In this document: positions 1 to 64,000 of the stretch, one piece after another
Position numbering within the stretch: position 1 is the first letter of the stretch
Layout: the number at the start of each line of letters is the position of its first letter
From: a virus
Reading direction: 5' to 3' (one strand)
DNA length: 64,000 nucleotides
Virus record (IMG/VR): IMGVR_UViG_3300044627_003356
Program-made: the position numbers and the translations under genes
The notes under the pieces: model-generated
Told to the model about the DNA's origin: nothing
Seen by the model: only the letters and a program-made list of their open reading frames with translations
Database searches by the model: none

Positions 1-137
1 TTGGCACCAAAACCTGTGAGTGGTAACATCTCAGCAATATTATTTGTTGTACCATTTTCTTCAAGGTATTTTTTTAATGTTTCGGCCAAATATGTTTTGC
101 CAGAACCTGGTAATCCCATAATCAAAATCTTTTTCAT
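1..137 (-). CDS. P-loop kinase, adenylylsulfate (APS) kinase-like, N-terminal part (runs off window)
   Basis: Read manually: ATG at 137, MKKILIMGLPGSGKTYLAETLKKYLE...; Walker A GLPGSGKT; late promoter upstream; next to a sulfotransferase. Confidence 0.6.
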   Translation of the reverse strand, partial: MKKILIMGLPGSGKTYLAETLKKYLEENGTTNNIAEMLPLTGFGA

Positions 138-192
138 TTGTGTACCTTTATTGTGTTTGCATAATAAATTATTTTTAACTACTTTATAATCA

Positions 193-200
193 TATTTATA
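193..200 (-). promoter_or_regulatory. T4-type late promoter TATAAATA
   Basis: Exact TATAAATA on minus strand about 55 nt upstream of the kinase ATG. Confidence 0.65.
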
Positions 201-252
201 TTGATTTAAAAATTGTTTAATGTTGCTTATAATAGTTTTTCTATTATTGCAC

Positions 253-846
253 TTAACTTTGTTTCAAATTTTGTAAAAAGTTAAACGAAATGCTAATTCT
301 GGTTTTGTTGGAAGTATTTTCACGAACACCGTGATTTAGCCAAGAAGGAAACATAATTAATCGGCCGGGTTTAGGTTGACTGTCAATAATACGGCGAGAG
401 TTTAAATTTTGCTCATACTGGTATCTAGGCATTGACATCAAACTAACGGATCTAGGATCTTCAAAATATATATGGCCTGACTGGTCATTGCAGGTTACAT
501 AGTACGCTCCAGACCATAAGCTATTAGGATGAATATGCATGGCATTGCTGGCGCCAGGATAGTTGATGTTGGCCCACATGTTGCCTAGCACAGGTGTGCC
601 AGCTAAGCCTTCTGCATGATAAATTTCATGTTGCATTTCAATCAGATAATTAACTATGCCAGCAAACTCAACTCGTGTGTGCATATCTGTGGTGCTATGC
701 CAGCCGAATCGATTGGTTTTGGCCAGGCCTGGATCGCACTTACTCCAAGCCAGAATTTTTTCTTCGAGATCCCGATTGAAGGCCTCAGAATTTGAATAAT
801 CTTTAAAATATACGGTAGTGGGCCAAAAATTATCTTGCAATAACAT
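253..846 (-). CDS. 2OG-Fe(II) oxygenase, TIGR02466-like
   Basis: MWANIN...HIHPNSLWSGAYYV...FEDPR...GRLIMFPSWLNHGV...RISISFN. Confidence 0.85.
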   Translation of the reverse strand: MLLQDNFWPTTVYFKDYSNSEAFNRDLEEKILAWSKCDPGLAKTNRFGWHSTTDMHTRVEFAGIVNYLIEMQHEIYHAEGLAGTPVLGNMWANINYPGASNAMHIHPNSLWSGAYYVTCNDQSGHIYFEDPRSVSLMSMPRYQYEQNLNSRRIIDSQPKPGRLIMFPSWLNHGVRENTSNKTRISISFNFLQNLKQS

Positions 847-860
847 ACAATATCCTCAAA

Positions 861-1628
861 TTAAAAAACAATATGACCGTATTTTTTGATTAATCGTTGT
901 GGCACTTGTTGGCGATATTTATTGTCCATTTGCTGCACACAGTCGGTTCTTATGGTATGCAAATTATATCCAAACACTGTATCGTTGTATTCAACACCAG
1001 CCAAAGAAAATTGATCAAAATTTTTAAAACGATATTCAAATGGTGAAATACCAATAAATTGATGTATGCGGTTCAGTTCTCGTTGAGGATTTTCAACTAG
1101 ATCATTGTAACGTACTATGACACAACGATCTCGATTTTCTGGCTGTGTAAAGTAACGTATACTTTCCAAAGCTCGAGCAATCATGCCATCTTTGGCCATA
1201 ATTTTACTTAGATATTCATCGCATTTTTTTGGTGTGAGGGTTTGTGTTTGTGCCAACACTTTGAGAAAACTAGCAAATATATCTGTAAGATCCCGCACCA
1301 ACAGCACCGCTTTAACCGGCTGTGTCATATAGGTCTCCAGCACCATGGCATTATCTGGAGTGCCAGCTGGACCTCGATCCAGAATAAATTTTTGTGGCCA
1401 GTCCTTATAGTAACTGTCCATGATACCACGCAACACATTGTCCAGGCTGGTATGATCTGGAAAATTTTGAAACACTTCAGTTTCTTTTAGCAAAAAAACT
1501 TCTTTGAATATTTCCAAAGTTATGCTGTTGGCTGTGACTGCCACTTGAGGATTTTGATTAAAGATAGCGCCTAAGAGAGTGTTGCCGGATCTAGGTAGAC
1601 TGACTAAAAAAGTAATATTTTTGCTCAC
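861..1628 (-). CDS. PAPS-dependent sulfotransferase family protein
   Basis: 5'-PSB loop SLPRSGNTLL, LVRD...S motif, VRYNDLVENPQ..L.RI..F.G. Confidence 0.85.
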   Translation of the reverse strand: MSKNITFLVSLPRSGNTLLGAIFNQNPQVAVTANSITLEIFKEVFLLKETEVFQNFPDHTSLDNVLRGIMDSYYKDWPQKFILDRGPAGTPDNAMVLETYMTQPVKAVLLVRDLTDIFASFLKVLAQTQTLTPKKCDEYLSKIMAKDGMIARALESIRYFTQPENRDRCVIVRYNDLVENPQRELNRIHQFIGISPFEYRFKNFDQFSLAGVEYNDTVFGYNLHTIRTDCVQQMDNKYRQQVPQRLIKKYGHIVF

Positions 1629-1681
1629 AGTATTGCCAATTTTATTTGTTTAGGTTTAATTTTGGGATTTATAGTTCTCAT
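1625..1681 (-). CDS. 18-aa leaderless upstream peptide coupled to the sulfotransferase
   Basis: MRTINPKIKPKQIKLAIL*; ATG 6 nt after TATAAT; TGA overlaps the GTG start (GTGA). Confidence 0.45.
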   Translation of the reverse strand: MRTINPKIKPKQIKLAIL

Positions 1682-1687
1682 GATATA

Positions 1688-1716
1688 ATTATAACTCAAA
1701 AGTGGCGGTCAGTCAA
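1688..1716 (-). promoter_or_regulatory. sigma70-type promoter
   Basis: TTGACT-17 nt-TATAAT on minus strand. Confidence 0.75.
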
Positions 1717-1727
1717 GACCTCCTAGA

Positions 1728-2504
1728 TTATTTACCGTTTAGGTGGTTTACAGGTACCTTATCAAGATGAGTTAATGTAGTGTTGAGATCCAATGATTGA
1801 TCTTGGCCAAGTTGAGATGTGAATTGGTCAACTTCCAGACTTTGTAACTGTTGTTTTTTTAAACGACTTACAGTATTCAAGGGACCTAACACGTTAATCA
1901 CTTCGGCCTGACTAGAACCTTGTGTTAAAGTAGCTGCCCGATTTTCTAAAGACATTCGCATCGATTCCATCTGATGGGTGTTAACATTCTGCGTGTCAAA
2001 ACCGCCGTTGTCTAGTTCGGATTTAAGTTTGGACCACTGGTCAATTTCACGCACACGATCTTTGGCCACTAGTTCCATGCTGGCACGACCGTAAACTTTT
2101 TCTTCTATTTCAATTTGAATTAATTCACGTTCAAGTTCATCGGTTTCGTCTAACAGTTTTTTTTGTAGTTTTTTAATTTCAACTTCATTTTTTCTGTAAG
2201 AAAAACTTAATTGCATAAGATTTTCAAAAAATACATTTTGTTCACGCACACATTGCCAGTATTTAGCTGCGTCTGTAGGAAATTTGCCATCGTTTAGCAC
2301 ACTAACACGCATTTCAGTTTCGGTGCGAAAAATCTGTTTTTTATTCCAAGTATCTTTAAGTTCAGATTTTAATGCAACCAAAAGATTAAAATCGGCCTGA
2401 TCCAGTATGCTCAACAGGTGATCTTCCTGTGCGGACATAGTTGGTACCACGTTTCTTAGGTTTTTTGGTGTATGTGTAGTCACGATTTTCCTTAATGTAG
2501 TCAC
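1728..2504 (-). CDS. conserved phage coiled-coil protein downstream of the Kelch fibre (possible fibre chaperone)
   Basis: 258-aa ORF, FRTETEMRVSVLNDGKFPTDAAKYWQCVREQ then heptad-rich region; TAAATA just upstream (2510-2515). Confidence 0.6.
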   Translation of the reverse strand: MTTLRKIVTTHTPKNLRNVVPTMSAQEDHLLSILDQADFNLLVALKSELKDTWNKKQIFRTETEMRVSVLNDGKFPTDAAKYWQCVREQNVFFENLMQLSFSYRKNEVEIKKLQKKLLDETDELERELIQIEIEEKVYGRASMELVAKDRVREIDQWSKLKSELDNGGFDTQNVNTHQMESMRMSLENRAATLTQGSSQAEVINVLGPLNTVSRLKKQQLQSLEVDQFTSQLGQDQSLDLNTTLTHLDKVPVNHLNGK

Positions 2505-2547
2505 TGACTTATTTAGTCTGAGTATTTTTGGTCACAAAAATTTTTAG

Positions 2548-2574
2548 CCAAAGAAACCAATTTGGTTTCTTTGG
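2548..2574. terminator. perfect inverted repeat (possible terminator or processing hairpin)
   Basis: CCAAAGAAACCA-ATT-TGGTTTCTTTGG between fibre stop and next gene; no clean U-tract. Confidence 0.35.
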
Positions 2575-2626
2575 TTGATGCGGGCGTGGTTATTTTTAAC
2601 TACATATGTGTGCTATGATGACAGCA

Positions 2627-4561
2627 TCAATTGTACTTTTCTGTGGATGCTAGACTTGGGAAACTGCCGGTGCTGCCACCAAACGCTATACCGGTACCGG
2701 CTGCTGTGCCTGCTCCGCCATGTTGGAATCGGCCAGTCGTCAATGATCCAGTTGCGGTCCATGTGGATCCATTGTATGTTAGCGCTGCTGTTAATGCACC
2801 AGCGGAATTGCCGCCAAATATCAATCCATCAGTTTGTGTTCCGCTTCCGGCTGCACCCAATCGACCAGATGGTAAGGCTCCGCCTGCCGACCAGACGGCA
2901 CCGTTCCAATTTTCAGTAGACGTTATTGGCACAAACGAACCGTCAAGGCCGGCTGAGGTTACTGCAGCAGATTGTGTTCCAAACATAGCATTGCTCTGTC
3001 TGCCGGTGGCCAGATTTGTTGGCGGGCCCCCGGTGGACCAACTTGTTCCATCGTATATTACAACTGAATTAAGAACACCTGAGGGCCCCGATTTGCCACC
3101 AACACCCAGTGCTGCTGTCTGAGTTCCGCATCCTCCATGGCCATATCTAGCTGAGCCTAAGGATCCGCCGGAAGCCCATGCACTTCCATCATATTCTTGT
3201 GCAACAGTTAATGGCGCATACGCAGCACCGAGGCCGCCAAATGACAGTCCTGCAGATTGTGTTCCTGCCCCAGCATGATTCATTGTAACCGTTGGCAAAT
3301 TGCCTCCTCCAGACCATGTGGATCCATCATATTCTTCTGTTGCAGCAGATTGTGTGCCAGGGCCTGCTGGGCCCGCAATGTATCCTCCAAAGCCTAGTGT
3401 TGATGTTGGGGTGCCTGCTGCTGCTATCTTATCCCGTCCAGTACTCATGGTGCCGCCGGCAGACCAAGCAAGGACTGGTGGCGGTGGAGGCACGAAAGGT
3501 GTCAATGTTCTTGCAACAATGCTGGTGCGAACCACATCAAAAAATGTATTTGAATTTACTGGAGTTACTAACAAATTTACTATATTTGATGACAAATTAC
3601 TTGATACGGTATATAAACTTGTATTGGAACCTATTGTGTCATATTGAGCGATATAAACATCAGAATCGTTATGGCTTAACATTACTCCCATCGATTGAAC
3701 ATTTTGATAATTAATACCTTGTATAACATATCTGACTGTTCTGTAAAGTAGTGAGGAAAAAGAATCAATAACTTGATTAGCTGTGTTTGATGTTAAATTT
3801 GCTGTCTTGGTGCTTATTGAAGATATATTGATATTAACATTACCAGAAACGGTCAAATTTTGGTTAATTGTGACTGAATCGGTAAATGTGCCGCCCGTGT
3901 TTGCTTTGTTATAGGCACCGTTGGCAGTATCTCTGGCATATTGGTCTGATCCTCCAGTATTTGCTTGGTTATAAGCAGATTGAGCAAACTGATTAACTGC
4001 TGTGATTGTGGTATTTTGATTGCTATTAATAGTTTCAATACTATTCAATCTGGTGTTCTGTGTAAGATCAACACCTTGGATGACAGTGATACTGGTATTC
4101 TGATTGGTGTTAATGGTCTCAATTGAATTAATTCTGGTGTTTTGAGTTGTGTCAACACCTTGAATAATGGTAATGCTATTATTTTGATTGGTGTTAATGG
4201 TCTCAATTGAATTAATTCTGGTGTTTTGAGTTGAGTCTACACCGATGGTTACATTGGCTTGATTATATGCGCCACTCGCTAAACCGTTAGCACCATTGGC
4301 TGTGGTAAAAGCACCAGCTGCTAAACCATTAGCACCATTGGCTGTGGTAAAAGCACCAGCTGCTAAACCGTTAGCACCATTGGCTGTGGTAAACACATCA
4401 GAAACCCTATCATCTCTTGCAAGAATTATACCACCAGCTGTTGATCCATCACCAACAGTAACAGTTTTCTTTTGCGTATCAACAAACAGCTCACCCGATG
4501 CAGGCGTATTTGCAGTAATTTCTGCTGTTGTTCCACGTCTTAGTTGTAGTGTCTTTGCCAT
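2627..4561 (-). CDS. tail fibre / receptor-binding protein with Mtd_N-like N-terminus and C-terminal Kelch-like beta-propeller
   Basis: LQLRRGT...GELFVDT..K.V.VGDG.T.GG N-terminus; QGVD..QNT coiled-coil repeats; about six GG...YDG.TW repeats after a PPPPP linker. Confidence 0.8.
   Translation of the reverse strand: MAKTLQLRRGTTAEITANTPASGELFVDTQKKTVTVGDGSTAGGIILARDDRVSDVFTTANGANGLAAGAFTTANGANGLAAGAFTTANGANGLASGAYNQANVTIGVDSTQNTRINSIETINTNQNNSITIIQGVDTTQNTRINSIETINTNQNTSITVIQGVDLTQNTRLNSIETINSNQNTTITAVNQFAQSAYNQANTGGSDQYARDTANGAYNKANTGGTFTDSVTINQNLTVSGNVNINISSISTKTANLTSNTANQVIDSFSSLLYRTVRYVIQGINYQNVQSMGVMLSHNDSDVYIAQYDTIGSNTSLYTVSSNLSSNIVNLLVTPVNSNTFFDVVRTSIVARTLTPFVPPPPPVLAWSAGGTMSTGRDKIAAAGTPTSTLGFGGYIAGPAGPGTQSAATEEYDGSTWSGGGNLPTVTMNHAGAGTQSAGLSFGGLGAAYAPLTVAQEYDGSAWASGGSLGSARYGHGGCGTQTAALGVGGKSGPSGVLNSVVIYDGTSWSTGGPPTNLATGRQSNAMFGTQSAAVTSAGLDGSFVPITSTENWNGAVWSAGGALPSGRLGAAGSGTQTDGLIFGGNSAGALTAALTYNGSTWTATGSLTTGRFQHGGAGTAAGTGIAFGGSTGSFPSLASTEKYN
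4101..4233. repeat. 84-nt-period intragenic repeat (49 nt identical)
   Basis: TGATTGGTGTTAATGGTCTCAATTGAATTAATTCTGGTGTTTTGAGTTG at 4101 and 4185. Confidence 0.9.
4278..4393. repeat. 42-nt tandem repeat, about 2.8 copies (FTTANGANGLAAGA)
   Basis: GCTAAACCRTTAGCACCATTGGCTGTGGTAAAAGCACCAGCT at 4278, 4320, 4362 (last partial). Confidence 0.9.
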
Positions 4562-4591
4562 TTTTACTTAATCCTTGTTATTAGTTATTAG

Positions 4592-4599
4592 TATTTATA
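4592..4599 (-). promoter_or_regulatory. T4-type late promoter TATAAATA
   Basis: Exact motif overlapping the upstream stop codon, about 30 nt before the fibre ATG. Confidence 0.7.
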
Positions 4600-5980
4600 T
4601 ATTTAAATCTTCTGTTCCTGAACCAATATTCAAGTCGTCCGTTCCACTTTGTGTCATTAAGTCACCTTCGATTCCACTCAAAATTCTTGCAACTAAACTG
4701 GTGCGAACAAAGTCTATTGTTGTGTCCGTTTCCACTGGAGTAATATCAAGAATTACATTTCCAGAAATAATATATGAATCTAAATTAAATAGAATGCTGC
4801 TTGAATATACGGTACCATATTCCAACATGAATACATTAGTATCATTGTGGTTCAATATTACTTCAGTAGAATGAACATCGATTCCAGATACACCTTGAAT
4901 TAAGTATTTTGCGGTTCTATATTCAGTAGTTGAAAAAGTATCAAATATTTGATTTGCCGTGGATGTTGAAAACGTTGCCGTATTATTATACAATGCAGAC
5001 AATGCTGGCAATATAATAATACCGTTAGATTCAAGACTAAAAGAAGCGGTGTTGTTTGTTAAAACCGATATTGTATTGGCGTAGTTATAAGCATTTTGAG
5101 CCAATGTTAAAGCTGAGTTTGCGACACCAAAAGATGATTGTGCATACTGATTGACCGCAGTAATGTTGGTATTTTGTGCTAAATCAACACCTTGAATAAT
5201 ACTAATGGCTGAATTCTGTGTTAAATCGACACCTTGAATAATTGTAATGTTACTAGCGTTCGTATTAGCTAACGAGAAAGCGGAGTTAACTCTGTCTGTA
5301 TCAGCAATTCTAAAGAAATTTGTGCCATCGTTAGTGAATTTCCACGCATGGTCTGTTTCACTCCATTTCAATACTGTATTTGTTTCACTTCCACGATTAA
5401 TTTCAATACCGGCATCAAGTGTTGGAACACCAGTTACATTTGAATTCAATGTAATGATATTGTCTTTAACAAGTAACTGTTCTGTGTTCGCATAAAATGT
5501 TGTTCCAGTAACACTTAAATTACCGGTTACGTTAACATTACCAGAGATTGTTCCACCTGATGAATTGAATTTGTTATTGGCAGTAGCATAAGCAGCTGCA
5601 GCAAATTGATTTACTTCAGTAATTGTGGTATTTTGGCCTAAATTAACACCTTGAATGACAGCAATCGCATCAGCATTGGTATTAGCTTTATTAAATGCAC
5701 CAGCAGCCAGACCATTAGCACCATTAGCAGTATTAAAAGCACCTGCAGCAAATCCATTGACTGCTGTAATATTGGTGTTTTGAGTAGAATTGATGCCTGC
5801 AATTATAGAAACATTAGATTCTAATTGAGATTTAGTGATTAAATAATTTCCGCCAACCGTGGTACCATCATGTATCGTTAATGTTTTTTGATCGGTGTCA
5901 ACGGTAACTTCAGCAATAACACCGGTAAACACCGCCGTTTGAGCTGTATTCCCTCGTCTTAGTTGTAATTGTGTGGCCAT
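4595..5980 (-). CDS. tail fibre protein (Mtd_N-like N-terminus)
   Basis: MATQLQLRRGNTAQ...EVTVDTD; DNIITLN...GIEINRG; QGVD..QN repeats. Confidence 0.75.
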   Translation of the reverse strand: MATQLQLRRGNTAQTAVFTGVIAEVTVDTDQKTLTIHDGTTVGGNYLITKSQLESNVSIIAGINSTQNTNITAVNGFAAGAFNTANGANGLAAGAFNKANTNADAIAVIQGVNLGQNTTITEVNQFAAAAYATANNKFNSSGGTISGNVNVTGNLSVTGTTFYANTEQLLVKDNIITLNSNVTGVPTLDAGIEINRGSETNTVLKWSETDHAWKFTNDGTNFFRIADTDRVNSAFSLANTNASNITIIQGVDLTQNSAISIIQGVDLAQNTNITAVNQYAQSSFGVANSALTLAQNAYNYANTISVLTNNTASFSLESNGIIILPALSALYNNTATFSTSTANQIFDTFSTTEYRTAKYLIQGVSGIDVHSTEVILNHNDTNVFMLEYGTVYSSSILFNLDSYIISGNVILDITPVETDTTIDFVRTSLVARILSGIEGDLMTQSGTDDLNIGSGTEDLNI

Positions 5981-6008
5981 TGTTTATCCTAAAATCTAAT
6001 TTATATGT

Positions 6009-6016
6009 TATTTATA
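6009..6016 (-). promoter_or_regulatory. T4-type late promoter TATAAATA
   Basis: Exact motif in the short intergenic gap. Confidence 0.7.
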
Positions 6017-7165
6017 TTAACCCACGGTGCCGTAATCAAATGAAGATGTTGTTGCATCCAAGTCAAATCCTGCATCAAATATTGCCGTTACTGGATCCCC
6101 AACAAATCCTAAAGAACCTGAAGGAGCTTCAACACCTATTCTAGCTATTGCGTTTCTAATGAAAGCTACGGTTACCGAACTGTTGGTTGGTGTAAACAAA
6201 ACATTTAATGTTGTTCCAACAATGGAACCAGTAAATGAACCTAAAGATGAAGAAGAATATGCATCACCAAAAGTATTTGCAAAAACTGTAATACCATTGT
6301 GAATTATATTTAAGTTCAACATATGAAATTCACTTGGACTGGAAAGTTGAACTTGATAGAAAGCACTTCTATATACAGAAGTTGAAAAAGAATCTATTGT
6401 AACTTGACTGGTATCTGTTAAATCTATTGTATTTGCAGATATATTTGTATTTGCAGTTAGATTTATAGCTTTAACACCAATGGTTCCTGTTGATGGATTA
6501 AATGTTAAATTATTATTTGATGTAAATAATGTGTTTGCAGTGCCTGATGTATTAGCAGTAAAGTTAATATAGTATACATTATTTGAAGTATTATCATTAG
6601 AAATTGTTACTGTTGTACCACCGCCGCCGCCAGTATTCGCTTGATCGTAAGCCGATTGTGCAAATTGGTTAACAGCCGTAATTTGTGTATTTTGCCAAGA
6701 ATCAACGCCTTGCGTTATGATAGTATTGGCTGAAGCTGAATTGGCAGTATCTCTAGCAAACTGATCCGTTGAAGATACAATAAGAGTATTGGCATAATTG
6801 TAAGCATCTTGAGCTAATGTTAATGCTGAGTTTCCGGTGTTTCTCGCAAACTGGTCCACATCAGCATCTTGAGAATTAATTGTGATTGTTTTTGTTGATG
6901 TGCAAGCTGAAATGGTAATATTATTACCAGGAACAATTGACAAAGTATCTGTAGGAGATGTTGCAAGAATTAAAGAACTGTTTGCATTGATTGTTGCAAA
7001 CGAATCAGTAGTTGAACCACTTTGAATGTAAGTGATAGAACTGTTAGCAGCTTTGTAATACAGTTTTCCATCGGCGTAGTTTAACGCCAACTCACCAAAT
7101 TCTAGTGAAGAAGGTACATTACCTGTTACGCCTGATTTTTTTAACTGTAGTGTTGTATTTGCCAT
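6017..7165 (-). CDS. tail fibre-like virion protein
   Basis: LQLKKS...P..L..GELALNYADGKLYY N-terminus; IDSF....YRSA domain shared with neighbouring fibres. Confidence 0.7.
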   Translation of the reverse strand: MANTTLQLKKSGVTGNVPSSLEFGELALNYADGKLYYKAANSSITYIQSGSTTDSFATINANSSLILATSPTDTLSIVPGNNITISACTSTKTITINSQDADVDQFARNTGNSALTLAQDAYNYANTLIVSSTDQFARDTANSASANTIITQGVDSWQNTQITAVNQFAQSAYDQANTGGGGGTTVTISNDNTSNNVYYINFTANTSGTANTLFTSNNNLTFNPSTGTIGVKAINLTANTNISANTIDLTDTSQVTIDSFSTSVYRSAFYQVQLSSPSEFHMLNLNIIHNGITVFANTFGDAYSSSSLGSFTGSIVGTTLNVLFTPTNSSVTVAFIRNAIARIGVEAPSGSLGFVGDPVTAIFDAGFDLDATTSSFDYGTVG

Positions 7166-7169
7166 TTAC

Positions 7170-7721
7170 TTAAAAACTTCCGCCATCCTTTGTTGTATCA
7201 TCATTAATAGGTAAAACAGACGACTCTTTCAGTACTTCCAAAACTTTATTTTCTTCTTCTAATTTCTTACGCTTGGCAGGAGTTAATTGTAAATATTCAA
7301 TTTGATTAGTTAATTCTTTAATTTGATTTTCAAAATTTGTACGAGTTTTTTGGTGTTCTTCTCGTTCTTTATTTAATTCATCACGAAAAACATTAACATG
7401 TTGAACTTGGTGTTTAACATTTTCATATTCAGTTTTCATCCTATTCAACTCTGCCATTTGAACATTTAAATGATTAATGGTATCTAAATGTCCTTTGACA
7501 GCGCTTTCAAGATTATTAATTTTAGATTCAATTTCTTGATTTTTATCAGTTTTAATTGATTCTAAATTACTTTTTAATTCTTCAATTCTTTTTACTTGCT
7601 CATTAATAACATCTTCAGTAACTCTTGCATTAGCTTGTAGAGATATGTTTCTGATAACTGCATCAGTCATTGTACTAGTTAATATCTCTACATAATAATT
7701 TAAATACTTGTTGTTATCCAT
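7170..7721 (-). CDS. coiled-coil protein in fibre cluster ending DGGSF
   Basis: 183 aa, heptad-rich. Confidence 0.6.
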   Translation of the reverse strand: MDNNKYLNYYVEILTSTMTDAVIRNISLQANARVTEDVINEQVKRIEELKSNLESIKTDKNQEIESKINNLESAVKGHLDTINHLNVQMAELNRMKTEYENVKHQVQHVNVFRDELNKEREEHQKTRTNFENQIKELTNQIEYLQLTPAKRKKLEEENKVLEVLKESSVLPINDDTTKDGGSF

Positions 7722-7759
7722 TTCAAACTCCTATCATAAAAAAATTATATAGTCACGAA

Positions 7760-9958
7760 TTAAAACTGGCCTCCATCTAAAGCCGTTGTCCATACAGGAA
7801 CACCAGCATTAGTAACGGTTAATATCTGATTGGACCAGGTTTGGTCTGCACCACCTGCAGCCGCAGTTACACCAACTGCACCGGTTCCATTACCATATGT
7901 GATGCCGTTTTGTGTGATTGTGGATAGACCTGTACCGCCTTGGCCAACTGTCAGTCCACCAATCGCAGCCACAGTAGCAGCAGTAAACCTTCCGTATGCA
8001 TCAACAGTAATGCTTGTGATTGTATTATTGGAAGTAAGTGTGCCTGTTTGAGTATATGTTGTATTGCTGAGTGATTGCAAGCCAGAGGCACCAGCAATTA
8101 ACAATCCACCAGTTGTATAACTTGTTGATCCTGTACCTCCACGGTCATATCCTAATGTACCAGAAGTAATTTGTGAGGTAGAGATTGCAATAGAAGTGTT
8201 TGATACTGCAACAACACGACCATATACATCCGTTTCAAAGGCAGCAACAGAAGATGCTGAACCAAAGGTTTGACCAATAGCAACAGATGAGTTAGCAATC
8301 TGTGTCAGTCCATTTACACCAGAACCGATGACAATTTGACCTGATGTAAACGAGGTTACACCTGTACCACCATTTGGTACTGTAAGTGCATTGTTGAGTG
8401 CTAATGTGTTTGCAGTAATTGTAGTCAGATATGCTGGTCTACTAATTACAAATTCGGCTGGTGTGAAGTAAGCAACGTCTGTGCTGTCTGCATAGAAATG
8501 GACATTACCATCTGCATTACTGAACATACCAGAATCGTTGTCGCCTTCTGTACCACTAAATGAATAACCACCAGCAGTATTAGCACCTTGTGCCGCTAGA
8601 ATTTTGCCTGCTGCTTCTAATGTACCATCATTTCCAAATGTCCAAACATGAGCATTGTTTGCACGAATGTATACTTCTTTTGCACCATCGCTTACTTGAA
8701 CATTAGTTTGTTCACCACCCAAATACAATTCAGCACTAGAGGCATCAATTGTACCTCCAGCACGAACATGAATATGCCCGTTTGCTGTTGGATCAAGAAT
8801 GATGTATTGGTCATTGACACCTGGACCATAATTGACACTTGGTGCTAATAAGAGTGTGTTGTTGGTTGTGTCACCAAAAATACGGTTTGCAACATATATT
8901 GTATTGGCTTGAACTGTATCGCCAATTGTGTTGCCTTTGAAATATGCTGCAGTAACATTGGCTTCACGATATGATGGGTCACTTAGGTTGATGTTGTTGT
9001 TTGCATCAAGTTCACCAGTATAACCTTGGAAGAAATGATATTCTTTTGTGCTGGAATCACGAATCAAACCTGTGTGAGCATTAGAACCATCATTGTAGTG
9101 TGAAGCAAAACCAATATCAAATGTGTCGGAGAAATAATTACCAACACCTAAAAGGAGTAATGGATCTTGAATTTCAAATTGTACAATATTTAATGTTGAG
9201 GTATTACCAAATACAATTAAATTACCGGTAACAGTTAAGTCATTATTTGCACCAATCGTTAAGTTGGTGTTGATTGTTTGTGTGCCACCAGTAAAGGCAT
9301 TGGCACGAACAACTGTGTCATCAACATCAAAAGTTACTGTGTCGGTTGCACTTGCAGTAGAAGTAATACCGGCACCACCAACGAGTGTTAGTGTGTCGCC
9401 ACCAGAAACGGTTTGTGATGCACCAGAATCGGCTGCAACAGTAAATGATGTAGAAATTGCTGCGGTTGTAACATTCATTACACGGCCGTTTGCGGCCACC
9501 TGAATAACTGGAATTTCTGTTGTGGAACCGTATGTACCAGCACCAAGGCCAGGAACCGCATTAAGAGAAGTATTGAGAGTTACATCAGCAGTACCATTAA
9601 AACCAACGGCTGAAGCGGTGATATCACCACCACTAATTGAGAAGTTTCTAGAATTCTCTAATTGAAGAGCAGAATTTGCAGTACCTTGGATAGTACCAAT
9701 AATATTTGCAGTAATGAAATTAAATGATGCATTACCTGTTGCATCTCGTTTAACTAGTGTTGATCCGGTAGCTGCATCGGTCGCATTATCGACCTGAGAA
9801 GTGTAGTATTGACCACCAACATTGACAACACCGTTGCCTGTAGGTGAACCAATGAATATTGTGTTTGAGGCATAAGAATACGCCAATTCACCAGCAAGTA
9901 ATGAACCTGGTCTTCCAATTGAACTGGAACGTTTGATTAAAATATTAGTATTGGCCAT
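7760..9958 (-). CDS. long tail fibre-like protein
   Basis: ILIKRS...GELAYS N-terminus; D.YGRV and GGTG fibre repeats; ends LDGGQF. Confidence 0.75.
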   Translation of the reverse strand: MANTNILIKRSSSIGRPGSLLAGELAYSYASNTIFIGSPTGNGVVNVGGQYYTSQVDNATDAATGSTLVKRDATGNASFNFITANIIGTIQGTANSALQLENSRNFSISGGDITASAVGFNGTADVTLNTSLNAVPGLGAGTYGSTTEIPVIQVAANGRVMNVTTAAISTSFTVAADSGASQTVSGGDTLTLVGGAGITSTASATDTVTFDVDDTVVRANAFTGGTQTINTNLTIGANNDLTVTGNLIVFGNTSTLNIVQFEIQDPLLLLGVGNYFSDTFDIGFASHYNDGSNAHTGLIRDSSTKEYHFFQGYTGELDANNNINLSDPSYREANVTAAYFKGNTIGDTVQANTIYVANRIFGDTTNNTLLLAPSVNYGPGVNDQYIILDPTANGHIHVRAGGTIDASSAELYLGGEQTNVQVSDGAKEVYIRANNAHVWTFGNDGTLEAAGKILAAQGANTAGGYSFSGTEGDNDSGMFSNADGNVHFYADSTDVAYFTPAEFVISRPAYLTTITANTLALNNALTVPNGGTGVTSFTSGQIVIGSGVNGLTQIANSSVAIGQTFGSASSVAAFETDVYGRVVAVSNTSIAISTSQITSGTLGYDRGGTGSTSYTTGGLLIAGASGLQSLSNTTYTQTGTLTSNNTITSITVDAYGRFTAATVAAIGGLTVGQGGTGLSTITQNGITYGNGTGAVGVTAAAGGADQTWSNQILTVTNAGVPVWTTALDGGQF

Positions 9959-9996
9959 TTTTTCTCTCTTTTATTATTATTTTACCACTTTTTTAT

Positions 9997-10197
9997 TTAT
10001 GTAAATGTACCACCGTCAACCACATTTATGGTAACGTTGGCGATGTAATTTGGACCGCCTATTTCTACTATTTGACTATCTCTACTGCCAATAAACAACG
10101 TATTTGAAGCAAACGAATACGCTAACTCACCATCATCCAGTGTTGTTGGTCTAGTATTTGCATATGACCGAAGAATTTGTATGGTTGTATTGGCCAT
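9997..10197 (-). CDS. 66-aa fibre adaptor-like protein
   Basis: Paralog of the 7760..9958 N-terminus (GELAYSFASNTLFIG) ending VDGGTFT. Confidence 0.65.
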   Translation of the reverse strand: MANTTIQILRSYANTRPTTLDDGELAYSFASNTLFIGSRDSQIVEIGGPNYIANVTINVVDGGTFT

Positions 10198-10422
10198 TTA
10201 GAAAAATCCTGCGTCTAAGTCTGGGTTTAAATCTGCAACTGATTGTATTACAAAACTATTTGTATTTGCTTGATATACAATAACATCTCTATCTTGAGCC
10301 CCTGTCATTGATAAGTCCGTTGAATTTTTAATGGTTTTAACACCATAATTTAATTGACGAACTGTACCACCTTGTTGTTGATTAACTTGAACATTGACTG
10401 TTCCGATTACTTGTCCTGGCAT
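10198..10422 (-). CDS. small virion protein ending LDAGFF
   Basis: 74-aa ORF abutting neighbours. Confidence 0.55.
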   Translation of the reverse strand: MPGQVIGTVNVQVNQQQGGTVRQLNYGVKTIKNSTDLSMTGAQDRDVIVYQANTNSFVIQSVADLNPDLDAGFF

Positions 10423-10431
10423 GGCAGTTCC

Positions 10432-10773
10432 TTAAAACTTGGTGACTTGAGGAATAACATTCACGATTCCTTCTAATACTCTAGTCACGGTGTTTGCGGT
10501 GTCTTTAATTGCCACGTCATATACATAACGACCAGCTGCAATATTCGATGTCGTGTTTGCGTTTAATATTAAATTAATGTTACCATCTGTTGGTGTTGGT
10601 ATAATAACAATGAACTCTGCGGTTGTATTGGCAGAATAATACGATTTACGAATTTGACTTTTAGCGGTTGCACCAGTTAAATCAAAAGGAACGCCATCAA
10701 TATCATCTAATGTAATATTAGTGGTAAATGTGGTTCCTTGTTCTAAAAATAACTCTTGATATGCTGCAGCCAT
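10432..10773 (-). CDS. Ig-like/BppU-N-like virion structural protein
   Basis: LEQGTTF...DLTG.TA.SQIRK...GRYVYDV...RVLEG.V.V.P. Confidence 0.65.
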   Translation of the reverse strand: MAAAYQELFLEQGTTFTTNITLDDIDGVPFDLTGATAKSQIRKSYYSANTTAEFIVIIPTPTDGNINLILNANTTSNIAAGRYVYDVAIKDTANTVTRVLEGIVNVIPQVTKF

Positions 10774-10829
10774 CTTATATCCTGTATATAATATTTCTTA
10801 GGTATTTAGTCAATACCTATTTAATGCAA

Positions 10830-10884
10830 AAGTAAATTGACTTTTTGGACTTTTGAAACCAGTCAAAAAATTTTTAAGCCGGAA
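10830..10884 (-). other. repeated intergenic hairpin element, copy 1
   Basis: Shares AAGTAAATT..CTTTTT...TTGAAA...AAAAAATTTTT..GCCGGAA with 27646-27701. Confidence 0.6.
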
Positions 10885-10894
10885 CCACAGGAAA

Positions 10895-12703
10895 TCAATT
10901 TTTCTTAATTGAGTCAATCTCAGCTTTTAACTCTTTGATTGCTTCAATTAACAACGGAATCATTCTCTCATATCGAACAGTCATATACTGTGGGTCGATT
11001 GGTGCTGGTGCCACCACTTCAGGTAAAACAGCATTGACTTCTTGTGCAGAAACACCAACTTCACGAACAGGTTTATATCCTAATGCCTGTGCGGTTTCAT
11101 TGGCTTCATGGTAGAATCCGTTGAGTGACATAATTTTTTCTAAAGCATTCTGGATGTTACCTAATTTGGTTTTTAATCTATCATCCGAATAGTATGCGGT
11201 GATGTTATTGGTTGCACGAATCTCACCTGTTGTGCCAGAGGCCGCTGTACCTACACCAAACGAACCGAACTGGACAGAAGAACCCGTTGCGATATTTTGT
11301 GGTAAAGATAATGTTGGTGTCGTGGTACCTGATACAGTAATTTGACTCGCTGTGCCTGTAATCGAGGTAACTGGTGCAGTGCCAGAACTGAGAGCAGTTA
11401 CACGACCATAGGCATCAATTGTTAGTGAGGAATTGGTTGCTGATGTGGCACCAGGTCCTGCCGTGGTCAAATCAAGGACTGGTGTTAAACCACCAGTAGA
11501 TGTGATACGACCCGAGGTACCTGATACAGAACTAACACGGTTGTTGGCTGTATTGAAAGCACCGGCAGCCAGACCATTAGCACCGTTTGCCGTTGCATAA
11601 GCACCACCAGCAAACTGATTGACTTGTGTAATCGTGGTATTTTGATTACTGTTAATGGTCTCGATAGAATTCAGGCGTGTATTTTGAGTAGCATCAACAC
11701 CTTCAATGATAGACATTCTGGTGTTTTGTGCTAAGTCAACACCTTGAATAACACCAATTTGTGTATTTTGTGTTGAGTCTACACCTTGAATACCAGATAT
11801 TTGAGTATTCTGAGTGTTGTTAACATTCTGTAAATAATTAACAGCCAAAGATGTGGCCACGTTTGATGAACTTGCAAGATTTGTTGAGTCACTTAAATAT
11901 TCATCGGTTAATACACGATAAAATAAACCATTATCAACATCATTCATGTCAAAATATTTGTTGGTTTCATTCCAACGAATTACTGCATTAGCACCAGAAG
12001 TACCACGATTGACTGCAAAGGTGCTATTTAAACCAACAGAACTATTTGCATTAATAGTGAAACTATTGGTGTTATACACCGTTGTTCCTACAATAATAAA
12101 ATTACCACCAACAGCTAACTGACCACTAACCGTAGCATCATTTGAAATTAATAACGTTGAACCTGTAATCGTAGTGTTTGAAATCAAAGAATTGGTAATA
12201 ATTCTACCAACAATATTTGCTGCAGCTCCAGAAATTGCGCCATTGGATTGTAGTGTGTTTACAAAAGCATTACCCGAAGCATTAAGTGTTGTTGTTCTTA
12301 CGATATTATTTGCAGATATATCTCTAGCATAAACATTACCAGCAGCATTAAATGTGTTTGCTCTGATTAATGTGTTAGCTGTAATTTGATTTGTAACTAA
12401 GTCACCACGGATTAGTGCGTTATTGGCAACCTCTAGTCCATTACCGGTGCCATTAATAAACACATTTGACACAGCTGATACACTTCCGCCCACAGATAAT
12501 GTACCCGAAACAACACCAGAACCTAACAATGCTGCAGCCGTTACAGATAAACCTGTACCGGATCCATCTAAGAACAATGTACCAGAATCTTTAGTATAAT
12601 TGTTTGCAGCTAAATTGTTTAACTCAACCGCTTGACGGTTTTGTTGTGTGAGTAAATCACCAAATGTGTTGGTGAAACTAAGAATTGGTATTGTATTGGC
12701 CAT
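10895..12703 (-). CDS. tail fibre with C-terminal intramolecular chaperone (peptidase S74) domain
   Basis: YSDDRLK...ALEKI...GVSAQEV..VLPEVV...V.YERMIPLLIEAIKEL. Confidence 0.85.
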   Translation of the reverse strand: MANTIPILSFTNTFGDLLTQQNRQAVELNNLAANNYTKDSGTLFLDGSGTGLSVTAAALLGSGVVSGTLSVGGSVSAVSNVFINGTGNGLEVANNALIRGDLVTNQITANTLIRANTFNAAGNVYARDISANNIVRTTTLNASGNAFVNTLQSNGAISGAAANIVGRIITNSLISNTTITGSTLLISNDATVSGQLAVGGNFIIVGTTVYNTNSFTINANSSVGLNSTFAVNRGTSGANAVIRWNETNKYFDMNDVDNGLFYRVLTDEYLSDSTNLASSSNVATSLAVNYLQNVNNTQNTQISGIQGVDSTQNTQIGVIQGVDLAQNTRMSIIEGVDATQNTRLNSIETINSNQNTTITQVNQFAGGAYATANGANGLAAGAFNTANNRVSSVSGTSGRITSTGGLTPVLDLTTAGPGATSATNSSLTIDAYGRVTALSSGTAPVTSITGTASQITVSGTTTPTLSLPQNIATGSSVQFGSFGVGTAASGTTGEIRATNNITAYYSDDRLKTKLGNIQNALEKIMSLNGFYHEANETAQALGYKPVREVGVSAQEVNAVLPEVVAPAPIDPQYMTVRYERMIPLLIEAIKELKAEIDSIKKN

Positions 12704-12924
12704 TATTGATTTCCTGACAATTTAAGTAAAAGTTCTTTGATAATTTTAACATCGTCTTTTACTTCATTGATTTCATTTTTAATAGTATTTATTTCTTGTT
12801 TTTGACTGTTTAATAATTTAGACTTAAACTTATATTCTTCAAGACCAGAAATATCGGTATTAATAAGAGCCATTGTTTTTGTGTCCCTTACAAAAGTTGT
12901 GCCTTCTACTTTTACGATAGTCAT
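12703..12924 (-). CDS. small conserved T4-like protein
   Basis: KVEG...VRD..T.ALIN plus coiled coil; start/stop overlap with the next gene. Confidence 0.6.
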   Translation of the reverse strand: MTIVKVEGTTFVRDTKTMALINTDISGLEEYKFKSKLLNSQKQEINTIKNEINEVKDDVKIIKELLLKLSGNQ

Positions 12925-12925
12925 A

Positions 12926-15900
12926 TTATGTCAACGCCGATGGTAGAGCAATTGCACGAATGTCAGTTAAGAATGGTACAGCCGTTTTATCGGATGTTGC
13001 CAAGACAATCTTGATTGCAAATTGACTAAAGTTATTATATGTCTGGCCAGTTACATTACTGATATACTCTACATAGTTTTGTGCCACACTACCAGATCCT
13101 GGTGCAGCTACAAACTCATATGTACCATCTCTTGTCTGAGAATACAATGAATCGGTATTGTTAATCAATGTCATCAACTGCCATTTACCTGAATCAAATG
13201 TTTGTGTATCACTTCTTGACAGTATCTTATAGTAGACATAAATGTTTGTATTGACTGGTCGATAGGCGGTGAAGTATACACGCAAATCACCTGAATCAAA
13301 TCCTTGGTCTAGAATAACCTTCTTGGTAATGTATCGTGCAATTCCGTTACCACCTGAAGATGATGTTTCACCACCAACGGTGATTGTCGCACCAGTACCA
13401 GGTGACGAGTTGGCATCAGCAACAGTAATCGTAGGTGTCGTTGCATAACCAGAACCACCATTCGTGATATAGATGTTTCTAATTACGCCACCAACCACAT
13501 TGGCCGTGGCAGTTGCACCAGAACCAAATCCATTGGCAGAAGTAACAGTTACGGATGTCGTATTAACATTGTAACCAGAACCACCATTGGCAACTGTAAT
13601 TATACTGTTAGATAATTCTAGATTATTAATGTTCCAACCAATCGTATAGACACCCAATCCATCATCTGAAATTATAGGTGATACTGCATCATCAACAGTA
13701 GACATTACTGCATATAAAGAGAATGATGTATTGGAGTTGGCAACAAGAACCCGCTCACCAAGTCCATCATTCAAATAGATGTCATCATACATTGGTGTAC
13801 CAAATTTACCAGGATTAACTCCCTCTGTTGGTGCAGCCGTCTTGGTTGAGTTTAATGTTGCACCATACGAGTAACTAAGTGTGGTACTACCTGGTACAAA
13901 ATCAGATGTAGAAATATTAAATGCATCAACCACAACATTCGTATTGGCTGCTGATGAAATATTTGTATTGATTGTGTTTGGACTGAGGTAATATGAAATG
14001 TCTTGTTCAGTCAGTTTACGATATGGTAAACGATTTGGTACAACAAACTGTAATGTTGGTTGAGTACCGACTGAGAACACACAACGGTCAATCGTGAACA
14101 TCATAGATTCGTTTTGGTCAGCAGTCCATGTTTGTGAGTTCTGGGATACAAACAAAGAACCAACATAAGGTGCTGCATTAATCTTTGTGATTGTTGCAGG
14201 TGTTGAGTCAGTTGGTAGATTTTTAACAGAAGATGCTAATGCTGTATCTCCATTTTCTGCCGTGTAAATGGTGTATTCATTTGATGAAGGACATTTAACA
14301 ATCAATGAATATAGTTTGTTTGATTCCAAATATACAGGTGCTGGGAATTTAAACACAGTATATGTGGTAGGATCCAAATAATGTGGATTATTGGATATAT
14401 TAATATTCTCTGCTGTCAATGTCACCTGTGAATTATCTAGTGTTTCACCGTTTGGATAACCATTAAGTGTGCCCACGATAGACAAAGTTACTGGTGCATA
14501 CTGACTTGCTTTGGTTTTAAAGAATATTTTAACAGAGTCAACAAAACATCCATTTGGATAATTTTCTTTGTTGATAATAAATGTTTGTGCTACAGGATCC
14601 CATACAGTTGTATAGGTGTAAGAAGTTATGTTTGTTCTTTCACTTGTTTGTGTGAAAGTATTCTTAGCAGAATCAATTGACGAAGCATAGTTTACACCTT
14701 GTTTGGTCTGTTGTAGACCAGATGCATAGAATGTTGCCTCTGCAAATGTCTGAGCCGATTCAATGTTACCACCTACTGAATCATCAATTCTAAATGTTCT
14801 TTGACCTGTGTGAAATATACCACCAGGCACAGCGAAGATGCCAGAAATCATACCTGCTTCATTAGTTTTCATGGTGCCAATAGAATAGATATCACCATTT
14901 GCTGTAGTAATTGTTGAACTTAGTGTGGCCAACTTGGTTGTACCATTATATGCAGAGATGGATGCAGACTGCCCAATACCTGTGCCGTTAATGATATAAA
15001 CTGTATTACCAGTATAAAAATTATTGGTTAAAGAAGCAGTTGCACCTAGTGTAATTGAAGTTGTTGTATTGGCATTTACAATTTGGCCAGAATTATGTGT
15101 AAATGATAAAATTGTTCCACTTGCAGTCGTTGTTTGATACTGACCACCAGCATTAAACTGTGCATTTTGTATTGTTGCACCAGTGCCAAATGTTTGGCCA
15201 ACAATATCACCTACAACATACAAACGCCATTTTGTGGTGTCGTTTGGATAATGATAGTATGAAACAATCTTGGCAGCCGGTGTAAAATTACTACCAGCAA
15301 GATAACCAATAATGTCACCATCTTTAAATGATCCAGTAACATTAGTTAATTCTAATATGTTTGGTTTACGAATATATTTGTTAACAGAATCACCATCAAA
15401 ATAAGCATTAACATCGGTGTTAACAGTTAAACCATAAGTGTTAAAGAACAAAAACTGTGAACGAATATATGGTAGAATACTTACATCAGTAATGAATCCA
15501 GCAGTTTCAACATAACTTGAATTGAGTTTATCATAGTAACCTAAAACAGTTTGTTGTTGCTGTGTTGTATATGTGGTAACTTGATTGGTACGCCAGTTAC
15601 GACCAGCTGAAATTACATTGTCTGTTGATGTAGCAACAGTTGTTTTCCAATCACCCACTTGTAACACATTGACCTGGTCACTAGCACGATATACTTGTAA
15701 ATTTGGATCAACAATTAATAAATCAGGAGACCTTTCAGTATCAACCCAATTGTCCATTGGAGGACTTAATGTAACTGTACCAGAGTTTAAAGATACTGAA
15801 AATGGATTTAGATTAACCACACGAGAAGCAATTCGTTGTGTCACCACATTTGCTGTCGTGTATGGTAATGTAAAGAAGTTTGAACTAGAACTCTTAGAGA

Positions 15901-18900
15901 TATTATATCCAAGATTGTTTGCACTTGTAGAATCCAATTGACCCATGTTATAGACCAATGACAACGATTGTAATGGAAAGTTCTGAACATTCTGTGATGC
16001 AGTCATCTGATGAATTCTACGGTTTACTGTCACCAAATAATCAGTTGTTGCTGTATCAGAAGCTGCATAGCTTGAGAAATCATCAACTAGAATACCATTT
16101 TTAAAACGATTCAATCCATTACCATCAGGAATCTGTAATGACGATGCACCTTTTTCTAATAGATTAAGAGCTGTGTAGTATTCAATATTGTTTACTCGGC
16201 TCTCTAAGCCAGAAATGTCACGCATCAACCAACGTTTATGTTTAACTCGTTCAATGGATAAACTTGGTAATACACCCACTTCTTCACCAGGAATATATGC
16301 GGTGTATGGGTCATGATAAAGGTTTGCAATGACCAAAGAACCATCAGGTTCAATTGGTGAAATTGGATTTACTGAAGGTGTGCCTTGCACAATTTCAAAT
16401 GAACGGTCTTTACTTAATATCAATTTATCAAAACGGCCAAGATAGAAACCATAATCAGATTCATATTCAGTCAAGTCAACTGGAATATATGCGCCTGCGG
16501 CACCTGATCCAGAACTTGATGTGCGAATTGTAAATGAACTCTGAGCATTAATCAATGATGGTCTAAAGTCCAAAGAATCTCTTAACTGATAATAGTTACC
16601 ACTAGAAGCCATGTAAGATGGAATCTCAGCATAGTTCTCTGGCGAAGATGATACTGGTGACAAATAAGACATGACAGAATAATATCCGTCACCACCAGTT
16701 GTTGAATAGTAATCTAATATAACTAATAAATTACCATCAATTTGAGGTTGGCCTACACCCAACGTAATAGAAGCAAAATCATAATATGAATCTCGTTGAC
16801 CATTATCAAATGTGAATCGATTGGTTACATCATAGATTGGATTGGTCAACATGTCATCTGTTGCAGCGGTACCAGGAGCTTTTGTATCAATAATCTTAAC
16901 GATACGCTTGGCATCGGTGATATACAATTTCTGTGGTTGACCTGGTGCAACAACTCCAGCATTTAAAACATACACTTGTCCATTTGTTAAATCAACTTTA
17001 GTGTTTGTTAAAACGGTTGTGCCGGTGATATTCACACCTGTTGTATTACCTTCAACTAAATTTTTGGCTTTCAATACAAATGATGTATCGTTACCATTGC
17101 TGACAAAAGCCTTTGCAATGATGGTGGCAGTGAAAGCACCCAAGTCTGATGTTGGTGTGGTGAATGTAGCAGTACCACCTGAACCAGTAATAGAACAAGT
17201 TCTACTATTGATACCCCATGGTAATGTTTGACCAGCTATTAGACCACTTGATAATGGGTTCGTTACAATGATTTGAAAGTTTTGTGCAATGGCATCTTGT
17301 GATAAAGTTCCTGTGCCAAGAAAACGAATCGTTGCGGCTGGTGCAGAACCAAATGTTAATGCAGCCGTAATATTACCACCAGATACGGTGAAAGAAACAT
17401 TTCGGAACACCTGTGTGGTTGTATATGATGAATTGTTTGCATATGAAACAAATGGGTTACCGATTGTAAACAGTAATTCTGGTGCATTTGGATTTTGTAA
17501 TACAACATCACCCGTTGCAACATTGTTTACTTTGTTTGAATTATCAATTGTAGCATTGGCAGTTACAGTATAAGGTGCGCCTGCCGTAGATCCAATCATT
17601 GTTTCAAAGTCGGTAGTATCAAAACGAAGTGTGAATACCGAGTTGTTGGCCAATGTTGTGGTAAATGGTCGGTCAACATAGGCAACCTTAGCAGCTGCAT
17701 CATATGTTGTGATTGTTCTAAAATCACCAGCAGAAGTACCTGTATCAATACTGACTGTTACTCCAGTGTAAGCATTTGCCACATTTGAAAACTGATTGGT
17801 ACTAGGCAATCTTATGTAACTATTGTTTGCGTTGACTGGTGCAATTTGTGAAACGTTGGCTGATAGTGTTTGATTTTGAATATTGTAAACATAGGCTTTA
17901 TAAATGTAAGCTGCACCATTGGATGTATTTGATGTGCTAGAGTAAATTAGATTACGAATATAACCTGTTGCAGCCTTAGTAGAGTTGTAAGAATTTGCAT
18001 TGGTTAATACAATATTATCTTTACTTACAGTATGAAAATCAATTTGTGGTGAAGTTGTTACATCAAACACACCATTGGCAGAGTTGACAAAGAAGTAATT
18101 ACCATAATCTACAAATGCTGGATTGTTTGTAACTGTTGATTCTGTTCTTGCTCGGTCATTGGTTAAAACTACATCAGATGAATTTTCTAAACGATAACCA
18201 CGGACATAGGCAATACCTTTTGAAATACCCATGTCATATTTTGCTGAATTGATTGTGTTGGCTTTAGGTGTCAATGTATAATCATTAACAATAAAGTCAC
18301 CATTGGTGTCATTGGTACGTTTGGCAAAGTAATCATCAATCACCGAGTAAACGGTGCTGTCTACTTGTTTAACAATAGAGCCATCTACTAGACGAACCAG
18401 TTCAATAAAGTTGTCATCATCACCGAGACCAAGAGTTCGTGTTTGTAAGTCTAAAGAAATTTTATATCGGTCAGCACCTGGTGCCTGATAGTTTGTGGCA
18501 TTAAATGCTGGATCCAACAATGAAGAATCATCAACAGAATCTACAATCGTTTCAGATGCATTTAAACCTACACGCAATGATGGAACAGAACTATACTTAG
18601 AAAGAATAATAGTTTGTTCACTGGCAACTACAAAGTTACCATCAACATAAAAGATACCTTGAGAGATGGAGGCAACAGAAGAAAGTCCTGTGGCTGGATT
18701 ACCTGTTGAGGCAGTAATCAATGTACCAGTTAGATTTGAACCGTTTAGAAATACGGTGTCACCTGAAACAAATTTATTACCTGAAATATAACTTACAACG
18801 AGAGTGGGTGGATCACCTACACCACCTGCAGTTGTTGTTGTTGCTTCTACTGTTGCAACAACTTTAGCTACAATTGAACCATCAGCCGACCGAACAACAC

Positions 18901-19183
18901 CATTATCAAAGTTTTCAGCTGAAATGGTGGCACCAGAATTGTCAGTAGCATTTAATTTTAAATAATAAACATTTTGATTGACAGTAACTTTACCACCAGA
19001 GATAGGTGTGTTCTGTGCAAAGATTGCATCTGCAAAACTGGTAATTTGATTTTGAAGAATTGTTTGTGATTGTGTTAATTCACGAGCTTGAACTGCAAAT
19101 CCTGGTTTAAAAAGAATGCGGTGAAAATTCTTGTTAGGATCGAAATCATCAAAATAAGGATCTACGTTAAAATTAAGTGACAT
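12926..19183 (-). CDS. large virion/baseplate protein (DUF4815/VrlC-like)
   Basis: FNVDPYFDDFD..KNFHRILFKPG.AVQARELTQ.Q..LQNQ; APGADR; RFKNGILVDDF; DPVAQTF. Confidence 0.85.
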   Translation of the reverse strand: MSLNFNVDPYFDDFDPNKNFHRILFKPGFAVQARELTQSQTILQNQITSFADAIFAQNTPISGGKVTVNQNVYYLKLNATDNSGATISAENFDNGVVRSADGSIVAKVVATVEATTTTAGGVGDPPTLVVSYISGNKFVSGDTVFLNGSNLTGTLITASTGNPATGLSSVASISQGIFYVDGNFVVASEQTIILSKYSSVPSLRVGLNASETIVDSVDDSSLLDPAFNATNYQAPGADRYKISLDLQTRTLGLGDDDNFIELVRLVDGSIVKQVDSTVYSVIDDYFAKRTNDTNGDFIVNDYTLTPKANTINSAKYDMGISKGIAYVRGYRLENSSDVVLTNDRARTESTVTNNPAFVDYGNYFFVNSANGVFDVTTSPQIDFHTVSKDNIVLTNANSYNSTKAATGYIRNLIYSSTSNTSNGAAYIYKAYVYNIQNQTLSANVSQIAPVNANNSYIRLPSTNQFSNVANAYTGVTVSIDTGTSAGDFRTITTYDAAAKVAYVDRPFTTTLANNSVFTLRFDTTDFETMIGSTAGAPYTVTANATIDNSNKVNNVATGDVVLQNPNAPELLFTIGNPFVSYANNSSYTTTQVFRNVSFTVSGGNITAALTFGSAPAATIRFLGTGTLSQDAIAQNFQIIVTNPLSSGLIAGQTLPWGINSRTCSITGSGGTATFTTPTSDLGAFTATIIAKAFVSNGNDTSFVLKAKNLVEGNTTGVNITGTTVLTNTKVDLTNGQVYVLNAGVVAPGQPQKLYITDAKRIVKIIDTKAPGTAATDDMLTNPIYDVTNRFTFDNGQRDSYYDFASITLGVGQPQIDGNLLVILDYYSTTGGDGYYSVMSYLSPVSSSPENYAEIPSYMASSGNYYQLRDSLDFRPSLINAQSSFTIRTSSSGSGAAGAYIPVDLTEYESDYGFYLGRFDKLILSKDRSFEIVQGTPSVNPISPIEPDGSLVIANLYHDPYTAYIPGEEVGVLPSLSIERVKHKRWLMRDISGLESRVNNIEYYTALNLLEKGASSLQIPDGNGLNRFKNGILVDDFSSYAASDTATTDYLVTVNRRIHQMTASQNVQNFPLQSLSLVYNMGQLDSTSANNLGYNISKSSSSNFFTLPYTTANVVTQRIASRVVNLNPFSVSLNSGTVTLSPPMDNWVDTERSPDLLIVDPNLQVYRASDQVNVLQVGDWKTTVATSTDNVISAGRNWRTNQVTTYTTQQQQTVLGYYDKLNSSYVETAGFITDVSILPYIRSQFLFFNTYGLTVNTDVNAYFDGDSVNKYIRKPNILELTNVTGSFKDGDIIGYLAGSNFTPAAKIVSYYHYPNDTTKWRLYVVGDIVGQTFGTGATIQNAQFNAGGQYQTTTASGTILSFTHNSGQIVNANTTTSITLGATASLTNNFYTGNTVYIINGTGIGQSASISAYNGTTKLATLSSTITTANGDIYSIGTMKTNEAGMISGIFAVPGGIFHTGQRTFRIDDSVGGNIESAQTFAEATFYASGLQQTKQGVNYASSIDSAKNTFTQTSERTNITSYTYTTVWDPVAQTFIINKENYPNGCFVDSVKIFFKTKASQYAPVTLSIVGTLNGYPNGETLDNSQVTLTAENINISNNPHYLDPTTYTVFKFPAPVYLESNKLYSLIVKCPSSNEYTIYTAENGDTALASSVKNLPTDSTPATITKINAAPYVGSLFVSQNSQTWTADQNESMMFTIDRCVFSVGTQPTLQFVVPNRLPYRKLTEQDISYYLSPNTINTNISSAANTNVVVDAFNISTSDFVPGSTTLSYSYGATLNSTKTAAPTEGVNPGKFGTPMYDDIYLNDGLGERVLVANSNTSFSLYAVMSTVDDAVSPIISDDGLGVYTIGWNINNLELSNSIITVANGGSGYNVNTTSVTVTSANGFGSGATATANVVGGVIRNIYITNGGSGYATTPTITVADANSSPGTGATITVGGETSSSGGNGIARYITKKVILDQGFDSGDLRVYFTAYRPVNTNIYVYYKILSRSDTQTFDSGKWQLMTLINNTDSLYSQTRDGTYEFVAAPGSGSVAQNYVEYISNVTGQTYNNFSQFAIKIVLATSDKTAVPFLTDIRAIALPSALT

Positions 19184-19195
19184 TTTTTCTTTCCA

Positions 19196-20587
19196 TTAAA
19201 AGCTTAACACAATACGAAATTGTTCTGTTCCATCAGGACTTCTTGCAATACCTTCTCTATTCTCTATGTAGGCCATGTATCCAGAGTATATAATAAAGTT
19301 TGGATTTTCTGTTGTTAGGAGGGTTCGCACTGCAGTACCAACTACACCACTAGCGTCCTGAATTACCGCTTGATTGTTTACTGGTGTTCCAGTTATATTT
19401 ATGACTTTTACTATATTATTTAATGAATCAAAGCTAACAACTTTGGCAGAAAAAGTTGCAGTGGCTAGACTAGAACCTTGATAGATTGTTTGTCCTGTAT
19501 TGTAATTTCCTGTACCAGGAGAAACAAAGAGTTTGGTGGTTACATCATAGATTGCACCATTTGCAATCATCATAGGTTCTTCAGCCACAGACTCTTGGGA
19601 AACAGGATCAACCAATAGACCAATTTGCCGGTAGGCCATATCTGTAGGTATCAATCCACCTTCACTCTCAATAAACTCTGGTGCCACCATTATATGGTTA
19701 CATCCTAGTTCAGAAATAGGATCAAAACCATGTCCACCAACAGGAGAGGCTGGTGCTTCAGCAATTGCCACCACATTCGGTGTTGAAAAACCAGGTAAAA
19801 CATTAATCACGGCTTCTGCATAGGTATAACCTGTACCTGTATTGGCCATTGTAACATCATACAAGTAACCAGCAGCATTGATAACTGGTGTGCCGTTTGC
19901 AAACTGGCCGTCACCACTAATTGTAATCGTTGCACCACCAGGAGTATAACCTCGACCAACAGTTGTAATATTAACCACATCAATTGAACCTTCGGCCGCA
20001 AAAGTTGATACAGGATTTGGTGCCATTCCAATTGGCACAGGCATCCAGTTAGCATCAAAGAATTTTTGTTTCAGACCAGCGTCTAACGAATACATAAACT
20101 TCCATTTATATCCGTCAGCTGTCTTAACTAAAAATGAACTATCGAAAGTACCTGGTAAAAACTGTGGTTCTACTGTAGATTGACTGCCATTGTTATTCCA
20201 TAAACATTTAAATACTTGGTCAAATCGATTACGAACATAGAATTGGCTAATAATTATATTATCCGAATCTACAGCCAACATATTCTCGGTGTCTTGATAA
20301 TAATCATAAACTAAACCTGAATCCCAATCAATACGAGGAATCACAGGAGAAATATCAGATGATGTAATTAATTTGGTTGCAATAATATCTTTAAAAATAT
20401 CTTTGATTGACCTTTGGTCTTGTGTTGGAATAGGAGGGTTACTCTCATCAGGCCAAGGAGTTACACGACCAATAAAAGCATATAATGTAGTTTCATGTAC
20501 CTGTGATGGAGAATAATAGTATTGTAATACTTCATATACCTTGCTATTAGGTAATAATTGTGCTGATGTATTTGCTATTGTTGCCAT
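19196..20587 (-). CDS. gp8: baseplate wedge subunit gp8
   Basis: YAFIGR..PW; VIPRIDW; VFKCLWN; DGYKWKFMY; GGHGFDP..ELG; Y.ENR..I.R..D..E. Confidence 0.85.
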   Translation of the reverse strand: MATIANTSAQLLPNSKVYEVLQYYYSPSQVHETTLYAFIGRVTPWPDESNPPIPTQDQRSIKDIFKDIIATKLITSSDISPVIPRIDWDSGLVYDYYQDTENMLAVDSDNIIISQFYVRNRFDQVFKCLWNNNGSQSTVEPQFLPGTFDSSFLVKTADGYKWKFMYSLDAGLKQKFFDANWMPVPIGMAPNPVSTFAAEGSIDVVNITTVGRGYTPGGATITISGDGQFANGTPVINAAGYLYDVTMANTGTGYTYAEAVINVLPGFSTPNVVAIAEAPASPVGGHGFDPISELGCNHIMVAPEFIESEGGLIPTDMAYRQIGLLVDPVSQESVAEEPMMIANGAIYDVTTKLFVSPGTGNYNTGQTIYQGSSLATATFSAKVVSFDSLNNIVKVINITGTPVNNQAVIQDASGVVGTAVRTLLTTENPNFIIYSGYMAYIENREGIARSPDGTEQFRIVLSF

Positions 20588-20600
20588 ATTATATTCTCTA

Positions 20601-22244
20601 TTAAGCTGATTGGACTGCTACAAATGTATTTGCTAAATCACCATCAATACTGAAATATTTTAGGTATGCAGAACTAGTTGAAGCCATCGTAAATGTGGTG
20701 GAATTTTCACTTGAATTAGTTGCTGAACATCCATGTGTAATGGTTCTAGTTGAACCACTCGTATTGATTAACCAAACTTCAACCACTTTACCAGCAACAA
20801 AATTTGTAAGTGTAAATGTTAAGTCAGCTGCTAAATTGGCTTTGATAACTACATCACTTGAAAAATCGATTGTAATGGCCGTTTGATTACCAACAGGTAG
20901 TCGTGGTGTAAAAATGAAACCCTTTGTTGGATTAACTGTACCAAGGAATTCAGCCGAATCTGCATTGAATGAAGCAATTTCTTGTAGTGTGTTTGAACCT
21001 ACAGGAGTATTCCAGAACTCAATACGAGTACCACGATTAGTATCACTAAAATTTTCTGCTGCCACAAAATCAATCTTTGTGGGACTAGAAGATGGAAACT
21101 GTGTGCCTGTCCAACCGTTGCCAACAACTCGGAATATCACATCATTGTTTGCTACTGCGACTGGTGCTGCGGCTGATCCTCGACCCATACGACCAGCTAC
21201 CAAAGGATAGGTGTTTGCACCAAAACTATCTAAAACAACACGAGTTACAGAATTGGCTTTGCCAGTAACGTGCAACATATAGTTGGTGTTTGATGGAGCC
21301 TGAGTAACAAAACCATCGCTTGAGGTAATTTTAACAAATGCGGTGTCGGTAGCAAATGATGAATTGTTTAAACTGATTGTACCAGTAGTTAATACATTAC
21401 CTGTAATAGTCAAATCACCAGCAAAAGTACCTGAAGTATTTGCTAATGCGTTATTTGCTTTAGTGAAAGCTGCCCATGCATGGTTGTTAGCAGTAGTTAT
21501 GTTTGTATTCTGTGCGAGATTGACACCTTCAATGATAGAGATGCTGGTATTTTGATTGGTGTTGATGGTTTCAATAGAATTTAATCTGGTGTTCTGTGTA
21601 GCATCAACACCTTGTGTAATAATTGTATTTGCTTGTGCAGCTAAAGTAACCGCAGCTGGCGATGCAGCCGTATTTTGTGTTGTTGAATCACTAAATTGTA
21701 ATGGTATACTTAATTTTAAATTCCCATTATCTTCTACTCTAACAGCTTCAGCAGCAATCGTGTGTGAACCTGTATAGAAAACAATATCATTATTTGAATT
21801 GTGTGTGCCTATCCACAAATTTCCATATACTTCACCATCTTTACCATGCATACAAATGAAGCCATCACGGTTAGGCAAATCAAATTCAGCATCATAGTCC
21901 ATATTTGAACCACGAATACCCATATTAATAAATCCATTGGCTTCATCACCATCATCCGTAGCAATTACAATCTGACCAGTACCTTTTGGATTGATGTTCT
22001 GAAAAAATACTCTAGAACTAGGTGCTGTATTACTAACGAATTGTGCAATCGCATCAGCATATATTGTGGTTGCAGATGTTCCAACATTCAATACATTGTT
22101 TGCAAATAGTCCTCCAGCCAATGTGGTGGTTGAAAACTGTGAAGTTGTATTGGTGGTCTTATCTACGGCAACAAACACGGTATTGGCATTATTAGCCGAT
22201 AACTGGTTTAATATTGGTAGTTCTGATATCTTGACTGACGGCAT
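20601..22244 (-). CDS. tail fibre-like virion protein
   Basis: VKISELP N-terminus; QGVDATQNTRLNSIETIN repeat shared with other fibres. Confidence 0.65.
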   Translation of the reverse strand: MPSVKISELPILNQLSANNANTVFVAVDKTTNTTSQFSTTTLAGGLFANNVLNVGTSATTIYADAIAQFVSNTAPSSRVFFQNINPKGTGQIVIATDDGDEANGFINMGIRGSNMDYDAEFDLPNRDGFICMHGKDGEVYGNLWIGTHNSNNDIVFYTGSHTIAAEAVRVEDNGNLKLSIPLQFSDSTTQNTAASPAAVTLAAQANTIITQGVDATQNTRLNSIETINTNQNTSISIIEGVNLAQNTNITTANNHAWAAFTKANNALANTSGTFAGDLTITGNVLTTGTISLNNSSFATDTAFVKITSSDGFVTQAPSNTNYMLHVTGKANSVTRVVLDSFGANTYPLVAGRMGRGSAAAPVAVANNDVIFRVVGNGWTGTQFPSSSPTKIDFVAAENFSDTNRGTRIEFWNTPVGSNTLQEIASFNADSAEFLGTVNPTKGFIFTPRLPVGNQTAITIDFSSDVVIKANLAADLTFTLTNFVAGKVVEVWLINTSGSTRTITHGCSATNSSENSTTFTMASTSSAYLKYFSIDGDLANTFVAVQSA

Positions 22245-22247
22245 TTC

Positions 22248-25154
22248 TTACCCCGCTAATATTGTGATGCCTGATTCTGTTATTAAAATGTAACCACTCT
22301 CTGTTAATAATTCTGGATATTCATAAAATCCTATGACACCATAGACCAAACAAGTTTCTGTGTTTGCTGATTTATCAACTGTAATTAATGCGTTATTTAC
22401 TGGCCCAAATGAGTTATTAGCAAGGTACAAATTACCATTTGCAAATACCTGTGTGACGGTGTAATAAGGACCGCCATTTAAAGAAACTTTATCTCCAGCA
22501 AAAATAATATTGTTGGCTGGTGTTTTGTTGGTAAAATTACCATCAAATTGACCAGTAACCGATTGTATATTTATCACATTTGAGGAGGCGTTTGCTGATC
22601 CAGTAGCAACATTTGCAAAGACTACAAAGACATTATCCTGCATTGTCACCTGATTGTTGGCCCAATCCACATTTGTAATCGTAGAGTAAGCTCTCAGGTT
22701 ATTTGTGGCAGTATATTCAATGATGTCGTTTGCAAAGACGGTGTTACCAATATTGGCGGAGATTGTATTGACAAACCGAATAATATTGGTGCTGATTTGA
22801 CCAGCCTGAGTATTTGCTTCAATGCGGGCCAGAGCAGACGGACCAGCAAAGGTGTCCATATGATAACCTTCTTGGAATGAAGTTTGAGTGTTCATTGAGA
22901 ACCCGTTGGAACTTATTAACAAGTTCCGCCCTCTTAGGTTCATACCAGAAGGATGTAATAGATTCAATACTAAATCTTTGTATGTTTTAAGTGCTTTCTC
23001 AACCGATAAAACATAAGTGAAGTTATTATAATCAAGACTTTCAAGTACCAGTCCTAAAGAAGAAAGATGGCCATCATCATTCAGATAGGTACCAGCACCT
23101 ATAATCAAACCATCTAAAAATGATGCATTAGCCCTTGCATTACCATCACCATATCGAATAATACTTGTTGGACTACCAGTAGTTTTATCGGTGTAGGCAT
23201 TCTGTGGGTCTAAAACCAACAAAGAAGATACATTAGAAATGTTGTGGTCAATCTTGATTGAAAGTGCAGCATCATAATTTCCTGTATAATCATATGTTCT
23301 TAATTGATATATGTCGGCTGCCGTATTTGCTGGAGATGCCGTTGAAATTTTGAATACAGAAGCTACGTTGGCTTTATAAGTGGCCACATTAAATGTTGCA
23401 CCTTGATACATGACATCACCAGCCAAAGGAAAATCTAATGGTGAAACGTTACTTACTGCAACATCGGCTACTTTTAGATAAACATTTGGTGTTGAAACAT
23501 AATCTTCACCAGGATTAATAATGTTGATGGATGTAACTGAGCCCGTTCTATCGGTTGTAGGTGTTAAAATTGCATCAGCACCCATAATTCCTGTGACAAC
23601 AAGTGACGCATTAGAACCTGTGCTACTTGTGACTGTGATTGTGGGTAAACTATCTTTTGTATAGCCTAACCCACCTAAAGGAAATGATTGATTTGTATTG
23701 TTGTTGGCATAAACATATCGTGCATTGATAATTGAACCAGCCGTATTAACAGTTACATTGGCAAATGCTCCAACACCCGTGCCGCCAGTAATTAATACTG
23801 TGTTTGCATTACCATATCCTTGGCCACCATTTAATACTTGAATTGGTTGAAGTATGCCAAGGAAACTAAGTGAATCAGTTCCTACATCAGTTGTATACAA
23901 AGAACTTACATCGACAGCAGGTGCAGAAGAATATCCTCCACCTTGATTGGTAACTTGTATTGAACCGATTGGTCCAACTTGTAGAGTTCTAAAAGTTAAA
24001 GTGTCACGCAAAGTAGAATTTGTGTTTGCGCTGACGGCAAATGATGTATATGTCTGAGCAAAGGTTGAATTTCCAATTGCAACATTAGCTACAATGCCTA
24101 ATGTGTTACTTGTAATAAGTGTAACATTGGCTAATCTAGCATCATCTAATAAATTAATTCTAGCAGCGGCACCGGTACCACCGCCGCCAGAAAATGTGAT
24201 GGCTGAATTTGGAAATACTCTATAACCATGAGAAGGGTCAGTTACAACTAAACTCTCAATAGATCCTGTTGTTGTTCGACCAACTTCTGCTGTTGCACCA
24301 ATCGGGTTTGTTACATCAGGACTTAATCCACCAACAACAATAACTGGATCGCCAGGTTCATAGAACAATCCTCGATTTCTTGGATTAATTGTTATAGAAG
24401 ATAAAACACCTACAACTTTACCTCTAAGTATTGTGGCGCCAGTTGGTATACTTACACCTTGATTTTGAATGTATACTTCACCATTATAGAAGTATACATC
24501 AAGATTATTATTATCCACAACACGGACAAACTCACCAGATTCAAACAGACGTTGAATGTTTGAGATGAAAACTTCTGTTTTATCTCCTACTGCCGCAGAA
24601 TAATCAACTGTTGCATATGACTGTGAGGTTTCACCAAACAACCTTAAGCTGTTAATTTGTAACCAATTCAAATCAACCGAATTGATTCGTAATGATTTAG
24701 ATACAATCCATTTACCATCAGAAGCTTTTAATATTACATCTGATGTATTGAAAATCTCGGCCTGTGAATCATACAATGCACGAAATAAAAACTGATATGA
24801 TTTCTCAGTACCTTTTGAAAGATAAAACTCTTTTGCAATCTTTAACAGTTTTCTTTTATCTGTTAGAGCATCTTCTGGTATATAAGGTAGAAAATCTTTT
24901 AGAAAGTATGAAACAAAACCATCTAATGTAGAATCCACATCCATATAATTGAGTAGATTCTTGGCACCATAAGTTACACCTTCACCACTTGTATTGGCTG
25001 TCGTAACGGATCCGTTGGCTGAGTAAGCAGTTTCTAACCATTCATAGTATGCCTGAATAAAATCAACAAAAGTGGAATAGTTAATATTATCCCGAACAAA
25101 TTCGGGAAGCTGCTGAGGAATCAGTAGTGATGTTTTATAATCGTTCGGTATCAT
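22248..25154 (-). CDS. gp7: baseplate wedge initiator gp7-like
   Basis: QLPEFVR..Y..FV.F..AYYEWLE; FY.SKGT..S...LFR.LY; Y..F.YV...LHPSGM. Confidence 0.75.
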   Translation of the reverse strand: MIPNDYKTSLLIPQQLPEFVRDNINYSTFVDFIQAYYEWLETAYSANGSVTTANTSGEGVTYGAKNLLNYMDVDSTLDGFVSYFLKDFLPYIPEDALTDKRKLLKIAKEFYLSKGTEKSYQFLFRALYDSQAEIFNTSDVILKASDGKWIVSKSLRINSVDLNWLQINSLRLFGETSQSYATVDYSAAVGDKTEVFISNIQRLFESGEFVRVVDNNNLDVYFYNGEVYIQNQGVSIPTGATILRGKVVGVLSSITINPRNRGLFYEPGDPVIVVGGLSPDVTNPIGATAEVGRTTTGSIESLVVTDPSHGYRVFPNSAITFSGGGGTGAAARINLLDDARLANVTLITSNTLGIVANVAIGNSTFAQTYTSFAVSANTNSTLRDTLTFRTLQVGPIGSIQVTNQGGGYSSAPAVDVSSLYTTDVGTDSLSFLGILQPIQVLNGGQGYGNANTVLITGGTGVGAFANVTVNTAGSIINARYVYANNNTNQSFPLGGLGYTKDSLPTITVTSSTGSNASLVVTGIMGADAILTPTTDRTGSVTSINIINPGEDYVSTPNVYLKVADVAVSNVSPLDFPLAGDVMYQGATFNVATYKANVASVFKISTASPANTAADIYQLRTYDYTGNYDAALSIKIDHNISNVSSLLVLDPQNAYTDKTTGSPTSIIRYGDGNARANASFLDGLIIGAGTYLNDDGHLSSLGLVLESLDYNNFTYVLSVEKALKTYKDLVLNLLHPSGMNLRGRNLLISSNGFSMNTQTSFQEGYHMDTFAGPSALARIEANTQAGQISTNIIRFVNTISANIGNTVFANDIIEYTATNNLRAYSTITNVDWANNQVTMQDNVFVVFANVATGSANASSNVINIQSVTGQFDGNFTNKTPANNIIFAGDKVSLNGGPYYTVTQVFANGNLYLANNSFGPVNNALITVDKSANTETCLVYGVIGFYEYPELLTESGYILITESGITILAG

Positions 25155-25157
25155 GTA

Positions 25158-27230
25158 TTAAACTTTGGCTACAATACTAATATTGATAGCATTAAGGTCG
25201 GTGTTATCGAGAGTAATAATTTTATCTCTTGCAGAAGATACAATCGTGGATGTTGGCACGGCTTGCACACCCAATACACCTAAAGGATTATTAATTGCAG
25301 ACGGATTGAAATCGATGAGTGTTACAATACCTTGAGCATAATCTACTGTACCGGCATTGGCATTGAGAATCTTCTTAACATTGTTTTCAAAATAATAAGT
25401 TCTCAATGTACCTTTATTACCAGCAAGAACAGCCACAGCAGATGCCAAAGAACCATTACCATCAGTTGATGTGATTTGCACAATAGCCTGTGTATAATTA
25501 ACACCAACATCAATCATTGTAATACTATCTACTTGACCATTCACAACAGTTGCTCTTGCTGTGGCACCTGTACCATCACCAAGGATAGTTACAGTTGGTG
25601 TTGATGTGTAACCAAAACCAGGATTACTAATAGAAATTGATTCAACAAATGTGGTTGACGATGGAGTTTCTTCTAAGTATACAGAATCTCGTACCACACT
25701 ATTATTATCAACATCAATTACTTGAAATGTTGGTGTGACACTAATACTTTTACCAAAAATATCTTTTTTTAGTGACGTTCCATATTTCAATGTGTATGTT
25801 GTTGATGAAGTTAAACTCGGAACAAGTCGTTTCTGTAAAGCAATCGAAGCATCATTTGTAATAAAAGAAGGACTGACCGATTGTACCGTAGAAATTAATG
25901 TTGAAAGTTGGAATGTAGAGTTAAATGTATTGAGTGTATCAGTTGCAAATCCTTGAATAGCAGTCAATACTTGTGTCTGTAACTGTGAAGAAGTAAGTGT
26001 TGTCAACTTTGTATCGTATAGTATATTTGAATTGATGACCAAATAATTATAATCAACATCAATAATTCTTGGTTGAACTGTCAGAACAGAAATAGGTTTA
26101 ATGATTTGTTCTTCAATGACTGATTTTTGTGATTGTGTTAATAGATAACCACCACTTGGTTTAATAGCCACAAACACCACACCATAAACTGGTGGATCAT
26201 TTTCTTCACCACCCCACACATTGACCGCATCAATTGGAAATATACCCGAATTGTTTTGAATTAAGAAAATGTAATCTTCTTTGGTTACTGCACGACCTTG
26301 AGCAGCATACGATTTTGGTGCAGTATATTTAATTGATTCAATACTTTCTCTTTCTGCACCTTGAGTTGCTGCTTGCACTGGTGTAATTGTTGAACTTGAA
26401 AAACCAGAGATTGTATCCATCAACACAAAGTTATTGGCATCGGTTGCAGCTGTACCTGAAGTGATGATGTATGATACAGACACCACATTACCATCTGTTA
26501 ACGCTTCACCTAATATGCCATCACCAAAATAAATTTGATAGAAACCATTTGTTGCTTCTTGTAAAAAGAAAGCCTTGGTTGTGCCGTTGAGTGCCAAATA
26601 GTCATCAACTAATGTGAATACTTGTGAAGAAGTATTGGATGTGCTTTGTTGAACAACAACAGAGATAGTAGTCGTATCTACATTGGTGTCAGGTAATTCA
26701 AAGATTGCTGTTGGATTGGCCGCAGAATCATAGGTAAATGAAAGAGTAACTGGTTCACCTTGTTTGATAACTAAATCATTAAAAGTTACTGTGTTGTTGG
26801 CCAAATCGGTGTTTTGTGTCGTTGAGTTAAGTGTAACAAACCTATAACTGACGCCATCAATCGCCTCAGAAAGAAAACTGGTAAATTTTGGTAAAGTTAA
26901 AGAACTGGTAGTTACATTGTTCATCACCAAATCAATCTGAGCTCGTGGTGCGGCTGCCGATTGTGGTGTATAGTTTAATAGTTTGGCATGAGAAACAACA
27001 GAACTTCTTTGCAATGCTGAATCCAAGAACATCTCGTTGGCCACCATGTTGAGATAGTATGCCTGATATTGTGTATTGTATGCAAGAACATCCAACAGAG
27101 TAGAAAGTGCAGAACCTTCGTAATTATAATCTTGAAGTGTGGTTTGAGATTGTAAGTACCGTTTTAGATTGGTTTTAATTGTATTAAAATCCAAATCGGT
27201 AATTTGAATATTTGAATTTTCGCCTGCCAT
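25158..27230 (-). CDS. gp6: baseplate wedge subunit gp6
   Basis: LDF..IK.NLK...DYNYEGSALS.LLDVLAYNT...NMVANEMFLDSA..RSSVVSHAK; RAVT..DY; WGGE. Confidence 0.93.
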   Translation of the reverse strand: MAGENSNIQITDLDFNTIKTNLKRYLQSQTTLQDYNYEGSALSTLLDVLAYNTQYQAYYLNMVANEMFLDSALQRSSVVSHAKLLNYTPQSAAAPRAQIDLVMNNVTTSSLTLPKFTSFLSEAIDGVSYRFVTLNSTTQNTDLANNTVTFNDLVIKQGEPVTLSFTYDSAANPTAIFELPDTNVDTTTISVVVQQSTSNTSSQVFTLVDDYLALNGTTKAFFLQEATNGFYQIYFGDGILGEALTDGNVVSVSYIITSGTAATDANNFVLMDTISGFSSSTITPVQAATQGAERESIESIKYTAPKSYAAQGRAVTKEDYIFLIQNNSGIFPIDAVNVWGGEENDPPVYGVVFVAIKPSGGYLLTQSQKSVIEEQIIKPISVLTVQPRIIDVDYNYLVINSNILYDTKLTTLTSSQLQTQVLTAIQGFATDTLNTFNSTFQLSTLISTVQSVSPSFITNDASIALQKRLVPSLTSSTTYTLKYGTSLKKDIFGKSISVTPTFQVIDVDNNSVVRDSVYLEETPSSTTFVESISISNPGFGYTSTPTVTILGDGTGATARATVVNGQVDSITMIDVGVNYTQAIVQITSTDGNGSLASAVAVLAGNKGTLRTYYFENNVKKILNANAGTVDYAQGIVTLIDFNPSAINNPLGVLGVQAVPTSTIVSSARDKIITLDNTDLNAINISIVAKV

Positions 27231-27231
27231 T

Positions 27232-27624
27232 TTATCTATTTCTCTCTAAAAGGATGGTAACTGTTGTTGGTAGCGTTGCATTTTGTATGTAAAATTCTAA
27301 ACTCACTTCATACGCATTTTGGTCTGGTTGTGCATTTACGGTGACACTTTTTAACAGAGCACGAGGTTCATAGTTCGTAATCATGTTTTCAATTTCGGTC
27401 TGCAACGATGACGATGTAATGGGTGAAATAGGTTCAAACAATAAATTGTTAATATTGGAACCTAACTCTGGTTGAAACGGCCTTTCATAGTGGTTCGTCA
27501 ATAAAAGGTTACGAACCGACCTTATAACAGCCATTTCGTCATAACTTAAAGCGACATCATTGGTCACCGGTTTACGGGTGAATGTGAAATCTATGTCGGA
27601 ATATAAGTTCTTTATGGTTGCCAT
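27232..27624 (-). CDS. gp25: baseplate wedge protein gp25
   Basis: YSDID..F...P...D...AV.RSVRNL.LT...ERPFQP.LGS...LFE...YEPR. Confidence 0.93.
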   Translation of the reverse strand: MATIKNLYSDIDFTFTRKPVTNDVALSYDEMAVIRSVRNLLLTNHYERPFQPELGSNINNLLFEPISPITSSSLQTEIENMITNYEPRALLKSVTVNAQPDQNAYEVSLEFYIQNATLPTTVTILLERNR

Positions 27625-27628
27625 TGTT

Positions 27629-27636
27629 TATTTATT
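27629..27636 (-). promoter_or_regulatory. late promoter (AATAAATA) 4 nt upstream of the gp25 ATG
   Basis: AATAAATA-AACA-ATG with no SD in between. Confidence 0.6.
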
Positions 27637-27645
27637 CTGCTCTGG

Positions 27646-27701
27646 AAGTAAATTTGCTTTTTAGCATCTTGAAATGCGCCTAAAAAATTTTTGGGCCGGA
27701 A
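27646..27701 (-). other. repeated intergenic hairpin element, copy 2
   Basis: See copy 1 at 10830-10884. Confidence 0.6.
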
Positions 27702-27723
27702 TCAAAAAATTCGAATTTTGGAA

Positions 27724-28527
27724 TTATGAGTTTATTCTTTCTTTAATCTTGTCTGTACCAACAAAGTTGTTGACCAAATAGGTCTCCGTTTCACCCATAT
27801 TGGTAAATTTCTTCACCTGATTGTATTTGTCTACAAAACTACGCAAATTAGTATAGTAGGTTACATCAGCATTTTGTCTGGTTATCAAAAGTGTGTTGGT
27901 ATTTGATATATCAGAAAGAATCTGTGATATTTGTGCTTCTGTCAAATTGTTGGCTGTCACTCCATTTGTTAGAGTTACAAGACTATTGGCCAAAGTAACA
28001 TTTGTTGAACCTACTTGAGGACCAATCAGTATACTAGTAAAGCTACCTAAAATAGGTGAAGTATTGGTTATATTGTCAGTTTGATTGGTGATATACAAGG
28101 CAGTCTTACCTAATCCCATGGCCGTGTCATAATATGGATTCTCAACTTCTTGGCCAACAAAGGGTGTTACTCCTGATATTCTGTTAGTGTGTGCTAAAAA
28201 CGAAGTTGCAACATTCGCAAGTGTATTTGCAGCTGTAACAATCAAATCACAATTTGCAATGTTTTGACTGGCCCCAGTATTTGCCACAGTTATCATGGTT
28301 TGTGAAATTGTAATGATTGAACCGGTATTAGAAGCCACGGGGTTTTGATAATATCCGCCAACTGCGTTATTTGCAATGTCTTGTGCCTGCCAAGTTTCAA
28401 TAAACGCCGGCATAGAGTTTAGATGTGCAACTGTATTTGCAGAAAGATTTAATACATCACCATTTGGGTCACTAAAATTATAACCTAATGTTGCATATAC
28501 TCCAGTTGCGTTATTAACTAATGCCAT
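27724..28527 (-). CDS. hypothetical baseplate-region protein
   Basis: 267-aa ORF between gp5 C-part and gp25. Confidence 0.6.
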   Translation of the reverse strand: MALVNNATGVYATLGYNFSDPNGDVLNLSANTVAHLNSMPAFIETWQAQDIANNAVGGYYQNPVASNTGSIITISQTMITVANTGASQNIANCDLIVTAANTLANVATSFLAHTNRISGVTPFVGQEVENPYYDTAMGLGKTALYITNQTDNITNTSPILGSFTSILIGPQVGSTNVTLANSLVTLTNGVTANNLTEAQISQILSDISNTNTLLITRQNADVTYYTNLRSFVDKYNQVKKFTNMGETETYLVNNFVGTDKIKERINS

Positions 28528-28530
28528 TAT

Positions 28531-29304
28531 CTAAACTCCAAAGAAAGGTGTCAAAGGCGGACTGGTTGGTCCTTTTGGTGAATTGTGTATATGGGTGTTA
28601 TAGATGCCTTTGTTAATAATATCAGACATCAATACAGCATTCATAATACCAAATGTTCCCAAAGGTGCTTCAACTGAAGTTAATGAAGTAATTGGTCCTT
28701 GTGAATATACACCCAATAAACCTGCATACAATCCAGTACCAGCATTAATTCGTGTTTCAGCAGTAATTAAATCAGCCGAAGCAGAGCCAGCAACTACCAA
28801 ATCAGAGTCTATGTAAACATGGTCAGACGCAGCCATACGGATTGCACCACCAAAGTTCTCATTAGCAGTAATTGACATATCACCATCACTAGATTGAGAA
28901 ATATCACCTACAACTCTGGTGTTCATTTTACCACCAACTAATAGATTGTAATCACCTGCTACCTGAACATTGTGGTCACCTTTAACTTCCATATTGGCAT
29001 CACCCTCAATGGTAATATTACAGGTACCTTTGATTAGAACATTTTTACCTTTTAAGTAAATCTCGTATCCAGTACCATATACCTTATGCACCTCATCGCC
29101 ATCAGGATGCATTTCCAAGAAAGTACCTATACGGTGCTGTAACCGAACTCGTTCTCTTGTTGGAGTGTCGTCCATCTCAAAGGAATGACCAGATTCCGTC
29201 TGTTGTATGTTATTATATGGATATACTGGTGGAGTTTCGGTATTTCTAGCCGATTCTGGTTCTGTCCAAGAGTTATCTGAAGGTGATGGTGGTAATATTG
29301 CCAT
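28531..29304 (-). CDS. gp5: gp5-like central spike, C-terminal beta-helix part
   Basis: YPYN...TESGH.FEMDDTP..ER.R..HR.GTF.E.HPDG; V.GD repeats; tip HIH. Confidence 0.85.
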   Translation of the reverse strand: MAILPPSPSDNSWTEPESARNTETPPVYPYNNIQQTESGHSFEMDDTPTRERVRLQHRIGTFLEMHPDGDEVHKVYGTGYEIYLKGKNVLIKGTCNITIEGDANMEVKGDHNVQVAGDYNLLVGGKMNTRVVGDISQSSDGDMSITANENFGGAIRMAASDHVYIDSDLVVAGSASADLITAETRINAGTGLYAGLLGVYSQGPITSLTSVEAPLGTFGIMNAVLMSDIINKGIYNTHIHNSPKGPTSPPLTPFFGV

Positions 29305-29306
29305 AA

Positions 29307-30125
29307 TTAAGGTGCCGATTTATTTTGTGATGGTGGTTTGGCCGGAGCTTCGTATGATGCAATAATTGCATTGGCTGCATCAAGTTCTGTTTGATTTGTG
29401 GGTATCAAAAGACCAACTGTTGCCGCACCAGCAATATTAACTGTACCTGCTACAACAGCAACTGTTGCGGTTACTGTTTTGGCTGCCGACTCGGCTAAGG
29501 CTTTTGCTTCTTTAATAATGTCATCATAATTACTAGGTCCTTCTGAAAAACCTTCTGAAAGACCAGCACCAATATCAGAAAAAACAGAACCAATTAATTT
29601 AATTAATCTTGACAAACAATCTTGAAGTAGTGCTAAAAATTTTGCAGGTAAACTTAAAATCCAAGCAATGATTGCTCTTAATTTGGCAATGTAAGCAATA
29701 ACATATTTTTGAAAATCTAAAATTGGTTGCAAAATTTCTTTATTGATACGATTAACTTCTCTAGCAATGGCTTTTAGTGTGGTTGCCAGCCAAGAAGTTT
29801 CGCCTGTAGGGTCAGCAAAACCCAATGCTCTTAAAACTGCTCTAATTGCATCTCTAATATATTTGGCCGTAGCCTTTGCATATTTTTTAAATTCAATATT
29901 TTTTTGTATATCGGTAACAAAATCACACACATGAGCCAAGTTATCATTGGCAAAACCAACACTAGTATTGGCAACAATACTTCTTGCACCAGCAGGTACT
30001 TGAGGATTACCTTTAGTTTGTCCATCATTAACCTGAGTTGGAGATGGTGCTGGTGATTCAACGGCTGTGCCACCAACAAAAGTTACAGATACAATAGAAG
30101 GAGGTAATTGAATTTCATTTGCCAT
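29307..30125 (-). CDS. helical protein between the two gp5 parts
   Basis: 272 aa; in frame with the gp5 OB ORF across a single TAA. Confidence 0.6.
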   Translation of the reverse strand: MANEIQLPPSIVSVTFVGGTAVESPAPSPTQVNDGQTKGNPQVPAGARSIVANTSVGFANDNLAHVCDFVTDIQKNIEFKKYAKATAKYIRDAIRAVLRALGFADPTGETSWLATTLKAIAREVNRINKEILQPILDFQKYVIAYIAKLRAIIAWILSLPAKFLALLQDCLSRLIKLIGSVFSDIGAGLSEGFSEGPSNYDDIIKEAKALAESAAKTVTATVAVVAGTVNIAGAATVGLLIPTNQTELDAANAIIASYEAPAKPPSQNKSAP

Positions 30126-30416
30126 TTATGCTATTCCCGGTAAAACGCCCATCATAATTGGTGCCTGTCCTGAATCTCCGTCCATAAAGAAACCGACCAC
30201 CCAATCACCTAATAGTGGTGCTGAAAATGATTTTGAATTGTTAATTGGATACATTGGTTGAGCCCATGGTAAATCTTGTGTAGGTAATTCACTAATATTG
30301 TCTGTGTGCCAACCAAATATTCTAAGTTGACATCTTCCCATACCCAAAGGATCTACTCGGTTTTCAACTACACCGATGAACCAAGTAAAACCATCTTTTC
30401 CTATAAAATTTTGCAT
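30126..30416 (-). CDS. gp5: gp5 N-terminal OB-fold domain as a stand-alone ORF
   Basis: F.WF.GVVE.R.DPL..GR...R.FG.H...LPWA.P...G.WV.GFFMDG...Q.P..MG. Confidence 0.9.
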   Translation of the reverse strand: MQNFIGKDGFTWFIGVVENRVDPLGMGRCQLRIFGWHTDNISELPTQDLPWAQPMYPINNSKSFSAPLLGDWVVGFFMDGDSGQAPIMMGVLPGIA

Positions 30417-31798
30417 TATAATTTAACTGTATTTTGCCAAACACCAGAATCATTGTTGATACCAGTATATGGTTTAGGTGTGCTATCTTTCGCAATTTCA
30501 AGGACAGTTTGAAATGCTGTTGGTTGTATAATGTGCCTTACAGCAGTCACCAAATATTTACCAGAGTAAAATTCGTCCAAGTTTTTTGTTTCTGTGGTTG
30601 GTTTTAAAGTTAGTAAATTAAAGTTAATTGTTCGACCAACAGTAATTCCTGAATCACCAGGTATTTTAATCTTTAACACAGTATAGTTTGCCAATGAAAT
30701 TTGAGCAGTTCTATTTGGCACATATGTTTCAATTGCAATGTTTTTGGCAACACCATCAACAACTTGCTTTATATATGGCTGATTTTGTTGAAAAGCATTA
30801 CTAGTAGCCACCTTAAATGAGGCATTGTAAGAATCAGAATTTGTTAATCCTAGTCTATTTTTTAATGTATTTGTTGGGCTTCCAGGATTTAATGTTTTTG
30901 CCTGAGATTTATATTTGATATAATTAAAATCTGTAACCTTACTTGTTCTAGACATGGTATCAAGAGATATAAGTCGATTTGACAATGTGCCAGAATTAAC
31001 ATCATTCATCATATCATAAACTTTAACAAACTCATAGTCTAAAACACTTATTGTTTTTTCTTGAAAAGATTGTGTTTTATCTTCTATACCTTGTTGTTGA
31101 TATTTGTATGTGGTATAAATGTTATCTTTAAACATTGATTGCAAAGAACGGAAATTAAACCCGTCCTTTGTTTCAAAAAATAACATATCAGCACCAATTT
31201 CACCTGCACCTTTAGGCCTTGCATATGTTGACAACCAGCTGATTGCTTCAAAAGGTTTGAAACGAGGCACAATAAAATCATTTATACCATTTGTTTTCTC
31301 AATTCGTATTTTCTCTTTTTTTACTTTTAATTTGTCAACTAATATATCAGTAATAACCTTATCAATTTCTTTACCTTTGTATGACTTACTAATCTTAGTT
31401 TGTTCTGATAATAATAATTCTTCCGAGCAAAAGTAAAAAGTATAATATTCAGAGTTTAAGTTACCAACAGGTTTTCTATCTCCTATTTTGTATACTCGAT
31501 ATACTTGTTTATTTGTATTTGAAGCATTTTTAGATTTTGCAAAGATTATTTCAACAAATTCATTTCCTGTCAAATCCAACAGCTCAATATATCCTTGAGC
31601 ATCTACAATCGTAACATAACCAGACACAGAAAAACTGTAGATATCTTCATAATATGATAATTCTATTAACAACTTTTTCATTTCAAATCGTTGGCCAGAA
31701 CCTGTTAAAAAATTAATAGATTCTAAAGAATAATCTTGCGGATAATACGCACCAGGATTTTCTACATCGGTGTAAATATTTTGGTCAATTTCAGCCAT
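30416..31798 (-). CDS. baseplate hub protein (gp27-like)
   Basis: Position between gp53 and gp5; YEDI...SG...I.D; FFET.DGFNF.S...; SGKYLVTAVRH. Confidence 0.65.
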   Translation of the reverse strand: MAEIDQNIYTDVENPGAYYPQDYSLESINFLTGSGQRFEMKKLLIELSYYEDIYSFSVSGYVTIVDAQGYIELLDLTGNEFVEIIFAKSKNASNTNKQVYRVYKIGDRKPVGNLNSEYYTFYFCSEELLLSEQTKISKSYKGKEIDKVITDILVDKLKVKKEKIRIEKTNGINDFIVPRFKPFEAISWLSTYARPKGAGEIGADMLFFETKDGFNFRSLQSMFKDNIYTTYKYQQQGIEDKTQSFQEKTISVLDYEFVKVYDMMNDVNSGTLSNRLISLDTMSRTSKVTDFNYIKYKSQAKTLNPGSPTNTLKNRLGLTNSDSYNASFKVATSNAFQQNQPYIKQVVDGVAKNIAIETYVPNRTAQISLANYTVLKIKIPGDSGITVGRTINFNLLTLKPTTETKNLDEFYSGKYLVTAVRHIIQPTAFQTVLEIAKDSTPKPYTGINNDSGVWQNTVKL

Positions 31799-31801
31799 AT
31801 T

Positions 31802-32401
31802 TTAAGCAGCCATCAAATCAGTAAATTGTTTTTCTAATTGGTCAACATAAGCAGAATTTAAAATTCTAATACTTCTTTTTGATTCATTTAAATTTAATTC
31901 ATAGTCATAATAACTTACAGCAGCCTTTGTGGTAGTGATTGTTACACTTCCTGTTGGTAACACATAAGTGCTAGTACCTATGACCAATGAGTTATATGTA
32001 TCTTCATCAATAACGATGTTTTTGGTTGTAGTGGTTTGAGTTGATGCATCGTATTGTGTAACAATTTTTTCATAATGTTGCACAGTTGAATAAGGATTAA
32101 ATGAAGTATACTTATTTGCTATGTAAGCATCAAAATCATTAGTTGATAATGGCCAATCCCATTGTGGGTCTGTTATTTGATTTGCAAATAAAACAATCCA
32201 ATATCGATAAGAATCACCATAGTATTTGTATGCCACAATTTCAGGTGTGTCACCATCTTGCACATCGTAGTCATAATACACCATTGGATTTTTTAATATC
32301 TCAGGTATAATGGAACACCGAGCCATCAAATCGGTCATAACAACAGAATTACGATTTGCGTCTGTCTTTATAATTTTTGGTAATGTATTAAAATATTGCA
32401 T
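31802..32401 (-). CDS. gp53: baseplate wedge protein gp53
   Basis: YF...P; Y.V.DGDTPE.VA.KYYG...YW.VL..N...DP..DWP; YE...NE.KR.I. Confidence 0.9.
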   Translation of the reverse strand: MQYFNTLPKIIKTDANRNSVVMTDLMARCSIIPEILKNPMVYYDYDVQDGDTPEIVAYKYYGDSYRYWIVLFANQITDPQWDWPLSTNDFDAYIANKYTSFNPYSTVQHYEKIVTQYDASTQTTTTKNIVIDEDTYNSLVIGTSTYVLPTGSVTITTTKAAVSYYDYELNLNESKRSIRILNSAYVDQLEKQFTDLMAA

Positions 32402-32402
32402 T

Positions 32403-33347
32403 TTAATATCCCTGTTCTATTCTATCTCTTGTCAAGAGTTCGATTTCTTTAAAATTAATAGTTAATTGAATTTGAGTTGGTGCACCATCAGATTGAGTGG
32501 TAAAACCATTTGGTGCATAATTCACATCAATATTTTCTATAACACTTTTTGTTATCTTATTAATTTTTTTATTTTCTTGACCATTAAAAAAGAATTTTGG
32601 TGTAAAAATAGAGGGTGGTACAAAAAACATACCGGCTGAACCTGTAGCAAGTCGAGGAGCGGCATGAACTTTAAATAGTTTAATAATCTTTTCTACAGTT
32701 GCGGCTTCTTGTCTTGAATATGGTGTAAATGTAAAAGCCATTTGATAAGTTCTAAAATCAATACCTTCAAACAAAATTTGTTGTTGTGGGTTAAAAGCGT
32801 AACCTTGACCTCTTAATAATAATTTGGCTGGTCCTGAATTAATGGCTCCCAAAACAGTTTTAGCTGCTTTACCAATAATAGGTGTTTGTTGTGCTGCAGT
32901 GGCTAAACTTAATTTGTCATACTGAGCTGCATATGTAAAGTTTACTGTTTCTGGAATATATAATGAAATTGTTCCAACTGTTTTTAATTCTGGCTGAGTG
33001 AACTGAACTGATTTTAAAATACTGTTCGGATCTTCACGAAACTTAGAAATACCACTAGCTAATTGATTGTATGTTTCTAAAGGACTCGTAATTGCATCTG
33101 TGATTCCAGCGGCCGCTGACTTGGCTGCACCAAGAAGTTTATCTGTTACTTCATTAAATGTGGCTGGTTTAATTTCACCAATTGTAAACTGAACATAATG
33201 GCCTCTGGTGGCCGATTGCAAATCTCTTGGATACTGTAAATCGGTTCGACCAAACTTGTTTTGATAAAGAGCACCAAGTGGTCCGTTGACTACTGCACCG
33301 GGTATGGATACACCGCCGATGGATGTTGGTATTGAAATGATAGCCAT
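32403..33347 (-). CDS. gp48: baseplate tail-tube cap gp48-like
   Basis: I.LYIP; NP....LF.G..FR...F.F.P.S..EA..V..II..FK; V.Y.P.G...DG.P....L...F.E. Confidence 0.8.
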   Translation of the reverse strand: MAIISIPTSIGGVSIPGAVVNGPLGALYQNKFGRTDLQYPRDLQSATRGHYVQFTIGEIKPATFNEVTDKLLGAAKSAAAGITDAITSPLETYNQLASGISKFREDPNSILKSVQFTQPELKTVGTISLYIPETVNFTYAAQYDKLSLATAAQQTPIIGKAAKTVLGAINSGPAKLLLRGQGYAFNPQQQILFEGIDFRTYQMAFTFTPYSRQEAATVEKIIKLFKVHAAPRLATGSAGMFFVPPSIFTPKFFFNGQENKKINKITKSVIENIDVNYAPNGFTTQSDGAPTQIQLTINFKEIELLTRDRIEQGY

Positions 33348-33385
33348 TAGGTTGTCCTAAAAGAGAGATACATAATACTATATTT

Positions 33386-33823
33386 ATGGCATATTCTGGA
33401 CGATTTACACCCTCTAACCCCCAAAAATACATTGGGGATTATAATAATATCATCTACCGCAGTTCGTGGGAGGTGAGGTTTATGCATCATTTTGATAAAG
33501 CCGATTGGTGTGTTTCGTGGTCAAGTGAAGAAACTGCCATTCCTTATATGTCACCAGTAGACGGCCGATACCATAGATACTTTCCTGATTTCATAATTAA
33601 AGTTCGTACCAAAGATGGCATTTTAAAGACATGGATGGTTGAAGTTAAACCAAAAAAACAGACACAGCCACCAGAAAAACAAAAAAGAGTGACAAAACGA
33701 TATATTACGGAAGTGACAACCTGGGGAGTTAATCAGGCAAAGTGGCAACAAGCTAAAGAATATTGTGCGGACCGAGGCTGGGACTTTGTAATATTAACGG
33801 AGGATCACCTACCGTCTTTTTAG
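33386..33823 (+). CDS. gp4: head completion nuclease gp4
   Basis: YSG.F.P.NP.KY.GD...I.YRSSWE; W.SEE..IPY.SP.D...HRYFPDF; EVKP..QT; NQAKW..A..YC. Confidence 0.93.
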   Translation: MAYSGRFTPSNPQKYIGDYNNIIYRSSWEVRFMHHFDKADWCVSWSSEETAIPYMSPVDGRYHRYFPDFIIKVRTKDGILKTWMVEVKPKKQTQPPEKQKRVTKRYITEVTTWGVNQAKWQQAKEYCADRGWDFVILTEDHLPSF

Positions 33824-34210
33824 TGCTTCCCTAATTAAAGCCAATTCTCGCATTTTTTGCTTAGTTTCTTCTGAATGTCCTTTTCCTTTTCGTGTTTTAG
33901 ACATCTTTAGTTTTGTTTCTTCGGAAGCTTTCTTACCAGTTTGTTTTAAAGATATTTTCTTTTTTGTTTCTAGAGTATGTTTTCCAGAAAAACCTTTGCA
34001 TTTACCTTTTAAACTATTGCTTATATTCTTTCTTTGTTGTTCTGTGTATTTGTAACCTGTGGTACCCATAGTTGCACCACCCCAACCGTTGTGGTTATAT
34101 TCAAAGCAGACGTCCTCATATTCTCTTGGTGTATATTCTATGTTGAAATGTCTACAAAGATTAATATCTACTATTCTTTGTTCTTCTTTGGTGAGCTTAT
34201 AAATACTCAT
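33809..34210 (-). CDS. NUMOD3 DNA-binding repeat protein (homing-endonuclease-derived, no nuclease domain)
   Basis: Four motifs: KYTEQQRKNIS, KHTLETKKKIS, KASEETKLKMS, GHSEETKQKMR. Confidence 0.8.
   Translation of the reverse strand: MSIYKLTKEEQRIVDINLCRHFNIEYTPREYEDVCFEYNHNGWGGATMGTTGYKYTEQQRKNISNSLKGKCKGFSGKHTLETKKKISLKQTGKKASEETKLKMSKTRKGKGHSEETKQKMRELALIREALKRR
34198..34205 (+). promoter_or_regulatory. late promoter TATAAATA for gp2, inside the first codons of the antisense NUMOD3 gene
   Basis: Exact motif, antisense to codons S-I-Y-K. Confidence 0.6.
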
Positions 34211-34235
34211 ACTGGCATTCCTTTACAATGTTAGA

Positions 34236-34277
34236 GTAGGCGGATACCGTTAATATCGTGGCCTACACCTATTTATA
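34236..34277 (-). promoter_or_regulatory. late promoter plus leader hairpin of the NUMOD3 gene
   Basis: TATAAATA (34270-34277) then GTAGGC...GATAT-TAACG-GTATC...GCCTAC, then AAGGAA SD. Confidence 0.6.
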
Positions 34278-34292
34278 ACACTTGGAAATATA

Positions 34293-34877
34293 TTGAGCTC
34301 TAAACTTACACAACTAGCAAGACAAAAAACCGCTTCGGAACTTCAAACGATGAGCCGAGATGCTTATCGTTGGATGACCAAGAAGATTAGTTCGCTTAGT
34401 AATCCTACAGGCATCGCTTCTACGATTGCACGAGAAGATAGAGGTAATCACTTTTACAATGGTGGTTTATATTTCTTTTATTATGATCCAAAAACAAAAG
34501 CAGATTTACCATATTATGACCGATTTCCATTGGTATTGGTACTCAACATTGAGGCAGATAGTTTTACTGGTTTGAACCTGCATTATTTACCAATTCAGTA
34601 CCGAGTCGCCTTTTTGGATAAATTGATGGATTTTGCGGTAGTTGACGGCAATAAAGACATACAGCGTATGAATGTCACCTACGACATATTAAACGCCTCC
34701 AGACGGTTTAAAGAGTTTAAACCATGCTTCAAAAAGTATCTGATGAGCCATGTTCAGTCAAAAATACTTGCCGTGCAGCCAAATGAATGGGACGTTGCGG
34801 CATTCTTGCCAATTCAACAGTTTAGAAAAGCTTCCACATCTCAGGTGTGGCAAGAATCACTAGAGCAGATACGATAA
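34293..34877 (+). CDS. gp2: DNA end protector protein gp2
   Basis: YFFYYDPKTK..LPYYD.FPLV; GLNLHYLP...R; KPC.K.YL..HV.S; LP..QF.K....VW..S; TTG start. Confidence 0.92.
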   Translation: MSSKLTQLARQKTASELQTMSRDAYRWMTKKISSLSNPTGIASTIAREDRGNHFYNGGLYFFYYDPKTKADLPYYDRFPLVLVLNIEADSFTGLNLHYLPIQYRVAFLDKLMDFAVVDGNKDIQRMNVTYDILNASRRFKEFKPCFKKYLMSHVQSKILAVQPNEWDVAAFLPIQQFRKASTSQVWQESLEQIR

Positions 34878-34886
34878 GGAAACAAA

Positions 34887-35597
34887 ATGGCAGGTTCGAT
34901 TACCGAATTTAAAGCAAGTTTTAGAAAAGAAATTGCACGACCAAATAAGTTTGATGTCAACATTCCTGTTCCATTAACTTTGATACCTTATGTCAATAAT
35001 GCAAAGAGTTTGAACTATCGGTGTGAAAGTGCTAGTTTACCTGGCAGGTCTTTGGCAACAACAGAACAAAAGATTGGTTCAAATCCTGTTGAGAAATATC
35101 CTTATCTTACAACATTTAATGATATACAATTAACATTCATTGTTGATGATGATATGAGCCAAAAGGTATTTTTTGACGCTTGGTTAAACTTTATCAACCC
35201 ACAATACAATTACAATTTTAGATACAAAGGTGATTATGCAACAGTTATTACTGTAAATCAGTATGACGTTACGAATCAAATATCATATTCTTGTAATTTA
35301 TATGATGCTTATCCTGTTTCTATTGAAGCTTTAGATTTAGATTGGGCGGTTGATGGTTATCACAAACTAAGAGTTACTTTTGCATACACATACTGGCAGA
35401 ACAATTCGTTGCAGGCTTACGGTATGCAATTGGTTGATGCCGGTATTGCAGCTGTTTCTGATGCAATTGGTGGTTTAGGTGGTAATGCAATTGGTGCTTT
35501 AGGTCAAGCGGGTAATTTAATTCCAAATTCCTTAGCGACTCAAAATATACCTTCAATACCAAACGAGCAGACACCAAGGCAACTACCGAATGTGTAA
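34887..35597 (+). CDS. gp54: tail tube initiator gp54 / gp19-family protein
   Basis: ARPNKF.V; CE.A.LPG; LTF..D.D...K..F..W; AYP..I....L.W; V.FAY..W. Confidence 0.75.
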   Translation: MAGSITEFKASFRKEIARPNKFDVNIPVPLTLIPYVNNAKSLNYRCESASLPGRSLATTEQKIGSNPVEKYPYLTTFNDIQLTFIVDDDMSQKVFFDAWLNFINPQYNYNFRYKGDYATVITVNQYDVTNQISYSCNLYDAYPVSIEALDLDWAVDGYHKLRVTFAYTYWQNNSLQAYGMQLVDAGIAAVSDAIGGLGGNAIGALGQAGNLIPNSLATQNIPSIPNEQTPRQLPNV

Positions 35598-35628
35598 TAA
35601 TTTTATTAATTTATTATAGGAGTTAATT

Positions 35629-36354
35629 ATGGCTTTACCAAAACTTGACGTGCCGACATATGAAATTGAGTTGCCGGTTTCAAAAACTAAAATTAAATAT
35701 AGACCGTTTCTTGTTAAAGAACAAAGAAATCTATTAATGGCGATTGAATCGTCTGAATCGTCTACCATTCAACAGAACATTAAAGACATTTTGTATAACT
35801 GCACACTTACTGAAGGTGTGAACATAGAGAAGTTGCCCATCATTGATGTTGAATATTACTTCGTCAATCTTCGTGCCAAATCAGTTGGTGAGATAGTTGA
35901 ATCACGGTATCGTTGTAATAATGTGGTTGACGATGTTGAATGTGGTAATATTATGGAGAAAGAAGTTGATTTAACTCAAATTCAGGTACAAATGAATGAA
36001 GATGTTTCGGCTGAGATTAATCTCACATCAAACATTTCAATTAAGTTAAAGTATCCAGAGTTTGGTATTGTTAAAGATTCTTTGCAATATGAAAATATTA
36101 ATGATGTCACCTTTCATATGATTGCACAGAGTATTGAATACATTTATGATGGTGAACAATTTTACTACGCAACTGAATCAACACCAGAAGAATTAATGGA
36201 GTTTGTTGAAGGTTTAAACCAAGAACAATTTGGTAAGATAGAAAACTTTTTTAATAATTTACCAAAACTAAAAGAAACATTAGATATTAAATGTAACAAA
36301 TGTGGTTTTGACCACAAAATTGAAGTAGAAGGACTTGAAAGTTTTTTCGTTTAA
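35629..36354 (+). CDS. gp26: baseplate hub assembly protein gp26
   Basis: MALPK...PTY...LP....IKYRPFLVKE..LLMA; DVEY.F..LRAKSVGE; C..C.......EGL.SFF. Confidence 0.9.
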   Translation: MALPKLDVPTYEIELPVSKTKIKYRPFLVKEQRNLLMAIESSESSTIQQNIKDILYNCTLTEGVNIEKLPIIDVEYYFVNLRAKSVGEIVESRYRCNNVVDDVECGNIMEKEVDLTQIQVQMNEDVSAEINLTSNISIKLKYPEFGIVKDSLQYENINDVTFHMIAQSIEYIYDGEQFYYATESTPEELMEFVEGLNQEQFGKIENFFNNLPKLKETLDIKCNKCGFDHKIEVEGLESFFV

Positions 36355-36539
36355 TATTTCGTCATGACAATTTAAAGAATTACTATAAGACAAACTTTGC
36401 GTTGATACATCACCATAAGTATAGTTTGTCAGAGCTTGAAAATATGATGCCTTGGGAGCGGGACATTTACGTTTCTATGTTGATTGCGTATATTGAAGAA
36501 GAAAACCAAAAGATACGGGAAAGACAAAGAAAAAAGTAA
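36342..36539 (+). CDS. gp51: gp51-like baseplate hub assembly catalyst (probably expressed as a -1 frameshift fusion to gp26)
   Basis: Not in ORF track; reads FFRLIFRHDNLKNYYKTNFALIHHHKYSLSELENMMPWERDIYVSMLIAYIEEEN...*; first ATG only at 36444. Confidence 0.8.
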   Translation, partial: FFRLIFRHDNLKNYYKTNFALIHHHKYSLSELENMMPWERDIYVSMLIAYIEEENQKIRERQRKK

Positions 36540-38183
36540 ATGGAATACGGCAAAGCTGAAGGCATACGAAAAAAAGGACTAGCAGGCCTCATCACCGACA
36601 ATTTGGTTGAAGGTCAAGGCATTGGTTCGTCTTTTGGTTCTGCTATATCCGATAGAACCAAAGCCACATTCACTGGCATTCAAGAAAAGTTCGACCCACT
36701 CAATATTGCCAAGAAACTTACTGGCGGTTCTAATCTAGCACCAGCACTTCTCGGCCGTTTAATGGGTCGTAAACAATCCACAATAGAACATTTTGCCAAA
36801 CCAAGAAAAAGACCTTCTGCACGAGGAGTTAATTTTGAAACTGGTGGTGCATTAGAAGAAGGTGGTGAAGCAACTAAAGTATTGGGAATGATTTATGAAG
36901 AATTAAAAATGGCTGAAGAAACTCGAAAGTCATTGGCCAAAGCCAGAAGAAATGAAGATGATGCAAATGAGGAAAGAGAAACACAAAGAAATAAAGCCAT
37001 CATTGCAGCTTTGACGGTCAGAAAGAAAAAAGAAGAAGAAGATAAAAAGAAAAGAAAAAAGAAAGAAGAAGTAAAAGAAAAACCTGGTGCACCAACAAAA
37101 CCTACACCACCAGGTAAAGGTAAAGGCAAAGGTAAAAAACCTGCTAAAGAAGCACCAAAAGAACCTGCTAAAGAAGCACCAAAGCCTCCTACTAAAGAAG
37201 CACCAAAGCCACCAGTTAAAGAAGCACCAAAGCCTCCTGCTAAAGAAGCAGAAAAACCCACGGCCGCACCTGCACCAAAACCAGAAGTAAAGCCACCCTC
37301 GGCAGCGCCTGCTCCCAAGCCTGAAGTTAAGCCGTCAACTACGGCACCTGCACCAAAACCAGAAGTAAAACCACCAACAGCAACACCAACTGCTAAACCT
37401 CCAATAGTTGGTGGTGCGGCAGGTAAACTAGGTGGGTCTGCAGCAATCGTCATTTCTTCATTGGCTGCTGCTGGCCTTTCTTCTAAAGCACAAGCAAATG
37501 TATTGGCACAAGTAAAATCAGAATCTAATTTCGTGGCAAAAAGTGAAAATTTAAATTATTCTTCCGCAAAAGCAATTCAAAATACTTTTGGTAAAAATAG
37601 AATACCTAGTGAAGAATTTGCTCAACAATTTGTTAAAAATCCAGAAGCACTAGCAAATCATGTATATGCAAAAACAGATGGTAATTCTCAACCAGGTGAC
37701 GGGTGGAAATATAGAGGCCGAGGTTTTTTACAAATTACAGGAAAAAATGCATATAAATCTTTAGGTGATTATCTTAAAATGGATTTAATTTCTAATCCAG
37801 ATTTACTTAATAGTCCTGAAGTTGCTGCAAAATCTATACCTTGGTTCTTTTTAAATTATAAATCATATTTAACTAAAGGAGATCCAAAATCTCTTGAAAA
37901 TATATCATTAGTAAATAAAGCCGTTGGTTTTTCTGATCCTACAGGTGAAAAAGCTACCAAACGAGCGGAATTGGCTTTAGAATTTGAATCACAAGGTTTA
38001 AACACCGGTAATCAAATTAACGCAGCTTCTGTTGAAAATAAAGATTTGAAACAAACTGAATCAGATAAGAATGCAAACATTGTAAATACCACCAATGTTA
38101 ATCAAACAAATAATACACAACAAACAAATAAAAAACAAAAAGAGAATGACAGGCCAGCAATTCTTGAAAAGAGTAAAGGTTAA
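36540..38183 (+). CDS. tape-measure-like protein A with GH19 lysozyme/chitinase domain
   Basis: After gp26/51; PAKEAPK/PAPKPEVK linker; AQ...ES....ENLNYS...LAN.VY...GDGWKYRGRG.LQ.TGK..Y. Confidence 0.75.
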   Translation: MEYGKAEGIRKKGLAGLITDNLVEGQGIGSSFGSAISDRTKATFTGIQEKFDPLNIAKKLTGGSNLAPALLGRLMGRKQSTIEHFAKPRKRPSARGVNFETGGALEEGGEATKVLGMIYEELKMAEETRKSLAKARRNEDDANEERETQRNKAIIAALTVRKKKEEEDKKKRKKKEEVKEKPGAPTKPTPPGKGKGKGKKPAKEAPKEPAKEAPKPPTKEAPKPPVKEAPKPPAKEAEKPTAAPAPKPEVKPPSAAPAPKPEVKPSTTAPAPKPEVKPPTATPTAKPPIVGGAAGKLGGSAAIVISSLAAAGLSSKAQANVLAQVKSESNFVAKSENLNYSSAKAIQNTFGKNRIPSEEFAQQFVKNPEALANHVYAKTDGNSQPGDGWKYRGRGFLQITGKNAYKSLGDYLKMDLISNPDLLNSPEVAAKSIPWFFLNYKSYLTKGDPKSLENISLVNKAVGFSDPTGEKATKRAELALEFESQGLNTGNQINAASVENKDLKQTESDKNANIVNTTNVNQTNNTQQTNKKQKENDRPAILEKSKG

Positions 38184-38185
38184 GA

Positions 38186-39556
38186 ATGAACTACGAACAA
38201 GCCGATAGAATAAGAAAAAAAACATTATCAGATAGAATCTCTGAGAAAATGGTCGGTGGAGAATCTTTTGGTAAATCCATTTCTAAATCCGTTTCAGAAG
38301 GCAGCCAAGCAAGAATGACAAACTTAAAGAAAAAGTTTGATCCAATGAACATTGCTAAATTTATGACTGGTGGTTCAAATTTAGCTCCTGCTCTTGTTGG
38401 TAGATTGATGGGTAGAAGTGAAAAGGATATGAAATATTTTACCGGTAAACAAGGTAAAATGGATACAGCATCAAAGATAAAACCCACTCGTGAAAATGAA
38501 GAAGGTATGTTAGAGATGCTGAATGAGATTTATCTTTTGTTAGAAGATTCTCGACACTCACTTAAAAATCTATCACCAACAGAAGAAGAAATATTTGAAA
38601 GGGAATTAAAAGCTAAACAACGGCATAAAGAATTGCTTGAGGCTTTAAAATATAAAACAACAAAAGAAGAAACGGCAACAAAGAAAGAAGAACCAGATGT
38701 TTCAATATTTGATAATATCTTGGATATGTTTGGATTAAAAGACCTTGGTAAATTAGCAATTAGAGGATTGGGAAGTTTAGCAACAGCCGCTGTTACTGGT
38801 GCTGGTGGAGTTTTATTAGGCGGAGCAGCTGCAGCTGGTATTGCTTATTTCATGTATAAAGTTTTGACTGATGAATCCAGTTACGATAAAGATCCAAACT
38901 CACCTTTTAATTTGGCCTTAAAACAAGCAGAATCAGTTGGTGGCCTTGCCGGTGTTAAAGATGAGGAAGACCGTATTAGAAAACTTCCTGAATATGAAAA
39001 AACAAAAGCTGAAATTGCCAATTTTGAAAAGAACTATAATGAAAGTGAAAAATTAAATGATGCACAATTAAAAGGATATGCAGAGAGAGGTCCAGAAGCT
39101 GCACGAGCAGTTCAAGATTATAAAATTGAAAGAGATAAGTTACTTGGCAAACCGGCTACGGTACCAACATCAGCAACACCAAAGGCTGATTCAGGACCCA
39201 CAGCGACACCAAAGGCTGATTCAGGACCCACAGCGACACCAAAGGCTGATTCAGGACCCACAGCGACACCAAAGGCTGATTCAGGACCCACAGCGACACC
39301 AACGGCTTCAGCAGAATCTTCCGACACGGCCACACCAATGCCTTCGGCGCCTGCATCAGCAGCCGTAATGCCAGCAACTAATGAGAATTTAGAAATGAAT
39401 TTACCAACGGATTCAACTTCGGCTAATGAAACAATCAATACAACAAATATCAATGCACAAAATCAACCATCTCAAAGTGTTACCGAGATTCCTTCAGTAA
39501 GGAATATGGAAGAAACATTTCAAAGAATGATATTATACAGCACCAGAGTCGTATAA
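38186..39556 (+). CDS. tape-measure-like protein B (gp29 position)
   Basis: N-terminal ~85 aa paralogous to protein A; hydrophobic GAGG..LGG segment; P/T-rich repeat. Confidence 0.6.
   Translation: MNYEQADRIRKKTLSDRISEKMVGGESFGKSISKSVSEGSQARMTNLKKKFDPMNIAKFMTGGSNLAPALVGRLMGRSEKDMKYFTGKQGKMDTASKIKPTRENEEGMLEMLNEIYLLLEDSRHSLKNLSPTEEEIFERELKAKQRHKELLEALKYKTTKEETATKKEEPDVSIFDNILDMFGLKDLGKLAIRGLGSLATAAVTGAGGVLLGGAAAAGIAYFMYKVLTDESSYDKDPNSPFNLALKQAESVGGLAGVKDEEDRIRKLPEYEKTKAEIANFEKNYNESEKLNDAQLKGYAERGPEAARAVQDYKIERDKLLGKPATVPTSATPKADSGPTATPKADSGPTATPKADSGPTATPKADSGPTATPTASAESSDTATPMPSAPASAAVMPATNENLEMNLPTDSTSANETINTTNINAQNQPSQSVTEIPSVRNMEETFQRMILYSTRVV
39171..39302 (+). repeat. 30-nt tandem repeat, about 4.4 copies (ATPKADSGPT)
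   Basis: CAGCGACACCAAAGGCTGATTCAGGACCCA, near-perfect copies, in frame. Confidence 0.95.
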
Positions 39557-39561
39557 TAACC

Positions 39562-39600
39562 AAAAGAAAACCACACCGTATCTTTCGACAGAGGGTGTGG
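39562..39600 (-). terminator. intrinsic terminator after gp32 (between convergent genes)
   Basis: Minus strand CCACACC...GGTGTGG followed by TTTTCTTTT. Confidence 0.6.
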
Positions 39601-39624
39601 CCGTGTTACTCTTATATAGAAGAA

Positions 39625-40512
39625 TTAATCTTCTTCAGCTAACTTGCTGAAATATGCCATATCATCATCTTCCGATTCATCTTTAAAAGGAGAATCATTA
39701 GATTTAGTTTTGGCGTCAAAGTTCTTCGCTTTGGTTTGTTCTACGGTTGTCTTTGGTGCTTCACCATTGAGACCTAGAACTTTATCAAGGCGTTGTTTCA
39801 GAACATCATATGACTTGAATTCTTTATCAGAAGTCATCTCAGACAAAGAGAACTCTGACTTCCAAATCTTTTCCAATTCATCATCATCACTCAACAATGG
39901 AGATGATGATTCAAATTCAGACTTGTCATAGTTCTGATAACCTTCAACCTTACGAATCTTTAATTTGAAGTTGGCACCTTTCCATAAATCAAATGGATTG
40001 ACTGCTGTTTCATCTTCAAACTGAGGATTCATCGCTTCAGTAATCTTATCAAAGATTTTCTTACCAAACTTAAACAATTTAACCTGACCTTCATTCTCAG
40101 GATGTTTTGGGTCGGACACAATATAAACGTTGGCAATGTAATTTAGTTTACGTTTTTGTTTACGAACAATATCTTTATTCGCTTCGATACCAGAATTCCA
40201 CAATGCAGAATTGTGTTCACACACAGGACATTGTTGATTTTTGGTGGTTAAACAGTTATCAATTAACCAACCACCAGGACCTTGAAATCCATGTGAGAAT
40301 ACTTTGACCCATGGTAATGCATCATCGCCATCTACAGCAGGTGCTGGTAGAAAACGAATCGTAGCCATGCCGTTGCCAGCTTTGTCTACTTCTGGTCGCC
40401 AGAAATTATCGGATTTTTCGTTACCCTCGGATGAGGTATTGAGTGCCTCGATTGCTTTAGATAACTTATCGAGGTTGCCAGATTGGCGTTTGAGGTTCGC
40501 AAATGAACTCAT
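39625..40512 (-). CDS. gp32: single-stranded DNA-binding protein gp32
   Basis: W.P..DK.GNG.A.IRFLP; H.FQGPGGW...C.....CPVC; P.NEG.V.LF.FGKKI; GANFKLK; NYD.S.F; acidic tail. Confidence 0.96.
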   Translation of the reverse strand: MSSFANLKRQSGNLDKLSKAIEALNTSSEGNEKSDNFWRPEVDKAGNGMATIRFLPAPAVDGDDALPWVKVFSHGFQGPGGWLIDNCLTTKNQQCPVCEHNSALWNSGIEANKDIVRKQKRKLNYIANVYIVSDPKHPENEGQVKLFKFGKKIFDKITEAMNPQFEDETAVNPFDLWKGANFKLKIRKVEGYQNYDKSEFESSSPLLSDDDELEKIWKSEFSLSEMTSDKEFKSYDVLKQRLDKVLGLNGEAPKTTVEQTKAKNFDAKTKSNDSPFKDESEDDDMAYFSKLAEED

Positions 40513-40576
40513 AATTTACTTCCTTTCGTATAAACGGATTATTAACGGTGTATAAAACGGCTTGTCCACATTATTC

Positions 40577-40605
40577 ATTATATAAGAATATTTATCCAAT
40601 GTCAA
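40577..40605 (-). promoter_or_regulatory. consensus sigma70 promoter with nested late promoter upstream of gp32
   Basis: TTGACA-17 nt-TATAAT with GATAAATA in the spacer. Confidence 0.85.
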
Positions 40606-41087
40606 GTATACATTTTCAAAATACCGATGGTGGTCATAGCATCAGTATGAAGTATACCAATACCACCCTCTACTCTCCATTGGTCGATGTTCTGTGAAGT
40701 ATCATCAATCAATAGTGAATTTTCATTAGAGAAATCTCTCTTAAATCTTTTACCTGGTACTAAATTAACAGGAAACTCAATGTTGTGTTTATTCAACCAA
40801 TCAATTTTTTGTTCTCTAATTTCTGCATCACGCTTTTCGGATGATGTTGAAGATAGAATCTCTGTTGGTATTGATAATGACCTGAGGTAGTTAATTAGCA
40901 TCAGAGCATCAGGCATTAAATCTAATTTGGCAAACTGTCTTTCAGCAATGAACATGGTAAAAAACTTATCAAATGTTTTGTATGTGTCTGCATCTTTTGG
41001 TTCAATCTTATACAATTCTTTGTATCGCTTATTGAAATCAGCAATCACACCATCCATGTCCAAGTAAATCTTGGTAATCTTATGCAT
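40602..41087 (-). CDS. HAD-family 5'(3')-deoxyribonucleotidase-like protein
   Basis: IYLDMDGVIADF; ILSS; K..WL; LLIDD...NI..W...GG.GI. Confidence 0.8.
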   Translation of the reverse strand: MHKITKIYLDMDGVIADFNKRYKELYKIEPKDADTYKTFDKFFTMFIAERQFAKLDLMPDALMLINYLRSLSIPTEILSSTSSEKRDAEIREQKIDWLNKHNIEFPVNLVPGKRFKRDFSNENSLLIDDTSQNIDQWRVEGGIGILHTDAMTTIGILKMYT

Positions 41088-41700
41088 ATTCTTTAATCTT
41101 TTCTTTTAAAAACTTCGTAAACTTTTCTTTATCGTATTGTATAAACGGTGTATATTTCTTTATAATTCTTCGGTGTGTTGGCCAAATAATATCTTCGGTG
41201 ATTTGTTTTTCCCATTTTGGCATACAACCAAGTATATCAACTAGGATACAAACTGTTTCCAATGAAATCTTATCGTGCATCATTTTGGTAATTAACATTG
41301 GCCAACCACCATCGATTGGTTTAAAGTAATCATCAATATGCCAGAACTCAGCACCATCAACACTATCAAACATATACATTATATCATTCTCAAAGGTATA
41401 TGTCAAGCTCTGTTGGGTTTTTTGCCACTTGGTATAGTTCTCATCACCATCCTGAAGTAAGTCGCCCACCCAATCACCTTTACCTTGGATAAAGTTGGCA
41501 ATATAGAAGTTTTTTAATTCTTCTATATCGTATTTACGGGATAATTTATAGAATTGGTATTTTGATTTGTTGATGGTGAATGTCTGTTTAGATACATTTG
41601 TTTTTCCGTTATACTTAAAGTAATCGTAAGATTCGGAAGTAAAATGCAACTTCAAGGCATTCCATAATGCATATGCGGCAAAACCTGAATTTTCTGTCAT
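41080..41700 (-). CDS. gp59: helicase loader gp59
   Basis: ALKLHFT...YDYFKY.GK; F.KLS.KY; SL.Y.F..D; ISLET; KY.PF. Confidence 0.9.
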   Translation of the reverse strand: MTENSGFAAYALWNALKLHFTSESYDYFKYNGKTNVSKQTFTINKSKYQFYKLSRKYDIEELKNFYIANFIQGKGDWVGDLLQDGDENYTKWQKTQQSLTYTFENDIMYMFDSVDGAEFWHIDDYFKPIDGGWPMLITKMMHDKISLETVCILVDILGCMPKWEKQITEDIIWPTHRRIIKKYTPFIQYDKEKFTKFLKEKIKEYA

Positions 41701-41706
41701 AACAAA

Positions 41707-41928
41707 TTATAGAGGGAGTTTTGAACTCTTTTTAATCAAATTTAATTCTTGTGCTTCTTCACGAATTTTTGCTTTGAGTGCGGAAGAAATTAATGTAGAT
41801 GCCACTTCAACTTCTAATCCTTTTTCTTTGCAATGTTGTAGAATGGCATCCATGTGATTACATCTCAATTTGGATGCCAATTCTTCAATCATCATACTAA
41901 AATCTTTAATCTCACTTTTTGTTGGCAT
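41707..41928 (-). CDS. gp33: late transcription coactivator gp33
   Basis: F...IE.......MDAI...C....E.E....LIS..LK.KI..EA..LN; start taken at MPTK. Confidence 0.88.
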   Translation of the reverse strand: MPTKSEIKDFSMMIEELASKLRCNHMDAILQHCKEKGLEVEVASTLISSALKAKIREEAQELNLIKKSSKLPL

Positions 41929-41929
41929 A

Positions 41930-42472
41930 TTATATTTTACTTCTCTCTTTATAAAAAATGTGATTACCAATCTGTGTGATTCTTGGTAAATTCCAATTAG
42001 GCTTTACATAATTGGCATGATAAAACATTGCTTTCTCTTTATGGAGTGTAACATGAGCAACTTCACTTGTCAAGGCTTTCTTTGCAACAAGTACCGATTC
42101 TTCCCATTGATATGGGTTACGAACCATCGAGTATACATGGCCACAGAACCAAGAGAATTGGCAAATCATTTTACCATTGATTACATCTTTCTGTTTTACT
42201 ACACCACAAACGGTGTTTGGAAATTTGCCAGAGTTTACACGATTGAGTGTTACTTGTGCAACTGCCAATTTACCTTCAAATGATTCACCAGCAGATTCAT
42301 AATAAATGTTTTCAGCTAAACATTGAATTTCATTATTGAAATGTTGACTGGCAACTTTCATTGTTTGTTTTTCTACCTGAGCTTTTGCTACAGGCACGAA
42401 TAGATTAACCGCAATTAATATTACTGAGGTTGCAATTAAAAATTTATTAGTTACTTTTTTGTTGAAATACAT
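41930..42472 (-). CDS. SleB-like cell wall hydrolase (Hydrolase_2) with N-terminal signal/anchor
   Basis: CLAENIYYESAGE...G..AVA.V.LNRV....FP..VC.VV.Q...CQFSW; YHA.YV.P.W...IG.HIFY. Confidence 0.9.
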   Translation of the reverse strand: MYFNKKVTNKFLIATSVILIAVNLFVPVAKAQVEKQTMKVASQHFNNEIQCLAENIYYESAGESFEGKLAVAQVTLNRVNSGKFPNTVCGVVKQKDVINGKMICQFSWFCGHVYSMVRNPYQWEESVLVAKKALTSEVAHVTLHKEKAMFYHANYVKPNWNLPRITQIGNHIFYKERSKI

Positions 42473-42528
42473 CTTTCTTCCTTTTTGATGTTCTGGCCAC
42501 CAAACATCAGGCGGCCAGATTTCTCCAA

Positions 42529-42807
42529 TTACGAATTCGTTTTCTTTGTAATTTTTACTTCAGGTTGTGGAGTGGTTTGAGAAACGAAACCATTGAGCAT
42601 CTCTGCTTTTTTAATGATTTCTTCTTCGGAGGGAAATGGTGGAAAACCTGGATGTTGTGGTGAAGGAGTTCCGTTAATCTTGGATTCTTCTACCTTGGTT
42701 GTCCACTCGTTTGAAATAACTTCACGCTTGCCATAATAGTCATCGGTGAGCATTTCTTTGGCCATTTTTAAGAGTTCTAGCCGAATCTCATAAGGTGTCA
42801 TACTCAT
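42529..42807 (-). CDS. conserved phage protein (MSMTPYEIRLELLKMA family)
   Basis: 92 aa; own sigma70 and late promoters; strong SD AAGGAG. Confidence 0.7.
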   Translation of the reverse strand: MSMTPYEIRLELLKMAKEMLTDDYYGKREVISNEWTTKVEESKINGTPSPQHPGFPPFPSEEEIIKKAEMLNGFVSQTTPQPEVKITKKTNS

Positions 42808-42866
42808 TTACTTCTCCTTGTGTGTGTTTATGTGTATTACCAGCGGTTTGTGTGTTGCTGGTACTT

Positions 42867-42925
42867 TATTTATGCAGAGTTAATCTACATTCTTGGAGTG
42901 TATACTAATCCAACATAAATGTCAA
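42867..42925 (-). promoter_or_regulatory. sigma70 promoter plus late promoter for 42529..42807
   Basis: TTGACA-17 nt-TACACT (42897-42925) and CATAAATA (42867-42874). Confidence 0.7.
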
Positions 42926-42963
42926 GCGGTTGCTGCAATTATCTTACAATGTGAAACTGGTAA

Positions 42964-43083
42964 TTAACCGAACAGGTAAAATACCGTAAACAAAACGGTC
43001 AAACCGGCTGCAAGTACTATCAATGTACCTAATCTCTGTTCAATTTTTTCTTCCGAATAGTTTTCGAAGTTATCTTTACTCAT
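42964..43083 (-). CDS. 39-aa single-pass membrane protein
   Basis: MSKDNFENYSEEKIEQRLGTLIVLAAGLTVLFTVFYLFG*; TATAAATA at 43117-43124. Confidence 0.55.
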   Translation of the reverse strand: MSKDNFENYSEEKIEQRLGTLIVLAAGLTVLFTVFYLFG

Positions 43084-43173
43084 TTTTTTCTTTCGTATTA
43101 GTGTTTGTACTATTAGTATTTATACTTAGAGAATTACCATTTTTGGTCATTATAATTATGTGTGTAATTAGTT

Positions 43174-43458
43174 TTAAAAAAATTCTGCCGTTTTTTCTAT
43201 ACCATTATTTTTACAATAGTCGTTTCTGTAATTAAAAAACGATTCAACAGCTGGTTCTAATTTCCATTTTTCAAAAGTTTCGGCATCTTTAAAAATTGTA
43301 GTAAAAACTACCGTTTTTTGGTTTTCATTTTCAACTTTATAATTATCAATTATTTTATTTGTGGTTAGATATTCATCTCTGGTTTGAATAAAATTTTCAG
43401 GCACATCCCAAAAAACAGGTGGCCAAGTTGGGAATTTAAATGTCATCACGGTTGTCAT
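43174..43458 (-). CDS. hypothetical protein
   Basis: 94 aa; ATGA-coupled to the exonuclease. Confidence 0.55.
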   Translation of the reverse strand: MTTVMTFKFPTWPPVFWDVPENFIQTRDEYLTTNKIIDNYKVENENQKTVVFTTIFKDAETFEKWKLEPAVESFFNYRNDYCKNNGIEKTAEFF

Positions 43459-44111
43459 TTGTATTGGTCCTTATAAAATTGTATAGCTTTTACCAAACCA
43501 AGAATGTGGTCTTGTGTCTGTTGTTTAAATATCAATGGCTGTTCATCTTCAACCGCCATAATAATAACTAAGTTATTTATAGGTATGCCAATCATTTCTT
43601 CATACATCAAAGCGTATGCTGCCGTTTGCCAATAATAATCTTCAATGTCTGCACTTGATTTAATCTTCTTGGATGTTTTAAAATCAATTACGGATAACTC
43701 ACCATCGAACTCAGCAATACAATCGACCCTACCTGCCATTTCTAATTGTTTAGACCATAAGGCACACTCTTGATAATGAATATTGTTAATGCGATTGAGT
43801 AATGGTTTAAGTGTTCTAAACATTTCAACAGCATCAGGCATAATATCACCTAACGGTTCATTATTTAAATATCGTTCACATAGTGTATGTACATTGGTGC
43901 CACGACTAGTTGCCTTCTTTGATACACGATTGGCTTCTTCTTCACCAACTCTCTTACGCCATTTCATAATAGCTTCTTTCTTCTGAGCACCAAGAACTGT
44001 GGTGACCGATGGTAACTTCGTACCATCTTCTAGTGTGTAGTAACGTTTACCATCAGGAAAGGTTTCGGATTTTAAGTCAGCAAGGACTTTAGGGGGGCAA
44101 AATTTAAACAT
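43455..44111 (-). CDS. PD-(D/E)XK exonuclease (Cas4-like phage exonuclease)
   Basis: PSVTTVL; W..RVG.EEA; RGT.VH..CE.YL; AGRVDCIAE.DG..SVIDFKTS; Q..AY..M..E. Confidence 0.9.
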   Translation of the reverse strand: MFKFCPPKVLADLKSETFPDGKRYYTLEDGTKLPSVTTVLGAQKKEAIMKWRKRVGEEEANRVSKKATSRGTNVHTLCERYLNNEPLGDIMPDAVEMFRTLKPLLNRINNIHYQECALWSKQLEMAGRVDCIAEFDGELSVIDFKTSKKIKSSADIEDYYWQTAAYALMYEEMIGIPINNLVIIMAVEDEQPLIFKQQTQDHILGLVKAIQFYKDQYK

Positions 44112-44472
44112 TTTTTATTTTTTCCAATACTTCATTTGATATTTCATGATGATACTGATACCACAAATGCACTCTTTCTGTTTCAATAGGAATAAAAACT
44201 GAATGTTCCAGACTATTCGTCTTAATTAATACCGGTATGCCATCGGCGGGCTGATGTATTTCGGTAATTTTTCCATTTTCTTTGAATCTCCATATTGTAT
44301 CAGGACTAGTTTTTAATGCTATGTGTATTCTATAAGGTGTGTGTTCATCATAATGATAACTTATTTCATTCCAAGTATTTGGTTTAACAAATTTATCTAT
44401 TTCGGTTGTCAGCCTTTCTATATCAACAAAAAAGTTTTTTAACGGTATAAAAAAATTATTCATAGTTACCAT
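44104..44472 (-). CDS. short cupin/dioxygenase-like protein (AspH-like)
   Basis: HYD...RIHIALKT...H.PADG......T...HS......RVHL. Confidence 0.55.
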   Translation of the reverse strand: MVTMNNFFIPLKNFFVDIERLTTEIDKFVKPNTWNEISYHYDEHTPYRIHIALKTSPDTIWRFKENGKITEIHQPADGIPVLIKTNSLEHSVFIPIETERVHLWYQYHHEISNEVLEKIKNV

Positions 44473-44633
44473 TTATTTTTGGGGCATTTTGTGTCAATTA
44501 AAAGTGTTTTTGTTTTTAAAACACAATTACAAACGGAACACATTGCTACCATTTTATTAACCATAAACTCACATTTAGAACAAATTTCCATTCTTTCTTT
44601 TTGCATTTTAAATTGTGGTAAAGTTAACATCAT
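44466..44633 (-). CDS. 55-aa Cys-rich metal-binding protein
   Basis: Not in ORF track; ...ERMEICSKCEF...MCSVCNCVLKTK...TKCPKNKW*; coupled to both neighbours. Confidence 0.7.
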   Translation of the reverse strand: MMLTLPQFKMQKERMEICSKCEFMVNKMVAMCSVCNCVLKTKTLLIDTKCPKNKW

Positions 44634-45205
44634 CTTTTATCCAATAAATTTAATTCTTGAAACACTTCAACCATTTTGTCCCAAGTTTTAATATTTCCTT
44701 TTAGACGAATACTAATAGCCCATCTTGGTTTTTCCCCCATCATTATTGCATGAGGAATATCCACTCTCACTAGTGTTAAATTAGATTGTATTCGTGTTTT
44801 ATCAATTTCTTTTAATTCATCAATTGGCCAATTAATATATGGAGTTCCCGCTACAGTATATAATATTTTTTTTTCTTTTTTTGGTAATTCATACCAAATC
44901 ATATCGGAATCTTCCCCTCCCACCACAAAATTTAATCCAGATATATCACAATCAACACTTCCAACTTTTATATCTATGTGTGCAAAATTTGTATTAAAAT
45001 TTGAAGGTCTATAAAATAACATTGCATGATTTACAATAGGAATATTTAATTTTTCAATGTATTTTAACCATTCCGCATCGACAATATCTTTTATGTTTAG
45101 TCTCCAAACTCCGTTGCCTGAAGAATTATTTGGCGCTGGAAAATTCCATTGCGGATTAATAACCGGACAATCAACTTTTAATTTGTACCAACAATTATTC
45201 ATCAA
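44630..45205 (-). CDS. 2OG-Fe(II)/cupin dioxygenase-like protein
   Basis: AHID...LN.V......M.WY...LVRVDIPHA......RW.ISIR. Confidence 0.6.
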   Translation of the reverse strand: MMNNCWYKLKVDCPVINPQWNFPAPNNSSGNGVWRLNIKDIVDAEWLKYIEKLNIPIVNHAMLFYRPSNFNTNFAHIDIKVGSVDCDISGLNFVVGGEDSDMIWYELPKKEKKILYTVAGTPYINWPIDELKEIDKTRIQSNLTLVRVDIPHAIMMGEKPRWAISIRLKGNIKTWDKMVEVFQELNLLDKR

Positions 45206-45821
45206 TGTAACCCAAACGTTTTAGTATTTGTTTACAATGTTTATAATCCCATTTCCAATTTTTAAAATTCCAACCCACAGCAATTCTTTCCTGGCCACTT
45301 AAATTTTTAACTCCATGCCATTCATGTACATTAGTCAGATAAGCATTTCCATAAACTGAATATGTACATATTGGCAATGGAAAATTAGAAATAACTTGAT
45401 TATTATTAGTTTGTTTTTTTGGTAAATCATAATACTCAGAAACACACAATTCAGAACATCCATCTATTGGAAAATAAATTGCTTCAGGTCGCCATTTCCT
45501 ATCAACATGTGGACTCATTATTTGTCCTGGGTTTATTTTTGTTATTGAAGCCGATTTACTCATGTATGGCAACAAGTCTGAAAACTGTTTCCAGAGAGGA
45601 TCCAATCTACATTCTTCAGAAACAAATCCTTTATTAAAATGATTTATGTCTTTACCTTTAGATGGTTCCCATATACCATCTTTTTCCCATATGGCAACAA
45701 TAGCTCTACCTTCATAATCACTGGTCATATTTTTAGCAAAATATTTGTAATAAATTTGCCTCATTGCATTCAATTGAAATTCACTAAACTCACATTTAGA
45801 ATACAAATTGTTAGCATTCAT
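45195..45821 (-). CDS. 2OG-Fe(II) dioxygenase-like protein
   Basis: PHVD....AIYFP...L.NV.EWHGV.N....R.A. Confidence 0.65.
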   Translation of the reverse strand: MNANNLYSKCEFSEFQLNAMRQIYYKYFAKNMTSDYEGRAIVAIWEKDGIWEPSKGKDINHFNKGFVSEECRLDPLWKQFSDLLPYMSKSASITKINPGQIMSPHVDRKWRPEAIYFPIDGCSELCVSEYYDLPKKQTNNNQVISNFPLPICTYSVYGNAYLTNVHEWHGVKNLSGQERIAVGWNFKNWKWDYKHCKQILKRLGYIDE

Positions 45822-45822
45822 T

Positions 45823-46455
45823 TTAATATTCTTGTATGTGTGGATTTTTTATTCCCAATCGAATAATATCTTCATTTGTTAATTCTGGATGAAATCTTAA
45901 ACCACAAATTGTTCTATTGATATTATCAGAAATACCAGAATGTAATATTGTTGTGTTGACCAATAAAGGCCTTTCATCCCAAAGAACCCTTTTAATTTCT
46001 GTAGCGTCATGCCGAGGTAACCATCCATAATTTATTTTAGGATTCAATCCATCTTTCATTGCATCAATTAATTTAATTTTGTCAGTTTTAAACCAAGCTG
46101 TGTAAGAATTTTCATAATCTGATATACCTATGTTTATGGAGTGTGTTGAAATGTATGGGCTGTAAGCGTCAACATGAACCTTATGTATATTGTTTAATAT
46201 GACTTTTTTTGAAACCAAAATTCTACGAAATTTATTTTGCAAACCAACACTATTTAAATATTTCTTTAAGGTTGGACAATAATTATATACATGAACAGCA
46301 TCGATATTATAATAAGATGCGTTTGTTGCATAAATTTGTTTATTTGGTTCATTTATTAATTTTTTCAATTCCTCCCTAATAATTTCTAAATTAGGAATAA
46401 CAAAATAACTATAAAACCAGTCCGGAAACAATGGAGTATAAACCATTTTTTCCAC
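45823..46455 (-). CDS. 2OG-Fe(II)/cupin dioxygenase-like protein (ATG start likely 46446)
   Basis: VHVD....SINI......S.T.W...P.LVNT.ILHSG......R....LRF; CATAAATA at 46502-46509. Confidence 0.6.
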   Translation of the reverse strand: MEKMVYTPLFPDWFYSYFVIPNLEIIREELKKLINEPNKQIYATNASYYNIDAVHVYNYCPTLKKYLNSVGLQNKFRRILVSKKVILNNIHKVHVDAYSPYISTHSINIGISDYENSYTAWFKTDKIKLIDAMKDGLNPKINYGWLPRHDATEIKRVLWDERPLLVNTTILHSGISDNINRTICGLRFHPELTNEDIIRLGIKNPHIQEY

Positions 46456-46523
46456 CCATCTGGAATATTCTTGTTGCTGTTTTTCCGAGGTAATTTGTAG
46501 ATATTTATGAATTTTTATTTTTC

Positions 46524-46976
46524 CTATAACATTCTACCAACAATGATATCCTCATCAATGTAACCCATTCGATGAAGTATTGGGCTAAAGTCATTTGACG
46601 ACTTTATGTGCCAGGTAATTTTGTTGGCACCAAGTTCTTTCATTTTTTGTTCGGAATATTTAATTAATTTTAATCCAAATCTTCCTACTCTATGTTCCTT
46701 TTTTAGAAACAATACATCGTTACTTGCAACCAAGATATCTTTATAATGTATATGTGGTTTTAAAAAGAAAGCACTATAACCAATCAATTCTTTATTGATT
46801 CTAGCTGTAAATAAAAAAAACTGATTGTTATCTTCTAATTTTTTATATGCTTCCCAATCAGGATTCAATTTTACTTTATCTTTATACAAAGTAATTTCTT
46901 GGTAATGAAAATTTGTCAATTCTTCCATTTCAGGAAGAATGTCAAACAAAGATTCAATTTTTAAATCGAGTGTCAT
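46524..46976 (-). CDS. GNAT family acetyltransferase
   Basis: LIGY..F...H.HY.....A..D..FL..EHR..R.G.KL.K..E...K..G. Confidence 0.75.
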   Translation of the reverse strand: MTLDLKIESLFDILPEMEELTNFHYQEITLYKDKVKLNPDWEAYKKLEDNNQFFLFTARINKELIGYSAFFLKPHIHYKDILVASNDVLFLKKEHRVGRFGLKLIKYSEQKMKELGANKITWHIKSSNDFSPILHRMGYIDEDIIVGRML

Positions 46977-47839
46977 TATTTATTAATGTTTTGAATAATG
47001 TTTTTAAGGTTTTGAGAACCCAATGCATAAGTTGTGGATTCCTCTTGTTTAAAATCTTCAATTACTTTAGAGTTATTCATATAATCATTTATAAGATTTT
47101 GCCAATAAGTTATTGTTTCTTGTGGGGTGCCTTTAGGTGCCACGAAGCAGTAGCCCGCAATATCGATCCAATTTTTGTACAAACTATCAAAAGCAACTAA
47201 ATTTGGTTCAACACTCAATTTACTCGTTGATCCTAACATAATCAATTTTCCTGATTGTACATGGTCTTTTACAACCGCATAAGGAAGAATGGCAAAATCA
47301 GTTTGACCACCTATCAAATCCGTCAAAACATTAGAAACACTTTTGTATGAAGCTTTAACAACTTCGGTCTTTGGTTTAACATTATCCAATACTTGGTTGA
47401 TAAACAACAACTGTGCCGGTGTATTATACCCAAACGCATATGGCACACCCATCTTCATTCTTTTTGAAAAATCATTATATGATTTAACATTTGTTTTTGT
47501 ATTGGTTACCAACACGGCTGTAAATTTACGAGTTGCTGTAATGTATTCAAACTCTAAATTGTTATTTTTTACGACTGATGCTACCGATCCAATAGTTGTA
47601 TAACCAATGAAAGTACCGTCTTTCGGTGATTTAGAAAGTTCTTGTAGTCCAATAAGACCTTCAGCTCCAGGTTTCATCATTGCGACAAATTTTACATTCT
47701 TATTTTCATTTACATATTTTTCAAAATGTCTTAAAGAAAGTTCAACACCACCACCTTGGCCAAAAGGTACAATTACTTTTGTTTCGGCAAACACATTGAG
47801 AGAAAGTAGGCATAAAAATGCCAATATAATTTTATTCAT
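46976..47839 (-). CDS. Bug/TctC tripartite tricarboxylate transporter substrate-binding-like protein
   Basis: Signal peptide; VIVPF..GGG; KPGA.G.IG; DG..I; YK.....TDL.GG; APKGTP. Confidence 0.85.
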   Translation of the reverse strand: MNKIILAFLCLLSLNVFAETKVIVPFGQGGGVELSLRHFEKYVNENKNVKFVAMMKPGAEGLIGLQELSKSPKDGTFIGYTTIGSVASVVKNNNLEFEYITATRKFTAVLVTNTKTNVKSYNDFSKRMKMGVPYAFGYNTPAQLLFINQVLDNVKPKTEVVKASYKSVSNVLTDLIGGQTDFAILPYAVVKDHVQSGKLIMLGSTSKLSVEPNLVAFDSLYKNWIDIAGYCFVAPKGTPQETITYWQNLINDYMNNSKVIEDFKQEESTTYALGSQNLKNIIQNINK

Positions 47840-48995
47840 CGTTTCCTTTTCTTACAAAAAAAATATCACTAATCATTGTTTTTATTCCTGGTGTTGAACT
47901 ATTAAAATTTGTTAAGAATCTTTTATCTATACCAGAAGTGACTGTTTTGACATTACTAAAAAATGCATCTTTTAGTTCATCAAATTCACCACATTCAAAA
48001 AACCAAAACCATTTGTCTTGTCGTGTTGCACTTCTTGGTTTATCAGCTTGAAATTTGTTATAATCCCAAGTGTCATAACAAGTTAACTTACCAATATTAT
48101 TTTGAACTTGAATTATAACACTTAACTGAAAATTAAATTGTGAACCCTTTTGAGCAACGGCATTGTTTGCTACCTCATATATTCTCAAAAACTTTTTTTT
48201 ATCTTCATTAATGATATAATAATTGGCGGCCTGATATGCCATTTCAAAAGTTAAAATAGGAAAATCTGGCGACCAATAAAAACACTCTTTATTATCTGGA
48301 TCATCATCTTTTGTTTTATTGGCGTATAACATTGTTGTCGCCAAATCATTAAAAAACATATAAATGTCATTGTTGTGTATTGCTAGTGATGGTTTATCAA
48401 TACCAAAAATATGTCCGGTTCTTTTTTTCGACAATGATATATCTATACCGGTAAAAGATTGCAGTATGCCTGCTCGAGTGTGGTCAATAATTTCAAAAGA
48501 AGATTCTAAATTTTTTATAGTCAGTTCATCTGTATAATCATTAATTGTTATTTTAATTTCCGGATTAGTAAGTTTAAGTTTATCCAATTCAGGTTTGACA
48601 ACAAAATCCCATTCACTCCAGTAATTTCTGGCTGTTCCATCGACAATGTTTTTCTCATAGAACTTACCATCAACCAAGGGTTTTGGCCAATTCACAATAA
48701 TTTCATCTAATTTTATATTATTATTGATAAACGACATCAATACATTATGACTATCAGCGCCACCAGAATAATAAAGAATTAAATATTCATAGTTGTCCCG
48801 CAACTGTTGAGCTCGTTCTTTATATAATTGATTTAAAGGTATTTTACCTAAAACAGACCGGTCAAATTTTTTCCACACATCATCATGGTACATAAATTTA
48901 ACTTTAGTGTCATTACGAGATGCATAAAGTAAAGCTTCAATTTTGTTGTAAAATTTTAACCCATTCGTATACCAATAGCCATATTTTTCTGTCAT
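47832..48995 (-). CDS. PP-loop adenine-nucleotide alpha-hydrolase (AsnB-C/QueC-like)
   Basis: LY..RAQQLRD.Y.YL.LYYSGGADS.N.L..F; G.DKP; FYW. Confidence 0.7.
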   Translation of the reverse strand: MTEKYGYWYTNGLKFYNKIEALLYASRNDTKVKFMYHDDVWKKFDRSVLGKIPLNQLYKERAQQLRDNYEYLILYYSGGADSHNVLMSFINNNIKLDEIIVNWPKPLVDGKFYEKNIVDGTARNYWSEWDFVVKPELDKLKLTNPEIKITINDYTDELTIKNLESSFEIIDHTRAGILQSFTGIDISLSKKRTGHIFGIDKPSLAIHNNDIYMFFNDLATTMLYANKTKDDDPDNKECFYWSPDFPILTFEMAYQAANYYIINEDKKKFLRIYEVANNAVAQKGSQFNFQLSVIIQVQNNIGKLTCYDTWDYNKFQADKPRSATRQDKWFWFFECGEFDELKDAFFSNVKTVTSGIDKRFLTNFNSSTPGIKTMISDIFFVRKGNDE

Positions 48996-49630
48996 GATTT
49001 TATGATATTTCTAAAACTATTTTTTGAAAGTGAATCACACAATTCTTGAAAAGAAGGATTTCCTTCAAATTTTGTTTGTAATACAATTCTATCTTTGGGG
49101 CCAGAACAAACATAACTATGAAAAACATCTGTATTCACAACATACACATCACCAACTTCTGTTCGGAGTTCTTCTGTATAAGGAAAATTTTCAAAATCTT
49201 CTATTGCGTGAGCATTTCTGGTATAATTTAATTCAATTTTTGCCGGCACATCACCAAATTTATAAACATCTTCATCTTTATGCCAACGCACCCAATCATT
49301 ATCATTACAGTTTATTGCAATATTTAATGCTGCTTTATCGTTAATACCATCTTTATGTATTAAAAATTTAGATCCAGCTGGTGTATAAAATGCTTTTTGA
49401 TTGTAATAATTTTTTTTATGTGCCATTTCACCAACCCCGTTGGCGATTAATCTGACATACAAATTATAATTTTCAAATATTTTTAAAAACTCACAATTCA
49501 AATTATACGTTAACCATATCCATTGATTTTTTGATTTTTTCGGATCTTTTAACTTTAGTATTTCTTCACGAAAAAAATCAATCGTTTCTTTAGGTAATTT
49601 GCCTAATTTTTTATAATTTTTTGGCATCAT
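48992..49630 (-). CDS. 2OG-Fe(II)/cupin dioxygenase-like protein
   Basis: IHKDG...AALNI......VRW...VVNTD.FHS......R. Confidence 0.6.
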   Translation of the reverse strand: MMPKNYKKLGKLPKETIDFFREEILKLKDPKKSKNQWIWLTYNLNCEFLKIFENYNLYVRLIANGVGEMAHKKNYYNQKAFYTPAGSKFLIHKDGINDKAALNIAINCNDNDWVRWHKDEDVYKFGDVPAKIELNYTRNAHAIEDFENFPYTEELRTEVGDVYVVNTDVFHSYVCSGPKDRIVLQTKFEGNPSFQELCDSLSKNSFRNIIKS

Positions 49631-50582
49631 GCAATATATTTCTTTCTCTTTTCCAATCAGTCGTAATGTATAACGGCATTCTTTCTAGAATTTGTGTTGG
49701 TGTTCTATATGATCTCCAAGAATGAAGTTTAATTTTTTCTTTTGTATATTCGTCATCTTTGGTGAACTCATATAGTTGTTTTTTTAATGGTAACTTATAA
49801 TTTTTAAACTCATATCCAGGATATTTATTTTCAGCTGAAGTGGATACGGCATAATCATTCCAATCTGATGTACCACCAAAATGAAATAAATTTTTATCCA
49901 AAATCATTTCATCAATCTCCAACAACCACATCAATTGTTCTGCTTGGTAATTCAATGCATAATCTAACCACCAAAAGAAATCTTTAACGTCCACAATTTC
50001 TCTTGGGCAGGCCTGTATTAATCTAGTATAGTTCTCCTGTGAGAATTTGTCAACCTCTTTAAGAAAGTCTGCCATTTTTTGTGAAAGTTTACTTTGAGGC
50101 ATAGTTCTATACATTCCAGCACCAAACACAGGATCCAATAAATGGCCAGTAACAATGATGCCATCTTTTAATGAATTTTTTAAAGAATTGGTCGTATAGA
50201 AATCCATTTGGCGAATTTCTAATTGGTCTTTAATATACTTTTCATAATATTCAGAATACTCCCTAATTGAGTTATCGTTCATCATTACAGCTATCTGTTC
50301 TTTGGGAGCAATCTTTAATAATTCAGATAATGTTAATGTAGAATCAATACCTCCACTCCAAGTTACAACTATTTTTTTTGAACCAGCGGCATTCACTATT
50401 TTTTTAGCTGAATCGTAACAAAGTTCTTCAACGGTTTTTGGTGTACAGAGTTTACCAATAGGTGTAATTGTTTCAATCTCAGGCAAATCAAACATTTTAC
50501 CTGTTCTGTCGTGTGCTGTAAAAATAACGATTGGATTTTTTATAGCAGGATTTATACCCCAATGGTAAAAATACTTTTTCAC
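49611..50582 (-). CDS. PP-loop adenine-nucleotide alpha-hydrolase (WSGGIDST family)
   Basis: DRT; V.WSGGIDST; SI.EY; TG...D..FG; DF.WW; K.PLK...Y.FTKD..Y...K.K..S. Confidence 0.75.
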   Translation of the reverse strand: MKKYFYHWGINPAIKNPIVIFTAHDRTGKMFDLPEIETITPIGKLCTPKTVEELCYDSAKKIVNAAGSKKIVVTWSGGIDSTLTLSELLKIAPKEQIAVMMNDNSIREYSEYYEKYIKDQLEIRQMDFYTTNSLKNSLKDGIIVTGHLLDPVFGAGMYRTMPQSKLSQKMADFLKEVDKFSQENYTRLIQACPREIVDVKDFFWWLDYALNYQAEQLMWLLEIDEMILDKNLFHFGGTSDWNDYAVSTSAENKYPGYEFKNYKLPLKKQLYEFTKDDEYTKEKIKLHSWRSYRTPTQILERMPLYITTDWKRERNILHDAKKL

Positions 50583-50752
50583 AAGATACCTTCTTTTTTT
50601 AGAAAATCAATAGATTCGGTTTTACCTAACCACACATGAGATGGAAATTTAATATTTAAGTTATAATTTTCTGGTGGAGGAGAATACAGATGAGAAAACC
50701 TATAATCTTTTAAATCTTCTTCTATATTAGTGGGACATTCATTGTTTACCAT
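50579..50752 (-). CDS. 57-aa hypothetical protein
   Basis: Not in ORF track; MVNNECPTNIEEDLKDYRFSHLYSPPPENY...FPSHVWLGKTESIDFLKKEGIL*; TGA overlaps GTG of the next gene. Confidence 0.55.
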   Translation of the reverse strand: MVNNECPTNIEEDLKDYRFSHLYSPPPENYNLNIKFPSHVWLGKTESIDFLKKEGIL

Positions 50753-51458
50753 GTTCTATTACCTTTATTAAAATACCACCCAAATCAAAAAATTCTGGCC
50801 GGTGATTGAAGATATATCTTTTAGCATTGTTGTGATGTTCTTTATGTATCCATTCACCTGCCATTGGAATAATGAATTCCATGTACCACAAATTTTGTGG
50901 TTCTCCATTTTTATGAGCATAGATGGTTTGTAAACCACTAGTAACAAGATATGTTGAAATTGGTAAAGCAAAACCGTATAAAAAAAGATTGCTATCAATA
51001 ACAAATAACATTATACCTGCCACTAAAAATAAAGATAAAGAATGATTCATTAAAAATCTGTGCATTGGATCACGCATCATCTTCAATTCATTTTTCCCTG
51101 CCACAATATTATTTCTTTCTTTAAATCTTAAAAAATATTTAAAGTTGCTTTCATATGGATCCATAGGTGTGTCAGAATATCGATGATGGGTACGATGAAC
51201 AGCAGACCAAGAAACTGGAGAAGAATTTAAAGTGATTGCACCAAATAGTCCAAAAATCCAATGCCATACTTTGGAACAAATAAATGCGTTATGACAAAAT
51301 AATCGGTGATAACCAACTGTTACTGTGATAGCAATACAGAGATAAACAAAAAAAGATAATACAAACCAAAGAAAGTTTGTGTTAGTTGTGTATACTAAAA
51401 TTAATATTGGTAAAAGCATCCATGCACCTATGGTTCGGTGCCAAGATTTGGTTTTCAT
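50739..51458 (-). CDS. membrane fatty-acid desaturase (delta-9-like)
   Basis: His boxes GYHRLFCH, HRTHHRYSDT..DP, GE..HKEHH; TM helices; start set at the ATGA overlap. Confidence 0.88.
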   Translation of the reverse strand: MKTKSWHRTIGAWMLLPILILVYTTNTNFLWFVLSFFVYLCIAITVTVGYHRLFCHNAFICSKVWHWIFGLFGAITLNSSPVSWSAVHRTHHRYSDTPMDPYESNFKYFLRFKERNNIVAGKNELKMMRDPMHRFLMNHSLSLFLVAGIMLFVIDSNLFLYGFALPISTYLVTSGLQTIYAHKNGEPQNLWYMEFIIPMAGEWIHKEHHNNAKRYIFNHRPEFFDLGGILIKVIEHGKQ

Positions 51459-51955
51459 GTGAAAAATAATCCATAACAATCTTTATCTAAAGCTTGAACT
51501 TCAACATCTCCACTACGGACTCGCACTTGACATGGTCCTGTAAATATCTTTGTATTAATTTCGAATTGACCTCTGGCCAACCAGAAATTGGTTTTATTGG
51601 TAAAATTTGTTTTTTCACCTGATTTTAAAACTAACGATGAAAGATTTGGCAAACCATTTTTATTATGTTTATGTGATATACAAACCCATTCTGTTTCTAC
51701 GGGAAATGATAATAATAAATTTCCTGTTGAATTTGCTTTAGCATCAGGATGTTCATAATTCAGCCAACCAGGAATCCTGTCCTGAAGTTCTTCATTTGTT
51801 TCAATGACTTTTACCTTGGCCAAACCTTTTGTGTAGAAATAATATCCTGATGTTACAAGTCCATCAACACCCAACTCAACAACTCTTTCATCACCTACAT
51901 CCGCTTCAACAACAAAAACGGTGTAACCAAAAGCTGCATAAGGTTTCATTTTCAT
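51455..51955 (-). CDS. hypothetical beta-rich protein
   Basis: 166 aa, coupled within the operon. Confidence 0.6.
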   Translation of the reverse strand: MKMKPYAAFGYTVFVVEADVGDERVVELGVDGLVTSGYYFYTKGLAKVKVIETNEELQDRIPGWLNYEHPDAKANSTGNLLLSFPVETEWVCISHKHNKNGLPNLSSLVLKSGEKTNFTNKTNFWLARGQFEINTKIFTGPCQVRVRSGDVEVQALDKDCYGLFFT

Positions 51956-52344
51956 ACAGTTGCTCCAGCCATTTCAGATAAAGTTCTTTGAATTGCAACA
52001 GTAATTTTTACTCTATACAATTCAGCGAAATCAAAATTATCAATAGTTGAGATTTGATATTGGCCAGGAACTGGTTGAACATTTGTAAATCTTTCACAAA
52101 CTTGTTGTTTTCCAATTGATTCTTCTATAAAAGATAAATCAGCATCAGTAACAGATTGAGCTTTCATATGTTCAACTGTTGGAGCATATTTTTTAATAAT
52201 TTCTTGCAAGTCGGAAAGGCTTTCTGGTAGCGGTGAAGTTAGTCTAATGAAAGCCCAAGTACCATCTCCAAAAGTAACTTTCAAAGTTTTGTTTTCTTTA
52301 TTGAATTCTTCAATTTTATATTGTAAAATAAAAACATCGTTCAT
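51952..52344 (-). CDS. hypothetical protein (possible adhesin chaperone)
   Basis: 130 aa immediately downstream of the Gly-rich adhesin. Confidence 0.55.
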   Translation of the reverse strand: MNDVFILQYKIEEFNKENKTLKVTFGDGTWAFIRLTSPLPESLSDLQEIIKKYAPTVEHMKAQSVTDADLSFIEESIGKQQVCERFTNVQPVPGQYQISTIDNFDFAELYRVKITVAIQRTLSEMAGATV

Positions 52345-52345
52345 T

Positions 52346-53350
52346 TTATGCTAATCCTCCAGCTACTGTTCCACTATTATTTAATGTTACTGAGTTTATG
52401 CCTTTAACGAGATATCTACCAGCAGATCCAGCTGCATTTCCACCAGCGCCACCTGAACCAGCAGAACCAGCGCCATTATTACCGGAAGATCCTGTACCTC
52501 CGGTACTACCAGACCCACCATTAGTTCCGGCCGCACCAAATGCTCCTCCAGCACCACCAAGCCCCCCCGTGCCGCCTGTACCTCCAACACCTGCATTTGT
52601 GCCACCAGCAGCACCAGCGTTTCCTCCTGCACCACCAACACCATTGGTAGAAGCTTGATTATACCCTTGGCCTACTCCACCAGATCCTCCAGCTCCACCA
52701 GATCCTCCAGCTCCACCACTTGTAAAAGTTCTATTATATTGATTAAAAAAGTTTGTGTTTTTAGCGCAAGAAACACCTGTATCGATAGCGTAAGTATAAC
52801 CACCTGGATTACCACAAGTTTGTGTTATAAAAGTATCAAAAAATCCTGGTCCACCTTGGCCACCTGTGCCACCAGTACCACCAGAACCACCACCGCCGCC
52901 ACCACCGTAAATAACAGCTCCCGATTTATTGTTAATAACAACGGTTTGATTTCCGAAATTAGCATTTATTGCATCACCACCAACTGAGCTTCCTGCTCCA
53001 CCAAATCCTTGGATTGCTCCATAGTTATTGATAATACACGTTGATCCTGTTGGAAATTGGCCAAGTGTTAAAGCTGTTGTGCCGGATCCACCAATCACCC
53101 TTGCTGTATCAACAAGGACTTTATATGTGGCTACCGTAGCGGGAGATGATAAAAAACTATAAACATTTAAATTTGTTGTGTTTGATGCATATCCAGTACC
53201 TCTGGCAGAATTTGTATCAATTGCACCAGCCAACTGGTCGGCTAACTTTCTAAACGTATCATCATTCCAACTGAATTGAGCGGTAGATGACCTACCCAAT
53301 TCAGTATTAATTTGAGATGCGGAAATTGCGCCTGTGATAGATAATGGCAT
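52346..53350 (-). CDS. glycine-rich gp38-like adhesin
   Basis: IINNYGAIQGFGG; VINN.SG.VIYGGGGGGG; GG.GG.GG runs; C-terminal NNSGTVAG; CATAAATA at 53377-53384. Confidence 0.65.
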   Translation of the reverse strand: MPLSITGAISASQINTELGRSSTAQFSWNDDTFRKLADQLAGAIDTNSARGTGYASNTTNLNVYSFLSSPATVATYKVLVDTARVIGGSGTTALTLGQFPTGSTCIINNYGAIQGFGGAGSSVGGDAINANFGNQTVVINNKSGAVIYGGGGGGGSGGTGGTGGQGGPGFFDTFITQTCGNPGGYTYAIDTGVSCAKNTNFFNQYNRTFTSGGAGGSGGAGGSGGVGQGYNQASTNGVGGAGGNAGAAGGTNAGVGGTGGTGGLGGAGGAFGAAGTNGGSGSTGGTGSSGNNGAGSAGSGGAGGNAAGSAGRYLVKGINSVTLNNSGTVAGGLA

Positions 53351-53388
53351 TTGTGTTTTTTTTAGTTAATAATGGTTATTTATGTCAA

Positions 53389-54147
53389 TCATTCCTGATC
53401 TTCGATCTTCAATTTGGCCAAAATATACTCTTTTACAAGACTACTACGAACAATATCGTCAGCAGTAAATTCAATCTTGGTAAAAGCGGTCATGTGCATG
53501 GCAATATCAAAGAATCTTAATATGCCCGACATATCATTCTTGCGTTTATTTAAATCAGTCTGGCGATAATCACCACACCATAATATCTTTGACCTGTAAC
53601 CTACTCGTGTCATTACAGTATCAATTTCTTCAAAGGTTAAGTTCTGCATCTCATCTACAAGAATAATGGCATCATCAAATGACATACCACGAATGAATGA
53701 TGTAGAGATAAACTCAATGTGACCTTGTTCAGTTAATCGTTGATAAGCATCTTTACGACCAAAAAGTGTTTCACAAATTTGTTGATATGGCTGTTGAAAG
53801 ATTTCCATCTTCTCAGATACATCACCTGGTAGATGGCCAATCTCTCTTGATTGTACGGCTGACCGAACAATAATAATCTTATTGAATGGATTGGATTTAT
53901 CCAATACTTCTTCTAGTGCTTTGTATAAGGCACAGAATGTTTTACCTGTACCTGCAACACCATGTAATGCAACAAAGTAGTCCCCTTGTTTGTATGCATC
54001 AAAGAAAATCTTTTGGTTATCTGTTAATGGTTCAAATGTTTTTAAATCATCAATACGGACTTTTAATGCGTTTGTCTGTCTATTGTGTGGTTCTTTGTCG
54101 TGCGGTGTTGCCACATCAGGTAGAACTCTTTTTTTGGTCGCCATCAA
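53389..54147 (-). CDS. phoH: PhoH family protein
   Basis: PLT.NQ; G.AGTGKT; RS.V..REIG.LPG; SF.RG..FD.....DE.QN; TRVG..S.I..CGD..Q.D; DIVRS.LV. Confidence 0.95.
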   Translation of the reverse strand: MMATKKRVLPDVATPHDKEPHNRQTNALKVRIDDLKTFEPLTDNQKIFFDAYKQGDYFVALHGVAGTGKTFCALYKALEEVLDKSNPFNKIIIVRSAVQSREIGHLPGDVSEKMEIFQQPYQQICETLFGRKDAYQRLTEQGHIEFISTSFIRGMSFDDAIILVDEMQNLTFEEIDTVMTRVGYRSKILWCGDYRQTDLNKRKNDMSGILRFFDIAMHMTAFTKIEFTADDIVRSSLVKEYILAKLKIEDQE

Positions 54148-54171
54148 ACTTCCCTTGTTGTTAGAAATCGT

Positions 54172-54450
54172 TTACCACTCCCTAGGCTTCTTTGTCTTAT
54201 GACCAGACATTGTATTACCAGGTATTGTATCTTTCATTCGCTGAATCACACCGTGTTCAAATGCCGCATGAGGTTGGCCAATGCCTGGAACCGACATACG
54301 AGCACCATCACCAAAGATGGGAAGGTTATCAGCCGAGTGGTATCGTGTAAGATGTGGATTGTCTTGCAGAAATTGATCCAACACCGTGTAAGACATACGG
54401 TGCTCTTCAATTGTATCTGTTTGTTTATTTAAAAAATCATATGCAGGCAT
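54172..54450 (-). CDS. FmdB-like conserved phage protein
   Basis: MPAYDF.N..T....E..MS......F...NP; start taken at 54450. Confidence 0.55.
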   Translation of the reverse strand: MPAYDFLNKQTDTIEEHRMSYTVLDQFLQDNPHLTRYHSADNLPIFGDGARMSVPGIGQPHAAFEHGVIQRMKDTIPGNTMSGHKTKKPREW

Positions 54451-55019
54451 TATGCGGCTTTCTTCATGATCATATTTGTTAACCATTTAGGTTCTGGTCT
54501 ACTATTTATCTTACCTTTCCATGACCACATACGTTGTTTTTCATTAAAGTAATAATTGTGGTATGACTGTAATGAATTACCTGGTACTTTGCAATAGTCT
54601 GGCATGGCAGGTGTAGGACCAGTAAATGGTTTATTTGGAATATTGGTAGGTAGAACACCAAGGTCTGGTATCAAACGAGCACACGCATGAACCTTACCAT
54701 AACGATAGGTAAACTCACTCAATAGTTCACACCACATATTGTACAACCATAGATAGTTTTTGTCTGATTGGCGCACCCATATGGCGGATGGGTGGTTCAT
54801 CATTGTAGGCTTCATGAGGCGTTCTTCACGACCATCAGGCAGTCGCCATGCCTTAATTGAACGGTTATTGGCAGACAGTCTGCGGTATTCTTCACCGTCA
54901 AGTACACGATGTGTAGTGGAAAGTAACTGAGCATACTCGATTACCATTTTGCAAACGTGTTTGTCAAGGTGCATTTCAGCACAAATTTTGGGATCATTAT
55001 CTAGATAAAAAATATTCAT
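54450..55019 (-). CDS. pyrimidine-dimer DNA glycosylase-like protein
   Basis: MNIFYLD.DP..CA..H.DKHV.KM..EYAQLLST.H; NHPS..W.R....Y.WL; E...RYGK.H; AMPD. Confidence 0.7.
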   Translation of the reverse strand: MNIFYLDNDPKICAEMHLDKHVCKMVIEYAQLLSTTHRVLDGEEYRRLSANNRSIKAWRLPDGREERLMKPTMMNHPSAIWVRQSDKNYLWLYNMWCELLSEFTYRYGKVHACARLIPDLGVLPTNIPNKPFTGPTPAMPDYCKVPGNSLQSYHNYYFNEKQRMWSWKGKINSRPEPKWLTNMIMKKAA

Positions 55020-55306
55020 AGCATTCTAATTAAGCCGATTGTATCAATAGTGGTTAACAAAATGTAGTTAGCCAACATACCAAAAGATTTGCGAGTCCAT
55101 GAAGCCCAAGCATACATAGCACAGCCAAGAATCCAAATAGGATATAAAACCAGTAGCGGTGGGTTTGGAACGGTAAGTGCCATAGTAACAGAACAACCAA
55201 TACTAATAGCCCAAGCCAAGAGCTCCACAATAAAACGGGAACGACCACTTCGCCAATCATCACGAATCCAATCAAACAGGTTGTAAAATAAATCGTTCAT
55301 CATCAC
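55016..55306 (-). CDS. small membrane protein
   Basis: Three hydrophobic segments. Confidence 0.65.
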   Translation of the reverse strand: MMMNDLFYNLFDWIRDDWRSGRSRFIVELLAWAISIGCSVTMALTVPNPPLLVLYPIWILGCAMYAWASWTRKSFGMLANYILLTTIDTIGLIRML

Positions 55307-55620
55307 TCATCAGAACGAATCAGACTTTTCTTTCCGGAGAAAATAGAATCCAAATCATCTAAATCAAAAGATTGTCTTGCTTCTAAATCTAATTCACCAT
55401 CTTTTGATAAACTAAAATTATTTTTTTTAAACGATGAATCTTCATGTTTATAGATTTCCAAATTACCTTCAAAATGAAAACCACAACCACGTAAAAAGGT
55501 TTCAAATTCACCAATGACACTATCTAAACGGTCAGCATTAAACTCAAATGTTTTTTTGGTTGTGATTGATTCTCCAAAAGGACACGGATCTTCTTCACAA
55601 ATAAATGTAAACTTACTCAT
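55303..55620 (-). CDS. hypothetical protein
   Basis: EF.A..L..V...FE.FL.G.GF. Confidence 0.6.
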   Translation of the reverse strand: MSKFTFICEEDPCPFGESITTKKTFEFNADRLDSVIGEFETFLRGCGFHFEGNLEIYKHEDSSFKKNNFSLSKDGELDLEARQSFDLDDLDSIFSGKKSLIRSDE

Positions 55621-55886
55621 AGTTTTGGAATATCCAAAGATAGGTCTTTAGCTTTTGTTTTACCAAACTTCTTTGCAATATCTTCAGGCTTTACAGTTTC
55701 TAAAACGAATTGCTTAAACTCATTGTAATCATTTGAAACTTTCATTGAAACGGCACCGCCATGACCATCAGCCATAAACAATGCACAACCGCCACCAACT
55801 AATGGTGCAATTTCAACAATTGCTTCTAAATTAATAATTACGGGACACTTCTTATCTAACGAATTAACTTCAATCAACATAGTCAT
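55617..55886 (-). CDS. hypothetical protein
   Basis: 89 aa; SD AGGAG; overlapping neighbours. Confidence 0.6.
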   Translation of the reverse strand: MTMLIEVNSLDKKCPVIINLEAIVEIAPLVGGGCALFMADGHGGAVSMKVSNDYNEFKQFVLETVKPEDIAKKFGKTKAKDLSLDIPKL

Positions 55887-56050
55887 ACTTCTTCTCCTTT
55901 GGGTTCACGAATCTTTGCAAATTTAGCCAGTTTGGCGGACATCTCAGCTTCAATATATGATTTCTTCCATAGACTTCTTTTTTCTGATGTCATAGTAGCC
56001 AACATTCGTTTTGCTGATTTACTTAATTTAAAATCTTTATTTGGTTTCAT
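55883..56050 (-). CDS. 55-aa basic hypothetical protein
   Basis: Not in ORF track; MKPNKDFKLSKSAKRMLATM...; ATGA overlaps at both ends. Confidence 0.6.
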   Translation of the reverse strand: MKPNKDFKLSKSAKRMLATMTSEKRSLWKKSYIEAEMSAKLAKFAKIREPKGEEV

Positions 56051-56322
56051 TTAATTGCCTTAATGGTTGTGTCAGACTTATCACAATCTTTAACACGAAT
56101 CAAATAAACAGTTTCATCTGAATGTGGCCTAACAAAAAAACATCCACCTTTGATTGACCAAACTAAATGATGTTGAATACTACCTTCAGCTACATTAATG
56201 GTTGGGGGTTTACGAACAACATCAACCAAATTAAATATGGCAATAGCACACGAAAACAAAAGAGCAACAACAAAAATACTAATTGTGTTCTTGCCAACCC
56301 ACACATACAATTTATCAAACAT
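56047..56322 (-). CDS. hypothetical membrane-anchored protein
   Basis: 91 aa with N-terminal TM. Confidence 0.55.
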   Translation of the reverse strand: MFDKLYVWVGKNTISIFVVALLFSCAIAIFNLVDVVRKPPTINVAEGSIQHHLVWSIKGGCFFVRPHSDETVYLIRVKDCDKSDTTIKAIK

Positions 56323-56558
56323 TATATAATCCCTTTAGAATATAATACATACAGTATAACAGATACCACACCAAATGTCAAGAGGCCAATGGTAAAGAAC
56401 CAAGAAACTTTTCGGTAATATGCCACTTCAAGCTCCAACATATCACGCTGACCTAATAACATAGGTTGGCATTCATCTTCGCCACCCATTAGTTCTATGG
56501 TCTCTTTGGCGTTGGCCAATCGCTGTTTGGCCTCATATAAATAGTAATAAGATATCAT
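56322..56558 (-). CDS. hypothetical protein with C-terminal TM
   Basis: 78 aa; ATG 8 nt after a consensus -10. Confidence 0.55.
   Translation of the reverse strand: MISYYYLYEAKQRLANAKETIELMGGEDECQPMLLGQRDMLELEVAYYRKVSWFFTIGLLTFGVVSVILYVLYSKGII
56536..56543 (+). promoter_or_regulatory. late promoter TATAAATA for the plus-strand Bug island
   Basis: Exact motif about 60 nt upstream of the Bug ORF, inside the antisense gene. Confidence 0.55.
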
Positions 56559-56566
56559 GGTAGTAT

Positions 56567-56595
56567 ATTATATATTACTTCGTTTTAAATGTCAA
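56567..56595 (-). promoter_or_regulatory. consensus sigma70 promoter
   Basis: TTGACA-17 nt-TATAAT. Confidence 0.8.
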
Positions 56596-56602
56596 TAAGA
56601 AA

Positions 56603-57559
56603 ATGGTGGACTTTATGCTTAAGATTTTTATATTTTGTTTGTTTTTCATTTCATCACACTTTTCACATTCCAGTGATTTTAAAGATAAACCCATTACCAT
56701 AATTTCAGGTTTTTCTCCTGGTGCAACCGACCAAGCTTTAAGACCTTATATAGAAGCATTTGAGAAGAATGGTTATAAAATTGTGGTAGAACACAAACCT
56801 GGAGCAAATGGTATAGTTGCATTAAATTATTTTTCAAATAATGTTAAACCTGATGGGTATACATTGTTTGCAACTGCTTCTTCCATGTTTACTCTCGCAC
56901 CTATAGTTTCTTCCGACATTTTAAAAAATAATGGAGTTGATTTAATTACCACTATTGCCGCTGGTCCAATAGTTTTGGTTTCAAATAAACAATCGAATGT
57001 AAAAACATTAAAACAATTTCAAGATGATTTATTAAAGAATGATAACTCAATAAGCATTGCTTCACCAAGTTTATTTTTTGAATATGCCTCAAGATATTTG
57101 ATTAAAGAATCAACAAAACAATCAATTAATGTTCCAATTGTTAACTATAAATCTGGATCAGATGCTATTAAAGATGTTTTGGGTGGTCATGTAAAATATG
57201 GAGTTCTACAATTATCTGTAGCCACACCATTTATAAATTCTGGTGATATAAACATTATTGCAATAAGTGGAGAAAAACGATTTGTTAATTTACCAAATAC
57301 TCCAACATTTTCAGAATTTTTTCCCAATTTCAATTCAAATTTAGAAGCAAGCTGGGGTATAGCATTACCAAAAAATACAGACCCTAAAATTTATAAATTT
57401 TATCATGATTTTTTCACAAAAGTGGCTCGTGAAGAAGAAACAAAAGAAAAACTATTAAAAACTTTTATGATAATTCCCAATAATTACGTTGGCAAAAAAG
57501 CTTTTGAAAATAGAATTAATAAAGAATCTATAATGTGGAAATCAATTACAATAAAATGA
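56603..57559 (+). CDS. Bug/TctC substrate-binding-like protein (start may be 56615)
   Basis: Signal peptide; KPI.II.GF.PG.TD; VEHKPGANG..A; PDGYTL; YK.G..A..DV.GG.V; R...LP..PT..E; WG...P..T. Confidence 0.9.
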   Translation: MVDFMLKIFIFCLFFISSHFSHSSDFKDKPITIISGFSPGATDQALRPYIEAFEKNGYKIVVEHKPGANGIVALNYFSNNVKPDGYTLFATASSMFTLAPIVSSDILKNNGVDLITTIAAGPIVLVSNKQSNVKTLKQFQDDLLKNDNSISIASPSLFFEYASRYLIKESTKQSINVPIVNYKSGSDAIKDVLGGHVKYGVLQLSVATPFINSGDINIIAISGEKRFVNLPNTPTFSEFFPNFNSNLEASWGIALPKNTDPKIYKFYHDFFTKVAREEETKEKLLKTFMIIPNNYVGKKAFENRINKESIMWKSITIK

Positions 57560-58263
57560 ATGGTATTGAACAATATCTGTATCTCGTTGTTAACCGAGAA
57601 AATAATTTTATATACTCCATGTGTGACAATTGTTCAATAGCAAACGCATTGAGTAAAGGTTTTATAAATTCTTCTGTAATGGCCATTCCTTATACGTTAT
57701 TTAAAAGGCCTGCGACCGTTATTGACTATGTAAAAAATGAACATATCACATACAAGCTTGTTAATCAATTTATGTATGGAGGTAATAATTTAGAGTCAAA
57801 TTTAGGGGAAACTATAAAAAAAACAAACACAGGTAAACTTTTTGACATTGTTTTAATTGATACAAATTTACCGAATGACTGGATAAAAATAAGAAAAATT
57901 TGTAATACTCGTACAATTATACTGATCAATTTAGAAAACAAATTAAAACGTTACTTCGCTAGATATAAAGAATCTTTTTATGATGAATCTTTCTACAATT
58001 TTTTAACAAAAGAACTGGAAGAATGTTTTCCTACAGAAAATATTTTTTCCCCTTTAATTTTAGAATATGCAAAAATAATAAAATTAGAACCAAACGAAAC
58101 TTTTCAACATCTAAAAATGAAACATGATTGTTTTAAACTATGTATTTTTAGACATACGGCTTTATGGGAAAAATATGTTGATTTGGTAATCAAAACTGAT
58201 GAAGAAAAAAATGAATTATATCAAAATTTTGAGTTTGAATTGATGGGTATGAATAGAAATTAA
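57535..58263 (+). CDS. hypothetical protein (start likely 57556)
   Basis: 242 aa between Bug and PP-loop genes; ATGA-coupled. Confidence 0.6.
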   Translation: MEINYNKMNGIEQYLYLVVNRENNFIYSMCDNCSIANALSKGFINSSVMAIPYTLFKRPATVIDYVKNEHITYKLVNQFMYGGNNLESNLGETIKKTNTGKLFDIVLIDTNLPNDWIKIRKICNTRTIILINLENKLKRYFARYKESFYDESFYNFLTKELEECFPTENIFSPLILEYAKIIKLEPNETFQHLKMKHDCFKLCIFRHTALWEKYVDLVIKTDEEKNELYQNFEFELMGMNRN

Positions 58264-58266
58264 ACA

Positions 58267-59358
58267 ATGAATTCAATAATTGTTAGCACCGACCATAGTT
58301 ATTCTTTTAAAAAGAATATACAATTTTCTATGAACAAACCCGATTTAAATTTATATTCGGATATACTAAAAATTACTCCTTTTACATGGTTGGTGGACAG
58401 AACAAAATTGTGTAATTTACCTTTCAAGACACATTTTATTGAAGATTATCAATTACCGGAAATAACAAAACATTCTTGTGATAGTTTGGATAATATCTGT
58501 CAAAATATTGTAGAACAGTACAAAAACATCGATAAACAAATTTATATACTTTGGAGTGGAGGAATAGATTCCACTCTGTTAGTAGTTTCTTTTTTAAAAT
58601 CAACAGTACCATACAGTAAAATTACGATTGCATGTAATTTTGATTCTATCAAAGAAAATTATGATTTTTATAAAAAACATATTTTACCAAATTTTAAAAT
58701 AATCTCATCGGATTTTTTAATGCAATCTGTGAGCACATCAACAATTGATGGTATAATATTAAATGGTGATCCAGCTGATGTTTTATATGGATATGATTTA
58801 ACTACTAGTATTTCTAAAATTTTAGGTTTTGATTATTTACAATTACCATGTAATAGAGATAATGTAACAAACTATTTTAAAATAAAAGGACTTTCTGAAC
58901 AATCAGCAAATTTTTGGTATGATTATTTTACTCATTCCATAGACAAATCTCCAAAACCAATAAAAACAATGCAAGATTTTTCTTGGTGGGAAGGGTTTAA
59001 TTATAGATGGCAAGCTGCCAATGAAAAATTTTACGTCAGGTTACCTTTGAATAACTCAAACTGTTACGAAAAAATTTTTAATCGTGCTGAGTTTCAATTG
59101 TGGGCAATTTTTAAAGAACCAATTATCATTAAAAAATTAAATGATATCAAGTTAGAATCTAAAAAAATAATTTTAGATTATACAAAAGATGAGTTCTATT
59201 TTTATAATAAAATAAAATTAAATTCTAATAGCCATGTATTTGGATTGAATTCTTACTCTGCTGTTTTAAACACCGGCCAAAGATTGGCCCAAGAAGAATT
59301 TAATGTTTTTGATTTTTATGATGAAAATAATTTTATTAATGATTGGTTATCTTCTTAG
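58267..59358 (+). CDS. PP-loop adenine-nucleotide alpha-hydrolase (WSGGIDST family)
   Basis: DRT; ILWSGGIDST; SIKEN; G...D..YG; DFSWW; K..SK..I..YTKD..Y...KIK..S; paralog of 49611..50582. Confidence 0.75.
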   Translation: MNSIIVSTDHSYSFKKNIQFSMNKPDLNLYSDILKITPFTWLVDRTKLCNLPFKTHFIEDYQLPEITKHSCDSLDNICQNIVEQYKNIDKQIYILWSGGIDSTLLVVSFLKSTVPYSKITIACNFDSIKENYDFYKKHILPNFKIISSDFLMQSVSTSTIDGIILNGDPADVLYGYDLTTSISKILGFDYLQLPCNRDNVTNYFKIKGLSEQSANFWYDYFTHSIDKSPKPIKTMQDFSWWEGFNYRWQAANEKFYVRLPLNNSNCYEKIFNRAEFQLWAIFKEPIIIKKLNDIKLESKKIILDYTKDEFYFYNKIKLNSNSHVFGLNSYSAVLNTGQRLAQEEFNVFDFYDENNFINDWLSS

Positions 59359-60080
59359 TCCCACAGTCCTTCGTAATACTTACCAAATAAACGGTAACCA
59401 TTAGTCTTTCTTTCTTGGTGTGCCTTTAATCCATCCCAATCAACCTTTAACTTACTATGGCCTTCGGTCATTTCTTTGAACCATTGGTCATGATTGGTTT
59501 TTCCATCATCTCTTTTGTATGCAGAATGGTCAAAGAATTCAGACTCATCATCGTCTTTAACCTTTTGTTCAAATGCCCAAATCATTTCACCAAGTACCCA
59601 TTCCCATTTTTGGTGTAGAAGCGTATATTCATCTTCTAGGTCGATTGCATGAACCTGTAGTGTACCACGAATATCATTCTTTTTTCTTTTGATTTTTGGT
59701 TTCTTTGCTTCACGCAATTCTTCAGGCACATCTTCATCATCAACCATTGGTGAACCGTTTTTAGTTTCTTGTAACTGTTTCAACATTGGCAGAATGATAT
59801 ACGCCAAGGTATGGTCCATTGACCAAGTATCCCATCGGTCAAGCTTCACATACATGATTCGTGGATGAATCAAATTCAAAACCCATTGAATAGCATAAGA
59901 AAACGGATCAAGGTACTTTGTTGCCTTGTCTACCCATTTTGGATGGTCAATCCATTCTTTGTCATCAATTATGCGTTTGTTACGACTGCATTTACTCCAA
60001 TCAGTCCAGAAAAACACATAATCAATAATGGTGTATGGAGAAATCCAATGATTTCGATAATTACTCAATATTACTTTCAT
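59355..60080 (-). CDS. conserved phage hypothetical protein
   Basis: D.WDTWSMD.TLA.II.PML.QL....G.P.VD.EDVP; W.WVL.EMI.AFE; GYRLFGKYY..LWD. Confidence 0.7.
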   Translation of the reverse strand: MKVILSNYRNHWISPYTIIDYVFFWTDWSKCSRNKRIIDDKEWIDHPKWVDKATKYLDPFSYAIQWVLNLIHPRIMYVKLDRWDTWSMDHTLAYIILPMLKQLQETKNGSPMVDDEDVPEELREAKKPKIKRKKNDIRGTLQVHAIDLEDEYTLLHQKWEWVLGEMIWAFEQKVKDDDESEFFDHSAYKRDDGKTNHDQWFKEMTEGHSKLKVDWDGLKAHQERKTNGYRLFGKYYEGLWD

Positions 60081-60916
60081 TTTATTTCCAATAATTGTGA
60101 TAATGTATAAGTGGATTCCATATATGTAGATGGATTATCCAATACACTATATTCTAAATCACCTTCTCGTTTTTGGCAATAGTTTACAGCGAAATCACAA
60201 TTGTTTACCAGTTTAAAAATATCTACCATTTCTTTAACGGTATGACCTTTACCATGTCCTAGATTTTGTAATGAGTTGGCCGGCGTTTCAATTGCCTTTT
60301 TGATAGAATGGCATATTTCGTTCACATGAACATAATCTCTAACAGGTGTGCCATCTGGTGTATTGTAATTACCACCATATAGATTGAATGAACCTGTTTC
60401 TTTTGCTTTCATTAAGTTATACATCAACCCATCCATATTGGTGGGTGCAATCCCATCAGACCCAATCACATTATAAAATCTGAATGAAGTGAAAGTTTTT
60501 GAATTTTCAATGCAATATCTTTCCACTATATCTTCAGCACAACGCTTACTCAAGGCATATGGGTTGATGGGATTAGCTGCTGTGCCTGTTGAGGCAAATA
60601 CAAAATTTTTGAATTTAACATTTAACAATACATTGTGTGTACCATTAATGTTTGTATCATAATACTCATATGGTTTTAATACTGATTCGTTTACTTTGAC
60701 CAATGCGGCCAAATGTACCACAGTATCAAACTCATCAGAATAACATAATTGATAACCATTGGTAATATCATATGAAAGAAATTGTTTTGGTAACAAATAA
60801 TCATTCATACGTGGTTGATTGTCAAGGCCAAAAACCTCGTAGCCTTCCTTTTTGAGGAGCTTTACGAGGTGTTGACCAATGTAACCTGAACTACCAGTTA
60901 TCAATATTTTTTTCAT
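60077..60916 (-). CDS. NAD-dependent epimerase/dehydratase (GalE-like)
   Basis: ILITGSSGYIG; VVHLAA...V.ES; YALSK; FRFYNV.G; T.DGT..RDYVHV; start taken at MKKIL. Confidence 0.9.
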   Translation of the reverse strand: MKKILITGSSGYIGQHLVKLLKKEGYEVFGLDNQPRMNDYLLPKQFLSYDITNGYQLCYSDEFDTVVHLAALVKVNESVLKPYEYYDTNINGTHNVLLNVKFKNFVFASTGTAANPINPYALSKRCAEDIVERYCIENSKTFTSFRFYNVIGSDGIAPTNMDGLMYNLMKAKETGSFNLYGGNYNTPDGTPVRDYVHVNEICHSIKKAIETPANSLQNLGHGKGHTVKEMVDIFKLVNNCDFAVNYCQKREGDLEYSVLDNPSTYMESTYTLSQLLEIK

Positions 60917-60932
60917 AATAAAATTTAGTTTA

Positions 60933-61370
60933 TTACTGTTCTGCTTTGTGTGCTGCCAAGGTTTTTGTAAATTTATTAGCATGACTGCGTTCTGCTTTGG
61001 CTAATGTTTCAAACCAATCGGCAATCTCATCAAAGCCTTCATCACGAGCAGTTTTTGCCATACCAGGATACATATCGGTATACTCATGTGTTTCGCCAGC
61101 AATCGCAGATTCAAGAGCCTCTGTGACACTACCTGCGGGTAGACCTGTTTCGGGATCACCTGCACCACCTGTAATCAAATACTCCATGTGACCGTGTGCA
61201 TGACCCGTTTCACCTTCTGCTGTGCTACGGAATACTGCTGCAACATCTGGTGCACCAGCAACGTCAGCCATGTTTGCGAAATACAAATAGCGGCGGTTGG
61301 CTTTGGATTCGCCTGCAAATGCATCTTTCAATGCCTGTTCGGTAAGAGTACCTTTTACTGTTTTTGCCAT
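60933..61370 (-). CDS. rbr: rubrerythrin (short, ferritin-like domain only)
   Basis: [20 protein letters not shown]; ETGHA.GH; [29 protein letters not shown]. Confidence 0.92.
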
Positions 61371-61382
61371 ACTATTTTCTCC

Positions 61383-61517
61383 TTAAATTAATGAATATTC
61401 ATCTTTGTAACAGCCACATTCGGGACAGATAAAATTATCTGACAAAGTTTCCCATTTACCTTCGGTCATTTCATCGTGAACATGACCACAAACACCACAA
61501 ACATACTGTTGTTCCAT
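61383..61517 (-). CDS. rubredoxin
   Basis: Not in ORF track; MEQQYVCGVCGHVHDEMTEGKWETLSDNFICPECGCYKDEYSLI*; SD AAGGAG. Confidence 0.88.
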   Translation of the reverse strand: MEQQYVCGVCGHVHDEMTEGKWETLSDNFICPECGCYKDEYSLI

Positions 61518-61563
61518 ACTTCTCTCCTTTAATAGTAATAAACTAACATCATTACTTATACAT

Positions 61564-61629
61564 AGTTTATCACTATTACACAGTTTTGTCTAATGATATT
61601 TTTATATGTTCCTAATCAATAAAATCAAT
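61564..61629 (-). promoter_or_regulatory. sigma70 promoter with abutting OxyR-like site
   Basis: ATTG-N7-TGAT-N7-ATAT-N7-TCAT directly followed by TAGACA-17 nt-TAAACT. Confidence 0.45.
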
Positions 61630-61993
61630 CATCAGTCCACCATTCAATTTTAGGATTATTTCTTTCATACATTTCAACCAATTGATCCATAGTCCACATA
61701 TCATCTGTTTCAACCGTATTCAACCAATTACCAAATCGAGCCCATGATTCATCTTTCATAGGATCAACACCAATCTCAGCACCAAATTGACCTAAATCTT
61801 CACCACGGCAATCAATACGACCACACGAATAACCTTGAATCACCTCATCATACTCAAATGATTCACCAGCTTTTCTGCCAGTTAATGAAGAATCTTCTGT
61901 TAATGTTTTAGTAACTCTTTTAATGAGGCCACGGTCTCTATACCATTGCATACTGGCCACACCCATCCAGTTTGTACTATATCTAACAGGCAT
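61625..61993 (-). CDS. hypothetical protein
   Basis: 122-aa ORF in tightly packed minus-strand run. Confidence 0.6.
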   Translation of the reverse strand: MPVRYSTNWMGVASMQWYRDRGLIKRVTKTLTEDSSLTGRKAGESFEYDEVIQGYSCGRIDCRGEDLGQFGAEIGVDPMKDESWARFGNWLNTVETDDMWTMDQLVEMYERNNPKIEWWTDD

Positions 61994-62321
61994 AATTTAA
62001 TTCTTTCCAATTTGTACTCTCAGGCATAATTTCAATTTTGTAATCTGCCTTATCAATAAAGTTTGCTAACACACTGCCGCCATAACCATTGGTGCCGTAT
62101 GAATTCTTGTGGCAAGAATATATCGATCCAGAATAACCATGAAAATCATAGCAATCATTTACCAAATCAACTTTAACAATACCACTATTCATTTTCCATG
62201 AATCAGAGCCGGCATATCCACCATACCAACAGGCAAATACCTTGTATAATGATTCTTTATCGGTTGTAATCTTCACCACAACCCATCTATCTGGTGTATA
62301 ATCACTCATCAATTTTCTCAA
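61983..62321 (-). CDS. conserved phage hypothetical protein
   Basis: Y.PD.WVVVK...YKVFA.W.GGY...DSW..NSGI...F.G.SGS.Y.C. Confidence 0.65.
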   Translation of the reverse strand: MRKLMSDYTPDRWVVVKITTDKESLYKVFACWYGGYAGSDSWKMNSGIVKVDLVNDCYDFHGYSGSIYSCHKNSYGTNGYGGSVLANFIDKADYKIEIMPESTNWKELNYAC

Positions 62322-62646
62322 TCTTCAATAATTGGCCATTCATGAATAGCGCTTTATATTCTATCCATTTATCGGCCTTATAACCACCATTCTCTTTATC
62401 TTCACGATAGAACCGAATGGCACCATCAAAATCCCAACAATGTACCCAACGATGATTGAATTGCTTCAAATGACCGCCAAAGAGTCCTTCTTCTTCAACC
62501 CACTCAGCATCATAATCTTCATGCCACAAATATATGTGGCCAGAATCTTGGTCATGTTCAATTTTGTATTTGTCCAAAGTTTGGCAAGGTGTATCTTTAG
62601 TTTGATACACCTCACCTTGGTAATGAATCTCATCAAACATTCCCAT
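62302..62646 (-). CDS. conserved phage hypothetical protein
   Basis: MGMFD....QTKD...L..Y.I...G.I.FY...W.EY.A.F..G. Confidence 0.65.
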   Translation of the reverse strand: MGMFDEIHYQGEVYQTKDTPCQTLDKYKIEHDQDSGHIYLWHEDYDAEWVEEEGLFGGHLKQFNHRWVHCWDFDGAIRFYREDKENGGYKADKWIEYKALFMNGQLLKIEKIDE

Positions 62647-63522
62647 TTAAACCTCCAAATATTGCAGTTTAAATTCTTTTGCTCTCTGTTCATAACCAAC
62701 ATAACCACGAGGATTACAAACTACTCTTGTACCACCAACCATATAATCAGATACATTGTGCATATGGCCATGGGTCCACACTTTAATTTGTGGCCGATCC
62801 ATAATGAACTCGGTCAAATCAGAAGCAAACGCACCATTCATTAGTGTATCATGTTTATAACACTCAGCAATACTAATTGGTGATGGTGCATGGTGTGTTA
62901 CCACAACATATTGTTTTGTTTTATTTTCAGTAGCAATCTTTATGTAGTCCAACATTTTCTTATGGTCTTCCACAGAATCTTCGGTTGACCACTTTGAAGG
63001 TGACTGATAATGATCCACAGTTTTAATAGTCAAAGTGCCATCTTCATTTCGCTCACTCTCATGGTAAACATTTTTCTTATGCTGAACCATACGATTGCTA
63101 TTTGTAATCAAACGAAAATCGTTCATCGATTTGCTACAATGCCACAAAGTTAATGAATCACCTCTGTTCATATCTGTCCATAATGTACCAGCAACAAAGG
63201 TCGTGCCATTATGTTCCCATGTTTCTTTTTCAAGCAAATGAATGTTTGGCAAATCGGCCAATTCAGCTTTTAATCTATCATAGGTTTTAGCAATGTCAAA
63301 ATCATAATGCTCGTGATTACCCATAATATACACGACATGAGGAAATTGAAACGAGCACCGCTTAAAGAAATCTTTGACCATCATTCTTTCTTTTGGCTTA
63401 TGATTAAATACTTTAGCGGTACAGATATCCCCACTCAAAACAAGAACGTCAGCATTCTCCTCATTCTTTAAAATGAGGTCTGCAAATTCTAAGTGAATAT
63501 CTGACGCTAACGCAATTTTCAT
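62647..63522 (-). CDS. calcineurin-like metallophosphoesterase
   Basis: SDIHLE; GDI; GNHEHY; TLWTD; VTHHAP; W.HGH.H; NPRGY. Confidence 0.92.
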   Translation of the reverse strand: MKIALASDIHLEFADLILKNEENADVLVLSGDICTAKVFNHKPKERMMVKDFFKRCSFQFPHVVYIMGNHEHYDFDIAKTYDRLKAELADLPNIHLLEKETWEHNGTTFVAGTLWTDMNRGDSLTLWHCSKSMNDFRLITNSNRMVQHKKNVYHESERNEDGTLTIKTVDHYQSPSKWSTEDSVEDHKKMLDYIKIATENKTKQYVVVTHHAPSPISIAECYKHDTLMNGAFASDLTEFIMDRPQIKVWTHGHMHNVSDYMVGGTRVVCNPRGYVGYEQRAKEFKLQYLEV

Positions 63523-63747
63523 TTAATGTACCTGTTTTCTTTCTTGTTCAGTTTCACCAATAATATTTTTTGGTGATTCTAATAGTTTTAAATAATCTTC
63601 TTCAATGTTGGCCTGTTTAGCCAACCATGTTAATCGTGCTAATATGATGGCAGTCAGGTTCAATGGATGGATTTCAAATGTAGTCAACCATTTTAATATT
63701 TCAGTATCTACATCCATTGACAACTGTTCCAACATTTCATCATCCAT
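63523..63747 (-). CDS. hypothetical protein
   Basis: 74 aa, abutting neighbours. Confidence 0.55.
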   Translation of the reverse strand: MDDEMLEQLSMDVDTEILKWLTTFEIHPLNLTAIILARLTWLAKQANIEEDYLKLLESPKNIIGETEQERKQVH

Positions 63748-63992
63748 TATTTCTTCTCCATAATATGTTTGATAACAATACTGGCTTCAGGAAATCCTTG
63801 TTTTTCTCTACTCTCAACTGCCGCTTCAATTAGATTGAATTGTGTTTCATGTAACATCGAGAGAAATTTTGGAATGTCAGCACGACCTATTTTGATAGAA
63901 ATAGGTTTCTGTGATGTTGAATACACTTTGCCATACCTGGTTTTTCCATCAGATGAAATATATTTACTATATTCTGGATTATCGTTTGGCAT
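63747..63992 (-). CDS. hypothetical protein
   Basis: 81 aa. Confidence 0.5.
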   Translation of the reverse strand: MPNDNPEYSKYISSDGKTRYGKVYSTSQKPISIKIGRADIPKFLSMLHETQFNLIEAAVESREKQGFPEASIVIKHIMEKK

Positions 63993-64000
63993 TTTTCTTT

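Follow-up and report, generated by a model that had tools for sequence, protein, structure and literature searches.

A recurrent enzyme island of an uncultured T4-like phage resolves into two virus-restricted cassettes that assort independently

Described relatives and layout of the gene run

Class-II amidotransferases, such as E. coli AsnB (1ct9), human ASNS (9b6c), beta-lactam synthetase (1jgt), TsnB9 (7ylz) and carbapenam synthetase (1q15), have synthetase domains with which the g8 protein described here shares the PP-loop SGGxDS and, in its model, the fold (Z 7.9-10.9 over 263-278 residues), so that g8 would be expected to adenylate a carboxylate, which a nitrogen nucleophile then attacks. 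Unlike these enzymes, g8 and the related g6 are short, have no N-terminal glutaminase domain, and no glutaminase partner for g8 is present either; furthermore, g8 gave no sequence-level match in Pfam (Asn_synthase included), NCBIfam, PHROG or any PDB chain, and the genes of its family, which is almost wholly viral, are coupled to those for a secreted binding protein. This binder, g9, shares the Pfam TctC family and a Sec signal peptide with the Bug/TctC binders of tripartite tricarboxylate transporters (BugE 2dvz, Bug27 2qpq, TphC 7ndr, BugD 2f5x, AdpC 5oei), but it is phage-encoded, no TctA or TctB lies within the window, and it is translationally coupled to, and duplicated with, a cytoplasmic PP-loop enzyme. 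The predicted island oxygenases have the HxD...H...R pattern and the double-stranded beta-helix in common with AspH/LpxO-type and small-molecule Fe(II)/2OG hydroxylases (Cpz10 7v4f, proline cis-4-hydroxylase 4p7w, MysH, prolyl 4-hydroxylase 4j25), but they are very divergent and form arrays of up to six paralogs. Viral Delta9 desaturases are established auxiliary metabolic genes (PMC5776448), and short Delta9-type phage desaturases like g4 are found in cyanophages (vFAD; PMC5776448) and in Pelagibacter phage Mosig EXVC030M, where a g4 homolog (6.6e-42) adjoins tail-fibre genes together with three members of the island's oxygenase family. Mosig and the cyanophages are without PP-loop enzymes and TctC binders, whereas across the loci analysed here the desaturase and a short PP-loop enzyme are statistically associated (kinship among loci ignored).

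The island lies in a 64-kb window (the whole stretch of DNA analysed) of the uncultured T4-like phage IMGVR_UViG_3300044627_003356, and is made up of 15 minus-strand ORFs, g1-g15, running from 53350 down to 44104 (Table 1). Neighbouring genes overlap by 1-25 nt or are spaced by 1 nt, the exception being g10 and g11, which are 68 nt apart, and the GC content is 0.28-0.33 across 44-52 kb vs ~0.36 in the remainder of the window. The ORF calls and the GC content thus agree with an earlier note on this DNA, which had described an AT-rich, mostly overlapping 15-gene run between phoH and the exonuclease gene; this block is a true enzyme island, recurrent and conserved, rather than a chance run. The two late boxes reported in that note were both found on the minus strand. 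The CATAAATA octamer is not over-represented by count in the 64-kb window, and 9 of the 14 [TC]ATAAATA sites are placed 26-59 nt upstream of a same-strand start (background 4.8%), a non-random placement that makes late promoters for the run plausible on sequence grounds.

Table 1. Features of the gene run, its flanks and the second binder/synthetase copy
Feature	Coordinates	Strand	Description	Match or remark
phoH	53389-54147		flank at g1 end of run	Pfam PhoH 4.6e-44
CATAAATA	53377..53384	-	T4-type late-promoter-like box	26 nt upstream of g1 start
g1	52346..53350	-	gp38-like tail-fibre-tip protein (tentative), 334 aa, 29% Gly	phrog_10745 1.2e-10
g2	51952..52344	-	no assigned function, 130 aa	travels with g1
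g3	51455..51955	-	no assigned function, 166 aa	7 loci
g4	50739..51479	-	short membrane Delta9-type (SCD/DesC-like) desaturase-like protein, 246 aa	three His boxes
g5	50579..50752	-	no assigned function, 57 aa	orthologs in L001 and L008 only
g6	49611..50582	-	short stand-alone PP-loop enzyme, 323 aa	WSGGIDST; same superfamily as g8
g7	48992..49630	-	Fe(II)/2OG oxygenase (predicted), 212 aa	H92, D94, H171, R181 (alignment A3)
g8	47832..48995	-	long stand-alone AsnB-synthetase-like PP-loop enzyme (predicted), 387 aa	YSGGADS; AF2 and structure comparison
g9	46976..47839	-	exported Bug/TctC carboxylate-binding protein (predicted), 287 aa	Pfam TctC 1.1e-13, 51.8 bits
g10	46524..46976	-	GNAT acetyltransferase, 150 aa	Pfam Acetyltransf_1 2.3e-9; phrog_1249 1.9e-13
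CATAAATA	46502..46509	-	second late-promoter-like box	46 nt upstream of g11, inside sole sizeable intergenic gap
g11	45823..46455	-	Fe(II)/2OG oxygenase paralog (predicted), 210 aa	same HMM family as g7; HxD...H...R
g12	45195..45821	-	Fe(II)/2OG oxygenase paralog (predicted), 208 aa	same HMM family; HxD...H...R
g13	44630..45205	-	Fe(II)/2OG oxygenase paralog (predicted), 191 aa	same HMM family; HxD...H...R
g14	44466..44633	-	Cys-rich mini-protein, 55 aa	CxxC...CxxCxC; phrog_13558 2.5e-11
g15	44104..44472	-	shortened AspH/Cpz10-like 2OG oxygenase core (predicted), 122 aa	HYD...H...R; weak Asp_Arg_Hydrox 0.052
PD-(D/E)XK exonuclease	43455-44111		flank at g15 end of run	phrog_298 1.8e-75
94-aa protein	43174..43458	-	downstream of exonuclease	HMM 2.4e-12 to ~100-aa family
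TATAAATA	56536			precedes second binder/synthetase copy
Second binder/synthetase copy	56603..59358	+	TctC paralog, 318 aa; 242-aa protein without assigned function; PP-loop paralog, 363 aa

The head gene had been called gp38-like, and this holds for its positional equivalent in locus L003, which matches Pfam GP38 at 2.1e-12 and has the N-terminus, the Gly motifs and the C-terminus in common with g1; the Gly content of g1 agrees, but g1 itself has no match in Pfam (gp38 HMM included), the PDB or the phage database. Family searches with g2 gave no match, its relatives being an ortholog in L001 and, by a weak C-terminal match, a 125-aa protein of L003. In the close lineage g3 stands every time immediately upstream of the desaturase gene; its Atlas matches were viral hypotheticals only (a pirin lead scored <0.9), and no link was detected between g3 and the other families found upstream of desaturases.

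Predicted enzymes and the binder

The motifs listed in the earlier note (His-box desaturase, the two SGGxDS-type PP-loops, five HxD...H...R proteins, GNAT, Cys-rich protein and signal-peptide Bug/TctC protein) are all present, and its catalytic assignments are borne out by an AsnB-like fold in the g8 model and a 2OG fold in the g7 model. The AF2 model of g8 (pLDDT 89.7) is nearest to the synthetase domains of AsnB and human ASNS (Z 10.9 and 10.8 over 276-278 residues, VIA), followed by beta-lactam synthetase (Z 9.0), TsnB9 (8.7) and CarA (7.9; VIA), while Foldseek alone gave weak PP-loop matches only. The SGGxDS motif is invariant in the g8 family, which comprises 1617 clusters at 50% identity. 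Iterative HMMs merge g6, g8 and the second-island copy into one superfamily, and hhalign of the two PP-loop alignments (A1 vs A2) gave 92.5%, covering the motif alone; g6 has weak matches to NAD_synthase, TilS, LarE and QueC, limited to the PP-loop. Judged from modelling, the PP-loop enzymes of the run are AsnB-like in fold.

The Pfam TctC match of g9 exceeds the cut-off, its matches to solved Bug proteins span about 190-245 residues (BugE 2dvz 3.3e-12), and it is by sequence a bona fide TctC. The g8 and g9 reading frames share 8 nt, at the end of g8 and the start of g9. Sec signal peptides were found in 60/61 viral TctC homologs vs 3/139 long PP-loop proteins. In the second copy the TctC paralog matches TctC at 7.2e-28, and BLAST within the window pairs the run with this copy for both TctC (6e-11) and PP-loop proteins (1.8e-17).

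The desaturase-like g4, which shows TM-like segments, matched Pfam FA_desaturase below the cut-off (6.8e-5; 23.2 bits, cut-off 29.7), the DesA family (2.3e-7) and SCD1 (4ymk, 9.2e-7), and its family was seen in 49/86 loci. The AF2 model of g7 (pLDDT 80.5) is a double-stranded beta-helix, and its top Foldseek matches were without exception 2OG oxygenases (best P4H 4j25, 1.8e-6), protein prolyl hydroxylases among them. Across the family alignment HxD...H...R is invariant or near-invariant, which identifies g7, g11, g12, g13 and g15 as predicted Fe/2OG oxygenases; g15 corresponds to residues 80-203 of its 203-aa L001 ortholog. No Pfam 2OG family was matched by the window's oxygenases; Asp_Arg_Hydrox, the family to which LpxO belongs, was matched by 4/50 family members, and the g15 HMM matches Mosig Asp_Arg_Hydrox proteins at 3.3e-33. 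Weak PDB profile matches were to Cpz10, proline hydroxylase and MysH, which are small-molecule hydroxylases (PMC9814697). The Cys-rich g14 matched DUF6171 under the cut-off (3.2e-4).

Two cassettes across 69 viral loci

Co-occurrence was analysed in 69 non-redundant viral loci, each picked for having a g8 homolog, with statistics that ignore kinship among loci. The island resolves into two virus-restricted cassettes, A (binder and long PP-loop enzyme) and B (short PP-loop enzyme, desaturase and oxygenases), which assort independently. The TctC gene directly adjoins a long PP-loop gene in 47/62 cases (shuffle mean 8.5, maximum 18), or in 46 of 60 sequence-unique TctC genes, 44 of them co-oriented, in either order and with a median gap of -4 nt; the pairwise distances of the two partners correlate (r 0.76; Mantel 0/2000 permutations), and the pairs duplicate as units in 9/10 cases. 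Within cassette B, the desaturase is associated with the short PP-loop enzyme (odds ratio 15, p 9e-7) and with the oxygenase (odds ratio 18, p 4e-6), kinship being ignored in both, and the short PP-loop gene lies within two genes of 28/59 desaturases (shuffle maximum 19). Between the cassettes, TctC and desaturase show an odds ratio of 0.75 (p 0.79; kinship ignored), and TctC is depleted beside oxygenases and desaturases. The earlier note had proposed one adhesin-headed pathway whose genes would keep together in related phages; because TctC and desaturase are independent across the 69 loci, this fails between the cassettes, and it clearly holds within them. The same four families nevertheless occur together within 10 kb in 25/69 loci. 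Oxygenase arrays reach six paralogs, gene content and order differ widely from locus to locus, and the carrier contigs are very diverse, with lengths that include 348 kb and 264 kb. The long PP-loop/TctC pair was found in no phage of the cultured-phage collection, and the island is described neither there nor in the literature searched, in keeping with the statement of the earlier note, which is partly supported overall, that it knew of no phage pathway of this composition.

Proposed role and alternatives

Small organic acids or lipids are the probable targets of the island, which would capture them and modify them chemically. We tentatively favour, at slightly less than even confidence, a composite accessory island of two cassettes, probably expressed late. 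In cassette A (g8 and g9, with the second copy), the binder would work in the host periplasm, capturing an organic acid and passing it to a host TctAB permease; no TctA/TctB-like multi-pass membrane ORF was found within the 64-kb window, so that uptake would depend on the host. The cytoplasmic PP-loop enzyme would then adenylate the captured carboxylate, and the acyl-AMP would react with ammonia or an amine, presumably to yield an amide. In cassette B (g4-g7 and the g11-g13/g15 array, possibly with g10 and g14), the shorter PP-loop paralog, the Delta9-type membrane desaturase and the five AspH/Cpz10-like oxygenases may desaturate, hydroxylate and acylate an acyl or amino-acid-like compound. 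Against acid capture, late transcription would give little time for nutrient capture. Among the alternatives raised in the earlier note, a small molecule or envelope modification with a cognate binder fits better than adhesin decoration.

It is unlikely that the enzymes instead remodel the host envelope, with the infected cell's lipids or cell-wall carboxylates as substrates for acyl-chain desaturation, LpxO/OlsC-type hydroxylation and AsnB-type (LtsA, WbpS) amidation of peptidoglycan or polysaccharide acids, so that membrane properties are altered or superinfection is blocked and TctC has another role. The SCD/DesC-type g4, an oxygenase family nearest to Asp_Arg_Hydrox, the linkage of short PP-loop, desaturase and oxygenase genes, the FA_hydroxylase, P450 and NMO/FabK-type neighbours in other loci, and the action of viral Delta9 desaturases on host lipids (PMC5776448) would all suit such a role. 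It leaves unexplained, however, the coupling of the long PP-loop enzyme to a secreted carboxylate binder, and the window holds no acyl carrier protein and, as sole acyltransferase, the small GNAT. In addition, we know of no PP-loop enzymes that serve as acyl activators for lipids.

The strong linkage inside each cassette, the stop/start overlaps all along the run, the recurrence of the four families and the very different carrier contigs make it quite improbable that the island is a hyperplastic region gathering unrelated morons (oxygenase arrays as in cyanophages, a desaturase, a PstS-like binder) with no shared pathway beyond two-gene pairs, even though the cassettes assort independently, TctC genes are under-represented beside oxygenase and desaturase genes, AT content is higher in the island than around it, gene order and content are highly variable, and cyanophage 2OG oxygenase genes are common, with a role that is not known (PMC4164917).

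A role in virion decoration, in which late-expressed enzymes would hydroxylate, amidate or acetylate the gp38-like tip or other virion proteins, is very doubtful. The position of g1 first in the run, behind a late-type box, the joint move of the g1-g2-g3 trio and the enzymes across the exonuclease gene in L003, the prolyl hydroxylases matched by g7, and the related genes adjoining tail-fibre or baseplate genes in the cultured phages Mosig and Cygsa01 speak for it, but the Gly-rich gp38-like gene joins the enzymes in only 3/69 loci, so that adhesin decoration is weakly supported; moreover, g1 is without a gp38 HMM match of its own, the binder is exported and thus remote from the site of virion assembly, and at other loci the module has as neighbours P450, Rieske, FA_hydroxylase, NMO/FabK-type and radical SAM proteins, all enzymes that tailor small molecules or lipids, as well as a DctP binder.

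That the PP-loop paralogs act on a tRNA or DNA base like QueC, TilS, MnmA or TtcA, with nucleic-acid oxygenases as partners, is far-fetched: it would draw on the weak PP-loop-limited matches of g6, on Atlas viral clusters tied to g8 with QueC in 13-14% of their members, and on Cygsa01 homologs annotated MnmA near a tRNA gene, but the nearest relatives of g8 in whole-protein fold are enzymes of the AsnB type that amidate carboxylates and not tRNA thiolases, the 15 proteins do not match QueD, QueE, FolE or DpdA in Pfam, PHROG or NCBIfam, and such a role gives no reason for a partner that is an exported carboxylate binder.

Beyond the run, the 94-aa protein downstream of the exonuclease gene gave no match in a Pfam search, and the ~100-aa family to which it is linked by HMM was found beside the module in 37 loci.

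Organization of the gene run and its promoter boxes

The run comprises 15 ORFs on the minus strand (g1 to g15), extending from 53350 down to 44104, and it is flanked by phoH and by a PD-(D/E)XK exonuclease gene. Adjacent ORFs overlap by 1-25 nt or lie 1 nt apart, except that 68 nt separate g10 from g11. The GC content was 0.28-0.33 over 44-52 kb, compared with about 0.36 for the window, and another AT-rich patch (GC 0.26) was found at 57-59 kb. When other viral loci were compared, linkage was observed within two groups of genes and none between them, so that the run is two cassettes side by side, i.e., cassette A (the long PP-loop gene g8 and the TctC gene g9) and cassette B (g4-g7), together with an oxygenase array (g11-g13 and g15), a GNAT (g10) and small proteins such as g14 (55 aa, Cys-rich; phrog_13558, 2.5e-11).

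In the earlier note one CATAAATA box had been read as a late promoter heading the run, and a second CATAAATA at 46502-46509 had been pointed out. Both boxes were borne out, with enrichment in their placement and none in the word count: the raw counts were 8 for TATAAATA (7.6 expected) and 6 for CATAAATA (8.2 expected), with no excess over shuffles for either. Nevertheless, 9 of the 14 [TC]ATAAATA sites were located 26-59 nt upstream of a same-strand gene start, where 4.8% would be expected, and 10 of the 14 touched the non-coding part, which makes up 3.3% of the window. Fibre genes were preceded by several such sites, and the TATAAATA or CATAAATA boxes found ahead of three fibre-like genes support the motif as a late promoter of this phage. 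By position, then, a TATAAATA-like box lies shortly upstream of a gene, as at T4-type late promoters, and because the placement of the boxes is far from random it is reasonable to regard them as putative late promoters of the island. Scans for sigma-70 promoters and terminators gave nothing informative.

Features of the island and its surroundings
Feature	Coordinates	Strand	Position	Match or remark
Fibre-like genes (three)	2627-10001	minus	starts at 4561, 5980 and 9958	TATAAATA or CATAAATA boxes 28-35 nt upstream
94-aa ORF	43174-43458	minus	just downstream of the exonuclease gene	~100-aa family without Pfam match
PD-(D/E)XK exonuclease	43455-44111		flanks the g15 side of the island	phrog_298, 1.8e-75
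CATAAATA box	46502-46509	minus	46 nt upstream of g11	
g2	51952-52344	minus		
CATAAATA box	53377-53384	minus	26 nt upstream of g1	
phoH	53389-54147		flanks the g1 side of the island	Pfam PhoH, 4.6e-44
104-aa ORF	54172-54486	minus	just upstream of phoH	phage transcriptional-regulator family phrog_385, 2.4e-8
Second binder/PP-loop pair	56603-59358			theme of g8 and g9 repeated
TctC paralog	56603-57559			98.3 bits (gathering cut-off 27)
PP-loop paralog	58267-59358			same superfamily as g6 and g8

The PP-loop enzymes and their exported partner

The YSGGADS motif of g8 was invariant in 46 homologs and the WSGGIDST motif of g6 in 34, in keeping with the SGGxDS signature of PP-loop enzymes. No Pfam, NCBIfam or PHROG match was obtained with g8, and the same searches gave only weak, motif-limited matches with g6. 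Searched against PDB sequences with E values up to 1, the g8 profile gave no match, and the g6 profile reached asparagine synthetase at 0.012 over the PP-loop only; neither protein was placed by a sequence-profile match to Asn_synthase or to solved members. A structure model of g8 (pLDDT 89.7, pTM 0.90) was then analyzed. Foldseek against the PDB returned no match at E <= 0.001, only weak PP-loop matches, and the fold kinship was found with an exhaustive structural aligner run after it. The model aligned with human asparagine synthetase (9b6c; Z 10.9, 276 residues), E. coli AsnB (1ct9; Z 10.8, 278 residues), beta-lactam synthetase (1jgt; Z 9.0, 263 residues), TsnB9 (7ylz; Z 8.7, 265 residues) and carbapenam synthetase (1q15; Z 7.9, 272 residues). 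The top chains covered nearly the whole of g8, which places the model in the synthetase-domain fold. However, g8 (387 aa, starting MTEKYG) lacks the N-terminal Ntn glutaminase domain with its catalytic Cys, its model aligned to AsnB residues 136-515 only, and no glutaminase gene was seen among the island genes. Hence, g8 shares the SGGxDS motif and the synthetase fold with AsnB and the class-II amidotransferases, but neither their glutaminase nor their Asn_synthase profile match.

Hundreds of g8 homologs, all unnamed, were found in metagenomes: a HMMER search gave 1,617 clusters at 50% identity (E up to 1e-3), 637 of which reached 1e-30, and the Atlas neighbours of g8 were 100% viral. A scan of 185,579 prokaryotic genomes (one per species) with strict patterns detected a single relative, on a 1.6-kb MAG contig. 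Pattern scans of IMG/VR made from the single proteins g6 and g8 found none, and an alignment-based scan with g8 found 223 relatives there. The g8-type enzymes form a large family, almost confined to viruses, that is unnamed in Pfam, NCBIfam and PHROGs. From IMG/VR, 79 loci were taken with the g8 alignment, and iterative HMMs were built from each window gene. With these, g6, g8 and the 58267-59358 paralog fell into one PP-loop superfamily, which comprises 195 ORFs from 86 loci and as many as seven in a single locus.

The TctC protein g9 (287 aa) scored 51.8 bits against Pfam TctC, above the gathering cut-off of 27, and its match to BugE (3.3e-12) establishes homology to solved Bug proteins. It carries a classical signal peptide, and an export signal, i.e., a hydrophobic N-terminal segment with an AxA-type end, was present in 60 of 61 viral TctC homologs. 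In family and export signal g9 is therefore like the Bug/TctC systems, but the cognate TctA/TctB partners are absent from the window, in which no ORF has more than two TM-like segments.

The iterative HMM detected TctC in 62 of the 86 loci. Among 69 non-redundant loci, every one selected through g8 and with the co-occurrence statistics uncorrected for phylogeny, 47 of 62 TctC genes adjoined a long PP-loop gene (over 335 aa), whereas shuffling gave a mean of 8.5 and a maximum of 18; TctC seldom adjoined short PP-loop genes, oxygenases or desaturases. When only sequence-unique TctC genes were considered, 46 of 60 had a PP-loop gene as immediate neighbour; in 44 of these 46 pairs both genes pointed the same way, with either one first, and the median gap was -4 nt. 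The distances between PP-loop partners tracked those between their TctC partners (r 0.76, a value reached by 0 of 2000 permutations), and in loci with two pairs each had a closest pair of its own elsewhere in 9 of 10 cases. These results indicated that the PP-loop family is tightly linked, at the level of the genes, to exported nutrient-binding proteins and is duplicated along with them.

Desaturase, oxygenases and the second cassette

The putative desaturase g4 (246 aa) has TM-like segments and the His boxes HRLFCH, HRTHHR and HKEHHNN, as in Delta9-type desaturases. It scored 23.2 bits against Pfam FA_desaturase, below the cut-off of 29.7, and matched the DesA family (2.3e-7) and, over boxes 1-2, mouse SCD1 (9.2e-7). 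Desaturases of this type were present in 49 of the 86 loci.

No usable Pfam match was obtained with g7, g11, g12, g13 or g15. In an alignment of 50 family members H92 and H171 were invariant and D94 and R181 were at least 90% conserved, giving the facial triad HxD/E...H with an Arg about 10 residues past the distal His; in g15 the HYD...H...R pattern was seen by eye. The model of g7 (pLDDT 80.5) has the double-stranded beta-helix, and its top Foldseek matches were all Fe/2OG oxygenases, whereas g11, g12, g13 and g15 were placed as 2OG oxygenases by HMM family only. g7, g11, g12 and g13 form one family of ~200 aa (148 ORFs in 56 loci), which the g15 family overlaps. Its profile weakly matched Cpz10 (PMC9814697), proline cis-4-hydroxylase and MysH, and 4 of the 50 members reached Asp_Arg_Hydrox. 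The enzyme assignments made earlier from motifs were right, as judged from the g8 fold, the HxD...H...R conservation, the 2OG fold of g7 and the family evidence.

A short PP-loop gene was located within two genes of 28 of 59 desaturases (shuffle maximum 19). In these loci, chosen through g8 and uncorrected for phylogeny, the desaturase was associated with the short PP-loop gene (odds ratio 15, p 9e-7) and with the oxygenase (odds ratio 18, p 4e-6), but not with TctC (odds ratio 0.75, p 0.79).

In addition, g15 has 122 aa, compared with 203 aa in its L001 ortholog (L001:14998-15609; L001 is a T4-like genome). It matches residues 80-203 of that protein, and the first 28 residues of both also match; g15 therefore appears to have lost an internal segment while retaining the HxD...H...R core. 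The ~100-aa family of the ORF at 43174-43458 was found beside the module more frequently than any other unlabelled family (37 loci), and its members often flanked a cytochrome P450 gene; by size and position it may recall EthD/ABM-type helper proteins.

Possible roles and occurrence in cultured phages

A neighbourhood like that of the window was found in L001, in a second T4-like genome (L003) and in a 348-kb contig (L005). Partner genes in other loci encoded P450s, Rieske oxygenases, a fatty-acid hydroxylase, NMO/FabK-type proteins, radical SAM proteins and a DctP binder. A far more extensive form of the island was observed, within 20 kb, in L005 and in the loci L024, L050 and L053, where the PP-loop paralogs numbered five to seven and the TctC genes two or three, accompanied by radical SAM/SPASM, cupin and P450 genes.

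Small-molecule or lipid chemistry is a better fit than protein decoration on several counts: the binder is exported, its partner is cytoplasmic and AsnB-like, and the partner genes elsewhere are of that kind. In the reading that we favour, cassette A would capture a carboxylate, which would then be adenylated and amidated, and the adjacent cassette B would act as an acyl or amino-acid tailoring unit. We consider it possible, at somewhat less than an even chance, that the virus-only, AsnB-shaped and glutaminase-less family (~1,600 clusters at 50% identity), which co-diversifies with a secreted TctC and sometimes with DctP, serves uncultured aquatic phages in a phage-run capture of specific dissolved organic acids via a host transporter, the acids being trapped or converted as amides. 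Two points stand against carboxylate capture and tailoring, namely that the window encodes no TctAB-like membrane protein and that expression would apparently come late. Most auxiliary genes of phages code for single enzymes borrowed from the host; if the capture reading is true, viral takeover of metabolism would gain a new class. Should the pair indeed take up organic acids and turn them into amides, phages would steer both the import of dissolved organic carbon and nitrogen by infected aquatic bacteria and what becomes of them there, and the family would add new amide-forming chemistry. The two cassettes are separable and the candidate proteins could be expressed alone, which provides handles for study.

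Decoration of an adhesin was suggested by the earlier view of g1 as a gp38-like protein heading the operon. Glycine makes up 29% of g1, for which no match of its own was obtained in Pfam, the PDB or phage sequences (the PDB search gave low-complexity matches only). It lies between phoH and g2 with no adjoining fibre gene, so that it has neither a Pfam GP38 match nor the place of T-even gp38 next to the distal long-tail-fibre gene. Its positional equivalent in L003 does reach Pfam GP38 (2.1e-12); the two proteins are 33% identical in a compositionally biased alignment, with the N-terminus, Gly motifs and C-terminus in common, and BLASTP between them found nothing after composition correction. 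In L003 the whole block, including the trio g1-g2-g3, is on the opposite side of the exonuclease gene, and therefore the trio moves with the enzymes in this lineage. Glycine-rich g1-like proteins were confined to 3 of the 69 loci, where each formed a trio with g2- and g3-like genes before the desaturase. Decoration thus stays conceivable for the g1-g2-g3 lineage only. g2 and its L003 counterpart (L003:7310-7687, 125 aa) have in common a C-terminal stretch ending GATV and little else. No relation between g3 and other families upstream of desaturases was found with hhalign, and an Atlas search of g3 gave viral hypotheticals only, plus a pirin lead below 0.9.

A RiPP or lasso pathway was dropped, since no precursor, leader peptidase or RRE was found in the window. 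Radical SAM/SPASM genes do occur in other loci.

In the literature searched, viral tctA and 2OG oxygenase genes appear only as unexplained auxiliary genes (PMC4164917, PMC6359870), and viral Delta9 desaturases are documented (PMC5776448). Megablast of the island and tblastn of g6, g8, g9 and g1 against 50,697 phage records gave no match, and the long PP-loop/TctC pair was present in no cultured phage among them. Parts of the system are nevertheless carried by two cultured phages, which offers a further handle. Pelagibacter phage Mosig has a desaturase (6.6e-42) and three oxygenases of the island family beside tail-fibre genes. In this SAR11 phage (Mosig EXVC030M, MT647606.1 50693-69337) a two-strand tailoring island next to the tail-fibre genes encodes a carbamoyltransferase, radical SAM proteins, aminotransferases, a nitroreductase, a TauD-type dioxygenase, methyltransferases, a GNAT, the desaturase and Asp_Arg_Hydrox proteins. 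Pseudomonas phage Cygsa01 (PP179332.1 4622-19374) carries two adjacent short PP-loop paralogs of ~300 aa, which are annotated as MnmA and match the phage short PP-loop family at 1.4e-15 and 3e-11. They follow directly after baseplate and large hypothetical genes, so that their annotation as tRNA 2-thiouridylase MnmA may be wrong.
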